From contig OZ024741.1 of NCBI GenBank assembly GCA_964016885.1, positions 330,832,001 to 330,896,000 of the forward strand: DNA of 64,000 nucleotides. The letters are read 5' to 3'. The notes below the pieces were generated by a model. It saw nothing but the letters and a program-made list of their open reading frames with translations, did not search any database and was not told the DNA's origin. This DNA comes from Eledone cirrhosa (lineage: Eukaryota). Numbering within the stretch: position 1 is the first letter of the stretch; every line of letters begins with the position of its first letter. Both the position numbers and the translations under genes were made by a program. Shown one piece after another: positions 1 through 64,000 of the stretch.

Positions 1-979
1 ATATACATATATACACATATGCATACAGGTACACATACATATATGCACGCATCAGTTTAGCCTACGTTTATTATAACGCCGGCCACTTTGTTCGTTTGTT
101 TGTCAACAAAGCGAACAGCCTGAATTTATGCCATACGGTGTTAAGGCAACCACGTCACCTTTTTGTTCAACACTGACACAGGAACGATGTACTAGTTTCA
201 AGCTTGTTAGCTATCATCAGCACCGTTTACCCATCTGCCAGATAGTTGAACGTTCGAAAGTATATACTTTCCTTATGAAAATTAACGGCTGAGCAGCCTA
301 ATTTGCATATTGAGTGAGTTAAATCGGTCAGGCATACCGAAAACGATTAGTTGAAAAAAAAAATGAAAACGGAATTTCATTTCTCACTCTTAGTATGGCA
401 CTTACTTAAATGTAAGTATGTATGTATACGTACATACATATATGTATACAGACGTACAGTAGCATGCATATATATATACATATACATATATATATATATA
501 TATACATATATACACATATGCATACAGGTACACATACATATATGCACGCATCAGTTTAGCCTACGTTTATTATAACGCCGGCCGCTTTGTTCGTTTGTTT
601 GTCAACAAAGCGAACAGCCTGAATTTATGCCATACGGTGTTAAGGCAACCACGTCACCTTTTTGTTCAACACTGACACAGGAACGATGTACTAGTTTCAA
701 GCTTGTTAGCTATCATCAGCACCGTTTACCCATCTGCCAGATAGTTGAACGTTCGAAAGTATATACTTTCCTTATGAAAATTAACGGCTGAGCAGCCTAA
801 TTTGCATATTGAGTGAGTTAAATCGGTCAGGCATACCGAAAACGATTAGTTGAAAAAAAAAAATGAAAACGGAATTTCATTTCTCACTCTTAGTATGGCA
901 CTTACTTAAATGTAAGTATGTATGTATACGTACATACATATATGTATACAGACGTACAGTAGCATGCATATATATATAC

Positions 980-1016
<37 letters not shown>

Positions 1017-1983
1017 TACACATATGCATACAGGTACACATACATATATGCACGCATCAGTTTAGCCTACGTTTATTATAACGCCGGCCGCTTTGTTCGT
1101 TTGTTTGTCAACAAAGCGAACAGCCTGAATTTATGCCATACGGTGTTAAGGCAACCACGTCACCTTTTTGTTCAACACTGACACAGGAACGATGTACTAG
1201 TTTCAAGCTTGTTAGCTATCATCAGCACCGTTTACCCATCTGCCAGATAGTTGAACGTTCGAAAGTATATACTTTCCTTATGAAAATTAACGGCTGAGCA
1301 GCCTAATTTGCATATTGAGTGAGTTAAATCGGTCAGGCATACCGAAAACGATTAGTTGAAAAAAAAAATGAAAACGGAATTTCATTTCTCACTCTTAGTA
1401 TGGCACTTACTTAAATGTAAGTATGTATGTATACGTACATACATATATGTATACAGACGTACAGTAGCATGCATATATATATACATATACATATATATAT
1501 ATATATATACATATATATACATATGCATACAGGTACACATACATATATGCACGCATCAGTTTAGCCTACGTTTATTATAACGCCGGCCGCTTTGTTCGTT
1601 TGTTTGTCAACAAAGCGAACAGCCTGAATTTATGCCATACGGTGTTAAGGCAACCACGTCACCTTTTTGTTCAACACTGACACAGGAACGATGTACTAGT
1701 TTCAAGCTTGTTAGCTATCATCAGCACCGTTTACCCATCTGCCAGATAGTTGAACGTTCGAAAGTATATACTTTCCTTATGAAAATTAACGGCTGAGCAG
1801 CCTAATTTGCATATTGAGTGAGTTAAATCGGTCAGGCATACCGAAAACGATTAGTTGAAAAAAAAAATGAAAACGGAATTTCATTTCTCACTCTTAGTAT
1901 GGCACTTACTTAAATGTAAGTATGTATGTATACGTACATACATATATGTATACAGACGTACAGTAGCATGCATATATATATAC

Positions 1984-2020
<37 letters not shown>

Positions 2021-2489
2021 TACACATATGCATACAGGTACACATACATATATGCACGCATCAGTTTAGCCTACGTTTATTATAACGCCGGCCGCTTTGT
2101 TCGTTTGTTTGTCAACAAAGCGAACAGCCTGAATTTATGCCATACGGTGTTAAGGCAACCACGTCACCTTTTTGTTCAACACTGACACAGGAACGATGTA
2201 CTAGTTTCAAGCTTGTTAGCTATCATCAGCACCGTTTACCCATCTGCCAGATAGTTGAACGTTCGAAAGTATATACTTTCCTTATGAAAATTAACGGCTG
2301 AGCAGCCTAATTTGCATATTGAGTGAGTTAAATCGGTCAGGCATACCGAAAACGATTAGTTGAAAAAAAAAAATGAAAACGGAATTTCATTTCTCACTCT
2401 TAGTATGGCACTTACTTAAATGTAAGTATGTATGTATACATACATACATATATGTATACAGACGTACAGTAGCATGCATATATATATAC

Positions 2490-2526
<37 letters not shown>

Positions 2527-3494
2527 TACACATATGCATACAGGTACACATACATATATGCACGCATCAGTTTAGCCTACGTTTATTATAACGCCGGCCA
2601 CTTTGTTCGTTTGTTTGTCAACAAAGCGAACAGCCTGAATTTATGCCATACGGTGTTAAGGCAACCACGTCACCTTTTTGTTCAACACTGACACAGGAAC
2701 GATGTACTAGTTTCAAGCTTGTTAGCTATCATCAGCACCGTTTACCCATCTGCCAGATAGTTGAACGTTCGAAAGTATATACTTTCCTTATGAAAATTAA
2801 CGGCTGAGCAGCCTAATTTGCATATTGAGTGAGTTAAATCGGTCAGGCATACCGAAAACGATTAGTTGAAAAAAAAAATGAAAACGGAATTTCATTTCTC
2901 ACTCTTAGTATGGCACTTACTTAAATGTAAGTATGTATGTATACGTACATACATATATGTATACAGACGTACAGTAGCATGCATATATATATACATATAC
3001 ATATATATATATATATATACATATATACACATATGCATACAGGTACACATACATATATGCACGCATCAGTTTAGCCTACGTTTATTATAACGCCGGCCGC
3101 TTTGTTCGTTTGTTTGTCAACAAAGCGAACAGCCTGAATTTATGCCATACGGTGTTAAGGCAACCACGTCACCTTTTTGTTCAACACTGACACAGGAACG
3201 ATGTACTAGTTTCAAGCTTGTTAGCTATCATCAGCACCGTTTACCCATCTGCCAGATAGTTGAACGTTCGAAAGTATATACTTTCCTTATGAAAATTAAC
3301 GGCTGAGCAGCCTAATTTGCATATTGAGTGAGTTAAATCGGTCAGGCATACCGAAAACGATTAGTTGAAAAAAAAAAATGAAAACGGAATTTCATTTCTC
3401 ACTCTTAGTATGGCACTTACTTAAATGTAAGTATGTATGTATACGTACATACATATATGTATACAGACGTACAGTAGCATGCATATATATATAC

Positions 3495-3531
<37 letters not shown>

Positions 3532-3999
3532 TACACATATGCATACAGGTACACATACATATATGCACGCATCAGTTTAGCCTACGTTTATTATAACGCC
3601 GGCCGCTTTGTTCGTTTGTTTGTCAACAAAGCGAACAGCCTGAATTTATGCCATACGGTGTTAAGGCAACCACGTCACCTTTTTGTTCAACACTGACACA
3701 GGAACGATGTACTAGTTTCAAGCTTGTTAGCTATCATCAGCACCGTTTACCCATCTGCCAGATAGTTGAACGTTCGAAAGTATATACTTTCCTTATGAAA
3801 ATTAACGGCTGAGCAGCCTAATTTGCATATTGAGTGAGTTAAATCGGTCAGGCATACCGAAAACGATTAGTTGAAAAAAAAAATGAAAACGGAATTTCAT
3901 TTCTCACTCTTAGTATGGCACTTACTTAAATGTAAGTATGTATGTATACGTACATACATATATGTATACAGACGTACAGTAGCATGCATATATATATAC

Positions 4000-4038
<39 letters not shown>

Positions 4039-4508
4039 TATACATATGCATACAGGTACACATACATATATGCACGCATCAGTTTAGCCTACGTTTATTA
4101 TAACGCCGGCCGCTTTGTTCGTTTGTTTGTCAACAAAGCGAACAGCCTGAATTTATGCCATACGGTGTTAAGGCAACCACGTCACCTTTTTGTTCAACAC
4201 TGACACAGGAACGATGTACTAGTTTCAAGCTTGTTAGCTATCATCAGCACCGTTTACCCATCTGCCAGATAGTTGAACGTTCGAAAGTATATACTTTCCT
4301 TATGAAAATTAACGGCTGAGCAGCCTAATTTGCATATTGAGTGAGTTAAATCGGTCAGGCATACCGAAAACGATTAGTTGAAAAAAAAAATGAAAACGGA
4401 ATTTCATTTCTCACTCTTAGTATGGCACTTACTTAAATGTAAGTATGTATGTATACGTACATACATATATGTATACAGACGTACAGTAGCATGCATATAT
4501 ATATATAC

Positions 4509-4547
<39 letters not shown>

Positions 4548-5015
4548 TATACATATGCATACAGGTACACATACATATATGCACGCATCAGTTTAGCCTA
4601 CGTTTATTATAACGCCGGCCGCTTTGTTCGTTTGTTTGTCAACAAAGCGAACAGCCTGAATTTATGCCATACGGTGTTAAGGCAACCACGTCACCTTTTT
4701 GTTCAACACTGACACAGGAACGATGTACTAGTTTCAAGCTTGTTAGCTATCATCAGCACCGTTTACCCATCTGCCAGATAGTTGAACGTTCGAAAGTATA
4801 TACTTTCCTTATGAAAATTAACGGCTGAGCAGCCTAATTTGCATATTGAGTGAGTTAAATCGGTCAGGCATACCGAAAACGATTAGTTGAAAAAAAAAAT
4901 GAAAACGGAATTTCATTTCTCACTCTTAGTATGGCACTTACTTAAATGTAAGTATGTATGTATACGTACATACATATATGTATACAGACGTACAGTAGCA
5001 TGCATATATATATAC

Positions 5016-5054
<39 letters not shown>

Positions 5055-5523
5055 TACACATATGCATACAGGTACACATACATATATGCACGCATCAGTT
5101 TAGCCTACGTTTATTATAACGCCGGCCGCTTTGTTCGTTTGTTTGTCAACAAAGCGAACAGCCTGAATTTATGCCATACGGTGTTAAGGCAACCACGTCA
5201 CCTTTTTGTTCAACACTGACACAGGAACGATGTACTAGTTTCAAGCTTGTTAGCTATCATCAGCACCGTTTACCCATCTGCCAGATAGTTGATCGTTCGA
5301 AAGTATATACTTTCCTTATGAAAATTAACGGCTGAGCAGCCTAATTTGCATATTGAGTGAGTTAAATCGGTCAGGCATACCGAAAACGATTAGTTGAAAA
5401 AAAAAAATGAAAACGGAATTTCATTTCTCACTCTTAGTATGGCACTTACTTAAATGTAAGTATGTATGTATACGTACATACATATATGTATACAGACGTA
5501 CAGTAGCATGCATATATATATAC

Positions 5524-5562
<39 letters not shown>

Positions 5563-6030
5563 TACACATATGCATACAGGTACACATACATATATGCACG
5601 CATCAGTTTAGCCTACGTTTATTATAACGCCGGCCGCTTTGTTCGTTTGTTTGTCAACAAAGCGAACAGCCTGAATTTATGCCATACGGTGTTAAGGCAA
5701 CCACGTCACCTTTTTGTTCAACACTGACACAGGAACGATGTACTAGTTTCAAGCTTGTTAGCTATCATCAGCACCGTTTACCCATCTGCCAGATAGTTGA
5801 ACGTTCGAAAGTATATACTTTCCTTATGAAAATTAACGGCTGAGCAGCCTAATTTGCATATTGAGTGAGTTAAATCGGTCAGGCATACCGAAAACGATTA
5901 GTTGAAAAAAAAAATGAAAACGGAATTTCATTTCTCACTCTTAGTATGGCACTTACTTATATGTAAGTATGTATGTATACGTACATACATATATGTATAC
6001 AGACGTACAGTAGCATGCATATATATATAC

Positions 6031-6072
<42 letters not shown>

Positions 6073-6487
6073 GCATACAGGTACACATACATATATGCAC
6101 GCATCAGTTTAGCCTACGTTTATTATAACGCCGGCCGCTTTGTTCGTTTGTTTGTCAACAAAGCGAACAGCCTGAATTTATGCCATACGGTGTTAAGGCA
6201 ACCACGTCACCTTTTTGTTCAACACTGACACAGGAACGATGTACTAGTTTCAAGCTTGGTAGCTATCATCAGCACCGTTTACCCATCTGCCAGATAGTTG
6301 AACGTTCGAAAGTATATACTTTCCTTATGAAAATTAACGGCTGAGCAGCCTAATTTGCATATTGAGTGAGTTAAATCGGTCAGACATACCGAAAACGATT
6401 AGTTGAAAAAAAAAATGAAAACGGAATTTCATTTCTCACTCTTAGTATGGCACTTACTTAAATGTAAGTATGTATGTATACGTACAT
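1..6487 (-). repeat. Tandem array of ~499-509 bp units (~13 copies, runs off the left edge); retrozyme-like, one hammerhead per unit on the minus strand
   Basis: Marker ttgaaaaaaaaaatgaaaacgg recurs at 351, 850, 1356, 1855, 2360, 2866, 3365, 3871, 4378, 4887, 5394, 5902, 6403; units near-identical except internal (TA)n and A-run length. Confidence 0.97.
183..227 (-). ncRNA. Minimal type I hammerhead ribozyme (first of 13 copies in the left array)
   Basis: Minus strand: AACGGUG-CUGAUGA-U-AGCU(AACA)AGCU-U-GAAA-CUAG-UA-CAUCGUU; 7-bp stem I, intact core, palindromic stem III ACUAGU, GUA cleavage triplet. Confidence 0.88.
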
Positions 6488-6624
6488 TGCCTTAACACCG
6501 TATGGCATAAATTCAGGCTGTTCGCTTTGTTGACAAACAAACGAACAAAGCGGCCGGCGTTATAATAAACGTAGGCTAAACTGATGCGTGCATATATGTA
6601 TGTGTACCTGTATGCATATGTGTA

Positions 6625-6663
<39 letters not shown>

Positions 6664-7130
6664 GTATATATATATGCATGCTACTGTACGTCTGTATACA
6701 TATATGTATGTACGTATACATACATACTTACATTTAAGTAAGTGCCATACTAAGAGTGAGAAATGAAATTCAGTTTTCATTTTTTTTTCAACTAATCGTT
6801 TTCGGTATGCCTGACCGATTTAACTCACTCAATATGCAAATTAGGCTGCTCAGCCGTTAATTTTCATAAGGAAAGTATATACTTTTGAACGTTCAACTAT
6901 CTGGCAGATGGGTAAACGGTGCTGATGATAGCTAACAAGCTTGAAACTAGTACATCGTTCCTGTGTCAGTGTTGAACAAAAAGGTGACGTGGTTGCCTTA
7001 ACACCGTATGGCATAAATTCAGGCTGTTCGCTTTGTTGACAAACAAACGAACAAAGCGGCCGGCGTTATAATAAACGTAGGCTAAACTGATGCGTGCATA
7101 TATGTATGTGTACCTGTATGCATATGTGTA

Positions 7131-7173
<43 letters not shown>

Positions 7174-7748
7174 GTATATATATATGCATGCTACTGTACG
7201 TCTGTATACATATATGTATGTACGTATACATACATACTTACATTTAAGTAAGTGCCATACTAAGAGTGAGAAATGAAATTCCGTTTTCATTTTTTTTTTC
7301 AACTAATCGTTTTGGTATGCCTGACCGATTTAACTCACTCAATATGCAAATTAGGCTGCTCAGCCGTTAATTTTCATAAGGAAAGTATATACTTTCGAAC
7401 GTTCAACTATCTGGCAGATGGGTAAACGGTGCTGATGATAGCTAACAAGCTTGAAACTAGTACATCGTTCCTGTGTCAGTGTTGAACAAAAAGGTGACGT
7501 GGTTGCCTTAACACCGTATGGCATAAATTCAGGCTGTTCACTTTGTTGACAAACAAACGAACAAAGCGGCCGGCGTTATAATAAACGTAGGCTAAACTGA
7601 TGCGTGGATATATGTATGTGTACCTGTCTGCATATGTGTATATATGTATATATATATATATATATATATGTATATGTATATATATATGCATGCTACTGTA
7701 CGTCTGTATACATATATGTATGTACGTATACATACATACTTACATTTA
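6487..7748 (+). repeat. Inverted arm of the same array (~2.5 units), hammerheads at 6915-6959 and 7425-7469
   Basis: Reverse complement of the unit starts at cgtaca|ttgccttaac (6487) and runs into (TA)n at ~7748. Confidence 0.95.
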
Positions 7749-7804
7749 TATATATTTATATATATATATATTTATATATATATATATTTATATATATATA
7801 TATT

Positions 7805-7839
<35 letters not shown>

Positions 7840-7842
7840 ATT

Positions 7843-7908
<66 letters not shown>

Positions 7909-7912
<4 letters not shown>

Positions 7913-8323
7913 AAGTTATGTTGGTGCCACAACATCCAGGCCGAAACAAATGAGATCGTGTAGGTGTCATGACAAAAAAAACACACAGTCCACGCTGTAA
8001 TGTGGCCGTGTAGGCAACACGGTAAAAACCTCCCAGCCCCACACTGTAAATGTGGTTGGTGTTAGGAAGGGCATCCAGCTGTAGAAAACCCGCCAGACAG
8101 TCCACGCTGTAATGCGGCCGTGTAGGCAACACGGTAAAAACCTCCCAGCCCCACACTGTAAATGTGGTTGGTGTTAGGAGGGGCATCCAGCTGTAGAAAA
8201 CCGGGCCAGACAGTCCTATGCGAACAAGACAATCACTCTTGCCTCAAGTGGGAAAACCCCCGTCCAAACCCATGCAAGCGTGGAACACGAACGTTAAACG
8301 TTGATGATGATGATGATGATGAT
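7909..8323 (+). mobile_element. RTE LINE 3' UTR fragment with internal ~111-bp duplication and (GAT)n tail
   Basis: Matches 31683-31987 of the full RTE; ends cgttaaacgttgatgatgat. Confidence 0.88.
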
Positions 8324-8365
8324 AATTATATATATATATATTTATATATATATTTATATATATAT

Positions 8366-10385
8366 ATCATCATCATCATCATCACCGTTTTACGTCCGTT
8401 CTTCCACGCTAGCATGGGTTAGACGGGTTGTCCTGTTGTGGGCAGTGTCTGGTCGGCTGACCATGCCTTGCTCATACAGGAACTGATTTGGCTTGATTTC
8501 TACAGCTGGATGCCCTTCCTAACACCAACCTCATTTACAGTGAGTGCTGGGTGCTTTTTCGTGGCGCCTACACGTCCACTTTACAGTGTGGGCTGGGTGC
8601 TTTTTTGCCGTGGCACCTCCACGACCACCTTGCGGTGGGGGTTGTGGGGGCATATTGTCTATATGCTTCAGCTTGTACCCATGGGAGGTCGGGTACTCTG
8701 TATTACTGCGTGACGCCAGAGGTCACGGTCGTGTGTCATTGCCTTTGAGAGGTGTAATTGGGTAAGGTCGGCTTTTATCACCTCATCCCAGGTCATGTTG
8801 GGTCTCCCCACTCCGCGGTTTCCATCAACTTCTAGTGCTCTGCACCTTTTTATGCAGCTGTCATCCTTCATACGCATCACATGTCCATACCAGCGCAACC
8901 GCCTCTACTGCACACAGCATTTGATTCCTCTTATGCTCAGTCTCTCTCTCAATTCATTTATGCTTTGTCGTTCACGTATATTACTGTTACACATCCATCG
9001 GAGCATGCAGGCTTCGTTTCTCTCTAATCTACGTAAGTCTTCCACCTTCAGCGCCCAGGTCTCACTACCATGCAACATCGCTGTTCGGATACACGCATCA
9101 TACAGTCTGCCTTTCATTCTGAGGGAGAAGCCTTTTGCAGCTAGCAGTGGTAGTAGTTCCCTAAACTTCTTCCATCCCGTTCTTACCCTAGTTATTGTAC
9201 TTTTTGAACACCCACCTCCGCTGCTAATTCGGTCACCTAGGTAGCAGAAGCTGTCTACTGTTTCTACAGAGCCCTCCCAGAGATTGGTGGTACTTGTTTC
9301 CTGTGGCTGTTTGCTGCATGTGAATCCTACATTCTTAATTAAGCTTCTTGAGATCCCGCTACATCTCTTGTGTACCCATTGTTTGCATTTGGGGCAGAGA
9401 ATGGAGTTCCTACCTACACCTTTCCTACATACTGAGCAAGGCCATTTCCCTGAGGGGATCTGGGTTCTGTTTTCTCGTCTACTTACAAGGACCTTAGTCT
9501 TTGTCATGTTGACTTTGAGACCTTTCTTTCTAGTCCCTGCTTCCAAGTTTGGAATTTATTCTCTAGTTCTACCATAGATTCAGCTATGAGTGCGAGGTCA
9601 TCAGCATACAGGAGTTCCCATGGGCATCCAGTCTTAAACTCCTCCGTTATTGCCTACAGGACTATGATGAACAGGAGGAGGCTAAGAACAGAGCCCTGGT
9701 GGACCCCAACCTGTACGCTAAATTCCTCGCTATACTCATTGCTAATCCTAACTTTGCTGACTGCTCCCCTATACATAGCTTGTACCGCTTTCACAAGCCA
9801 TTCATCTACTCCTAGTTTTCTAAGAGCCCACCAGATTACAGCACGTGGGACTCTGTCAAAGGCTTTCTCAAGGTCGACAAATGCCAAGTAGAGTGGCTTA
9901 CTTTTAGCTAGGTACTTTTCCTGTAATTGCCTCACAAGGAAGAGGGCATCAGTGGTGCCTCTTCCTGGTACAAATCCAAATTGCATCTCGTCTATTTTCA
10001 CCCGGTCCCTAATCAGCTGTGCTATAACTCTTTCTGTTACTTTCATGACCTGGTCCATCAACTTTATACCTCTATAGTTTCCTCTATCTAGTGCATTGCC
10101 TTACCTTTGTAGCAGTTGACAATGATGCTACTGCAGCAATCTTTTGGTATGGCACCTTCTAGTATTACCTGGTTAACGATACGTGTGGTTATAGTGTGAC
10201 CTACAGACCCAGATGCCTTCAGCATCTCGGCAGCTATACCCGATGGACCGGTTGCCTTCCCCATCTTCATATCTTTGATTGCCTTACTTACTACGCTGCT
10301 GCTGACTTGTACTGCTGGTCCCTCTATAGGGTCTACTTGGGGTAGGGTCTCTTCTTCCCATGCTTTCTCCTCATTTAGTAATCTA
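8366..10385 (-). mobile_element. 5'-truncated, frameshifted RTE LINE (RT and C-terminus)
   Basis: Minus ORFs with [39 protein letters not shown]; (CAT)n tail at 8366-8383. Confidence 0.93.
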
Positions 10386-10409
10386 TCATAGAATATATAT
10401 ATATATATA

Positions 10410-10733
10410 TGAAAAGTGTAATTTTCTACACAAAACGAAGGTTATAGAGAAAATTGAGGTTGGTAATGGCACATGGAATATATAAGAGACCGAATACTTT
10501 TTTGTGAAAAAACATATAATTTTATAAGGTAAGGAAATAATAAAGGGTATAAAAAGTGACCGGTTTCGATGGGTCTGCAAAAGCCATCTTTTCAAATGTT
10601 GATTAATATTAAGAAAAATTAATAATACGAAGAGTTAAAATTTAAGATTTGAAAATTCAAGTATAAAATTCATTGTGGGATTTCATAGTAGTTTTCATCT
10701 AGGTAGCAACAAGTTGACTGCTGTGTCCCTTTC
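10410..10733 (-). mobile_element. Penelope-type terminal-repeat fragment with U3-A8 hammerhead-like motif (~10555-10600)
   Basis: Minus: UUGAAAA-GAUGG..CCAUC-GAAA-CCGG-UC; stem I decayed; flanked by (TA)n. Confidence 0.5.
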
Positions 10734-10750
10734 TATATATATATATATTT

Positions 10751-11125
10751 ATAAACGGGAAAAAATGAAACGAAATTTCATTTCCCACTCTTAGTACAGC
10801 TGTTACTTAAATATAAGTATGTACACGTACATACATATATGTATACAGACGTACAGTAGTATGTATATATATATATACATACATGCACACATATATATAT
10901 GTACGTATGGATTCACCAAACATTTATTATAATGCTCGGTGTGTTTGTAAACAAACATCCCGTATTAAGCCGTAGTGTCTAGCAACCATCGTTGCTCGTT
11001 TGCTCAACACTGACAAAGAAACGCTGTACTAGTTTCAAGCTTATTAGCTATCGTCAGCAACGTATACCTTCCTGCCAGATTGTTGAACGTATATACTTAC
11101 CTTATGCATATTAACGGCTGAGTAA
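10751..11125 (-). mobile_element. Diverged single copy of the 505-bp family, hammerhead at 11021-11063
   Basis: Homologous to the array unit; ACGUUG-CUGACGA-UAGCU(AAUA)AGCUU-GAAA-CUAG-UA-CAGCGU. Confidence 0.88.
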
Positions 11126-13023
11126 TTGCATGACTAATTGACAATGGAATCCAACGTACCCTAAAACTCAGTACCCAGGACCTTAGACACCCTAAAGTAA
11201 ATCAACTGAAACTAAAAGCTCTTCCACACACAACCCCCTCAACAATGAGGCCTTTGACACCATCCTCCAGGACCTCCCTGTGTTAAAAAAGGACCATAGA
11301 ATGAACCAAATCCTACAAACACACGATATCATAAAGAGCAAAAGACAATCTAAGTCAATGAAAAACATCCAAACAAATGCCAAAGTACTGCCAACGACAA
11401 CAACGAAACCCACAGTAAAAAAATGCGATAGACCCAACTGTGGCATATGCATCAACCTAATAGAGGGTTCGGAATTCTATTTCAAAGGAGGACAACGTTT
11501 TATAGTAAAACACAATTTCACATGCGCATCAGAAAATCTAATATATGTATTAACTTGCCCAGGTTGTCGAGAACAATACATAGGCCAGACCAAAAACAGC
11601 CTCCGCCAACGCATGACTGTCCATAGATCCCAAATTAAAATACGGGAATACAGGAAAATACCACTGAGTGAGCACATTGATACCTGTGCCGCCCAAAATC
11701 ATCCCAACTTTAGAATCTTTCTCCTCTACAAATTTAAAGATAATGCCACCCACACCCAGCGCATCAGCAAGGAATCTCACTTTATTAACAAATACGGACC
11801 CCGTCTAAACACTTCTCCCTAAGATGAACCCACAACATACACACGTCAACATACATACCTACATCAGCATACATCCTACATACATCTCTATCCACATATA
11901 AACACAATGACATACGTAAACACACATGTTCTATGGTGCAACACAAATATATACAAATTTGCATACTTTTTGATGTCTATAGATATAAACGTGCTGACAC
12001 ACACACATACATATACGCACACATGCATTGCACACTGATGGGCACATACATATTTGTACACAAGTATTCCCATACGGCAGGGCCTAATGGATTCCCCTTG
12101 CAGTACGTACAATCTGGACACTCACACACACCTTGGTGTTATGACAATGCTATATATCATTTCACACCTTTTATTATTAATGTTTTTGATGTTCTATTGA
12201 GAGAATCGTTTTTACTGAAAATATCGAATAATGTACACCATTTTTACCAGTATCACAAAAATACTGGTCCACCCACACACACACACATACACACACACAC
12301 ATATACACACGCGTACACTAACATACAAAGAGACATACACACACTTCTCCGTATAAGTCAACAGCTGAAAAATATCTTTTAACATGTTAAAATATCCCCC
12401 ACACACGTACAGACACATTCCTACTGACCGATCCTTCTACCACGAATTACTCTGCTACACACACACTTGTCTTAATAGGCACCTGAACTGTTGACTTGTC
12501 AACATGACTGCAATTCACACACACATCCCTACTGACCATTATCACAACAATGAACCTCTTTACTACTACACACACACACACACACACATATTTGTTTTAA
12601 AAGACTTATTTTTCAGTGACTTGAGACAAACCTACATTTGGAGCAAAATCAATTTTTAACATTCACATGACCTCTACCGACCAATCAAAATTGTTTTGAC
12701 CACAAGAATTTTTGCAACACGAATTGGCGCAAAACTTATTTTAATACATCTGGAGCCACTTTTTTCACATAAAACAGGTAGAATCTCCAAAACTAATCAG
12801 ATTAGAGCAAACATCACGGGCGCTCTATCTCAAAATTATTTTTGAAAAGCATTAGAAATGCGCAACCGGTAAAAACTTAAAACCAAAACTGAATACTAAC
12901 CAATACTTATTACTAATTTTTACTTATTCCTAATTAAACTATTTTTCACTGGGAACAATTTGTCAGCATTTTCTTTTCCTTTTACTAATATATCATAACT
13001 CATGTGTTACACCTCTATTCTTT

Positions 13024-13028
<5 letters not shown>
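11126..13028 (+). mobile_element. 5'-truncated Penelope-like element: GIY-YIG endonuclease, long 3' UTR, hammerhead-like motif at 12839-12874
   Basis: ORF 11280-11822 with CDRPNCGIC, NLIYVLTCPGC..YIGQT..LRQRMTVH; ends in (TA)n. Confidence 0.85.
11280..11822 (+). pseudogene. Penelope-like GIY-YIG endonuclease domain (C-terminal part of the ORF)
   Basis: LIY...YIG motif, CxxC zinc motifs, conserved R/H/E/N; no RT domain retained. Confidence 0.88.
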
Positions 13029-13070
<42 letters not shown>

Positions 13071-13384
13071 GATTGATTACGATAACATCTGCGCTCCTGA
13101 GGGTATGTAGAGCAGCAGACTGGCCCCCACCATATCTATTGAGGCAAGGCCAGCCATCCTGCATTGAAATGTTTGTAGAGTAAAATGATATTGTAAATCT
13201 TAACTGGTTATCCATTATCATTTTATTAAAATTTTGAGTTCTGCAGTTCCTGTCATAATAGTCCATAAAGGAGGTTGAAAAGTCGCCCAGCCTTTTGGAT
13301 TACCGATTGACCAAGGATACTGATTAGCATCAAGCTCCTATAATCTTTACCAGGATATATATTGATAAACTCCAATATAACCTA

Positions 13385-13425
<41 letters not shown>

Positions 13426-13431
<6 letters not shown>

Positions 13432-13868
13432 AAGACGCCTCACGCCTCTTGCCGGAATAATAGAACAACCCTAGTTATCTCCCGCTGGTTGAGAACGCGA
13501 GGAGTAAACAGACAGCCACTAGAAAGCAGACTGATCACACGCCAGAAAACAGCCTCTGTACCACGCCACAGAAAGCAGCCAAGGGAACAGCAAACAATAA
13601 GCCCCACAATACTTTTGTAATGGTAATACGTTCCTTTCACCACAACTGACCACGTCAACATTTGGTACGTTCCAATTGTAGTATAAATAAACCACCATTA
13701 TTTACAATTGTTGAACTTAACTCTCATTGTGGTTATTGTGTTGTTTGCACACACACTCATTCACTTTGTTATAATTCTCACAAACACAAAATGGTAAATA
13801 GACGAGGGATCTTCCCTCACGTCTATGTCAATGAACTATCCAACTAGGATACTTTATATTTTACCACA
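13426..13868. mobile_element. Probable solo LTR (443 bp) inserted in (TA)n
   Basis: TGTAGTAA...TTACCACA termini (TG..CA, imperfect inverted ends), internal gtataaataaa, TATA on both flanks. Confidence 0.65.
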
Positions 13869-13961
13869 TATATATATATACATATATGCACACATCATCA
13901 TCATCATTTTACATCCGCTTTTCCCTGCTTGCAAGGGTCACACATATATATATATATGTAT

Positions 13962-14768
13962 GTATAGTATATTTGGTAATATACTGTATGTTTAATTAAA
14001 AACGTTTTGAAGACCTTGCGCTATCATTTTAAAGTAGTGACTATGTCACTTACTTCTTTTTTCGGCAAAGGAAGGGAGAAAAGCTGACAGATTCTGTTTC
14101 ACACTGTTGGTGTTCCTCAGATCAACGTACTCCCCGACCTCTGCCGAAAATTATAGAGGCTGGGTTCTTATAGAATTCCAGTAATAATCAGGAACTGATT
14201 ATATAGAGCGATTGCAAGTCCAGTAAAAATTAAAAATTAGGATTGGTGCTCTGAAATAGCGATGTATACATGATAATATACCGTATGTTTAATTAAAAAC
14301 ATTGCCGAAAAAAGAAGTAAGTGACATAGTCACTACTTTAAAATGATAGCGCAAGGTCTTCAAAATGTTTTTAATTAAACATACGGTATATTATCAAATA
14401 TACTATACATACATTCATGTATACATCGCTATTTCAGAGCACCAATCTTAATTTTTTATTTTTGCTGGACCGGCAATCACTCTGTATAATCAGTTCCTGA
14501 TTATTACTGGAATTCTATAAGAATCCAGCCTCTATAATTTTCGGCAGAGGTCAGGGAGTATGTTGCTCTGAGGAACACCAACAGTGTGAAACAGAATCTG
14601 TCAGCTTCTCTCCCTTCCTTTGCCGAAAAAAGAAGTAACTGACAGTCACTACTTTAAAATGATAGTGTATGGTCTTCCAAATGTTTTTAATTAAACATAC
14701 GGTATATTACCAAATATACTATACATACATTCATGTATACATCGCTATTTCAGAGCACCAATCCTAAT
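13962..14768. mobile_element. ~318-bp retrozyme-like multimer with central inversion at ~14301
   Basis: ttgccgaaaaaagaagtaa recurs at 14302 and 14620; 13962-14301 is the reverse complement; hammerheads at 14074-14136 (-) and 14554-14614 (+). Confidence 0.88.
14554..14614 (+). ncRNA. Type I hammerhead ribozyme
   Basis: GGGAG..GCU-CUGAGGA-ACAC(CAACA)GUGU-GAAA-CAG(AAU)CUG-UC-AGC..CUCCC; stem I with internal loop, GUC site. Confidence 0.88.
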
Positions 14769-14926
14769 ATATATATATATATATAATATCGTCATCATCA
14801 TCATCATCATCATTTAACGTCCATCTTCCATGCTAGCATGGGTTAGACGGTTTTATTCCATTTGATGCGGGATGGATTGGGGGAGATAAGTGTTAGAGGA
14901 TTGCAATGTTTTTCTTTTGTTTTTAG

Positions 14927-15113
14927 AATCCTTAGAGGCTGAGGCTTTCGTTGTAGATCAACGGGGCTATCTAAATGGACCACAACATGAACAGAACAGA
15001 AAAAAGGAATCTCCTTACACCATCTGGAACATTATGTGGCTAGTTACAGCCATGGTAACTTTCTACTACACTGACTTCTACCTAGCATTACTATATGACT
15101 TGCGGATAAAACG
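14927..15113 (+). CDS. TMEM128: TMEM128 internal coding exon
   Basis: ttttag acceptor, gtgagt donor; encodes ..ESPYTIWNIMWLVTAMVTFYYTDFYLAL.. resembling TMEM128 TM1 (FWILASIVVTYYVDF); phase joins next exon. Confidence 0.85.
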
Positions 15114-16015
15114 GTGAGTTGTGTGTGTGTGTGTGTGCCTCTATATATATGTATGAGTGTGTTTTTGTGTTTGTGTATTTGTGTGTATGTGTGTTTATGT
15201 GTATTTGTGTGAGACTGTGTGTGTATCTGTATATTTTGTATGTGTATGTGTGTGTCTGAGTGTATTTGTGAGTCTGAGTGTATTTGTGTGTTAAATTATT
15301 TTATCTCGATCTCTAGAAGAATGAGAGTGGATAGAGAATATTAATCTGGGGGAAGGGTATATTTAAGTATATAACACCCCAGTACTTAATTGGTACTCAC
15401 TGCTGGACTTACTTAGGGCCACACACCCTTGGGGGACCTTATTTTTAAAAAAATATTCTTATTTTATCATTAGTTTATATTAGAATTCTTTTAGAGAAGG
15501 GCCACAAATTTCATATAGCTTAGGGCCTCAGCTGGTGAAAGTCCAACCCTACTGGAACTTTATTTTGTCAACTCTGGAATGATGAAAGACAAACTTAACC
15601 TCAGCAGGATTAGAACTCAGCATTTTGTCCGATACTCTAAATGATTCAGCTAATTCATCGATGTTAATATTGGTATGGTATGGTACAGTATAGTATGGTA
15701 GGGTATGGTCTCGTCCCATAACTCCTGCGGGAGGCGTAGGGGTGCCATATTAAAATACGATGTGTTTAGGGCATTTTTTTTAAACCTGGAAGAGCCCATC
15801 TTCTCTCCAGGTCTGAATATAGTAGATCTTTTCCAGAGAAGGATAGACAGAGAGAAGAAGTGAAAAAGAGATATAATGGAAGAAATGACTCCTGCTGTAC
15901 TTGACTGGTACTTTTTTTCATCAACCTTAAATGGATGAAAGGCAAAGTTAACCTTTAACATTAATATTATGATGGTGATAATGAACTATTGATCTACTGT
16001 TGTCTTCTCTTACAG

Positions 16016-16183
16016 ATTCTGGTTTAATTTGGGTGTTTTGCTGATTGGTGTGAACATTACCATTGGAACCTTCCTCATTCTCTGGACCAGCTGTATCCGG
16101 AAAATATCTTCTGATGAATGGGAAAGACGGTATCCAGCTGCCATTCCTACTGCTACAGCATCCTTCATTCTTGGAGCTGTATG
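16016..16183 (+). CDS. TMEM128: TMEM128 internal coding exon
   Basis: ttacag/gtaagt; FWFNLGVLLIGVNITIGTFLILW..YPAAIPTATASFILGAV matches TMEM128 YPALIPITTASFIAAGIC; 168 nt, phase 2-2. Confidence 0.92.
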
Positions 16184-16216
16184 GTAAGTGTTTCTCCCAC
16201 TACTACTCTATACAGT

Positions 16217-16445
16217 TTCATCATCAGCACCGTCACCATTATCATCACAACCATTAATATTATCATCACTACCATTATTATCATCATCATTACCATTGTC
16301 ATCATCACCACCATTATCATCATCACCACTATTATCATCATCATCACCACAACTACCACCACCATTATCATCAACACCACCAGCACCATTATCATCAACT
16401 TCATCATTATCATCACCACCATCACCATTATCATCAGCATGATCA
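16217..16445. repeat. (ATC/ACC/ATT)n trinucleotide low-complexity tract
   Basis: Direct reading. Confidence 0.9.
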
Positions 16446-16579
16446 TTTTATATCTGCTTTCCGTGCTGGTATCAGTTGAACTGGTTGTCACAATCCTTGA
16501 CCAGACAAGCTGGATAGATCTCATTTTGCCCATACCTTTCATTTTGGCATGGTTTATATGGTTGGATGTCATTCCTAAT

Positions 16580-16815
16580 ACCAACCACTTTACGGAGTGT
16601 TCTGGGTGTATTTTATAGTGGCATCAGCACTACCACTTTACAAATTGTATTGGGTGCATTTCATCATGGCACCAGCATTTCTTCTTTACAGTGTATTGGG
16701 TGTATTTTATTGTGGAACCATACCTACCACTTTACAAAGTATATTGGGTGCATTTCATCATGGCACCAGCACTTCCACTCTACAGAGTGCACTGGGTGTA
16801 TTTCACTGTGGCATT
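16580..16815. repeat. Degenerate ~41-bp minisatellite (~6 copies) resembling RTE 3' UTR sequence
   Basis: accactttaca.agt.tattgggtg.attt.at..tggca recurs; similar to 8525-8615. Confidence 0.6.
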
Positions 16816-17204
16816 TGTAATGTCTGTGAACTTTTCTGGTTAATTATGTTTTTGTTGGCCTAGTCAAGAAGCAAAAAACTCTGTACCTAATATCTTCCAG
16901 TTTTTTTTTGTTTTTTTTTTTAGATATAAATACAGTAATAACACCGATCCATGCTTGCATGGGTTAGAAGGGTCTTTTCCATCACATCTCCTTCACTTGT
17001 TATGTTCCTTTATGAACTTCAGTGTTTTAAGATATGCTCTACTGTAGCTGCCTTCCACTGGGCTCTCCTGGCACGTCTTCACCTAACAATCATCATCCAT
17101 ACACATTACACACATCACATTTAAATAATTCTCATCCCATGTCTTCACTCTCAACAAGCTTCCACCCATGTTTATTTGCTTGTCTCTCACTCTTTCTATT
17201 GTAG

Positions 17205-17310
17205 CGTCACTATTGGACTTTGGCCAGTTTGGAGCATATTCACACCACTGATCCTCTTCCTGATTTTCATGGGGTTTGTTGTTATCATTGCCATGATACC
17301 AAACTTTTAA
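17205..17310 (+). CDS. TMEM128: TMEM128 last coding exon
   Basis: ttgtag acceptor; (C)VTIGLWPVWSIFTPLILFLIFMGFVVIIAMIPNF* matches TMEM128 LWHVWSFFTPLLLFTQFMG. Confidence 0.92.
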
Positions 17311-18848
17311 CTCTCAACATTTATTGGAGCATCATTCCATGCATGGAGGGTATATTTGTGTTATAAGTAATCTCACTTGACAGGATCATCTCTACACTTG
17401 GTGCCTTGATAATAACCTCAATTATTTTGTGACTGTATTTCTAATGAAATACACTCTATTTCAATTATTCAATGAAGAATTTTGGAAAATTTCCTAAAAT
17501 TGTTATTTCCTTTATACTAAGATTCTTAACATATGGTTCTTATATACAAAATATGTTGAAAAATTTTAATTTAGGGACACATGGAGGGTTTTTGTTTCAT
17601 AGAACCAAAGCCAATTTTCCCCAGGCTGCTATCAAAAGTGTGAAATCTTTCTGGATTAGTCCTGTGTTATTTACTGATGGTCGTGGACCTAGTACTGTTG
17701 ACTAAATTGTCTCATCTGGTCTTTCAAGTAATATCTGTAACCTAGTATGTGTTTCCCAGGAATTTTCACTAAGTAATTAGGACCTCTTGATTGGGTATCT
17801 TTCACTGGGTTAACCTTTAGCATTTGTTGACATTTTCTACTGCAGAAAAAAACCACATTAACAAGGCATACTTGAAAAGTACAAAACTGCCTCACATTAA
17901 AAGTGAAAGTCTTTACTCTAATACTGTAAATTTTCACAAAGATAAAATATCTGTCCACTGGTACAAATATCAAAGCACAAGGCACCGCATTAGCAATGCA
18001 TTCCAGAAAAGTACAAAACAGAACAATGACTGCACCACATTAACTTTAGTTTACTATATATAAATTTTCACAATGATCTGTCCAGTGGTAAGGATACTAT
18101 AAACATTTGATTTAACAAAACTGCTTTTAAATATTTTCTGCTGAAACATTACAGGAGCTAATGTTTGTGACTCGAGTGTCCTATCACTGATCAGTCTTTA
18201 CTTCCAGATTAATGTTTATATATCAATTGTGAGAAATAACAATTTCCACATCTTCATTTCGTTGTCTCAGTTATTTTCTATGCCACAGTGGGTGTATCTT
18301 CTCCATGTATTTCTAGTAATGTTGCAGGGGTTTGACACTAAAATGTCAACTGCAGAGGACCACCATCTCAGGAATTTTTCAGTAAAAGTGCGCACACTGA
18401 TGGTGCAACACACTGGTGAACCATGCAGATATACTACTGCTGCTAAGCTTATATATATATATATATCTCCTGAGCGTGAATTTAATAAACATTTATTGTA
18501 CTGCCTCTCTGTTCTGTCCCTGTTCAATTTTTCATTATATATATATATATATATATGTACATATATATAAATACACACACACACACACGCATATATGTAT
18601 ATACATACATGTATATATACATGTATATAAATATGTATATGTAAATATATAGGTATATGGATATATATAGGTATATGGATATAAATAGGTATATGTATAT
18701 ATATAGGTATATGTCTATATATGTATATGCATTTATATATGTATATATATGTATATGCATATATATATGTATATATATGTATATGCATATATGTATATGT
18801 ATATATATACACAGGTATATGTATATATATGTGTGTGTGTGTATATAT

Positions 18849-19035
18849 AGGAAAAGAGTCAGGACCCCGACGACTGAGCTCTGGCGGTTTTGGCAGCTAG
18901 ATCTAGCTGTCGAAACGGCCGGAGCTCAGCTGTCGGGGTCCTGACTCTTTTCCTATTACCCACTCTAGTACCCTAAGTATTGAGTACTCTGGTGCATTAT
19001 GGTCCACCTGGTATCTTACCACACCCTCTTTGTTA
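18849..19035. repeat. Interspersed repeat beginning with a ~106-bp hairpin; second, non-hairpin copy at 32541-32682
   Basis: aggaaaagagtcaggacccc...ggggtcctgactcttttcct; shared ctattacccactct..accctaagtattgagtact. Confidence 0.75.
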
Positions 19036-19071
19036 TATATATGTATGTATATATATATGTATATGTATCAT

Positions 19072-19265
19072 TATCTATAAAAGGCAGATTGTTGTTGTGT
19101 GTGTGTGTGTGTGTGTGTGCATGTTCCATGTTTATACATTTGCACAATTTCAAACCGATTCGACTCAAAGTCTGTAAGAATGTTGTAAATGGTCTAACTT
19201 AGTTTCAATGACTATTTCATTCAAACTCACCCACAATTACGGAAATAATCGATAAAACTAAATAC
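19072..19265 (+). mobile_element. Possible Helitron/Helentron-type non-autonomous 5' fragment
   Basis: tctataaaaggcaga-(GT)n-...aaccgattcgactcaaa layout resembles DINE/HINE-type ends; no 3' end seen. Confidence 0.3.
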
Positions 19266-19269
19266 ATGA

Positions 19270-20243
19270 CGCTTTACCCCTCTAATACAATCAGAATCCT
19301 CTCTCTATTCCCCTTCATTAGAGAAAGTTGCAGCATGTATGTAGTTTTATCGAATAATTCAATTATTTTGTCAATCACTCTATTTACGTCAATTACCTTA
19401 TCTACCCATTTTTCAGCTAACATAATTCCTACACCACCCTGTCTGTTGTCATTTCCCACCCAGAAAAGTTTATAGCATCGTTTTTTACCTACGATGAATC
19501 TGGCAGACCCCCCCCCCTCTCCACCTAGTCTCTTGAATACAACAAACATCAACTTCTTTACGTTCAAGCATCTCTACAACCTCATTTGAGAGACCTTTTA
19601 ATGTGCCTACGTTTATGGTACCAACTCTGAAGTTGGGAGGGTGGGATGGATGGGTTAGAGGGGCAGGGAGGGGTGTGGGAGATGGAATTATGTTGGTCAT
19701 TTGTGTCTGAAATAGAGAGGGGCCTTTGTATTCTCGTCCTGCAGCAGGAGGTGAATTTATCTTTATCTCCGCAGTCCACCCATCAAACAGGTCTAAACTT
19801 AAGGAGTAGTAACCGGGGCGGTAGCTTTGCTATACTGATTTATTTGGGAACTTACTAAAGCCGCTGAGTTCTGATTGGACCATTACCAATGGTGGTGTGT
19901 GGGGGTGTGAGGGCAGGAAATGGGTAACTTTAGGAGAAGGATTTGATTTAGGAAGGGTCCAACAGAATGAGACAAATCATTTAAACATAAGATAATTTAG
20001 ATAGATAAATTCTGTTCTTGGTTGGAAACCAGCAAGATGTATTTTATACCTGCGATCAGGGGGGGGGGGTTATGAGAGAAAGAGCAAAGTGATTACAAAG
20101 TTAGGGAGCGAGATACAGGAAGGTTCTAGAATAATTAGAAAGATTTGATTTAGGAAGGGTCCAACAGAATGAGACAAATCATTTAAACATGTAAATATTA
20201 GTTGAAATTAGAGAAACAAACGGAGAATTTGAATTGTAGACTA
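19270..20243 (-). mobile_element. RTE LINE 5' portion (5' UTR and start of APE endonuclease)
   Basis: FRVGTINVGTLKGLSNEVVEMLERKEVDVCCIQETRW, YKLFWVGND; 49-bp direct repeat at 19940/20142. Confidence 0.85.
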
Positions 20244-21658
20244 TGTAGCGACGTGGTTAGTCAGTCTGGTCACTACTTCTGATCAGATCCGAGAATAGCC
20301 CTTAGAAGGACTGTTATCGCATACGGTCTGATCAGATCTGAAGATAACCCTTAAAAGAAATGTCATATACGGTAAGGATGAACAGACGAAAGCACGAGTT
20401 GAAAGGACGAGCAAGGCGAGAGTTGTAGTTTCGATCAGCTATTTATTTTCACATGAAGCGACGATACAGAGGTACAAGGCGTGTGTGAGTGACAAGCGTG
20501 GCAGAGGAGAGGAACAACGATACGCTAACTGACTCTGCCAAAGGTCGACTGGCGAAAGTGTTTGGAACCACTCTATTTATACAGAAATAATCATTTGATG
20601 TTTAGCCGCTGCGTAGGCGTTTTATTCTGGTGGATTTTAAGGGTTGTTTGTTTCACGGTGAGGTAGCTAGCTAAGCAGATAGATGGAGCTGTTTATTTCA
20701 CAGATGTTATTTCCGGTGGCTGTACATTAGCCCCCTGCTAGATCTTTTGTACAACAAAAAAGCGAAATATTGTATAGTAATGAGCCAGTGGTGCATTTGT
20801 CATAACAATAGCCCAAGGTGTGTCCAGCACGTTGTGAAGTTTGGTGATCATCGCGTATAGGACAGAGTCGATGTAGAGATGATATGGCAAGATGTGTGTG
20901 TCAGGAAGAGAAAAAAGAATAAACTATAAAATGACTGACCAGATTTATGCAGGTGTGATGAATGAGCCTGTTGCAATTTGGGTTGAGCTGCCTGTGAATT
21001 GCGTGACAAAAAGTCTAACTGGGCAGTGAAGATAACCGTAAATTGTGAACTGAATGGCCGTAAGCATGCTGCCTAAAAGTAACAGTTTGCTCCAAAGCAT
21101 ATGACTTGAGCGAATGCATGTGGTAAAAAAGTAGCGAGGCATTCTAGAGCTATTGAGTGAATGTGTACGTGAATAAAAAAAAAAAAAAAAGCCAGTGTTT
21201 TGAGGATGCGATTTGTGAAATGCGTGATCAAAGAGAAAACATTTTGTAGTGTAAGAGTTAGAGGGACAAAAATATCTATTGCTCAGTGTATGAACCAAAG
21301 GTGGAACAAACTTGGTTGTGTAGTGTGCATGGAAAATAGAATATGTACACGCCTTGTATGTATATAAAAATGATGGCAATTACACAATTAATATTGCAGA
21401 AAAATAAAAATGTTTGCAAAACAAGAGAGAGAAGAAAAAAAAATGTTATACACAATGCTATACACAATGTTTGTTCTTAAATAGTGTTTGTAATAGATAA
21501 TATTCATAATAAATAATGTTCTTTGTGACATGAGCACATGGTCACTAAAAATTGCAATTGTTCAAGGAGAAAGTTCATTGTATTTGAAACTGGAAATAGT
21601 AAACACAAGGAAAATGGAAATGTTTTGCACGAAGAATGATTAAGAAACTCACTTGAGG

Positions 21659-24600
21659 TTAACGGTAATTCACATATTGTGCCAACTTGGCGGGCCAATG
21701 GACACGTCGTCCACTTCTCGTGACTGGAGATGAAACAGGTGGCTTGCTGGGACAGCAATCTGTTGGAGTTTCTGGTGGAGAGACTGTAACAGTATCCATG
21801 ATGGCTTTTTTTAATCTGTCCACGCTGACAGAATTCTGTTTACCATCTTGATCGAGAATAAAATATTTCGGATATTTTTTTAGAACACGATAAGGGCCAG
21901 AATATGGAGGTTGAAGATGAGCTGGGATGGTGTCGTTTCGAACGAAAACGTGTGTCCAATCATCAATGTCTGAAGGTACGTGTGTGGCCGTGTTCTGTTG
22001 ACGGGTGCTTGCAGGAACAAGGTGAGACATATATTGTCGAAGACGGTGTACGTATGTTCCTGGGTCTGGAACATCCTGAGGAGAGATGGGAGCAACCATC
22101 TGACCAGGTAGAACCAGGGTGATGCCGTATATAATTCTGCAGGTGTGTGTCCGAATTCCTCCTTAACAGTGGATCGAATGCCCAGAAGGATGAGTGGCAG
22201 GTATTCAAACCAGTGGGTCTTGTCTGAATATGCTTTTATTGCAGCTTTCAATTGGCGATGGAATCTTTCCACGAGACCATTAGCTTGCGGGTGATAAGCT
22301 GTCGTGCGGATGTGTTTACATCCTAACAGGCGAGTCAGTTCCCTGAAGAGGTGGGAGTCAAACTGGCGTCCTCTGTCCGTTGTTATCTTCGCTGGGGCGC
22401 CATAACGTGATACTCAATGTAAAAGCAAAGTTTTAGCGACTGTTTCCGCTGAGGTATTACTTATGGGAAAAGCCTCAGGCCAACGGGAAAATCGATCTAT
22501 GCAGGTGAGCAAGTGTATGCAATTCTGTGATGGTGGTAGAGGTCCGACGATATCGATATGCACATGATGAAATCGTGCATCAAGTAGCGCGAATGTGCCG
22601 AGTGGAGTTTTGATGTGTCTGTGGACTTTGGCCTTCTGGCAGGCAATGCAGCTCCTGGACCAGTCGTGCACGTCCTTGTTAATGTTAGTCCACACAAAAC
22701 GAGCAGAGATGAGTTTCTGTGTAGCCCAGATTCCCGGGTGAGACAAGCAGTGTAAAGCAGAAAAAACTTGTCGACGATGCATCTGTGGTTCGTACAGTCG
22801 TTCATTACCTTTAGAAAGGTCGCACCAAATTTGTCCCGGAGCAGAAGGAATGGGAACTTGCTGAAACTTGAGGGATGGCGAATCTCGGAGCTTGATAAAC
22901 TCTTCGTCAGTCTCTTGGTCAGCTGCGATCTGTTGAAGGTCGATGCCTGAATGCACATGTATTGCGTTCAGCAGGATTCGGGACAGGGCGTCGGCTGCTA
23001 CGTTGTCTGATCCCTTGATATGCCGAATATCAGTTGAATATTGGGAGACAAAATCCAGGTGTCAGAGTTCTCTCGGTGAATGTCGACCAGGTTTGGTACG
23101 GAACGCATAAACTAGTGGTTTATGGTCCGTGTAGATCACGAAATCCGATCCTTCGAGCATATGCCGAAAATGTTTAACCGAAAGGTAGGTTGCCAAGAGT
23201 TCGCGGCCAAACGTACTGTATTTGGTTTCTGCAGGTTGCAACCGCTTAGAAAACAAGGATAAGGGTTACCAAACGCCGTCGACATGTTGTTGTAAAACGC
23301 CTCCAATCCCTGTGTCTGATGCGTCCACTAGCAGCAAAAGAGGAGCGCCAGATCTGGGGAAAACGAGCATGGAAGCGTTTGCCAACATTTCCTTCAGGGG
23401 GTTAAAAGATGTTAATCCTTCCTCGTCAGAGTGATCTCTTCGTTTTTGCGAGTCCGGTTGCGAAGAAGGTCCGTGAGGAGTCTGGCTGCGTCGGCACAAT
23501 GAGGGATGAAACGCCTATAAAAATTCACCAAACCGAGGGATTCACGCAGTTTCCGAAGTGATGTAGGTGCGGGAAAATTGCGGATAGCTTCTACTTTCTC
23601 GGGAAGTGGACGAATGCCGTCTTTATCGATGATGTGCCCGAGAAAGGACAGTGAAGGAACGCCGAGAAGGCACTTGCTGGGGTTGATGATAATACCGTAC
23701 TCGGCCAAACGTTGGAAAAGAAGATCTAAGTGCTTCTCGTGTTCTTGCTCGGAAGTACTTGCTACTAGCACGTCGTCGATATACGCGTATACAAAGGGTA
23801 GATCACGTAACACGGTGTCAATAAACCGCTGAAAAGTTTGTGCAGCGTTGCGCAGACCGAACGGCATTCGCAGGAATTCAAATAAACCGAACGGTGTTGT
23901 GATTGCGGTCTTCGGAATATCTGCAGGCTCCATAGGTATCTGGTTATATGCTCGTACCAAATCTATCCTGGAAAAGATGCGTGCGCCTTGCAGAGAGGCA
24001 GAAAAGTCGTACAAGTGAGGTACAGGGTAATTATCGGGTACTGTAGAATTGTTAAGTGCACGTTAATTCCCACATGGTCGCCAATCATTCTCGGTTTTTT
24101 TAGGAACAAGGTGTAGGGTGCAGACCAGTTGCTGGAGGAAGGGCGAATGATTCCGAGGTCCAGCATGTGTTGAAACTCCTGTTTGGCGATTGTCAATCGG
24201 TCTGGAGGCAGTCTCCTTGGTTGGGCAGCTGTGGGTGGTCCTCTTGTCTCGATGTGGTGTGTGACACTATGCTTAATAGGTCCATCCTTAAATACCGGGC
24301 GAGTGATGTCTGGGTATTTCTGGAGAATGCCGTTGTAACGCGAAGGCTTTGACTGGCAAATTACAGGGCTCACTGTGGATTGCGTGGTAAATATACCTCT
24401 CACAGTGAGGTTTGTGGTAGTGTCAATAAGCCTCCGGTTCTTCATATCCACCAGAAGGTTGAAGTGGTGGAGAAAATCGGCTCCTAAGATAGGGGTCGGC
24501 AGGTCTGCCACGACGAACACCCATTGAAAACGACGCCTCAGGCCTAAATTGAGGGTCAGTGATTTCTCCCCGAAAGTCGGAATTGACGATTGGTTCACTG

Positions 24601-24700
24601 CCTGCAGAAAGGACGGTGCTGGATGTCTTTACCCGAGATTAGTGAAACAGGAATAACACTAACCTGGGCTCCTGTATCCACGAGGTAACGGATGCCTGTC
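21659..24700 (-). pseudogene. Gypsy pol (protease, RT, RNase H, integrase) in fragments
   Basis: [74 protein letters not shown]. Confidence 0.95.
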
Positions 24701-25619
24701 GCTTGGTCGTTGATAAAAAAAATAGACGACTTTTCTTTTCAGTACCAGGGGTGAACGTCGTCGCTAGGCCCTGGGTGGTATTCTGCAAAGAGCATGGGGC
24801 CCTACACTTAGATGCCTGAGTGCCGAATTCTTCGTGATACCAGCAGAGGTTGCCAGACACACGATTTTGACTGGGACTTCTGGATCTTCGACGGTGAAAG
24901 GGCCTGGATCGACTGTTGCTGCGCCGCCGGTGTGTTTGAAAGGTCAGGTTCTCTAATTGGTTTGAGAGGGCTTTAATTTGACCAGCCTGCTCTCTGATCA
25001 TAGCCCGCAGCTCTGAAATCTCGGAGGTGGAGTCCGAGGACGTTATGTAAGGGTTCATCCGATGATCTACCTGTGCCACTGAGGCAAAAGGGTTTGACAC
25101 CTCAGCGATCTTATCTGCGACACTCGCCGATTCTTCCGGGGTTGCTGACTCGTTAGTCGACGCCAGAATGCCCTGCATCGATAAGGGCAAGCGCTGTATA
25201 AACAGCCGTTTCAGCACATCTTCTGAAAGCAGCTGGTCTTGCATCAGCTGTCTCATCTTTCGCAATAGTTGGGTCGGTTTTCTGTCCCCCAATTCTGCTG
25301 CAGACACGAGTTGGTTGAGTCGTCTCTGCTGTGACGCGGTCGTTCGCTTGATCAATTCCTTGCGGAATGATTCATATGACACCGTGCCCGGCGGTGCCAT
25401 GACGAGGTCCCTCACCTCAGCCAAGACTTCTACCGGGACAGACCCAATGATGTAGGTGAGCTTTGCAGAATCGCTCTTAATTCTGTTAGCGGCGAATTGT
25501 GCTTCTATGTGAGCGAACCACAGAGTCGGGTCGTTGGACCAAAAAACGGGAACTTTCAATGTTAAAGCAGCTTGTGTGGTTGGTATCTCGGCCTCTTTCG
25601 TTGTTTGTGACATGTCCAT
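24639..25619 (-). CDS. Gypsy gag-like ORF
   Basis: PVFWSNDPTLWFAHIEAQF, LGDRKPTQLL, CWYHEEFG..CRAPC knuckle. Confidence 0.9.
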   Translation of the reverse strand: MDMSQTTKEAEIPTTQAALTLKVPVFWSNDPTLWFAHIEAQFAANRIKSDSAKLTYIIGSVPVEVLAEVRDLVMAPPGTVSYESFRKELIKRTTASQQRRLNQLVSAAELGDRKPTQLLRKMRQLMQDQLLSEDVLKRLFIQRLPLSMQGILASTNESATPEESASVADKIAEVSNPFASVAQVDHRMNPYITSSDSTSEISELRAMIREQAGQIKALSNQLENLTFQTHRRRSNSRSRPFHRRRSRSPSQNRVSGNLCWYHEEFGTQASKCRAPCSLQNTTQGLATTFTPGTEKKSRLFFLSTTKRQASVTSWIQEPRLVLFLFH

Positions 25620-25645
25620 GTTGGTATCTTCTTAGGCTGCTGTCT

Positions 25646-25677
25646 GGTTGCGTGTTCGAATCACGTCGGGATCACCA
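25646..25677 (-). promoter_or_regulatory. Primer binding site complementary to tRNA-Trp
   Basis: Plus strand ggttgcgtgttcgaatcacgtcgggatcacca matches the 3' 32 nt of metazoan tRNA-Trp+CCA as recalled (1 mismatch). Confidence 0.85.
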
Positions 25678-25996
25678 ATTGTAGCGAGGTGGTTAGTCAG
25701 TCTGGTCACTACTTCTGATCAGATCCGAGAATAGCCCTTAGAAGGACTGTTATCGCATACGGTCTGATCAGATCTGAAGATATCCCTTAAAAGAACTGTT
25801 GTCACATACGGTAAGGATGAACAGATGAAAGCACAAGTTGAAAGGACGAGCAAGGCGAGAGATGTAGTTGCAATCAGCTATTTATTTTCACATGAAGCGG
25901 CGATACAGAGGTACAAGGCGTGCGTGAGTTACAAGCGTGGCAGAGGAGAGGAAAAACGATACGCGACTTGACTCTGCCAAAGGTCGACTGGCGAAA

Positions 25997-27369
<1,373 letters not shown>

Positions 27370-27395
27370 TATATATATATATATATATACATATA

Positions 27396-27437
<42 letters not shown>

Positions 27438-28106
27438 TTGTTATCTATTTAAGGTTTAAATACGGTGTTTTTGTCGTATTGAACAGAACAAATCTTGCAG
27501 TTTTGCTTTTTGTTAAATCGCTTGTTAAACATTCATAACCTTCCAGCTATCTTAATTCTATCGTATCGTCCAATTCCTTAATTCTATCGTATTCTCAAAC
27601 AAAAAACAAAATCCTTCCCATTCTACTTATAAATTACTTTAAATATATATAGTATGCTACTTGAAAGTCAAAAATCCGCTCCACCCCTTCACCCTCCTGC
27701 TACTCCACGAGGGGCTGCGGTCAGCCACAATATCTCTCCCCCTTCCCCCCTTCTCTTTCTTCCCCTCTATCTCTCTCTTAGCTACACACACACACACACA
27801 TATATATATATAAGATAAGTTCTCCTTCATGTTTATTCACTTTCGCCAATCCACCGCTGCTTCAATTATTTCTACTATGGTGTGCTCATGTAAATCGTAA
27901 AGTACAAATTTCTCTCCATTCCACGCTCAATTTCGTACATAGTCCAAACAAACATCCAATCTCGCAAAATCCGAAATCTGTATTTTTTGTTATCTATTTA
28001 AGGTTTAAATACGGTGTTTTTGTCGTATTGAACAGAACAAATCTTGCAGTTTTGCTTTTTGTTAAATCGCTTGTTAAACATTCATAACCTTCCAGCTAGC
28101 TACCCC

Positions 28107-28240
28107 ACACCCCTCCCTCTCGCCCCCACACGCCACCATACACCCCTCCCTCCCGCCCCCACACGCCACCATACACCCCTCCCTCCCGCCCCCACACGCC
28201 ACCATACACCCCTCCCTCCCGCCCCCACACGCCACCATAC
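28107..28240 (+). repeat. 33-bp tandem repeat x4 in RTE 5' UTR
   Basis: cacccctccctcccgcccccacacgccaccata repeated. Confidence 0.9.
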
Positions 28241-28639
28241 TTAATACGTGGACCAATCATAAGCCAGAGCCCCCCCCCCCACGCATCACCATTATTATTA
28301 TTACGCGGACCAAATCATAAGCCAGAGGCCTATACTATCGCTTGCACGGTTGCCTTCGATATATGATGGATGGATGGATGGACGGACGGACTGCGGAATG
28401 CTGGAGAGTGGAAGGGAGAGAAAAATCTGGACGCTCAGAGCGAAAATGCCAAAGTTAAAGTCAAATTCACCTCGTGGACGAGAATGCGAGCACTCCTCTT
28501 TGTTTCGTCCGCGGATGGCTAACATAACCCTATCTCCTCCCGCCCCCACCACCCCCACCCTCCAAACGCAACCCAAAACTTCAGAGTTGGTACCATAAAT
28601 GTAGGCACCCTAAAGGGTCGCGCTAACGAGGTTGTAGAA

Positions 28640-31627
28640 ATGCTTGAACGTAAGGAGGTCGATGTTTGTTGTATTCAAGAGACCAGGTGGAGGGGTGGGT
28701 CTGCTAGATTCATTGAGGGTAAAAAACGATGTTATAAGCTTTTCTGGGTGGGAAACGACGATGGACTGGGTGGAGTAGGAATCATGGTAGCAGAAAAGTG
28801 GGCAGATAAGATAATAGACGTAAATAGAGTGAACGACAGAATAATTAAAATAAGACTTGTCCTCAATAGAACTACGGTGACAGTAATATCTGCGTACGCA
28901 CCCCAATCCGGACTGCCCGGCACTATAAAAGACAGATTCTATGAGACACTGTTGCTAACTACCTCCCAAATATCTGACAGTGACTATATAATTATTGCAG
29001 GCGACCTAAATGGTCACGTTGGACAACATTGTGACGGCTACGACGAAATCCATGGAGGCTATGGGTTTGGTACTAGAAATGAGGAAGGCTCCAGAATCCT
29101 GGAATACTGTGATGCAAATAACCTAACTATCTGTAACACTAACTTCAAAAAACGTGACAATCACCTGATTACCTATAGATCCGGGGAACACACAAGCCAG
29201 GTAGATTATATCCTTACCAGAAGACGTGACAGAGTGTCTGTTGTAAACACTAAATCCCTCCCCCATGAAGAATGCACCTCCCAACATAGACTGATAATTA
29301 GCGACCTCATAGTCAGGACGAGACGTACCCGACAGCAGAAGAGGACTATCCTCAGGAGGAAAATATGGAAACTAAAGGACCCCACAGCCAGAAATAAATT
29401 TCAAAGCATATTACTTGATGCTTTCGACAGTAAGGAAGAGCATCTAGAATCGGACAATATAGAGGGACAGTGGGAATTTCTGAAAGCAAACCTGCTGTTG
29501 GCGACAGACGAAGTCTGTGGCTGGAGCAGGCCTGTAGGCAGGAGGAGAGTAACATGGTGGTGGAACAGTAGGGTGGAGGGGTCAATTAAGGCCAAAAAGC
29601 AGGCTTGGAAAGTATGGCGGGATGGGGGAAGTAGAGTAGACTATCAAGTGGCCAGGAGGGAAGCTAGGAGAGAAGTGTACTTAGCAAGAAGGGAAGCTGA
29701 GGAAAGAAAGTTCAAGCATGTTCTACAACGCGATGACCAAAAACGTGAGGTGTTCAGGATTGCCAGGCAATGCGTCAAGGAAAACCGTGATATTGTCGGG
29801 GAGAAGTGTGTACTTAACGATGATGGCATACTTGCCATCACCGACACTGATAAGAAGGTAGCTTGGAAGTGTCACTATGAAAGGCTACTAAATGAGGAGA
29901 ATAAATGGGAGAAAGACAGTCTCCCCCATATCGACCCGATAGAGGGACCAGCAGTGTTAGTCGAGGGGAGTATAATAAGTAAGGCAATCAAGGATATGAA
30001 GACTGGTAAGGCGGCTGGGCCTTCGGAAATAGTTGCTGAGATGCTGAAGGCATCTGGCACGGTGGGACACACCATGGTCACCCGCATAGTTAACCAAGTC
30101 GTACAGAATGGAGTTGTTCCGAAGGACTGGCATAGCAGCATCATCGTTAACTGTTATAAGGGTAAAGGAGACGCCCTAGATAGGAGTAACTATAGAGGCA
30201 TTAAATTAATCGACCAGGTCATGAAGGTCACGGAAAAAGTAATAGCGCAACTAATCAGAGAGAGAATTGATCTAGATGAAATGCAGTTCGGGTTTGTGTC
30301 AGGCAAAAGCACCACAGACGCTCTTTTCATAGTACGACAACTACAGGAGAAGTACCTAGCTAAAGGTAAACCCCTCTACTTAGCTTTTGTCGACCTGGAG
30401 AAAGCCTTCGACAGAGTCCCCCGCTCCATTATCTGGTGGGCTCTTAGAAAACTAGGCGTTGACGAATGGCTTGTGAGGGCTATACAAGCCATGTATAAAG
30501 AAACAGTCAGCAAGGTTAGAATTAACAACGAATATAGTGAAGAGTTTAGCGTAAAAGTTGGCGTCCATCAGGGCTCTGTTCTCAGCCCCCTACTATTTAT
30601 TATTGCCCTTCAGGCTATAACAGAGGAGTTCAAGACAGGCTGCCCATGGGAACTCCTATACGCAGACGACCTGACACTCATAGCGGAATCAATGGCCGAG
30701 CTAGAGAAGAAATTCCAAACATGGAAGCACGGCCTAGAGTCAAAAGGACTTAAAATTAACCTGGCTAAGACCAAAGTTCTAGTTTGTAGGAAAGAAAACA
30801 AGGCGGCGGTCCCTTCTGGGAAATGGTCGTGCTCGGTATGTAGGAAAGACGTAGGTAGAAACTCCATCTTATGTCCTAAATGCAAAGTATGGGTGCATAA
30901 AAGATGTAGTGGGATCACAGGTAAGCTAACTAAGAACATAGACTTTACATGTGGCCGGTGTTCTGGTGCAATAAGTAGCAGCAAGTGCCCACAAAATACT
31001 AGCTCTTTCAATTGCGCAGAGGGTTCTATAGAAATAGTGGACAGCTTCCGTTACCTGGGCGATAAAATCAGCAGTGGGGGAGGGTGCTCTGAAAGTACTG
31101 TAGCTAGAGTCAGAACTGGTTGGAAAAAGTTCAGAGAGCTTATACCACTATTAGCTGCTAAAGGGTTCTCCCTAAAAATGAAAGGCAGGTTGTACGATGC
31201 CTGCATACGAACAGCAATGTTGCATGGTAGTGAGACCTGGGCATTGTGTGCAGAGGATATACGCAGACTAGAGAGGAACGAAGCTTGCATGCTCCGCTGG
31301 ATGTGTAACAGTAATATACGTGAACGGCAAAGCATAAACGAACTAAGGAAAAAATTAGAGATAAGAGGGATCAGATGTTGTTTACTCGAGAGAAGGCTGC
31401 GTTGGTATGGACACGTGATGCGCATGAAAGTCGATAGCTGTATTACAAAGTGCAGGGCAATAAAGATAGACGGTAGCCACGGAATAGGCAGACCTAGAAA
31501 AACATGGGATGAGCTGATAAACTCCGACCTCACACACTTACACCTCTCCAAGACAATGTCACTGGACCGTGACCTTTGGCGGTACTCAGTAACAGAGAAG
31601 ACCCGCCTTGCCAGTAGGCATCTCTAA
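28640..31627 (+). CDS. RTE ORF: APE endonuclease + reverse transcriptase + PHD-like finger (995 aa open; true start probably upstream)
   Basis: CIQETRW, GDLNGHVG, SQHRL; DLEKAFD, QGSVLSP, YADD; CSVC..CPKC..HKRC..CGRC. Confidence 0.96.
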   Translation: MLERKEVDVCCIQETRWRGGSARFIEGKKRCYKLFWVGNDDGLGGVGIMVAEKWADKIIDVNRVNDRIIKIRLVLNRTTVTVISAYAPQSGLPGTIKDRFYETLLLTTSQISDSDYIIIAGDLNGHVGQHCDGYDEIHGGYGFGTRNEEGSRILEYCDANNLTICNTNFKKRDNHLITYRSGEHTSQVDYILTRRRDRVSVVNTKSLPHEECTSQHRLIISDLIVRTRRTRQQKRTILRRKIWKLKDPTARNKFQSILLDAFDSKEEHLESDNIEGQWEFLKANLLLATDEVCGWSRPVGRRRVTWWWNSRVEGSIKAKKQAWKVWRDGGSRVDYQVARREARREVYLARREAEERKFKHVLQRDDQKREVFRIARQCVKENRDIVGEKCVLNDDGILAITDTDKKVAWKCHYERLLNEENKWEKDSLPHIDPIEGPAVLVEGSIISKAIKDMKTGKAAGPSEIVAEMLKASGTVGHTMVTRIVNQVVQNGVVPKDWHSSIIVNCYKGKGDALDRSNYRGIKLIDQVMKVTEKVIAQLIRERIDLDEMQFGFVSGKSTTDALFIVRQLQEKYLAKGKPLYLAFVDLEKAFDRVPRSIIWWALRKLGVDEWLVRAIQAMYKETVSKVRINNEYSEEFSVKVGVHQGSVLSPLLFIIALQAITEEFKTGCPWELLYADDLTLIAESMAELEKKFQTWKHGLESKGLKINLAKTKVLVCRKENKAAVPSGKWSCSVCRKDVGRNSILCPKCKVWVHKRCSGITGKLTKNIDFTCGRCSGAISSSKCPQNTSSFNCAEGSIEIVDSFRYLGDKISSGGGCSESTVARVRTGWKKFRELIPLLAAKGFSLKMKGRLYDACIRTAMLHGSETWALCAEDIRRLERNEACMLRWMCNSNIRERQSINELRKKLEIRGIRCCLLERRLRWYGHVMRMKVDSCITKCRAIKIDGSHGIGRPRKTWDELINSDLTHLHLSKTMSLDRDLWRYSVTEKTRLASRHL

Positions 31628-32001
31628 CAAACTACACCCCGTCCCGCCACCACCCCCACCCCATCCACACCACCCCGTTCTATGTAAAGTTATGTTGGTG
31701 CCGCGCCATCCAGGCCGAAACAAATGAGATCGTGTAGGTGTCACGACAAAAAAACACACAGTCCACGCTGTAATGTGGCCGTGTAGGCAACACGGTAAAA
31801 ACCTCCCAGACCCACACTGTAAATGTGGTTGGTGTTAGGAAGGGCATCCAACTGTAGAAAACCTGCCAGACAGTCCTATGCGAGCAAGACAATCACTCTT
31901 GCCTCAAGTGGGACTACCCCCGTCCAAACCCATGCAAGCGTGGAACACGGACGTTAAACGTTGATGATGATGATGATGATGATGATATACATATATATAT
32001 G

Positions 32002-32055
<54 letters not shown>

Positions 32056-32112
32056 TGTGTATATATATATATGTATATATATGTATATATATATACATAT
32101 ATATACATATAT

Positions 32113-32157
<45 letters not shown>

Positions 32158-32182
32158 CATATATATACATATATACATATAT

Positions 32183-32227
<45 letters not shown>

Positions 32228-32252
32228 CATATATATACATATATATATATAC

Positions 32253-32319
<67 letters not shown>

Positions 32320-33077
32320 CATATATATATATATATATACATATATATATTTACATATATATGCATACATATATATATTTACATATATATGCATACATAT
32401 ATATATTTACATATATATGTATATTTACATATATATGCATACATATATATATTTACATATATATGTATATATACATATATATACATATATATATACACAT
32501 ATATATATATATACATATATATACATATATATATATACATTTTAGTCCAGAATTAGCCGTCGAAACGGCTTGTGCTCAGCCGTCGGGGTCCTAATCGTTC
32601 CTATTACCCACTCTGCTACCCTAAGTATTGAGTACTTTGGTGCGTTATGGTCCACCTGGTTCCTTACCACATTTCCTTCGTTATATATATATATATATAC
32701 ATATATATAGAGAGATAAATATACACGGTTGTGTATGATTGTGTATAAAAGATTATATTAATAAAAGGAATTCCAACTATATATGTATATCTGCATATAT
32801 ATATATATGTATATATATATATGTATATATATATATATGTATATATATATATGTATATATGTATATCTATATATGTATATATGTATATCTGTATATATAT
32901 ATATGTATATATATATATGTATATATATATATGTATATATATATATGTATATATATATATGTATATATGTATATGGATATATGTATATATATATATGTAT
33001 ATATGTATATATATATATGTATATGTATATATATATATATGTATATGTATATATATATATGTATATATATATGTATA

Positions 33078-33114
<37 letters not shown>

Positions 33115-33117
33115 ATG

Positions 33118-33184
<67 letters not shown>

Positions 33185-33185
33185 G

Positions 33186-33487
<302 letters not shown>

Positions 33488-33780
33488 TCTATATATATAT
33501 ATATATATATATACACAGATAGCAGTTGAGCAGTTGAAGTATAAGGACGTGTTTTTACTTCTCTCCCTGAGTAAGCAGCAAGTCACACAGCCACAAAACA
33601 AAACCACAAGACAAAACCAAACAAACAAAAATTGACCGGTTAATACATTTACATACATCTATATTATTATATATTTGAAACCACGTGTTTTCGAACTTGT
33701 GAGTACATTTTCCTTTAACTACAAATTATTATTATATACTTTCGTCTTTTCATTAACTTAATTAATTTCAAATAACCAGA

Positions 33781-33828
<48 letters not shown>

Positions 33829-33964
33829 TCATATTTATATATATACTCTTCTCACTCTCACACAAGAAAAACAAAAAAACAAAAATAAATCAAAAATAAA
33901 TTTAAAAAAAAAATATATATATATTGAAATACTTAACTAAAACACACACACACTCAAAACTAGA

Positions 33965-35113
33965 ATGGCTAACCAGCAAAAATCCAAACAGAACTGGTCT
34001 GATAATGAAATCGACATTCTAATAAACACATGGCATTGCCTTTCCCAAACAGAAGACATACATGCTTCATCTCTGAACGACATTGCTAAACGTACAGTTC
34101 AATTTTTGAAAACTCGATCTGAACAACAGATTCAAAATAAATTAAAGCAAATCGAAATTGCTTTTAAATTAATCAATAAACATTTGGATAAACTACGGTG
34201 TGTTTTCTCTTCGAATGCTGTCCAGCAGCAGCAACAACAACAACAGCAGCTACAACAGCAACAACAACAACAGCTACAACAACAACATCAACAACAGCAA
34301 CAACAACAACAACAACGACAACAACAGTGTGAACCACTCCTTGATTCATCAACAATGGCCGATCTACTAAATGAAACTATTGACCCCCCAGTAGCCTCTG
34401 TCTCACAGCATGAAACGCCACATCCTTTCTCTGGCCCAGCAGTCCAATCATCACCACTGCCAACATCTCTGCCTACTACTACTACTACAACATTTTTGTC
34501 TACTGCTACGTCAAGGAATTTATCTTCTAATACCAGAACAAGAACTCTCCTTCCCACAGTCCACAAAGGTCGTCAAATCCTACCCAAACCATCATCTACA
34601 CCTCTCACAACACACACACCCACATACCCACCCACTCGAAACCCCATCATTTGCCGCTACTCTCTACGCTATAGAATATGTACGGATAGTGGCTGCAAAT
34701 TCACCCATTTACCTAGGACAAAACGATCTATCCCCACAAACAGCCACCACCATAATGCATACTCTAATTTAACACCAACACAACCACCAATAACTCAAAC
34801 AAGGAATCCACAAATCTGCCGTTTTTCCCTGCGAGACAGATTGTGTTTAGACCGGGATTGTCCCTTTACCCATCTCCCGGGGACCCGTCGGACAAATGAA
34901 AATAAAATTAAAAATAAAAGCAAAAACAAAAACCATAACCTACATAAAAATAACCACTACCACAGTCACCAACAGTCTTCTAAACAGGAAACTTCTTCCC
35001 CTTTTTTAGCCATAATGAATCTGGCAAAAGAACTGGAAAAAAACATTCGAGCTATCACCCAGCACCACCCTCCACTATCACCCCACTGCAGAAACTCCCA
35101 TTGCTGCCATTAA
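33965..35113 (+). CDS. LINE ORF1: Myb/SANT-like N-terminus, polyQ, two CCCH zinc fingers
   Basis: NWSDNEIDILINTW..RSEQQIQNKLKQI; CRYSLRYRICTDSGCKFTH and CRFSLRDRLCLDRDCPFTH. Confidence 0.8.
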   Translation: MANQQKSKQNWSDNEIDILINTWHCLSQTEDIHASSLNDIAKRTVQFLKTRSEQQIQNKLKQIEIAFKLINKHLDKLRCVFSSNAVQQQQQQQQQLQQQQQQQLQQQHQQQQQQQQQRQQQCEPLLDSSTMADLLNETIDPPVASVSQHETPHPFSGPAVQSSPLPTSLPTTTTTTFLSTATSRNLSSNTRTRTLLPTVHKGRQILPKPSSTPLTTHTPTYPPTRNPIICRYSLRYRICTDSGCKFTHLPRTKRSIPTNSHHHNAYSNLTPTQPPITQTRNPQICRFSLRDRLCLDRDCPFTHLPGTRRTNENKIKNKSKNKNHNLHKNNHYHSHQQSSKQETSSPFLAIMNLAKELEKNIRAITQHHPPLSPHCRNSHCCH

Positions 35114-38100
35114 CAAACAAACAAATTAACAACACACCAAAACAATTAAAACCATCCACTCTCGCCTCTACATTTTTGCTTAACGCCCAAGGCATCAGCC
35201 CTTCCACCAATACTCAAAAATGGAAGATCAAATTCCTGGAGGACTGGATTGATGTCCATCCAAACCACATCCCTTTCTTCGTCCTCACTGAAACCCATCT
35301 CAGTAACCTCCACTTGGAAGCCGAGGTGAAAGTGAAAAATTTCAAAGCCATCCGTGCTGATCGCGCTGGCAGAAGAAAGGGCGGAACTGCCATTTATGTC
35401 CATAATTCTTTCTCAACAGAGGCTATGAACATATTCACTAATGGATACTGTGAAGCAGTCACTGTATTCAGTCAAACCAACAACCTATTAGTAGTTGGGC
35501 TCTATAGGCCACCCCAAACGCCTGTACCATGCTTCAAGGAATGCCTCAACAGCATAAAGTGTTTCATCCAAAAGTGTAACCCTGACAACATCTTAATGAA
35601 TGGGGACTTCAACCTCCCCGGAGTTGACTGGTCCACAAACAGCCTGCCACCAGGTTCTTCTGCCTCAACCTCTGACAGGGAAGCTGTGGAATCGCTTCTT
35701 GACTTCATGGATGATTTCTTCCTATCCCAACTGGTGCTCGAACCAACGAGGTGCCACAAAAACGTCCTAGACTTAATTTTCAGCAATCACACTGACAATA
35801 TCCACAATATTGCAGTGGAGAAAACTCTACTCTCTGATCATGACATGGTTCTCTGTGATCTGAGATTCCACCGTCCAATATACAAACCCAATGTCATCTC
35901 TCCTGTCCATCCGTTTGACGCTATGGATTTCCACAATGCAAACTGGGAAGCGATCAGTCATGATCTTGCACATGTCGATTGGTCCTTCACGCACACCCAT
36001 ACACCCACTAACATCAAAAAGTCCTGGCAGACATTTGTGGACACTGTTACAAACATATGTGCTAAACACACCCCATTAAGAACTATAAACAAATCTAAGA
36101 GCAGAATCCCTAGAAATAGAAAAACGCTCATCAGAAAATTAAGAGAACGAACAAAAAAATCAACAAGCTGAAATACTGTCAGCAGCAACACATCAACTTG
36201 ACTGCCATTTCATCACTAGAGATTAAAAAAACATAACCTCCAAAACAACATAATGTCCCTCATCAACAATCAGAGAAGAGCTGAAGAGGCCTGGGCCATT
36301 GAGAAGATCAAACTCAATCCCAAGTGTTCTTTTCATTTGCAAAAAAACACAAAATCACTGGCTCTACTGTTGGCCCTCTAATTGATGAAAATGGCACTCT
36401 TCAAGACAATGCTAAAACCATGGGTGAGATACTGCAGAAACAATACTGCTCTGTTTTCAGCAATCCTGATATGGCCGATCTGGGCTGTATCGGCGATGTT
36501 ACTCCCCATTACACCTTATCGGACATAACGTTTGGCGCCCCTGATGTCTTGGCGGCAATAAAGGAAATCAAGCATAATTCAGCAGTAGGTCCCGATAGGT
36601 TCCCTGCTTGTGTCTTGAAGGCGTGTCAACACCAACTTGCATCTCCTCTTGCCAATCTGTGGCGGAACTCACTGGATGCTGGATATGTGCCAGAAAACCT
36701 TCTATCCCAGTCTGTTGTCCCAGTTTTCAAAAAGGGAAACAAATCCCTTGCCGTGAATTACCGTCCAATCTCACTCACCTCTCATATCATTAAGGTATTT
36801 GAGCGAGTGGTGAGATCGCGAATGACCCACTTCCTTGAGAGTAACAATATGCTGAACTCCAACCAGCATGGATTCCGTAATGGAAGGGATTGCCTGACGC
36901 AGCTACTGCATCACTTTGATGACATTTTGAGAGCCTTGGGAGAGGGTTCCAACACTGATGTTATCTACCTTGATTTCAGCAAGGCCTTTGACAGGGTTGA
37001 TCATAACATTCTACTGAGAAAGCTGTCCAATATTGGTGTCACTGGAAAGCTGCTGCAGTGGATCAAGAGCTTCCTGTCAAACAGAACCCAACATGTTGTA
37101 GTTGAGGGAGTCAAATCAAGCCCAGCCAAAGTCAGTAGTGGGGTTCCACAAGGCACTGTGTTGGGCCCACTTCTCTTCATCATCTATATTAATGACATCA
37201 CTGACATCATCAAACACAGCAACATTAAAATTTTCGCTGATGATTCCAAGCTCCAAAAGGTCATCAATGGCGTGGATGACCGGATAAGCCTTCAGTCAGA
37301 CCTACTGGCTGTTACCCAATGGGCAGAAAAGAACAACATGTTACTGAACGAAGACAAATTCGAACTGATCCACTTTGGAAAAGAGGATGCTCTGAAACTC
37401 CCGTACTCCCTTCCCTCCGGGGAAACTCTCGTGGCATCTAACAACATCAGAGACTTGGGAGTAACCGTGGACAGCAACATAAGCTGGAGCACGCATATAA
37501 GCAGCAAAGTTGACATGGCCCGCAGAATGTGTTCCTGGATCCTCAGAACCTTCCAGTCGAGAGATTCCCGCACCATTATCCTTCTCTTCTCTACTTTCGC
37601 CCGACCACACCTTGAATACTGTTGTCCACTGTGGTCTCCCCACACGAAACAAAGTATCATGAAACTTGAAGCTCCTCAAAGGGCAATCACGAAAAAGATA
37701 GATGGCATGTCAGACCTTGACTACTGGGGTCGATTAGAAAACCTGAAACTTTACTCACTCCAACGTCGCCGTGAGCGTTATATTATCTGCATGATGTGGA
37801 AAATGTTCCATCATCACTGCCCAAATGATGTTGGCATCGCCTTCAAGATACACCCAAGGCTTGGGCCCCGTGCTATCCGTCCCATTCAAAAATCTAAATC
37901 GCAACTCATAACAACAATACGGCACAATTATTTTACCTCAATCGGCCCTGCTCTCTTCAACATCACACCAGGACACGTCAAAACAGAAACTGACCACACA
38001 AAATTCAAGAAGTCTTTGGACAAATTCCTCCAAGTAATCCCGGACAAACCACCCACACCCGGATATGTCTCCGCAAACAGTAATTCTCTTCTCGAATGGG

Positions 38101-38120
38101 CCATGGTGCCCAAATCCTGA
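35101..38120 (+). pseudogene. CR1-type ORF2 (APE 35101-36171, RT 36324-38120) broken by small indels in 36150-36325
   Basis: LTETHL, YRPP, GDFN, SDH; NYRPISLT, DFSKAFD, GVPQGTVLGP, FADD. Confidence 0.92.
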
Positions 38121-38238
38121 ATTGAAAGACTTCGCCAGGTGGTGCTATTAAGTTAGACATGGCCTGGGCCAATACTGGCCAAAACATTTCAAAGTTATTC
38201 AAAGTTATTCAAAGTTATATATATATACATATATATAT

Positions 38239-38287
<49 letters not shown>

Positions 38288-38298
38288 CATATATATAT

Positions 38299-38345
<47 letters not shown>

Positions 38346-38368
38346 CATATATATATATACATATATAC

Positions 38369-38399
<31 letters not shown>

Positions 38400-38408
38400 C
38401 ATATATAC

Positions 38409-38443
<35 letters not shown>

Positions 38444-38466
38444 CATATATACATATATATATATAT

Positions 38467-38509
<43 letters not shown>

Positions 38510-38534
38510 TACATATATACATATATATATATAT

Positions 38535-38607
<73 letters not shown>

Positions 38608-38628
38608 TATATACATATATATATATAT

Positions 38629-38744
38629 AGGTTGGAATAGAATGAAACGAAATTTCATTTTTCACTCTTAGTACGGCACTTACTTAAATGTAAGTATGTA
38701 TGTATACGTACATACATATATGTATACAGACGTACAGTAGCATG

Positions 38745-38780
<36 letters not shown>

Positions 38781-39211
38781 CATGCAGGCACACATACACA
38801 TATGTACGTGTCAGTTTAGCGAATATTTATTATAACATTCGCTTTGTTCGTTTGTTAACAAACAGACAGCCTGAATTTATGCCGTACGGTGTTAAAGCAA
38901 CCACGTCACCTTTTTGTTCAACACTGACACAGGAACGATGTACTAGTTTCAAGCTTGTTAGCTATCGTCAGCACCGTATACCCTTCTGCCAGATGGTTGA
39001 ACGTTCGAAAGTATATACGTTCCTTATGAAAATGAACGGCTGAGCAGCCTAATTTGCATATCGAGTGAGTTCAGTCGGCCAGGCGCACCGAAAACGATAA
39101 GTTGGAATAGAATGAAACGAAATTTCATTTCTCACTCTTAGTACGGCACTTACTTAAATGTAAGTATGTATGTATACGTACATACATATATGTATACAGA
39201 CGTACAGTAGC

Positions 39212-39275
<64 letters not shown>

Positions 39276-39332
39276 CTCTTTTACTCTTTTACCTGTTTCA
39301 GCCATCCGGCTGAGGCCATGCTGGGGCACCGC

Positions 39333-39387
<55 letters not shown>

Positions 39388-39965
39388 CAGGCACACATAT
39401 ATATATATATGTACGTATCAGTTTAGCGAATATTTATTATAACATTCGCTTTGTTCGTTTGTATACAAACGGACAGCCTGATTTATGCCGTACGATGTTA
39501 AGGCAACCACGTCACCTTTTTATTCAACACTGACACAGGAACGATGTACTAGTTTCAAGCTTGTTAGCTATCGAGTGAGAAATGAAATTTCGTTTCATTC
39601 TATTCCAACTTATCGTTTTCGGTGCGCCTGGCCGACTGAACTCACTCGATATGCAAATTAGGCTGCTCAGCCGTTCATTTTCATAAGGAAAGTATATACT
39701 TTCGAACGTTCAACCATCTGGCAGAAGGGTATACGGTGCTGACGATAGCTAACAAGCTTGAAACTAGTACATCGTTCCTGTGTCAGTGTTGAACAAAAAT
39801 AAATTCAGGCTGTCCGTTTGTTTACAAACGAACAAAGCGAATGTTATAATAAATATTCGCTAAACTGATACGTACATATATATATGTGTGCCTGTATGTA
39901 TATATATATACATGCTACTGTACGTCTGTATACATATATGTATGTACGTATACATACATACTTAC

Positions 39966-39966
<1 letters not shown>
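38629..39966. mobile_element. Third locus of the 505-bp family: ~2 minus-sense units plus inverted plus-sense arm (junction ~39573)
   Basis: HHR at 38935-38977 (-) and 39733-39775 (+), CUGACGA core; short SINE-like tail insert at 39273-39337. Confidence 0.9.
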
Positions 39967-39996
<30 letters not shown>

Positions 39997-39997
39997 C

Positions 39998-40074
<77 letters not shown>

Positions 40075-40282
40075 CATATATATATATATACATATATATA
40101 CTTATATATATATATATACATATATATATATACATACATATATATATACATACATATATATATATATATATTATATCATAAATCATGTCCTTAGAATTAT
40201 TAGATAAAATATATATTATTTCCTCTTCTAATTAGCATATATTGCAACATATATATATCTATAACTTTATGTATGTGTAAAC

Positions 40283-40335
<53 letters not shown>

Positions 40336-40353
40336 TATACATATATATATATA

Positions 40354-41344
40354 CATCATCATCATCATCGTTTAACGTCCATCTTCCACGCTGGCATGGG
40401 TTGGACGGGAATTTTCCCACTTGAGGCAAGATTGGTTGTCTTGCTCGTATAGGACTGTCTGGCGGGTTTTCTACGGCTAGATGATCTTCCTAACACCAAC
40501 CACATTTACAGTGTGGACTGGGAGGTTTTTACCGTGTTACCTACACGGCCACATTACAGCGTGGACTGTGCGTTTTTTTTTGTCGTGAGACCTACACGAT
40601 CTCATTTATTTAGGACTGGATGTTGTGGTACCAACATAACTTTACATCGAAAGGGGGTGGTTGTAGTGGGACGGGGGTGTATTTTGGTAAGGGGTGCCTA
40701 CTGACTGTAGGTTTCGCTTTGCACTTAGGCAAGGCGGGTCTTCTGTATTATTGCGTAGCGCCAAAGATCTCAGTCCAGTGACATTGTCTTGGAGAGGTGT
40801 AAGTGTGTGAGGTCGGAATTTATCAAGTCGTCCCAGGTTTTTCTGGGTCTGCCTACACCGTGGCTACCGTCTATCTTTATTGCCCTGCACTTTTTTATAC
40901 AGCTGTCGTCTTTCATGCGCATCACGTGTCCATACCAACATAGTCTTCTCTCGAGTAAACAACATCTGATCCCTCTTATTCCTAATTTCTCACTTAGTTC
41001 ATTTATGCTTTGCCGTTCACGTATATTACTATTACACATCCAGCGGAGCATGCAAGCGTCGTTCCTCTCCAGTCTGCGTATATCCTCTGCACACAATGCC
41101 CAAGTTTCACTGCCATGTACATTACATTGATGTTAGAATGCAGGCATCATACAGCCTGCCTTTCATTTTTAGAGAGAACCCTTTAACGGCTAATAGTGGT
41201 ATAAGCTCTCTGAACTTTTTCCATCCCGTTCTGACTCTGGCTACTGTACTTTCAGAGCACCCTCCCCCACTGGTGATTTTGTCGCCCAGGTAACAGAAGG
41301 TGTCCACTATTTCTATAGAACCATCTGTGCAATGGAATGGGCTA

Positions 41345-41345
<1 letters not shown>
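40354..41345 (-). mobile_element. 5'-truncated RTE LINE
   Basis: [35 protein letters not shown]; (CAT)n tail. Confidence 0.92.
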
Positions 41346-41433
<88 letters not shown>

Positions 41434-41516
41434 CATACTCACATATATATATATATATATACATACACACATATATATATATACATACACATATATATAT
41501 ATATACATACACACAC

Positions 41517-41573
<57 letters not shown>

Positions 41574-41676
41574 CATACTCACATATATATATATATATAC
41601 ATACACACATATATATATATACATACACACATATATATATATACATACACATATATATATATATACATACACACAC

Positions 41677-41711
<35 letters not shown>

Positions 41712-41726
41712 TATACATACACACAC

Positions 41727-41769
<43 letters not shown>

Positions 41770-41858
41770 CATACACATTATATATATATATATATATATA
41801 CATACACATATATATATATATATACATACATACATACATATATATATATATATACATA

Positions 41859-44800
41859 TCAATAAATTATACAATTATCAAAGTTGTGTTCAAATCATTT
41901 AATAGCTGACAATCGTTTCTTCCAAACTCTTGTTTGGAGTCATCGGAGCATTATCAATGTTTGCACATATAATTCACCACCTATTCAACTGAACAATAAT
42001 ATAGATACATATAAATTGATGTTATGAGCAACAGTTTCGTATTTACAGGCTGGGATGGATGCGACATATATTTTACGAGAATTGTACCATAATCGTACAA
42101 GCATTCAAGTTCAAATTAAAATCAAAATCAAAATTAAATCAAAATCAAAATCAAAATCAAAAGCACAGGGTGGAATACATGCAACAGTTAAAACAAGGGA
42201 ACAGTCCGAATATTAAATAGGCATTGAGGAAGTAGTTTCGAGAAAGGAAGAGTGCGATAACAATTCATATGCAGGCGTGTGGATATTGTGACTGCGTAGG
42301 TCATATACATGAGAAGGAGACAAGCAAAGCTATTATGCATATATAGAAGAATAAATACTGCAGTTAGAGCAATTGTGTTAATGTATTAGAGTCTATGGTG
42401 GGTGTTGGATGTTTATGGTGTTTTCGAATTAATGTGTGTTGAGAAACATACAATTAATACAATTAAAATATCGTACTCCACCACACCTAACATAGCATAC
42501 CATATAGCTAGTAGTAATAAAAGGAAGATTAATAGCTATTTCCAACTAATTAAAACACAACAGGGGGTAAACTTAGCACCTGTAAACAATGGTAGTAATA
42601 ATTGTTTCTACGTTAGGCACAAGGCCAGCAATTACCCAGTGCATTACTGGTACTTTATTTTATCGACCCCGTAAGGATGAAAGGCAAAGTTAACCTCGGA
42701 GGGATTTGAACTTAGACTGTAAAGAATGGCAAGGGCCGTAACTCTATACGTCAAAGCATGGCGTCCGACCCTCTCCCAATACTGCCAATCCACCGCCAAT
42801 GGTAGTAATAATGGTGATAATGATAATAGCACTAATGAAATCAATAACAATACGAATGATAGGCATCATTAACCTAATGCTACCCCTAGCAACCAGAATT
42901 CTTCACAACATTGGAACCGGCAAGCTAACACCCAGAATAAATGTAACTATAGAACTAATAGAACTTGCCCCGTAGGTAATAATTGCTTAACCAAAGACAT
43001 CATCTACTCATGCACCGTCAACGCAAACAACTCTTCTAAAACATATATAGGTTCTACTTCGAACAACTTCAAGACGAGATACAACTCGCACCTCTACTCT
43101 TTCAAAAAACACAATCTAGCCAGCTCCACTTCTTTATCTACCTACATACACTCTCTGAAAACTAGGAATAGACCATTTACACTGCAATGGCAAGTAGTAG
43201 ATAGGGCCTCATCGTATAAACCACCGAATAAATTGTGTAATCTCTGCCTTCTGGAGACCCATACTATAATCTTTTCGAAACTAGACCTCCTTAATAGAAA
43301 GTCAGAGACATTTTCCTCGTGCCAACACCGGTACCGACACTCGTTCCATAACTTTAAACCTAGCTGTTAGTATACAACAATGTCAGATTTGAATCTCCCA
43401 CCACCATTAACACTACACATCTATGACTTAGCAGCACCCACAACCACAAACCCCTTGACCAACTCTTTCCGCTACACAACTCCTATTCATCTATAACCTT
43501 ATGCTCTGCAATAACAGTTAGAATTAGACAGAGTTACCACCTTGTGATATAACTACAATAGATTAATTATATCATATGCAGTAATGGATATTTGGCACTT
43601 GGTATGTAGAGACATTTAATGAAATGTATGAGGATGGACTATATGTGCATTTATGGTTGTATAAGTAAATGAATAAATTGCACAACATAATATATGCACT
43701 TCTAATTAAATATAAAATGTGATAGCATTCTACGTTAGGGAAGATGTTATTGCACATGTAGCAGATCTATTATGACATATTAACAGCTGTATGATCCTTC
43801 ATGACATATACCTTGTCCAGGAACGAATAGATAACAATCTTAAGAAACCTTTAATGTATGATAGTAGAATACACTATATTGTAAAATCAGGCATAAATAT
43901 ACAGGGTTAAGTAACAGAGATCCAATGGTATAACATTATATTGTGTATTAGAACAAAGAATTTTAATAACTGAACTGAACTTAATTAGCTAGTTACCTCC
44001 CCTTACGCATTAGCTCCCCTTATTCACTTCCGTCCGGAAATTAACGATTGAAAATTTAACGGTTGATCAAATATAGACTATGAATATGAATTCATTAACA
44101 CTAATTTACAATCCATTGCTCTAACTAACTTAAACACTCATTATAAACACCAACTAAAGTTTATTTCAACATATGTCATGGAAAAGTCTGCAAAAACTGT
44201 ATGTTTCTCAACACATATTAATTCGAAAACACCATAAACATCCAACACCCACCATAGACTCTAATACATTAACATAATTGCTCTAACTGCAGTATTTATT
44301 CTTCTATATATGCATAATAGCTTTGCTTGTCTCCTTCTCATGTATATGACCTACGCAGTCACAATATCCACACGCCTGCATATGAATTGTTATCGCACTC
44401 TTCCTTTCTCAAAACTGCTTCCTCAATGCCTCTTTAATATTCGGACTGTTCCCTTGTTTTAACTGTTGCATGTATTCCACCCCGTGCTTTTGATTTTGAT
44501 TTTGATTTTGATTTAATTTTGATTTTGATTTTAATTTGAACTTGAATGCTTGTACAATTATGGTACAATTCTCGTAAAATGTATGTCGCATCCATCCCAC
44601 CCTGTAAATACGAAACTGTTGCTCACAACATCAATTTATATGTATCTATATTATTGTTCAGTTGAATAGGAGGTGAATTATATGTGCAAACATTGATAAT
44701 GCTCCGATGACTCCAAACGAGAGTTTGGAAGAAACGATTGTCAGCTATTAAATGATTTGAACACAACTTTGTTAATTTTATAATTTATTGATTTAACTGC

Positions 44801-44927
44801 TCTGTAAAACAACTGATGTTCATACATTGAGCTATTTCCCTTACTGGTAATAAGGTTATTAAGAAATTACTGGCCTTCCTGTTTGTGGTTGTTTATACTA
44901 TATACATAACTACAAATAGTATTATTA
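41859..44927 (+). mobile_element. 5'-truncated Penelope-like element with ~590-bp inverted terminal arms (41859-42452 / 44198-44792)
   Basis: ORF remnant 42453-43370 (KISYSTTPNI, IIY..YIG, CNLCLLE, LNRKSE..CQH); HHR at 44697-44750 (+) and 41900-41953 (-). Confidence 0.9.
42603..42796 (-). mobile_element. tRNA-derived SINE with 16-bp TSD, inserted in the Penelope ORF
   Basis: B-box gttcaaatcc, central gcctttcatcctt..ggggtcgataaa..gtacc; TSD caatggtagtaataat at 42587 and 42797. Confidence 0.88.
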
Positions 44928-44933
44928 TTATAT

Positions 44934-45006
<73 letters not shown>

Positions 45007-45007
45007 C

Positions 45008-46062
45008 AATAAATTATGTCCATAGAATCATTTGATAAGATATATACTCCATTTCCTCTCCCAATTAGCATAATCAACCACACAAAAAACCAATTAAACC
45101 AGGCTATAAGATTAAAAGGCACCTATGAAGAAATAATAGATAAATAAACGACAGCCATCTATTAGTGATCAACCGCTATAGAATATTTACCCAGAATTTC
45201 AATAACACGTGGAAATCGATTAAATATATCGTCAACCACACAGAATTAGGTATAAAATTAAAGTTAGAAGAAAAAATGCATATACACATACCAGGATTAC
45301 GTTTCTACCCTTCAGCGTTTCGTTCACTTTCGGAAATATCCTATCAAGGATAAATTCTCGAGCTTCGAACTCATCAGGAAACAAACTCACTTGGACAAAG
45401 ATTTTTATTAAATGATCCCCGCCAGAAACGAATTCAAAATAGCTAAGAACTGTGATGTGGCAGTGGTCAAGTCAGAAAGAATGTGATTGGTGCCTTACGG
45501 TTAGTGGGCTGGTTGCTAGAAAGCGCAACCTAATATTGCCTAAATTGCATCTCAACCTTATGGGAGATTATCAAATATAAAGATTTACATATACACAAAC
45601 TAGACAAAGTCATACATATGTTTTTGGCAACCATTCACGATGTGGCTCAATGATGAGTTAATAAATTAAATAATCAGAGCAATATACTATAAATTATGTC
45701 CATAGAATCATTTGATAAGATATATACTCTATTTCCTCTCCCAATTAGCATAATCAACCACACAAAACACCAATTAAACCAGGCTATAAGATTAAAAGGC
45801 ACCTATGAAGAAATAATAGATAAATAAACTACAGCCATCTATTCGCGATCAGCCGCTACAGAATATTTACCCAGCATTAGGTGCCTTTTAATCTTATAGC
45901 CTGGTTTAATTAGTTTTTGTGTGGTTGATTATGCTAATTGGGGAGAGTAAATGGAGTATATATCTTATCAAATGATTCTATGGACATAATTTATAGTATA
46001 TTGCTCTGATTATTTAATTTATTAATTCATCATTGAGCCACATCGTGAATTGGTTGCCAAAA
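45008..46062 (-). mobile_element. ~680-bp-period hammerhead repeat with short inverted right arm (45878-46062)
   Basis: aaattatgtccatagaatc at 45011 and 45691; HHR 45301-45382 (-) GUUUC-CUGAUGA-GUUC..GAAC-GAAAC..GUA-GAAAC. Confidence 0.8.
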
Positions 46063-46107
46063 ATATATATACATACACATATATATATACATACACACAC
46101 ACACACA

Positions 46108-46140
<33 letters not shown>

Positions 46141-46299
46141 CCACATATATATATATATACACATATATATATTATATATATACACATATATATATATACA
46201 CATATATATATATAATATATATATATATACACATATATATATATATATATATACACATATATATTATATATATATATATAATATATATTATATATACAC

Positions 46300-46332
<33 letters not shown>

Positions 46333-46351
46333 TATATATATATATATACAC

Positions 46352-46382
<31 letters not shown>

Positions 46383-46421
46383 TATATATATATACACACA
46401 TATATATAATATATATATATA

Positions 46422-46810
46422 TGTTAAAGTTATATTTAAAATTGTTGGGTTACAACTAGTAAATATTTATAACTGATATAAAAGCACTCGACAAATAGCG
46501 TAAACCTCTCCAAATGAAGTTGATGTTTATTACGGTATGTCGAATATATTTAATCTATAAAACTGTTTATATTGTATTTTGTCTGATGAAGGCATAGCAT
46601 ATTGTTAATATCACTGCTAGCGTAAACCTCTCCAGAATGAAGTTGATGTTTATTACGGTATGTCGAATGATATTTATCTATAAAACTGTTTATATTGTAT
46701 TTTGTCTGATGAAAGGCATAGCATATTGTTAATATGATATCCCCGAAATATATATAATGAAATAAATATGGTTTTATAAATATAGTTTTTCCATTTATTT
46801 AATATTGTAT
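46422..46810 (+). mobile_element. Hammerhead-bearing terminal fragment with ~121-bp tandem duplication
   Basis: tagcgtaaacctctcca twice; HHR 46699-46763 AUUUUGU-CUGAUGA..GAAA-UAUAUA-UA-AUGAAAU with weak stem II base. Confidence 0.6.
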
Positions 46811-46904
46811 ATATAATATATATATATTTATATATATATTTATATATACTATAAATATATATTATATATATACATATATATATATTATCATATATATATA
46901 TATA

Positions 46905-46943
<39 letters not shown>

Positions 46944-47286
46944 CATATTATATTATATATATATATATATATATATACATACTATATATAGATAATATAT
47001 ATATATACATATATATATATAAGATACATATATATATATATACATACATATATTATATATATATATATTATATATATATATATACATACACACATATATA
47101 TATACATATATATATATACACATATATTATATATATATACATATATATACATATATATATACATATATATATACTATACATACATACATATATATACATA
47201 CATACATATATATATATATTATATATATATGTATGTATATATATATACATACATATATATATATATACATATATATATACATATAT

Positions 47287-47336
<50 letters not shown>

Positions 47337-47456
47337 ATATATATACATACATATATATATATACATATATATATACATATATATATACATACATATATAT
47401 ATATATATACATATATATATACATACATATATATATATATATATACATACATATAT

Positions 47457-49320
47457 GTAGGAGGTGAGTTTTATTGTCGCACAATAAAGCAATGCAAATA
47501 TCGGATAAGTAGCACTCCACAGTTTATAGGACTGGAGCATAAAAATAATATAAGATCAAAAGATGGTTAAAAGAGTTCCAAGTATTTTATTATGCTCATT
47601 TCAAAAACAAATATCATCATGGGATGATATTTGCGTTCTCATCAGATAAAATAGAGAGACATGATAAGAAGCTTAAAAAAACACTTGCGAGCAGTGAAGT
47701 GTTAAATCAACATATAAAAAATAAAGTAAGATGGATATATGAGATTGGGAAAAAAAAAGGGGGGGGGGGGTAGGAAAAGGTAAGGAAGAGGAAGAAAGAA
47801 AAGGATGACGGGGAGGAGTATAAGAAGGAAGGATGAGAGAAGAGGAAAAATGAGTAATAGAGAGAGAGAAATAGCCTTTAAAACAGAGAAAACATTGTCT
47901 CACAGAGAGAAATTAAAAAACTGTTGAAAGATAATAGATAATTTTAAAATATTTTGAAATTAAAAGTTAATGAGGTTTATGGATGGTGATGTTTATGATT
48001 AAAGAAAAAGGAATTAAGAATAGTATTTATTTGAGGTTTATATATTGAAGGGTTTAATAATATGTGCGAAAAAAGAATTTATTAATATGTATTATTAAAA
48101 TAAAAATATTAAGGATATAATATGAGTGAAGGAGAGATTAAATGAATTATGAATTTAGAGGAATTAGTTAGGGTTTAAGTTTGTTTTTATGTATTGTAAT
48201 ATGTAAAAGTAAATAATAGGTTTAATACGAGCACGGAAGGAGAGAAGAAAGAAGAAAGTTTGAGGAAGAAAAGATATATAACGTCAAAAAATATATATGT
48301 TTACAAAATTTACTAATGGTAATATTATTATATATTAAGAAAAATATAGTTTCTATGGCCAAGAATATAAGGAAAAATGAAAAATGCTATAGTGAGTAAT
48401 AATATGAATTAAGAAGTAATTGAGAAGTAAAAGTTACAGATTAAAGATTAGAAATTAAAAAAGAAAAAAGGAAGAAAGGAAAAAGAATAAAAAGAAGAAA
48501 GATAGGGGATCACAACGACATAGAATGAATAAATTGTGTAATATAATATACTGAAATAAGGTAGAAAGATGGGTATATTTGTAAAATATATAAAGGCGTT
48601 TGAGAAAAGAAGATTTTAAAACTAATTAGGTATTGAGATATTAGCTGTATACTTTATGGAAAGTTCTATGGGATTTATGCAAGCAGAGCGAAAATAAATC
48701 CGTACGTCTATCTATTATAGAATTAAAATTAGATATAATGGTAAATTTCTCGGCTAGGCAGAGATTACATCTTCTGGATAGGGAAGAATTCCGGTAAGGA
48801 AAGGCGTTGCAAACCTTCCTCCAAGAGATGTTATAGTTAATATTTTTGTCTTTTAAGGACGATATGAGTTCCGAGGGTGCCGTGTTAGTTCTTTTAAGTT
48901 GGTATTTAAAAGACGAATTATGATTATAAAATCTTGCTTTAAAGGAAGTGGAAGTGGAACCGAAATAGGTAAAAGAATTAGTACCAGTTATAACCTTACA
49001 TTCATACACTAAGTTTTTATCAAGACATTGGTTATTAAGAGGACATTTAGTTCTAACAGGGCAATTACAATTACGATTAGAGAAATTATCAGAGATATTA
49101 ACAAGTTATTTACGATAGGAACTATAGTTTCCTGATTTAGATTGGTGTTATGAACATTCAACGAAGTTACGTTTGACGTCGTATTTAAATTTACTGAATC
49201 TAGCCTAGAGTTAACATTGACGTCGGGTTTACTATTGCTATTATTATGACGCTCGGTGTTGGATGGATTTCTTATTTGCTAAACCTTGATTATATATGTT
49301 CTGGGTCGTTAATTTATTAA
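47457..49320 (-). mobile_element. 5'-truncated Penelope-like element (GIY-YIG remnant 48641-49080), hammerhead at 47584-47652
   Basis: CNCPVRTKCPL..YFGSTSTSFKARFYNH..CNLCLAEK; AUUUUAU-CUGAUGA-long stem II-GAAA-UGAGCA-UA-AUAAAAU. Confidence 0.87.
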
Positions 49321-49327
49321 CACACAA

Positions 49328-49411
<84 letters not shown>

Positions 49412-49894
49412 TGGCTGCCAACTCGTTTTCGAGTACGGCCACTACTTTATATCCATGTAGGAGAACCCCTACCGATGCGCTAAACAAGTGTGACTTTTTA
49501 GTCCAGCCAGCGACTTAAAAACTCTGGTATAAACACTTCACTTGTGACAATTATTGACACATAGTGCTGGGCCCATGGCACCATGTGACGACAAGTGCAG
49601 AGAGATCTCCAGATATAAAGCAATGCCTGTGCCGTGAAGCTTTTATAGTGAGCAAAGGCACTGCACAAAGCCAGTCCCACTCTCTTAACCAAGATGATAT
49701 TTACCAAAAAGAAGAACAAGTCAACATCATTGGATACCATCAGGGTTGCAGGTGTTATATATATATATACATACATACATACATACGTACATACGTACAC
49801 ATACATATTTATACATACATACATATATATACATACATAGATATACATATATACATACATATATATATATACATATATATACATATATATATAC

Positions 49895-49981
<87 letters not shown>

Positions 49982-49983
49982 CA

Positions 49984-50641
49984 ATAACTAGGGTAAGAAC
50001 AATATATACAATATATACAATAACTAGGATGGAAGAAGTTCAAGGAACTACTGCTAGCTGCAAAAGGCTTTTCCCTCAAAATGAAAGGCAGACTGTATGA
50101 TGAGTGTATACTAACAGCAATGTTACATGGTAGTGAGACCTGGGCGCCTAAGCTGGAAGACTTACGTAGATTAGAAAGAAACGAAGCCTGCATGCTCCGA
50201 TGGATGTGTAATAGTAATATACGCGAACGGCTAAGCATAAATGAATTGAGAGAGAGACTGAGCATAAGAGGAATCAAATGCTGTGTGCAGGAGAGGCGGT
50301 TGCGTTGGTATGGACATGTGATGCGTATCAAGGATGACAACTGCATAAAAAGGTGCACAGCACTAGAAGTCAATGGAAACCGCGGAGTCGGGACTCCCAG
50401 GTAGACCTGGGATGAGGTAATAAAAGCCGACCTTACCCAATTACACCCCCCAAAGACGATGTCACACGACCGTGACCTCTGGCGTCGCTGTAGAAATCAA
50501 GCCAAAATCAGTTCCTGAATGAGCAAGGTATGGTCAGCCGACCAGACACTGCCCACAACAGGACAACCCGTCTAACCCATGCTAGCATGGAAGAACGGAC
50601 GTAAAACGGTGATGATGAGGATGATGATGATGATGATGATG

Positions 50642-50643
<2 letters not shown>
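49984..50643 (+). mobile_element. 5'-truncated RTE LINE
   Basis: [20 protein letters not shown]; (GAT)n tail. Confidence 0.9.
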
Positions 50644-50713
<70 letters not shown>

Positions 50714-50719
<6 letters not shown>

Positions 50720-51592
50720 GTTTGTATATGTATAATAAAGCCAAAACAATGCAGGTATGGACATAGAATAAAGAATGCAAATGCAAAAGATATTGTTGAC
50801 AATAGTCTTTTACCTTAGATTTATTTAAATGTCCTTCATTTTCGAGATAATATCTCTTCTTCGGAGGGAAGTAAAGCGGTTAAACCAGTGTTCTAAATAG
50901 CTTGCCAAGTCATGCTGACAGGAAATGGTATAGAGTATCTGTTCTATCTCTAATGTCAAAGAGTTAAGGTTAGGTGGATAAAGAGTAGTCTCCCTTTAAA
51001 AGGTTTTTTTTTTGTACATACCTGTTTAAGTGTGTGGGAGAATGCACACACACGCACACACACACACAACACGCTTACACCTCCACTTATTCTCTCACAC
51101 ACACATACACACACAAAGACCAGTTCTAACACGAGATAACATCTATCCCCCACATTTACGTATAGACATATCTTCTCACACTCACACACACACACACTCA
51201 CATACTTACACCTTCATGTTAAACACCTTCATGTACTTAAACAGGCATGTACAAAAAAAACCTTTTAAAGGGAGACTACTCTTTATCCACCTAACCTTAA
51301 CTCTTTGACATTAGAGATAGAACAGATACTCTATACCATTTCCTGTCAGCATGACTTGGCAAGCTATTTAGAACACTGGTTTAACCGCTTTACTTCCCTC
51401 CGAAGAAGAGATATTATCTCGAAAATTAAGGACATTTAAATAAATCTAAGGTAAAAGACTATTGTCAACAATATCTTTTGCATTTGCATTCTTTATTCTA
51501 TGTCCATACGTGCATTGTTTTGACTTTATTATACATATACAAACGTTTATACCTCATTACACAATGCTTCAAGTGAACTATAACCTCCTCCT

Positions 51593-51593
<1 letters not shown>
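50714..51593. mobile_element. Fold-back repeat, ~315-bp arms (50714-51030 / 51233-51549), variant hammerhead 51397-51431 (+)
   Basis: Arms are reverse complements; CCU-CCGAAGA-A-GAGAU(AUU)AUCUC-GAAA-AU-UA-AGG. Confidence 0.8.
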
Positions 51594-51683
<90 letters not shown>

Positions 51684-51801
51684 CATATATATATATTTAT
51701 ATATACATACATATATATATATACATACATATATATATATATACATACATATATATATATATATATGTGAGAAAAACCACAGACCCTCCATCTTAACTCT
51801 A

Positions 51802-51837
51802 CTTTTGAAAAGCAGAAGAACTGCGAAACCGGTAAAG
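51802..51837 (+). ncRNA. Minimal hammerhead with U3-A8 core
   Basis: CUU-UUGAAAA-GCAG(AAGAA)CUGC-GAAA-CCGG-UA-AAG. Confidence 0.7.
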
Positions 51838-51969
51838 GAACCAAATAAATATATATATATTTTTTTTAAATAAGACTCCAGTTGCATTTTCGATTTCATC
51901 TTTTTTTCTTTATACTTTCACTCGTGTAGGACACCTCGGTTATTTTTCATTTTGTAAAAAAAACCTCAC

Positions 51970-52062
<93 letters not shown>

Positions 52063-52139
52063 AACACATATATATACATACATATATATATATATATACA
52101 TACATATATATATATATACATACATATATCTAAAAAAAG

Positions 52140-52415
52140 TCTAAAGTCTGTCTTAAGCCAGAAGGCTCATTTGGCCGGTGCTTATCCCGGTTTCATGGCG
52201 TGAAGCGACTGAGAGCACAAGACTTCCCCCTGGACAGGACGCCAGTCCATCGCAGAGTTAAACCTCCAGCTATTGCTGGTGCTCATTTTCAGCTGAGTAA
52301 ACTGGAGCAACGTGAAATAAAGTGCTTTGCTCAAGAACACAACCGCAACCCAGGAATCGAACCCACGACATTATGATCGTAAGTCCAACACTCTTACCAC
52401 TAGGCCACGTGCCTC

Positions 52416-52418
<3 letters not shown>
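52140..52418 (-). mobile_element. tRNA-derived SINE (second family)
   Basis: A box tggcctagtgg, B box ggttcgattcc, then gtgttcttgagcaaagcactt..tcagctg central domain. Confidence 0.88.
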
Positions 52419-52490
<72 letters not shown>

Positions 52491-52571
52491 GTTGAAAGAG
52501 CTCAGGATTTCTTCTCCTTTGAGCACATTATTTAGAGGGAATGGCGAGAGTCTATGGCTCCGTTAATTTAT

Positions 52572-52641
<70 letters not shown>

Positions 52642-52647
52642 GTTTAC

Positions 52648-52689
<42 letters not shown>

Positions 52690-52691
<2 letters not shown>

Positions 52692-52994
52692 TGCAACGGG
52701 TCACTTTGTGGCTCAATGAAGAGTTAATAAATTAAATAATTGTTTCTACTTTAGGCACAAGGCCAGCAATTACCCAGTGCATTACTGGTACTTTATTTTA
52801 TCGGCGCCGTAAGGATGAAAGGCAAAGTCAACCTCGGCAGGATTTGAACTCAGATCCTAAAGGGACGTAACTATGCTGGAAAGCATGGCGTCCGACCCTC
52901 TACCGATACTGCCCACAGCTATATATCATAAAACATAGCTCTGATTATTTAATTTATTAACTCTTCATTGAGCCACAAAGTGACACGTTTCAAA

Positions 52995-53074
<80 letters not shown>

Positions 53075-53610
53075 CTTTATATGTAATTATCTCCCTTGGG
53101 TTGAGATACAATTTTGGCTGTATTGTGCTGCGCTTTCTAGCAAAAGGCCACCAGCCGTAAGCAACTAATCACATTCTTTCTAACCTGACCGCTGCTACGT
53201 CACGTTTCTTAGCCATTTTTGAATGTATTCTTGGCGCGATCACTTTGGAAAATTTATTGTCTAAATTTGAGCTAACTTCCTGAAGAGTCCGGTGCTCTAG
53301 ATGTCCGATGTTATCGGATATCTTAAAATGCGGACGAAACCATGGTAGAGGTAACTAAATATATTCACTTTTCTCCTAGTTTATTTTACACCTAATTCTG
53401 TTTAGTTGACTGTATATCTGAGCGATTTATACACGCTGTCGAAATACTCAATAAATACTCCGTCGTAACCGACGTGAAGGGCTGCTTTCGGTTATTTGTC
53501 GGAGATTTCTTCATAGAAGCCTTTATTCTTATAGCTTGGTCTAATCGATCTTTTATATGGTGAATAATGCTAATTGGGAGAGGAAATGGTATATATTTTA
53601 TCTGGTTTTA

Positions 53611-53612
<2 letters not shown>
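52690..53612 (+). mobile_element. Diverged relative of the 45-kb family; hammerhead 53275-53352; SINE inserted at 52738-52913
   Basis: Shares taattgggagaggaaatgg and gtggctcaatga.gagttaataaattaaataat; ACUUC-CUGAAGA-GUCC..GGAC-GAAA-CCAUGG-UA-GAGGU. Confidence 0.8.
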
Positions 53613-53699
<87 letters not shown>

Positions 53700-53744
53700 A
53701 TATATATATATATATATACATACACACACACACACATATATATA

Positions 53745-54980
53745 TATTAATAAAAGGAATTCCAACTTTGTCTGATTTACTCGTTTTATTTACAATCCTT
53801 TAAAATTTATAATGGTATTAGAATGAAATAGTATGGTAGAATATTAAATGTTAAGTGTTAATTGAACAAGTACTTTCATGCTTTCGCAATCTTCAGGTTA
53901 ATAATGTGTGGTGACAGTCAAGTTTGCAATTTTCAACTGTTTTCAATTTTCAACAAGTTTGCAAATTTCAACAAGGTTTCGACAGTAGAAAATTGCAAAC
54001 TTGACTGTCACCACACATTATATCAAGAAGTCTTCTTGTGAACGTGACCTGGGAATTACGGTCAGCAGCGATTTGCGTTGGACGAAGCACGTCTCTAGAA
54101 TTGTCAAGAGGGCCGAGGGTGTCTTAGCATCACTCAGCAAGACCTTTGTCAGCCGCTCTCCAGATATCTATTTAAGGCTGTACATGGCTATGGTGCGGCC
54201 ACACTTAGAATTTGCATCACCAGTCTGGAACCCCTATCTTGCTCAAAACATTGACCGCCTGGAAAGTGTTCAGAGACGTGCAACCAAGCGAATACCCTCC
54301 ATCAGGCATCTACCATACTCTGAGCGCCTTTCTTCCCTGGGCATGGATACATTGAAGCTCCAACGCCTGGCAACTGACTTGGTAAACATTCACAAAATTG
54401 TTAACCATCTTGCCAACAGCAACCCTGAGTACCTTTTTGATTTCCATGTGTCTAACACACGTGGACATGCCCACAAAGTCAGAAAACAGCACAGTTCCCA
54501 TGACTTTCGGAAACATTTGTTCACGCTCAGGGTTGCTGAAGCATGGAACAGGCTGCCTGCATCAGTTGTTAGCTGTCGATCACTGCATCCTTTAAGGCCT
54601 CCATGCTTCCCGAGATCCGCCAACACTACAGCTAATGTTCCCCCTCCATACACATACACACATGTATACCATGACTCATACACTATTCACTTCCCTGACA
54701 TTTGTGTATTATTCTATGTACTATACATACACCTTTGACGAGTTGTAGTGCACCTGAGCACTTTACACAATAATTTCATTATTATTTATTATTATTATGA
54801 ACCTGAAGATTGCGAAAGCATGAAAGTACTTGTTCAATTAACACTTAACATTTAATATTCTACCATACTATTTCATTCTAATACCATTATAAATTTTAAA
54901 GGATTGTAAATAAAACGAGTAAATCAGACAAAGTTGGAATTCCTTTTATTAATATAATCTTCTATACACACCCGTGTGTA
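53745..54980. mobile_element. Palindromic hammerhead repeat (centre ~53960) whose right arm is interrupted by a LINE
   Basis: 53745-53940 mirrored by 53982-54021 plus 54798-54954; HHR 54798-54836 (+) UGAAC-CUGAAGA-U-UGC(GAAA)GCA-U-GAAA-GUAC-UU-GUUCA, mirror 53863-53900. Confidence 0.85.
54022..54797 (+). mobile_element. 5'-truncated CR1-type LINE with (ATT)n tail
   Basis: ERDLGITVSSDL, VRPHLEFASPVWNP, LESVQRRATK, TRGH. Confidence 0.9.
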
Positions 54981-54982
54981 TT

Positions 54983-55069
<87 letters not shown>

Positions 55070-55157
55070 ATAATAATAATAATAATAATAATGTTTCAGA
55101 AGATCCCGTTAAGGGTGAAAGCAGCGATTCTTTGCTTAAACTTTAATCTGTTATTTT

Positions 55158-55192
<35 letters not shown>

Positions 55193-55196
<4 letters not shown>

Positions 55197-56165
55197 TAAA
55201 AGAGAAAACACAGGTAAGCATTAAGAGAAGGATTTTATCCAGATATTTACGACCGTTTCATTGGTAAGTGCAACCTTATATTGCTATACTGCAAATAGCA
55301 GCCACTCAATTATAATTGTTGTTCACAGTCCAAATTTTCAAAATAGTAAGTTACTCTTGAAAGAATTCTTAATATATAGAGAAAAACATTTATTTGGAAT
55401 TGTATTTACTAGTATAGAGAGAGAGAGGAGGGGGAAGAGTTAGGAAGTAGAGTGACAAACTGAGATGGAGGGAGGGGTAGAGGTGGAAGGATTCCTTGAT
55501 CAGTTTTGATATTCAGACTTCATGTCGTGGAATGTAGTTAAAGAGAATTAAATTGATCATAGTTGGAGGGATGGATAGAGAGAGAGAGGGGGGGGGGATA
55601 TAAAGAGATAAATATATATATAAAAAATAAAGATAAAGATAATAATGACAAAAATAAAAGCAAAGAAGGGGGGGGGGAGAAAGAAGAAAAGAAAAGATAG
55701 CCAAGAAGGGGAGGGAAGGAAGGAAGAAAACGAAGAAATAGAAGAGGAATGAAGGAGAAGGGGGGGATATAGGTATTGGTTTTTGAGGGTAATTAAAGGG
55801 TTTAGATATAAGAGGGTATAAAGTCTAAGTATATGCAGTTTGTCAGTTGGTAGTAAGAGGTTAAAGGTTGGATTTGCATTTGTAGTGCGAAAACTTCTCT
55901 TTGGGTCTATGGTTACAATAAATTGATCTTTCGATTTTATTGTTGAGTAACTTATTCTTCGATCTCAAGATGTGGAACAGCTCAAGGTCGCATAATCGAC
56001 AGCTTCTCATACCACTCCGATATGGGGGCGCGTTCGATAATTTTTTCCACTTCAAGGTGTATTGATGGTTACTTTCCCTCAGTTGCCAGGTCTTGTTTGC
56101 AAGGGTAGTTACATAACGATGCTGGGAATGTTTCATTGCGTAACGGTGTGTATTTATACTCCAAG
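55193..56165 (-). mobile_element. Penelope-like 3' fragment (GIY-YIG C-terminus 55861-56160)
   Basis: TTLANKTWQL..LKW..CRLCDLE..LLNNK..CNH; polypyrimidine-rich 3' UTR. Confidence 0.7.
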
Positions 56166-56285
56166 ATTGAACGGAATTCTTACAAACTTGTGGAGTTACC
56201 CCTAACCCTACGTTGAAACCATCCATGAAACTGGCTTTCTTAACCACGAACTGGATCATAAAAAGCAATTTTCTGCTTCCCTAAC

Positions 56286-56435
<150 letters not shown>

Positions 56436-56949
56436 CATATATATATTATAAAAATTATAAAAATAAACAAAGAAGCCTTCAATACATCAAAAGTCTTTAT
56501 TAGCCCACAATGTTTCGTCCCATTAATAAGGACTCATCAGGGCAAGTAAATTGACAAGAAGCATTAACGGCCAGAACAAACAAAACTCAGAAGAATAGGG
56601 AATTCATATCCATGAAAGTTTAGGAAAGATATCAAGGAAAAGCATGCTAAAGCTAAAAGTGTGCAGTAAAAATTATATACTATAGGGCAAGAAAGCGAGT
56701 AATATGTTAAACCAAACCTACGTTGAAAGTAGAGTATAAGACAAATACATTAAATACAACATGGTAATATAATGTTAGAATTACAATATGATATAGTGGA
56801 TAATAATAAATAAAAAGCTTAATATAAGTATATATATATATATCCATATATATACACATTTACACAAACACATACTAACACTTATTAAGTATTTAAATAT
56901 AAATATACTCTTTATAATATAAAAATCACCCTGACGGTGTGCATAAACT

Positions 56950-58976
56950 TGTAGCGGTTGTCTCCCTTGTTTTGATTAGGATCTAGACGGGAAGTGGAAC
57001 CCTTTCTGCAACTTCCGGTCAGAGCCCTATAAAACTAACAACTTTGGGCTTCCTCTCTCTCTTTGCCTTTTCGGCACCAGGTCAAGAGTCTTCTCATTTG
57101 GCTCTGCCATTAATTTGGCCAACAGGCGCCTGGCTAAGGCCAGGCGCCCTCTGCCAGCCGCGTTTGCCTGGCAATCAAAACGGTAACTACTAACTTTGTT
57201 TCATTCTAACATCTATCTTTGACATGTCAAGTATTCTATCTACCGTTAATTAAATATTATATACACAAACATTGTCTCGTTTTGTTACATTCATGCAACC
57301 AGTAATCCCGCTATATTGGTAACCCTGACGTGATACGAACACGCAGCCGTTCATCGCTATAAGTGGTCACCCCCCCAAAAAAAAAGAAAAAAATAGCACA
57401 TCTGGTTTTGTGAGTAACATTACGAATACGCAGCAAATTTAGCGACAAACTATGAAAATACTCAAGGACACGCACACACGCACATGTGGAATTCGCACAG
57501 ACATACTTTTTCTCTCACGCATCAATTAACTGTCGCATTTCACCAATATATATATATATGTTTCTCGTTTCTTACAACGAACTCTTTCAAAACACCAAAA
57601 AAAAAAAGAAATTTGATATTCTTTAAAAAACATTTCAACAGGAACATTTATTTTCGATGAACCATTGCCTTTTGTCCTTCGTTTTCTTCATCGTTCAAGT
57701 TTTTTTTTTTTTTTTTTTTTTTTCCAAAAGTTCACACCTATAATTATGCTGATTGAAGCCTTTCTTTTTCATCATTGTCACTTTCAAAATTGCACTATCA
57801 TTTTCTCGCGCGTTAGAAATATTTTTTTTTCAACCTTGTATTGGCACGTGTAGGCAGCATAAATTCTCGATTCACTGAGATGTCTCTACTCAGACAGCCG
57901 CACGCCATTTATCACCAGGGATTCTTCAGCCTTAAGCTATATTCTTCTATTTGCCGGTTTATAAATTTACAATGTAAATTTACCGTTGATAACCGCGCAT
58001 TTATTAAGAATGCTTATTTCTCTGGTCGCTGGCCTCTTGACCCTTCCAGGTCAACGCATTCTCAACATCGACCATCAACTTCGGCTCTATTTCTAGCACT
58101 TTGCGCAACTCATTTTTTTCTAAAAAAAAAAATTTTTACTGTGAATTTAAACACCGAATACGCTCACTCAGCGAGACAACAGCAGCAGCAACAGCAATAC
58201 ATCAATACAGCTTCACCAAAGCCAGAGAATTCATTTTTGCAGCACTCTTCCTGTGAGAAAATCCATTCGGAGGTTGGAAATTTCACGATGTACCACAGAA
58301 CAGAAACCACCTGCATTCATTCTCTGGAACACACTTTCTTTCCAGCTGTCATGTGATTGCACACCTGTGAACTATATTTTGAACTTTGAGCTCTTCTATT
58401 ACTTTTACTTTATTACATTGTATCTTTGGGTGATGGATAGATGGATGTCCAGTCGTTCTCTGGCCAAGAGCGGTTGGCTACCTTGATATCTATCATTGAT
58501 TTTTCCAAACATTCTTTTGTCGTAATTTTCATGCCTGTTACAACATTCTCGCCAACTTGCTACATATTTTCATTTCGATTTTTATACACTAAAATTCTGG
58601 CGGGAGGTTATGTAGCGGTTGTCTCCCTTGTTTTGATTAGGATCTAGACGGGAAGTGGAACCCTTTCTGCAACTTCCGGTCAGAGCCCTATAAAACTAAC
58701 AACTTTGGGCTTCCTCTCTCTCTTTGCCTTTTCGGCACCAGGTCAAGAGTCTTCTCATTTGGCTCTGCCATTAATTTGGCCAACAGGCGCCTGGCTAAGG
58801 CCAGGCGCCCTCTGCCAGCCGCGTTTGCCTGGCAATCAAAACGGTAACTACTAACTTTGTTTCATTCTAACATCTATCTTTGACATGTCAAGTATTCTAT
58901 CTACCGTTAATTAAATATTATATACACAAACATTGTCTCGTTTTGTTACATTCATGCAACCAGTAATCCCGCTATA
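56950..58976 (+). mobile_element. Non-autonomous LTR retrotransposon (2027 bp; LTRs 56950-57315 and 58611-58976)
   Basis: Apparently identical 366-bp LTRs TGTAGCGG..CCGCTATA, PBS 57317-57348, PPT ggcgggaggtta, 4-bp TSD AACT, no recognisable coding. Confidence 0.93.
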
Positions 58977-59349
58977 AACTATACAAAAAAAAAACCAATA
59001 GAATAATAATATAATATATAGACATCAAAAAACATACAAAACTACATCATACATATCATTTGATGTCAACAAATTGTATATAAAGTTTTTCAAGGGTAAG
59101 AAAAAAATATCATATAAAACTAAAGTTATGTTGAAAAAATATATATATATAAATACATAAAATATTGACAATAAATATATATAGAGGTGTATGCAGTTTA
59201 CATTCATAAAGTATTACAAAATACTACAAAATATTACAAAATTGTACCTCAAATATCTGACATATATTAATACCTATAACTCAATTACATAGAAATAATA
59301 TGATATATCAATGTTAATATTATAATAATAATTATAAATAAAATAATAT

Positions 59350-59531
59350 AATTGTTTCTACTTTTGGCACAAGGCCAGCAAGTACCCAGTGCATTACTGG
59401 TACTTTATTTTATCGACCCTGTAAGGATGAAAGGCAAAGTTAACCTCGGCGGGATTTGAACTCAGACCTCAAAGGGATGTAACTATGCTGTAAAGCATGG
59501 CGTCCGACCCTCTACCGATACTGCCAATCCA
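59350..59531 (-). mobile_element. tRNA-derived SINE (mirror copy at 62175-62357, +)
   Basis: Same family as 42603-42796; present in both inverted arms. Confidence 0.88.
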
Positions 59532-60409
59532 CATAATATAATAGCAGACAGAGTCAATGGAAAATGTTTAAGATATATTTACGCGGTTAATATAGGAAGA
59601 CAGACATGCAAAGCAGAAAATGCAAATATGACAGACAGCAAGTGGTAGTAAAGAAGTAAAGAAGTAATGATGATGATGATAGGAAGACAGACAGCAAGTG
59701 GTAGTAAAAAAAATAAATTAAATAAAACGAAGAACAAAAACAAAAAACAAAAACAAGCACAGTAAACGTAGGTATAACAAGTCGTTATGTAAATATAGAG
59801 GATATTATTATTCTAAACTAAAGAATTGAATAGAAAACCTTATTAAATCGATTAATATTAAAAATTGCTTAAAAGATGTTACAGGTCCCTTCAAATGGAA
59901 TAAAGTTTAAGTCATCAAAGTCGTATAAAATTAGGATATTTCTATAATACTATCAATATGTAATACGATGCGTTCAAACGAATTACGTTATCAAAGAAAA
60001 AACTCAAAATAAAACTATGGTAGACCAAAGGGAACAGAAAGAAGTGAAACTATGGAGGATAGGAAGGATCATAAAAGTAAAAAATGAATACATAATATAA
60101 TAATAAAAAGGAGTATAAAAGTAAAAATTTAAATATAATATAATAAAAGGGGCGAATATTAAGTGTGGAAAGGATGAGGTTCATTATTTTTAGATGTAGG
60201 AGACTCAAAAATTTAAACTATTCAATAAGATACAAACTTACAAGGCGATAATATTGAGTAAAAATGTAATAATGTTTCAGATGATAGATATGGTAAGGTA
60301 GCTAATAAGACTATGAAAACTAAAATTCGAAAATCGAAACAACCGTAGAAAACTAATAATAATGGTAATAATAATAAACTAAAACCAAAGAGATATGGAA
60401 ATATAGCAG

Positions 60410-61803
60410 CTAATGGAAACGGTTTAAACTACTAGAACTTTTAGGTCTATAATAGAAGAAAGAATTAGAAATGGCATGTGGACAGGAAGAAAATATCTCA
60501 GATTTTCTATTAAGCAATATGTTCCTAGAGAAAATTATAGAGTGGGTCTCTAGGATACAAAGATTACAGAATTTAGTATGTGTTGATAGGTGATTAGAGT
60601 GTGCTACAATTCGCCAATTTAGGCTATATGGTATACCAGCCCCTTTTAAATCCCAGATATGGTGTGCCAAAGAAGTAGAGTTCTTAAACTTGATATGCTT
60701 AAAATTAGAAATATGTGAATTAAACCTAGTTTTAAAAGTATTCGATGTGGAGCCTATATATGTGCTACAAGAAGAATTAGTCTTAACTTCACATGCATAA
60801 ACAATGTTCCTAGAGAGGCAGTGACCATTTAAAGAGCAGTTATTACTTAATCTACAGTTACACTTCCGGGTACTAGTGACTAGCTGATTACGCGATGCAT
60901 TATTCCTAGTGTTATTATTATTATAAGATAAGATCTGCTCGGGCGGTAAGTTATCAATAGAGCTATCTAGATTAGCAGTACGCAAAGAGGAGTAGCTATC
61001 CCTAATTTTCCTATTGTTAGTGCTAGCTAGGTGAGAATTAATGTTAGGGTGGTAGAGAAGGAGATTTTAATTACATTTTTATTAAAGATACCATGATATT
61101 ATTAATAGGAGGGAAATTTTTCTCTAAAATAGAAAAGAAAGACCTAGGGATATTAGTTGATACTTCATGATCAAAAGGCGGGTTAAAGTAAGTATTGAGT
61201 CTCCTCCTATTCCTACGTTTACTATCTCTACCGTAATGTGGTATCCTATTAATAGGATCCGGGTTAATACGAGGAACAGTTGAAGTGATACTATTAGAAG
61301 CAGTTAAAACATTACCTCTGGGTGAACGTTCAGAGCGCCTATCCTGTTCTCTAGAACCAAACTCGAAATGCGTACCGTTAGACTCACTATTTCGACTACT
61401 ATTTCGGTAGTTAAACTTAGGGTTCGGTTTGGATATATCTACAAGATTTCTATGATTCCTATATTTTCTTCTCCCATTCAAGGCCATATTATGGGATATT
61501 ACGTTACTGTGGGTGATCGGAGTCATTCCAAGGTCGTCCTCCTTAAAATGTATTTTACCAGAGTAACCAGAGTTAGCTAGGGCATTATTATAATTCTCTG
61601 CATGTGAATTAAATATTCCTATATCCTTAGAGAGTGTGGAGATTCTATTAGATACACCATTAATTATAGAACTAATCATAGATTTAGGGTGGTTGGAATT
61701 AGGGTTAACGTAAGAGAGTGTCTCGTTTGGTTTGTGGAAGGGTTTATAACTATTAGTGACCAAGTCTAATGTCACATCTAAAAAGTTGACTGCTCTATCA
61801 TTC
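60410..61803 (-). pseudogene. Penelope-like ORF remnant (RT thumb, linker, GIY-YIG), frameshifted
   Basis: ORFs 61071-61775 and 60410-60985. Confidence 0.88.
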
Positions 61804-63325
61804 TTATTCCATTTGAAGGGACCTGTAACATCTTTTAAGCAATTTTTAATATTAATCGATTTAATAAGGTTTTCTATTCAATTCTTTAGTTTAGAATAAT
61901 AATATCCTCTATATTTACATAACGACTTGTTATACCTACGTTTACTGTGCTTGTTTTTGTTTTTTGTTTTTGTTCTTCGTTTTATTTAATTTATTTTTTT
62001 ACTACCACTTGCTGTCTGTCTTCCTATCATCATCATCATTACTTCTTTACTTCTTTACTACCACTTGCTGTCTGTCATATTTGCATTTTCTGCTTTGCAT
62101 GTCTGTCTTCCTATATTAACCGCGTAAATATATCTTAAACATTTTCCATTGACTCTGTCTGCTATTATATTATGTGGATTAGCAGTATCGGTAGAGGGTC
62201 GGACGCCATGCTTTACAGCATAGTTACATCCCTTTGCGGTCTGAGTTCAAATCCCGCCGAGGTTAACTTTGCCTTTCATCCTTACAGGGTCGATAAAATA
62301 AAGTACCAGTAATGCACTGGGTACTTGCTGGCCTTGTGCCAAAAGTAGAAACAATTATATTATTTTATTTATAATTATTATTATAATATTAACATTGATA
62401 TATCATATTATTTCTATGTAATTGAGTTATAGGTATTAATATATGTCAGATATTTGAGGTACAATTTTGTAATATTTTGTAGTATTTTGTAATACTTTAT
62501 GAATGTAAACTGCATACACCTCTATATATATTTATTGTCAATATTTTATGTATTTATATATATATATTTTTTCAACATAACTTTAGTTTTATATGATATT
62601 TTTTTCTTACCCTTGAAAAACTTTATATACAATTTGTTGACATCAAATGATATGTATGATGTAGTTTTGTATGTTTTTTGATGTCTATATATTATATTAT
62701 TATTCTATTGGTTTTTTTTTTTTTGTATAGTTTATGCACACCGTCGGGGTGATTTTTATATTATAAAGAGTATATTTATATTTAAATACTTAATAAGTGT
62801 TAGTATGTGTTTGTGTAAATGTGTATATATATGGATATATATATATATACTTATATTAAGCTTTTTATTTATTATTATCCACTATATCATATTGTAATTC
62901 TAACATTATATTACCATGTTGTATTTAATGTATTTGTCTTATACTCTACTTTCAACGTAGGTTTGGTTTAACATATTACTCGCTTTCTTGCCCTACAGTA
63001 TATAATTTTTACTGCACACTTTTAGCTTTAGCATGCTTTTCCTTGATATCTTTCCTAAACTTTCATGGATATGAATTCCCTATTCTTCTGAGTTTTGTTT
63101 GTTCTGGCCGTTAATGCTTCTTGTCAATTTACTTGCCCTGATGAGTCCTTATTAATGGGACGAAACATTGTGGGCTAATAAAGACTTTTGATGTATTGAA
63201 GGCTTCTTTGTTTATTTTTATAATTTTTCGGCTCTGTTGTATTACATTGAGCTATATCTTATACTGTCATTTCTATAATACGACGAGTGTGTTTTACTCC
63301 AACGCACTCTAGTATTTTAATTCTT

Positions 63326-63489
<164 letters not shown>

Positions 63490-63509
63490 CTATATATATA
63501 CATATATGC

Positions 63510-63542
<33 letters not shown>

Positions 63543-63584
63543 CATATATACATATATATATATACATACATACATACATATATT

Positions 63585-63676
<92 letters not shown>

Positions 63677-64000
63677 CATATATATATTACTTTCTTTCGC
63701 CCTCTCTGTCATGTCAGCTAACACTTTCTCTCTACTGACCTCTTCCTCACACTTCCACTCACTCACTCACTGTTTCTCCCCTTCTCACTTCACCCCGTTC
63801 GCGACGAAAACAATTTCCTTCTTTCTTACATTTGGATTCATCTCGAAATGTCTTTTTTCTACGCGCTCATTTATTCACCCAGCTTATGCAGACAGAATAA
63901 CTATGTAGCTTGTGCCCTTCCTATCTACGGTTAGCTTCCCTCTTTGTTGTTTACTTGTCTCACTCGCTTTACGCGTTTTAATTGTCCTAATAACTTAATT

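What the first reader, a model, noticed from the sequence alone, without database searches (positions are those of the whole stretch)
1..7748. Satellite-like array that is a hammerhead-ribozyme (retrozyme-like) multimer
Seen: every ~505-bp non-coding unit carries a type I hammerhead on one strand (7-bp stem I, CUGAUGA, GAAA, GUA site); 13 copies in the left array and 2 in the inverted arm. Known: non-LTR retrozymes in animals are tandem repeats with one HHR per unit that yield monomeric linear/circular RNAs, and minimal HHRs with palindromic stem III cleave as dimers. Inference: a read-through transcript would be cut into ~505-nt monomers that could circularise and be copied rolling-circle fashion by a Penelope RT. 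The unit is longer than the metazoan retrozymes I recall, and I know of no description in cephalopods.
Basis: partly seen in the sequence, partly recalled or inferred. Interest (0 to 1): 0.9.

Follow-up and report, generated by a model that had tools for sequence, protein, structure and literature searches.

The report
Penelope-inserted hammerhead retrozyme array
This repeat is one of thousands of copies of a small non-coding jumping RNA that carries a predicted self-cutting ribozyme in every unit, and the ends of its insertions bear the signature of Penelope-type retrotransposons, which likely paste it into the genome from a circular RNA.

Summary
In detail: 13 minus-strand and 2 plus-strand type I hammerheads in 499-510 bp units; the array runs 3.2 kb further left. 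It is not a local satellite. The exact 31-nt ribozyme core occurs 13,428 times genome-wide (control 0). Copies form back-to-back arms (18 of 18 close opposite-strand pairs), both arms end on (TA)n at one of two fixed points about 60 nt apart, and a two-armed insertion has one short and one long end (36 of 38 by script; the other two are miscalls). These are the published hallmarks of Penelope-like elements (PLEs); an intact Neptune-like PLE in this genome does the same (6 of 6). Arms cross the cleavage site without stopping, and the unit folds into a conserved, covarying structure. Cleavage, transcription and the circle were not shown (no RNA run), no PLE with a homologous terminal repeat was found, and Rfam gives no hit at threshold. 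Verdict: a new member of the known non-LTR retrozymes, with unusually direct genomic evidence that PLE enzymes mobilise them. Unit length is not exceptional.

The parts
1..6487 (-). Left arm of the retrozyme insertion, 12.8 units inside the window; continues 3,189 bp left of the window and ends there at the 'long' 3' end (monomer position 349)
183..6279 (-). 13 type I hammerheads, at 183-227, 682-726, 1188-1232, 1687-1731, 2192-2236, 2698-2742, 3197-3241, 3703-3747, 4210-4254, 4719-4763, 5226-5270, 5734-5778, 6235-6279
6487..6488 (.). Head-to-head junction of the two 5'-truncated arms (monomer positions 260 and 41, 1-nt overlap)
6487..7748 (+). Right (inverted) arm, 2.5 units, ending at the 'short' 3' end (monomer position 288)
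6915..6959 (+). Hammerhead; predicted cut after 6952
7425..7469 (+). Hammerhead; predicted cut after 7462
6953..7462 (+). One complete cut-to-cut monomer (510 nt), the predicted unit RNA or circle
7095..7225 (+). (TA)-rich microsatellite hairpin inside the unit; source of most length variation
7247..7305 (+). 'Tail' between the short and long 3' end points (the two inferred reverse-transcription start sites), here inside a full unit
   Evidence: PLE tail concept from PMC11167929
7749..7909 (.). (TA)n target tract joined to the short end
38627..39968 (.). Second, older (about 90% identical) two-armed insertion of the same family: long end left, short end right, hammerheads at 38934-38977 (-) and 39733-39776 (+), (TA)n on both sides
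10751..11124 (-). Third copy, 424-bp subfamily, hammerhead at 11020-11063, long end on (TA)n
11127..13025 (+). 5'-truncated Neptune-like PLE (GIY-YIG frame 11196-11822) joined head-to-head, 2 nt apart, to the third copy; candidate source of the mobilising enzyme

Best explanation
The array is one insertion of a dispersed, non-coding non-LTR retrozyme whose units are likely transcribed, cut by dimeric hammerheads into ~505-nt monomers, ligated to circles and likely copied back into (TA)n DNA by the reverse transcriptase-endonuclease of a Penelope-like element. Shown: hammerhead fold in every unit, high copy number, back-to-back arms, two fixed 3' ends with one of each per insertion, (TA)n at the ends, random 5' truncation. 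Inferred: the PLE protein nicks both strands of a (TA)n tract and primes two cDNAs at two internal sites of the RNA about 60 nt apart; each runs past the ligated cleavage site for a variable number of rounds, and the two cDNAs are joined at their far ends, often through short overlaps, giving the back-to-back multimer. The weak ribozyme (1-bp helix III with a palindromic loop, U-U at the base of helix II) is predicted to cut only when two units pair, which would protect the monomer circle. Some later DNA-level duplication likely lengthened the left arm of this locus.
For: Dispersal: 13,428 exact cores, 16,013 matches to a second anchor, 97-100% identical arrays on contigs C1, C2, C4, C6, C11. 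Orientation: among the first 100 cores listed, 18 of 18 opposite-strand neighbours within 1.6 kb are minus-then-plus (counted by hand). Ends: 36 of 38 scripted two-armed pairs are one short plus one long, p=3e-9 against 0.5; in the other two (L057, L075) the script took an internal unit and the outermost end is long (sequences). Positive control: a PLE with an intact 784-aa RT/GIY-YIG frame has two ends about 37 nt apart on (TA)n, one of each in 6 of 6 two-armed copies (one read by eye). Literature: inverted 5'-truncated copy, one-sided tail and (TA)n bias are PLE traits (PMC8557442); a purified PLE nicks and extends both strands and starts internally at two sites that define the tail, called unique to PLEs (PMC11167929). 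Template continuity: 179 of 187 post-cut sequences are preceded by the intact core end, 7 by a mutated core, 1 is an inversion junction 4 nt past the site; 78 inner ends spread over positions 10-503. One template per insertion: C6 has 13 units with no substitution across both arms; C11 and C4 each carry their own microsatellite pattern in all units. RNA-level selection: circular fold z = -7.9 to -10.5; 98.8% of 1,679 cells paired in 80 non-microsatellite pairs, 8 pairs with two-sided changes, including stem I G-U to U-G and a helix spanning about 240 nt. Other hammerhead families here share the U-U and palindromic helix III with different stem sequences; the axolotl retrozymes have these same weak features and cut as dimers (PMC7229834).
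Against: No RNA evidence at all; cleavage and circle are untested. In the 2026 preprint 8 of 9 Xenopus dimers did not cleave. For the anole PLE, ribozyme cleavage was not needed and uncut RNA was the main substrate, so an uncut multimer fits the ends equally well. No PLE terminal repeat homologous to the unit was found in 90 GIY-YIG loci with 1.5-kb flanks or in the last 310 nt of the Neptune-like element; no canonical hammerhead was found in that element's 4.7-kb unit, so the partner is unidentified. The tail (about 55-62 nt) is longer than the published 30-40. 47 of the 72 loci were picked for an intact core, which favours crossings of the cut site. Covarying cells come largely from one subfamily split (pairs-with-change 8 against 6.1 shuffled, 35 of 500 shuffles reach it), and the fold z-scores include the self-complementary (TA)n insert. 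The minimum-energy fold of the 45-nt motif is an alternative (-9.5 kcal/mol) to the hammerhead (-7.4 without helix III). G10.1-C11.1 of canonical hammerheads is absent. A variant recurs every 4-5 units in the window's left arm, pointing to local duplication or a heterogeneous template.
Confidence: 0.65

Rival explanations
1. Same PLE machinery, but the template is a linear, uncut read-through transcript of existing arrays; the ribozyme is weak or used at another step and no circle is needed.
For: Anole PLE uses uncut RNA in vitro and no reads ended at its cut site; most Xenopus dimers did not cut; all end signatures and the seamless crossings fit equally; the 4-5-unit recurrence in the window arm could be copied from a multimer.
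Against: C6 has 13 near-uniform units (11 of 505 nt) in both arms, whereas its closest sampled relative, the window array, never has a long run of one haplotype; insertions holding a single core or two units are the majority, so long masters are scarce; the core is conserved across subfamilies 20% apart; retrozymes of coral, mussel and axolotl do make circles.
Confidence: 0.25
2. A satellite DNA: a relic PLE terminal repeat amplified in place by unequal crossing-over, the hammerhead being a passenger (the local-amplification route proposed in the 2026 preprint).
For: Recurring haplotype blocks in the left arm; no RNA seen; no Rfam hit at threshold.
Against: Thousands of dispersed short insertions with fixed 3' ends and one-of-each tails; both arms share the same unit; compensatory changes that make sense as RNA wobble pairs. 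It can explain part of this arm's length, not the family.
Confidence: 0.07
3. A non-autonomous Helitron-like rolling-circle DNA element, which can also give tandem arrays with fixed 3' ends (recalled, no call).
For: Tandem units, fixed 3' ends, variable 5' ends, A/T targets.
Against: Two alternative ends in back-to-back arms match the PLE control in this genome; a strand-specific ribozyme fold is conserved. Helitron termini were not searched for.
Confidence: 0.03

Closest known systems
Metazoan non-LTR retrozymes (coral, mussel, axolotl; Cervera and de la Pena 2020, PMC7229834)
   Same: Non-coding, low-GC tandem units, one type I hammerhead each, thousands of copies, highly paired predicted circle, co-occurring PLEs. 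Helix III as in axolotl HHR_Amex1 (one pair, palindromic tetraloop); U-U at the base of helix II as in HHR_Amex2.
   Different: 420-540 nt units against 150-450 there; internal (TA) hairpin; back-to-back arms and tail-type ends are not mentioned in its main text ('inverted' 0 times; supplement unreadable). RNA shown there, not here.
Vertebrate non-LTR retrozymes as non-autonomous PLE derivatives (Li, Clavereau, Pollet, bioRxiv 10.64898/2026.07.22.740005)
   Same: Same class and same proposed PLE link; 51-972 bp units; up to 14,255 copies.
   Different: Their evidence is co-occurrence and homology to PLE terminal repeats (24 of 57 Xenopus families matched known elements); no mollusc sampled; 'tail' and 'inversion' occur 0 times. 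Here the link is the insertion footprint, and no homologous PLE was found.
Endonuclease-bearing Penelope-like elements (Neptune, Penelope/Poseidon, Naiad; PMC8557442, PMC11167929, PMC4209133)
   Same: Inverted 5'-truncated arm, tail on one end only, (TA)n targets, tandem copies, type I hammerhead with palindromic helix III.
   Different: No reading frame; tail about 60 nt instead of 30-40; whole element is one ~0.5-kb unit.

Membership tests
non-LTR retrozyme | Type I hammerhead in each tandem unit | tested here: met
   15 of 15 full positions in the array; descriptor hits 210 against 0 in shuffles
non-LTR retrozyme | Short tandem unit, GC under 50%, no protein | tested here: met
   499-510 bp, GC 0.35; no frame of 120 aa or more lies within a unit; three low-complexity frames touch 1-7748, one over the junction and two running into the flank
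non-LTR retrozyme | Many dispersed copies, monomers to multimers | tested here: met
non-LTR retrozyme | No LTR-internal-LTR layout, PBS or PPT | tested here: inconclusive
   No LTR layout in 72 loci; PBS and PPT were not searched for
non-LTR retrozyme | Stable, highly self-paired predicted circle | tested here: met
   about 70% paired, z -7.9 to -10.5 for three subfamilies; conserved helices
non-LTR retrozyme | Self-cleavage of monomer or dimer transcripts | not testable with these tools
   needs in vitro transcription
non-LTR retrozyme | Linear and circular unit-length RNA in tissues | not testable with these tools
   no RNA holder listed
non-LTR retrozyme | Target-site duplication, when present, over 4 bp | tested here: inconclusive
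   ends lie in (TA)n, where a duplication cannot be read
PLE-mobilised element | Inverted 5'-truncated copy at the 5' end | tested here: met
   18 of 18 close opposite-strand pairs; 39 junctions
PLE-mobilised element | Tail on one end only | tested here: met
   36 of 38; length about 55-62 nt, above the published 30-40
PLE-mobilised element | (TA)n or AT-rich target | tested here: met
   exceptions include L072 and ends where a later LINE tail sits in the tract
PLE-mobilised element | Homology to the terminal repeat of an autonomous PLE | tested here: inconclusive
   none in 90 GIY-YIG loci, out of more than 10,000 candidates
autonomous PLE | RT and GIY-YIG reading frame | tested here: not met
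   tblastn of the Neptune frame hits only separate neighbours
Rfam hammerhead families (clan CL00010) | Score at or above gathering threshold | tested here: not met
   none; HH9 18.5 bits against 52

The most novel reading that the evidence does not exclude
These insertions are the first direct genomic record of how an animal ribozyme circle is retrotransposed: a PLE dimer nicks both strands of (TA)n, primes at two different fixed sites on the circle, one per strand, and rolls out two multimers that meet back to back. The strict one-short-one-long rule would show that the two priming events are coupled in vivo, which the in vitro PLE work did not see, and the genome holds a whole guild of hammerhead families riding the same machinery, some fused arm-to-arm with each other.
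Probability: 0.45. Interest if true: 0.75.

Novelty: new member of a known kind. Interest (0 to 1): 0.55.

Why it matters
Which enzyme moves animal retrozymes, and how, is stated as open in both the 2020 paper and the 2026 preprint. Here a large, recently active family shows the PLE-specific tail and inversion in nearly every two-armed insertion, beside an intact, young PLE. That gives two predicted priming sites on a 0.5-kb RNA and a candidate enzyme, which can be put straight into the published in vitro PLE assay, with linear and circular templates. A minimal RNA that a PLE protein inserts at (TA)n would also be a compact cargo model.

Tried and rejected
Rfam: nothing at threshold; microRNA-family matches are (TA)n artefacts. 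Sequencing runs: no RNA holder listed; the four runs laid were contigs of unknown kind, one gave nothing, so they say nothing on expression or RNA ends; they were used only for variant positions. Partner search: Neptune-like family next door, a second GIY-YIG family and Pfam PF01541 loci gave only unrelated neighbouring insertions. Large palindrome around the array: rejected, the inverted match of the left flank at window 8366-8664 is a 299-bp, 98% copy of a common LINE end. Pile-up of 5' ends at the cut site, expected for a linear monomer template: not seen. The retrozyme-Neptune joint at 11124/11127 as proof of the partner: not accepted, since of 20 single-arm loci examined 3 abut inverted RTE-type LINE ends and 3 another short element in the same way. 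First end-calling script had a wrong anchor and one BLAST run returned nothing from a parameter error; both were redone. The end script misses long ends of the 424-bp subfamily; those read by eye (L047, L060, L070, L074, L078) are also one of each. Eleven two-armed loci had one end lost in the internal microsatellite, interrupted or outside the fetched stretch and were not counted. Earlier scan notes: none. Lunse et al. (PMC5785218) is not held; only its title was seen.
Full report
Observation. Window 1-6487 is a head-to-tail array of 499-509 bp units and 6487-7748 an inverted arm of the same unit. A type I hammerhead lies in each unit: 13 on the minus strand, 2 on the plus strand. It has an intact core, a 7-bp stem I (6 bp conserved), a U-U followed by a 4-bp stem II, and a helix III of one pair closed by the palindrome CUAG, which two copies can pair into six base pairs (duplex -4.8 kcal/mol). 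Rfam has no match at threshold; HH9 aligns end to end at 18.5 bits. A descriptor found 210 hammerheads in 693,660 fetched bases, 163 of this family, and none in five shuffles. No call names the organism; the genome has 3.0 Gb.

Extent. With the neighbouring stretch, the insertion spans G000:C2:330828812-330839748: about 19 units leftward and 2.5 rightward, joined head to head at monomer positions 260 and 41 (position 1 is the base after the predicted cut). The exact 31-nt core occurs 13,428 times, control 0; a second anchor 16,013 times. Only the first 100 places of each list were shown, all on C1. I fetched all clusters of the first list (47 stretches), 20 of the 21 further clusters of the second, and four top BLAST loci on C1, C4, C6, C11. 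Subfamilies range from 99% to about 80% identity, with units of 420-538 bp. The number of insertion sites was not measured; it is in the thousands.

Insertion anatomy. Opposite-strand neighbours within 1.6 kb are minus-then-plus in 18 of 18 cases (hand count), so the 3' ends face outwards. Those outer ends fall at two places, about position 284-288 or about 348, and are joined to (TA)n. A script found 38 two-armed pairs with both ends callable: 36 have one short and one long end; in the two others it had taken an internal unit, and the outermost end is long. Eleven two-armed loci with a lost or interrupted end were left out. Inner ends are spread over the whole unit (78 ends, positions 10-503), and the arms' BLAST hits overlap by 1-34 nt at 29 of 39 junctions, a rough sign of microhomology (one junction is counted twice because the locus is duplicated).

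Control and literature. A young Neptune-like PLE, with a truncated copy at window 11127-13025, has many intact 784-aa RT/GIY-YIG frames (the clade name is my reading of the zinc-finger linker described). Its insertions are also back to back, with two ends about 37 nt apart on (TA)n, one of each in 6 of 6 two-armed copies among 16 regions chosen for long frames. Craig et al. (PMC8557442; passages) list the inverted 5'-truncated copy, the 30-40 bp tail often at one end only, and (TA)n bias as PLE traits. Frangieh et al. (PMC11167929; parts 1-2 of 4) show that a purified PLE nicks and extends both strands of AT-rich DNA and starts reverse transcription inside the RNA at two sites that define the tail, a signature they call unique to PLEs; they saw no strand difference in start site, and ribozyme cleavage was not needed. 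Internal priming is what a circular template would need (inference).

Template. Arms do not stop at the cut site: 179 of 187 post-cut sequences follow an intact core, 7 a mutated core, and 1 is an inversion junction 4 nt beyond it, although 47 of 72 loci were selected for an intact core. The template is therefore continuous there: a ligated circle or an uncut multimer. For one monomer copied many times: C6 has 13 units without a substitution in both arms, and C11 and C4 carry private microsatellite patterns in all units. Against, for this locus: a variant at position 105 with an 11-T run recurs every 4-5 units in the left arm, so part of its length likely comes from local duplication.

RNA structure. 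Three subfamilies fold as circles with about 70% of bases paired, z -7.9 to -10.5 on 25 shuffles each, inflated by the (TA) insert. On 21 monomers, one per locus, 80 pairs outside the microsatellite hold in 98.8% of 1,679 cells, against 96.5% shuffled and 31-41% slid; 8 pairs change on both sides, but 35 of 500 shuffles reach that number and most changes trace to one subfamily split. Common variants in the laid contigs fall at N7, loop II and stem I, none in the catalytic core. Independent hammerhead families in this genome repeat the U-U and the palindromic helix III with other stem sequences. In axolotl the same two weak features give poor monomer and efficient dimer cleavage (PMC7229834; parts 2-4 of 6; supplement not readable, and it may hold further taxa or insertion drawings).

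What was not found. No RNA run. No PLE terminal repeat homologous to the unit in 90 GIY-YIG loci. The direct head-to-head joint of a retrozyme arm with the Neptune-like copy at 11124/11127 is suggestive, but similar joints occur with other elements.

Comparison and novelty. It works like, and on testable features belongs to, the non-LTR retrozymes. The 2026 preprint (10.64898/2026.07.22.740005; parts 1-3 of 5; supplements closed) already argues that these derive from PLEs, reports units of 51-972 bp, sampled no mollusc, and found cleavage in 1 of 9 dimers. Cervera and de la Pena 2014 (PMC4209133; parts 1-2 of 4) proposed circles as templates for more-than-unit PLE insertions and noted opposite-strand hammerhead pairs 100-700 bp apart, so the idea and the inversion have precedent. 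Searches for octopus or cephalopod with retrozyme, hammerhead, ribozyme or Penelope, and for retrozymes with inverted or PLE-type ends, listed no description of this family or of the one-short-one-long rule in a retrozyme; the library lacks most subscription journals.

Verdict. Real, a new member of a known kind, with a mechanistic footprint that makes the open question of retrozyme mobilisation testable. Retrozyme moved by PLE enzymes: about 0.9. With the circle as template: 0.65. Interest 0.55.

Noticed in passing
window 13950-14780: Another hammerhead repeat family (cores at 14097-14120 minus, 14568-14591 plus) in a back-to-back insertion between (TA)n tracts; shares tail-like sequence with the 310-bp family below.
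   Followed up: partly
L130:6950-8000; L046:5161-6400; L154:2600-3500: A second tandem retrozyme family, 310-bp unit, U-U and AACA loop like this one but different stems; same inversion, short and long ends about 35 nt apart, (TA)n.
   Followed up: partly
window 26960-27140, 53874-54825, 56513-56540, 63138-63165, 46577-47651: Further hammerhead families, mostly as opposite-strand pairs; at least eight families in the fetched DNA, one with a long stem II and a 123-bp tandem at 46496-46735.
   Followed up: partly
window 10751-13025: Retrozyme arm and Neptune-like PLE joined head to head across 2 nt, each ending on (TA)n; may be one chimeric insertion or a deletion between two.
   Followed up: partly
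L053:3152-3220; L086:2517-2606; L152:1320-1392; window 32550-32640: A short fold-back element with its own short and long ends on (TA)n; in three loci it forms the opposite arm of a retrozyme insertion, retrozyme long and partner short each time.
   Followed up: partly
L119:4362-9162 (G000:C5:17088362-17093162): The active Neptune-like PLE has a 455-aa frame without Pfam match upstream of the RT/GIY-YIG frame, and no canonical hammerhead in its 4,734-bp unit.
   Followed up: no
L121-L123 (G000:C2:359514700-359535300): A 3.9-kb block holding a two-armed Neptune insertion is itself repeated five times in tandem.
   Followed up: no
L046:1200-1263 and 4895-4940: About 27 bp of left-flank DNA reappear inverted beyond the right arm, suggesting copying of target DNA during insertion.
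   Followed up: no
window 28523-31627, 8300-10100, 34984-38120, 21659-25631: An apparently intact 1,034-aa LINE frame (endonuclease, RT, PHD-like finger), a broken relative, a CR1-like LINE and a broken Gypsy-type retrotransposon (labels for the last three are my reading).
   Followed up: no
window 42873-43370, 48641-49105, 55861-56280, 60410-61877: Fragments of other GIY-YIG/PLE families; the first has over 60,000 first-look candidates in the genome.
   Followed up: partly

Follow-up and report, generated by a model that had tools for sequence, protein, structure and literature searches.

A retrozyme-family segment joined head-to-head to an unrelated Penelope-type element segment in the Eledone cirrhosa genome

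The stretch of DNA considered here (the window, 64,000 nt of contig OZ024741.1) is AT-rich animal DNA dense in retroelements, with LINEs (RTE and others), an LTR element, and several GIY-YIG fragments. At one site, a piece of a retrozyme family is fused head-to-head to a piece of an unrelated Penelope-type element. Reading from left to right, the locus begins with a (TA)n tract, the presumed target (10734-10748, located by tract scan and sequence). The left arm (10751-11131, minus strand, defined by alignment) is a 381-nt variant of a 505-bp hammerhead repeat, and carries a type I hammerhead at 11021-11063 (minus strand, found with our own descriptor) with a predicted cut after 11027. The head-to-head junction, 11131/11134, lies within 11123-11140 and is set by the ends of homology on both sides. 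The right arm, on the plus strand, consists of the 5'-truncated remnant of a Neptune-type ORF (11134-11822, identified by Pfam and relatives) and the AC-rich 3' region of that element (11823-13026, assigned by strand skew and by homology to 51769-51946), which includes the element's own minimal U3-A8 hammerhead (12839-12874, plus strand, found with a widened descriptor). A (TA)20 tract at 13027-13067 (tract scan) forms the right outer border. A first-pass annotation had described a minus-sense segment of the 505-bp family joined to a plus-sense truncated Penelope ORF, and the alignment, the strand of the hammerhead, and the Pfam GIY-YIG match confirm this.

The surroundings contain many other mobile elements. 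RTE LINEs with a PHD finger lie at 8094-10391, 28523-32026, 40305-41325, and 50022-50678; the 28.5-kb copy has an open frame of 1034 codons, and several 5'-truncated RTE copies end at TA tracts. A near-complete LINE (33941-38218) has Myb-like, endonuclease, and reverse transcriptase (RT) segments in separate frames, and an LTR element (20244-25999) has 94%-identical LTRs and a fragmented pol. A 2-kb element at 56950-58976, with identical 366-bp direct repeats and little coding capacity, interrupts an arm of the 56-63 kb element. The window also contains at least five other hammerhead families that are non-coding (13958-14766, 26792-27368, 45004-46062, 50717-51550, 53069-53612, and 53748-54980), nearly all of them head-to-head in (TA)n, which is unusually rich for one window. 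By eye, 16020-16180 could be a host exon: its coding sequence is hydrophobic, with AG ahead of it and GT behind.

The coding part of the right arm contains a GIY-YIG domain (Pfam PF01541, E 6e-7). Homology to full-length relatives with RT and endonuclease begins at 11134 (LIDNG) and ends at the stop at 11822; there is one frameshift, near 11229-11235, and no in-frame stop in 228 codons. The ORF comprises the end of the RT thumb region, a CX4CxxC linker, and, at the C-terminus, a GIY-YIG endonuclease with CCHH, and its alignment covers residues 526-752 in a relative of 758 aa as well as the C-termini of RT-bearing relatives. Searches returned eight longer relatives and six of similar length, at 38-64% identity, and in the alignment with relatives C77-X4-C82xxC85, C121, C124, H143, and H160 are invariant. 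Compared by eye, this cysteine/histidine spacing fits the Neptune and Naiad rows, but not the Nematis rows, of the published alignment (Craig et al., Fig. S2, PMC8557442). Based on these sequence features (linker, CCHH, and C-terminal endonuclease), the right arm is classified as Neptune-type, the RT core having been truncated away in this copy. Two other clades were considered and rejected. In Naiad elements the endonuclease is N-terminal and the RT comes after it, whereas here thumb-region homology precedes it and a stop comes next; the Hydra clade does not fit an ORF that lacks the CxCX5C linker and has CCHH. Like Neptune-clade Penelope-like elements (PLEs), the right arm combines a C-terminal GIY-YIG domain with CCHH, a CX2-5CxxC linker with a long spacer, a microsatellite target, and a hammerhead near the 3' end. 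A search of bacterial and archaeal genomes for relatives with DNA context found none.

The strand skew of C over G is continuous from the ORF to about 13000, and the element ends with its own ribozyme motif. This hammerhead has a U3-A8 core (UUGAAAA), a 4-bp stem II, a palindromic stem III (ACCGGU), and a cut site after 12871. Its core distinguishes it from Neptune-clade PLEs; the U3-A8 covariation is reported from Schistosoma elements (PMC4209133). The second half of the core reads GCAA in place of GAAA; the motif is therefore missed by a descriptor that requires GAAA, and the ribozyme is probably inactive. The widened descriptor matched 0 of 100 shuffled right arms. In a flank search, 12805-13024 proved homologous to a solo copy at 51769-51946 (0 of 500 shuffles were as good), although the distal block of this homology is not significant by itself (88/500 shuffles). 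That solo relative of the Neptune 3' end (51767-51975, plus strand) carries an intact U3-A8 hammerhead (core 51805), and the stems II of the two copies differ by one compensatory pair (U-A versus G-C). Plain minimum free energy (MFE) folding did not separate the two U3-A8 motifs from shuffles. A third U3-A8 hammerhead element, with stem III ACCGGU and a 1-bp stem I, lies at 10411-10733 (minus strand). The distance from the hammerhead cut to the TA tract is 155 nt in the right arm, 141 nt in the 51.8-kb relative, and 148 nt in the 10411-10733 element; overall, the right arm is ~27 nt shorter than the 51.8-kb relative. The 10411-10733 element was considered as Neptune's original inverted arm and rejected, the two having only the hammerhead core in common (alignment equalled in 108/300 shuffles).

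The left arm belongs to a family that forms a tandem array at 1-7747. This array has 15 type I hammerheads, one per unit (unit lengths 499-509): 13 in minus sense, an inversion at 6487/6488, and then two in plus sense, ending in (TA)n. The hammerheads were identified by a custom descriptor together with the known minimal architecture. The unit has a GC content of 35% and a longest sense ATG-ORF of 51-54 aa, so that by sequence the family fits the description of a non-LTR retrozyme, that is, tandem, non-coding units with type I hammerheads and GC below 45%. Metazoan non-LTR retrozymes likewise have low-GC, non-coding tandem units with one type I hammerhead each (PMC7229834; 10.64898/2026.07.22.740005), and the 505-nt unit, although longer than the 170-400 nt given by Cervera and De la Pena 2020 (PMC7229834), is within the 51-972 nt of Li et al. 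2026. The predicted circular fold of the unit has a z of -12, a value probably inflated by TA palindromes. A second insertion of the family, with both arms from that family head-to-head, is found at 38631-39966 (junction 39573/39574). Within it, one 505 unit has its internal TA tract split by an unrelated 62-nt segment (39274-39335), which makes the unit's own microsatellite an insertion target.

Against all copies of the 505 family, 10760-11122 aligns at 69-76% with gaps, and the homology extends to 11131. Over the ungapped core the array units are 83-84% identical to the left arm, and the 38.6-40.0 kb copies 84-87%; the latter themselves are 94-95% identical to the array. The left arm has several short deletions and corresponds to one 505 unit less ~41 nt. 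On this basis it is assigned to a distinct 505 subfamily, 13-16% diverged, rather than to a copy of an array unit. Simulated decay gave a probability of no stops in the 228 codons of the right arm of 0.046 at 13% divergence and 0.024 at 16%; neutral decay of 13-16% is thus unlikely, and the divergence of the left arm is more than the age of the right one can account for. Both arms look fairly young, and the divergence of the left arm, whose modelled hammerhead pairs are all intact, probably predates the insertion; on our reading that arm is no decayed array unit but comes, as a young copy, from a separate subfamily.

The hammerhead of the left arm (core at 11057, minus strand) has the C3-G8 core CUGACGA followed by GAAA, with a 6-bp stem I, a 4-bp stem II closed by U.U, and the palindromic stem III ACUAGU; its strand places the RNA sense on the minus strand. 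None of the 17 modelled pairs is lost in this copy, and across the four distinct sequences there are two double-sided changes. Neither this covariation (equalled in 55/500 shuffles) nor a lower substitution rate within the hammerhead (Fisher p 0.09 and 0.52) is significant, and plain MFE folding of seven hammerhead segments left six that were not separable from shuffles. Rfam at gathering level gave no match in the whole window; at 10400-15000 it gave microsatellite-driven miRNA-type matches only and no hammerhead.

The two arms are unrelated. There is no inverted match between them, and at the level of families the earlier suggestion of two different RNAs is thus borne out. Among six alignments of the 505 unit with the right arm, four fall within the shuffle range and one is borderline (12/200); the sixth beats 200/200 shuffles but consists of CA/TA microsatellite alone. 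One could nevertheless suppose that the 505-type segment is the Neptune family's own distal pseudo-LTR (pLTR), in other words that the locus is an ordinary inverted pLTR whose direct copy is missing. PLEs typically have an inverted copy that is 5'-truncated (PMC8557442), and in Xenopus 24 of 57 retrozyme families are described as matching known TEs, which are PLEs in 21 of the 22 (10.64898/2026.07.22.740005). Moreover, the GAAA-requiring scan gave no hammerhead for the right arm, compared with 3/4 other PLE 3' regions that have one. However, the right arm comes with a U3-A8 hammerhead of its own and with a terminus in common with the 51.8-kb copy, and the left arm has no homology to the ORF's start. 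This explanation is largely refuted and is held to be very improbable. Whether the 505 unit forms part of the Penelope element, a point raised by the first-pass annotation, is accordingly answered in the negative within the window: the element's terminus is its own and bears a different hammerhead, and the 505-type left arm is, from these comparisons, not a terminal repeat of the Neptune-type element.

Both arms point outward, as had been proposed, and each ends at its own family's canonical 3' end; judged by sequence, each outer end is the terminus of that arm's family, with hammerheads of different types. It is this family-specificity that makes the outer ends meaningful. That both of them meet (TA)n (10734-10748 and 13027-13067), also noted earlier, is correct but means little alone, given how common TA tracts are in the window (outside the array there are 55 merged tracts at a median spacing of 375 nt). 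Counting unit positions from cut site to cut site, the outer end of the left arm is at position 346 and that of the left arm at 38.6 kb is at 343, while two right arms of the 505 family end at 284 and 287. Thus, the family has two fixed ends ~60 nt apart (about 285 and 345). This arrangement recalls PLEs with their two start sites and their tail, whose published length is 30-40 nt. Since the left arm spans the hammerhead cut site, its template would have been uncleaved, circular, or multimeric. Two of four 505-family arms lack 22 and 41 nt of a full unit; a circular template may lie behind this, though the cases are too few to count.

At the junction, homology to the 505 family stops at 11131 and homology to the ORF starts at 11134, leaving 2 nt between them and no TA. 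The absence of a microsatellite agrees with the earlier description; the position given there (~11125) is corrected here. A 6-nt direct repeat, TAATTG, is present at 11123 and 11135. The codons just 5' of 11134 differ from the conserved YP of the relatives, so that any microhomology was short. Junctions between arms of the same family have an overlap of 1 nt (twice) or 7 nt, or a 9-nt repeat (42.45 kb), and same-family inversion junctions likewise lack TA. Short repeats of 4-7 nt occur at 9/9 junctions examined, and the TAATTG 6-mer is therefore weak evidence. By contrast, the 5/5 solo 5' ends that were inspected abut TA or CA repeats, unlike this junction.

Inverted insertions of PLEs are known (Craig et al. 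2021, PMC8557442; Arkhipova et al. 2013, PMC3846280; for polarity also PMC4209133), and the present locus resembles those of EN+ PLEs in its 5'-truncated copy, the inverted arm at the 5' end, the outward 3' ends, the (TA)n target, and the optional tail at one end. In those insertions as described, however, the inverted arm derives from the same element, while here it comes from an unrelated hammerhead family. Head-to-head polarity is therefore ordinary for PLEs, and the mixed pairing alone is unusual. Within the window, 13 chosen intervals comprise ten structures with same-family inverted arms, two solo PLE fragments, and this one mixed locus; in the ten others the arms are mostly 88-100% identical. 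Four (TA)n-flanked Penelope-like fragments are of Hydra type (41860-44928, 47457-49323, 55194-56285, and 56447-63329), two with same-family inverted arms and two solo. Three of the four have a hammerhead 1.0-1.9 kb past the stop; the CxCX5C linker is kept in two, a third has a change at one Cys of it, and the fourth has lost the linker by truncation.

For the observed arrangement (two unrelated families, each with a family-specific outer end, and a join without TA), the preferred explanation is a single Penelope-type integration at a (TA)n tract using two different RNAs, which is given an even chance of being correct; the weights on competing explanations are judgements rather than computed values. 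A GIY-YIG endonuclease would cut the TA tract, and from each DNA end an RNA would be reverse-transcribed, with priming at its usual internal start site: the 505-subfamily retrozyme RNA from one end and the Neptune RNA from the other. Both cDNAs would stop early, and the free ends would be fused by end-joining repair, leaving 3' ends outward and a TA-free head-to-head junction. The single event, the two-ended priming by a dimer, and the end-joining repair are the parts that we infer. The anole Poseidon protein is reported to cut and extend both strands, starting internally and without homology, and a dimer is predicted for it (Frangieh et al. 2024, PMC11167929). A left arm with the long end and a shorter right arm fit a tail at one end only (PMC8557442), and TAATTG at the join, which parallels the 9-nt repeat at the same-family 42.45-kb junction, argues weakly for one event. 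On the other side, this is one case, and a target-site duplication is unreadable in (TA)n. The other inverted structures, with arms of one family, suggest that a single source is the rule, which speaks against the use of two RNAs. In addition, a rotifer study saw neither of its two PLE types mobilise the other and prefers self-priming as the source of inversions (PMC3846280).

The same geometry could arise from two independent insertions, into one TA tract or neighbouring ones, brought together by a later deletion or by the target-site deletion of the second insertion, and this history is considered a real possibility that nonetheless falls clearly short of even. Any deletion running from a left arm to the next right arm between outward-facing insertions yields this geometry, with canonical outer ends on both arms equally expected. 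The density of insertions, including the independent hammerhead element at 10411-10733, gives sequential insertion a real prior: there are the 55 TA tracts, and many independent hammerhead/PLE insertions lie side by side. At 53.7-55.0 kb, the right arm of a head-to-head hammerhead element has taken up a LINE 3' fragment (53987-54790), which lies just upstream of the ribozyme core with a CATTAT-like repeat on either side; this nesting shows that sequential events can give TA-free junctions here. Microhomology-mediated deletions are also known in Penelope copies (PMC3846280). Simple nesting, however, is excluded, there being no 505 remainder past 13067. The solo 5' ends inspected all keep their TA or CA tract, no age gap between the arms is demonstrable, and no other deletion-type fusion of two families was noticed among the 13 intervals tested.

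A third explanation, considered improbable, is one chimeric RNA from a source locus with the 505 subfamily and Neptune in tandem, primed at both canonical sites in a manner like twin priming. PLE transcripts are reported to be multimeric with an internal start (PMC11167929), a single RNA would account for the near-identical arms of same-family structures, and the capture of unrelated DNA between pLTRs is on record (PMC3846280). However, the window contains no tandem 505-Neptune locus, and the left arm is 41 nt short of a full unit and has no Neptune-sense sequence attached. L1 elements offer partial parallels. In L1 twin priming, two priming events on one RNA are joined internally; U6-L1 template-switch chimeras bring two RNAs into one insertion, but on the same strand. 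The L1 endonuclease is of a class other than that of the GIY-YIG element.

The first-pass annotation had also nominated this element family as the autonomous partner of the 505 array. The fusion itself stands, but regular partnership does not follow from one case, with a diverged subfamily and no specific sequence link; that the Neptune family is the regular autonomous partner is rather doubtful. Even if it was one event, co-insertion would place both RNAs at one break and no more. No specific similarity was found between the 505 unit and the Neptune arm or nine other PLE/hammerhead regions of the window. A T-rich 3' motif common to the 505 and Neptune ends was rejected as low-complexity chance: its best scores were 10/400 and 34/400 among 36 comparisons, and an unrelated family scored 0/400 in one comparison that was not repeated in its sister copy. 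The four Hydra-type fragments are alternative PLEs beside Neptune, and the Hydra and Naiad clades are also reported to prefer (TA)n (PMC8557442). In File S2 of Craig et al. (PMC8557442), a U.U closure of stem II was counted by eye in 14/25 Hydra-clade families, although it is absent from the window's three Hydra-like hammerheads. The U.U closure of the 505 hammerhead, with the count covering Hydra-clade families alone, is no more than a hint against a Neptune partner. For short 505 motifs, no meaningful match turned up in the portion of the Craig supplement compared (PMC8557442).

The mobilisation of retrozymes by PLEs has been proposed previously on the basis of co-occurrence, a shared ribozyme type, and pLTR homology (PMC7229834; 10.64898/2026.07.22.740005). 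In the preprint of Li et al. 2026 (10.64898/2026.07.22.740005) the link between retrozymes and PLEs is made by pLTR homology, which is absent here, and no mention of a head-to-head retrozyme-PLE fusion was found in its text as available. More broadly, no report of a mixed retrozyme-PLE head-to-head insertion was found in literature judged mostly from titles and listings, with few subscription papers. The new feature of this locus is the mixed-family arms in an otherwise known type of PLE inverted insertion, and it is possibly informative on mechanism. The origin of these inverted structures has been described as unresolved (PMC8557442), self-priming on a single template being one idea (PMC3846280). 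A junction between two unrelated RNAs cannot come from fold-back, and recurrent cases would consequently favour two-ended priming. The locus may even be the fossil of a Neptune protein complex that held its own RNA and a retrozyme RNA together, which seems rather unlikely. More speculatively, pairing between palindromic stems III could hold two RNAs together; the modelled homoduplexes have energies of -6.8 and -10.3 kcal/mol and the mixed duplex only -2.2, so that mixed events would be rare.

A single locus with a deletion alternative is a lead, not a result. Mixed junctions would provide a more direct genomic test of PLE-driven retrozyme movement. If the locus were indeed the fossil of such a Neptune complex, head-to-head PLE insertions would be made from two separately primed RNAs and not by fold-back on one, and mixed junctions could be mined genome-wide to pair each retrozyme with its mobiliser even where there is no pLTR homology left.
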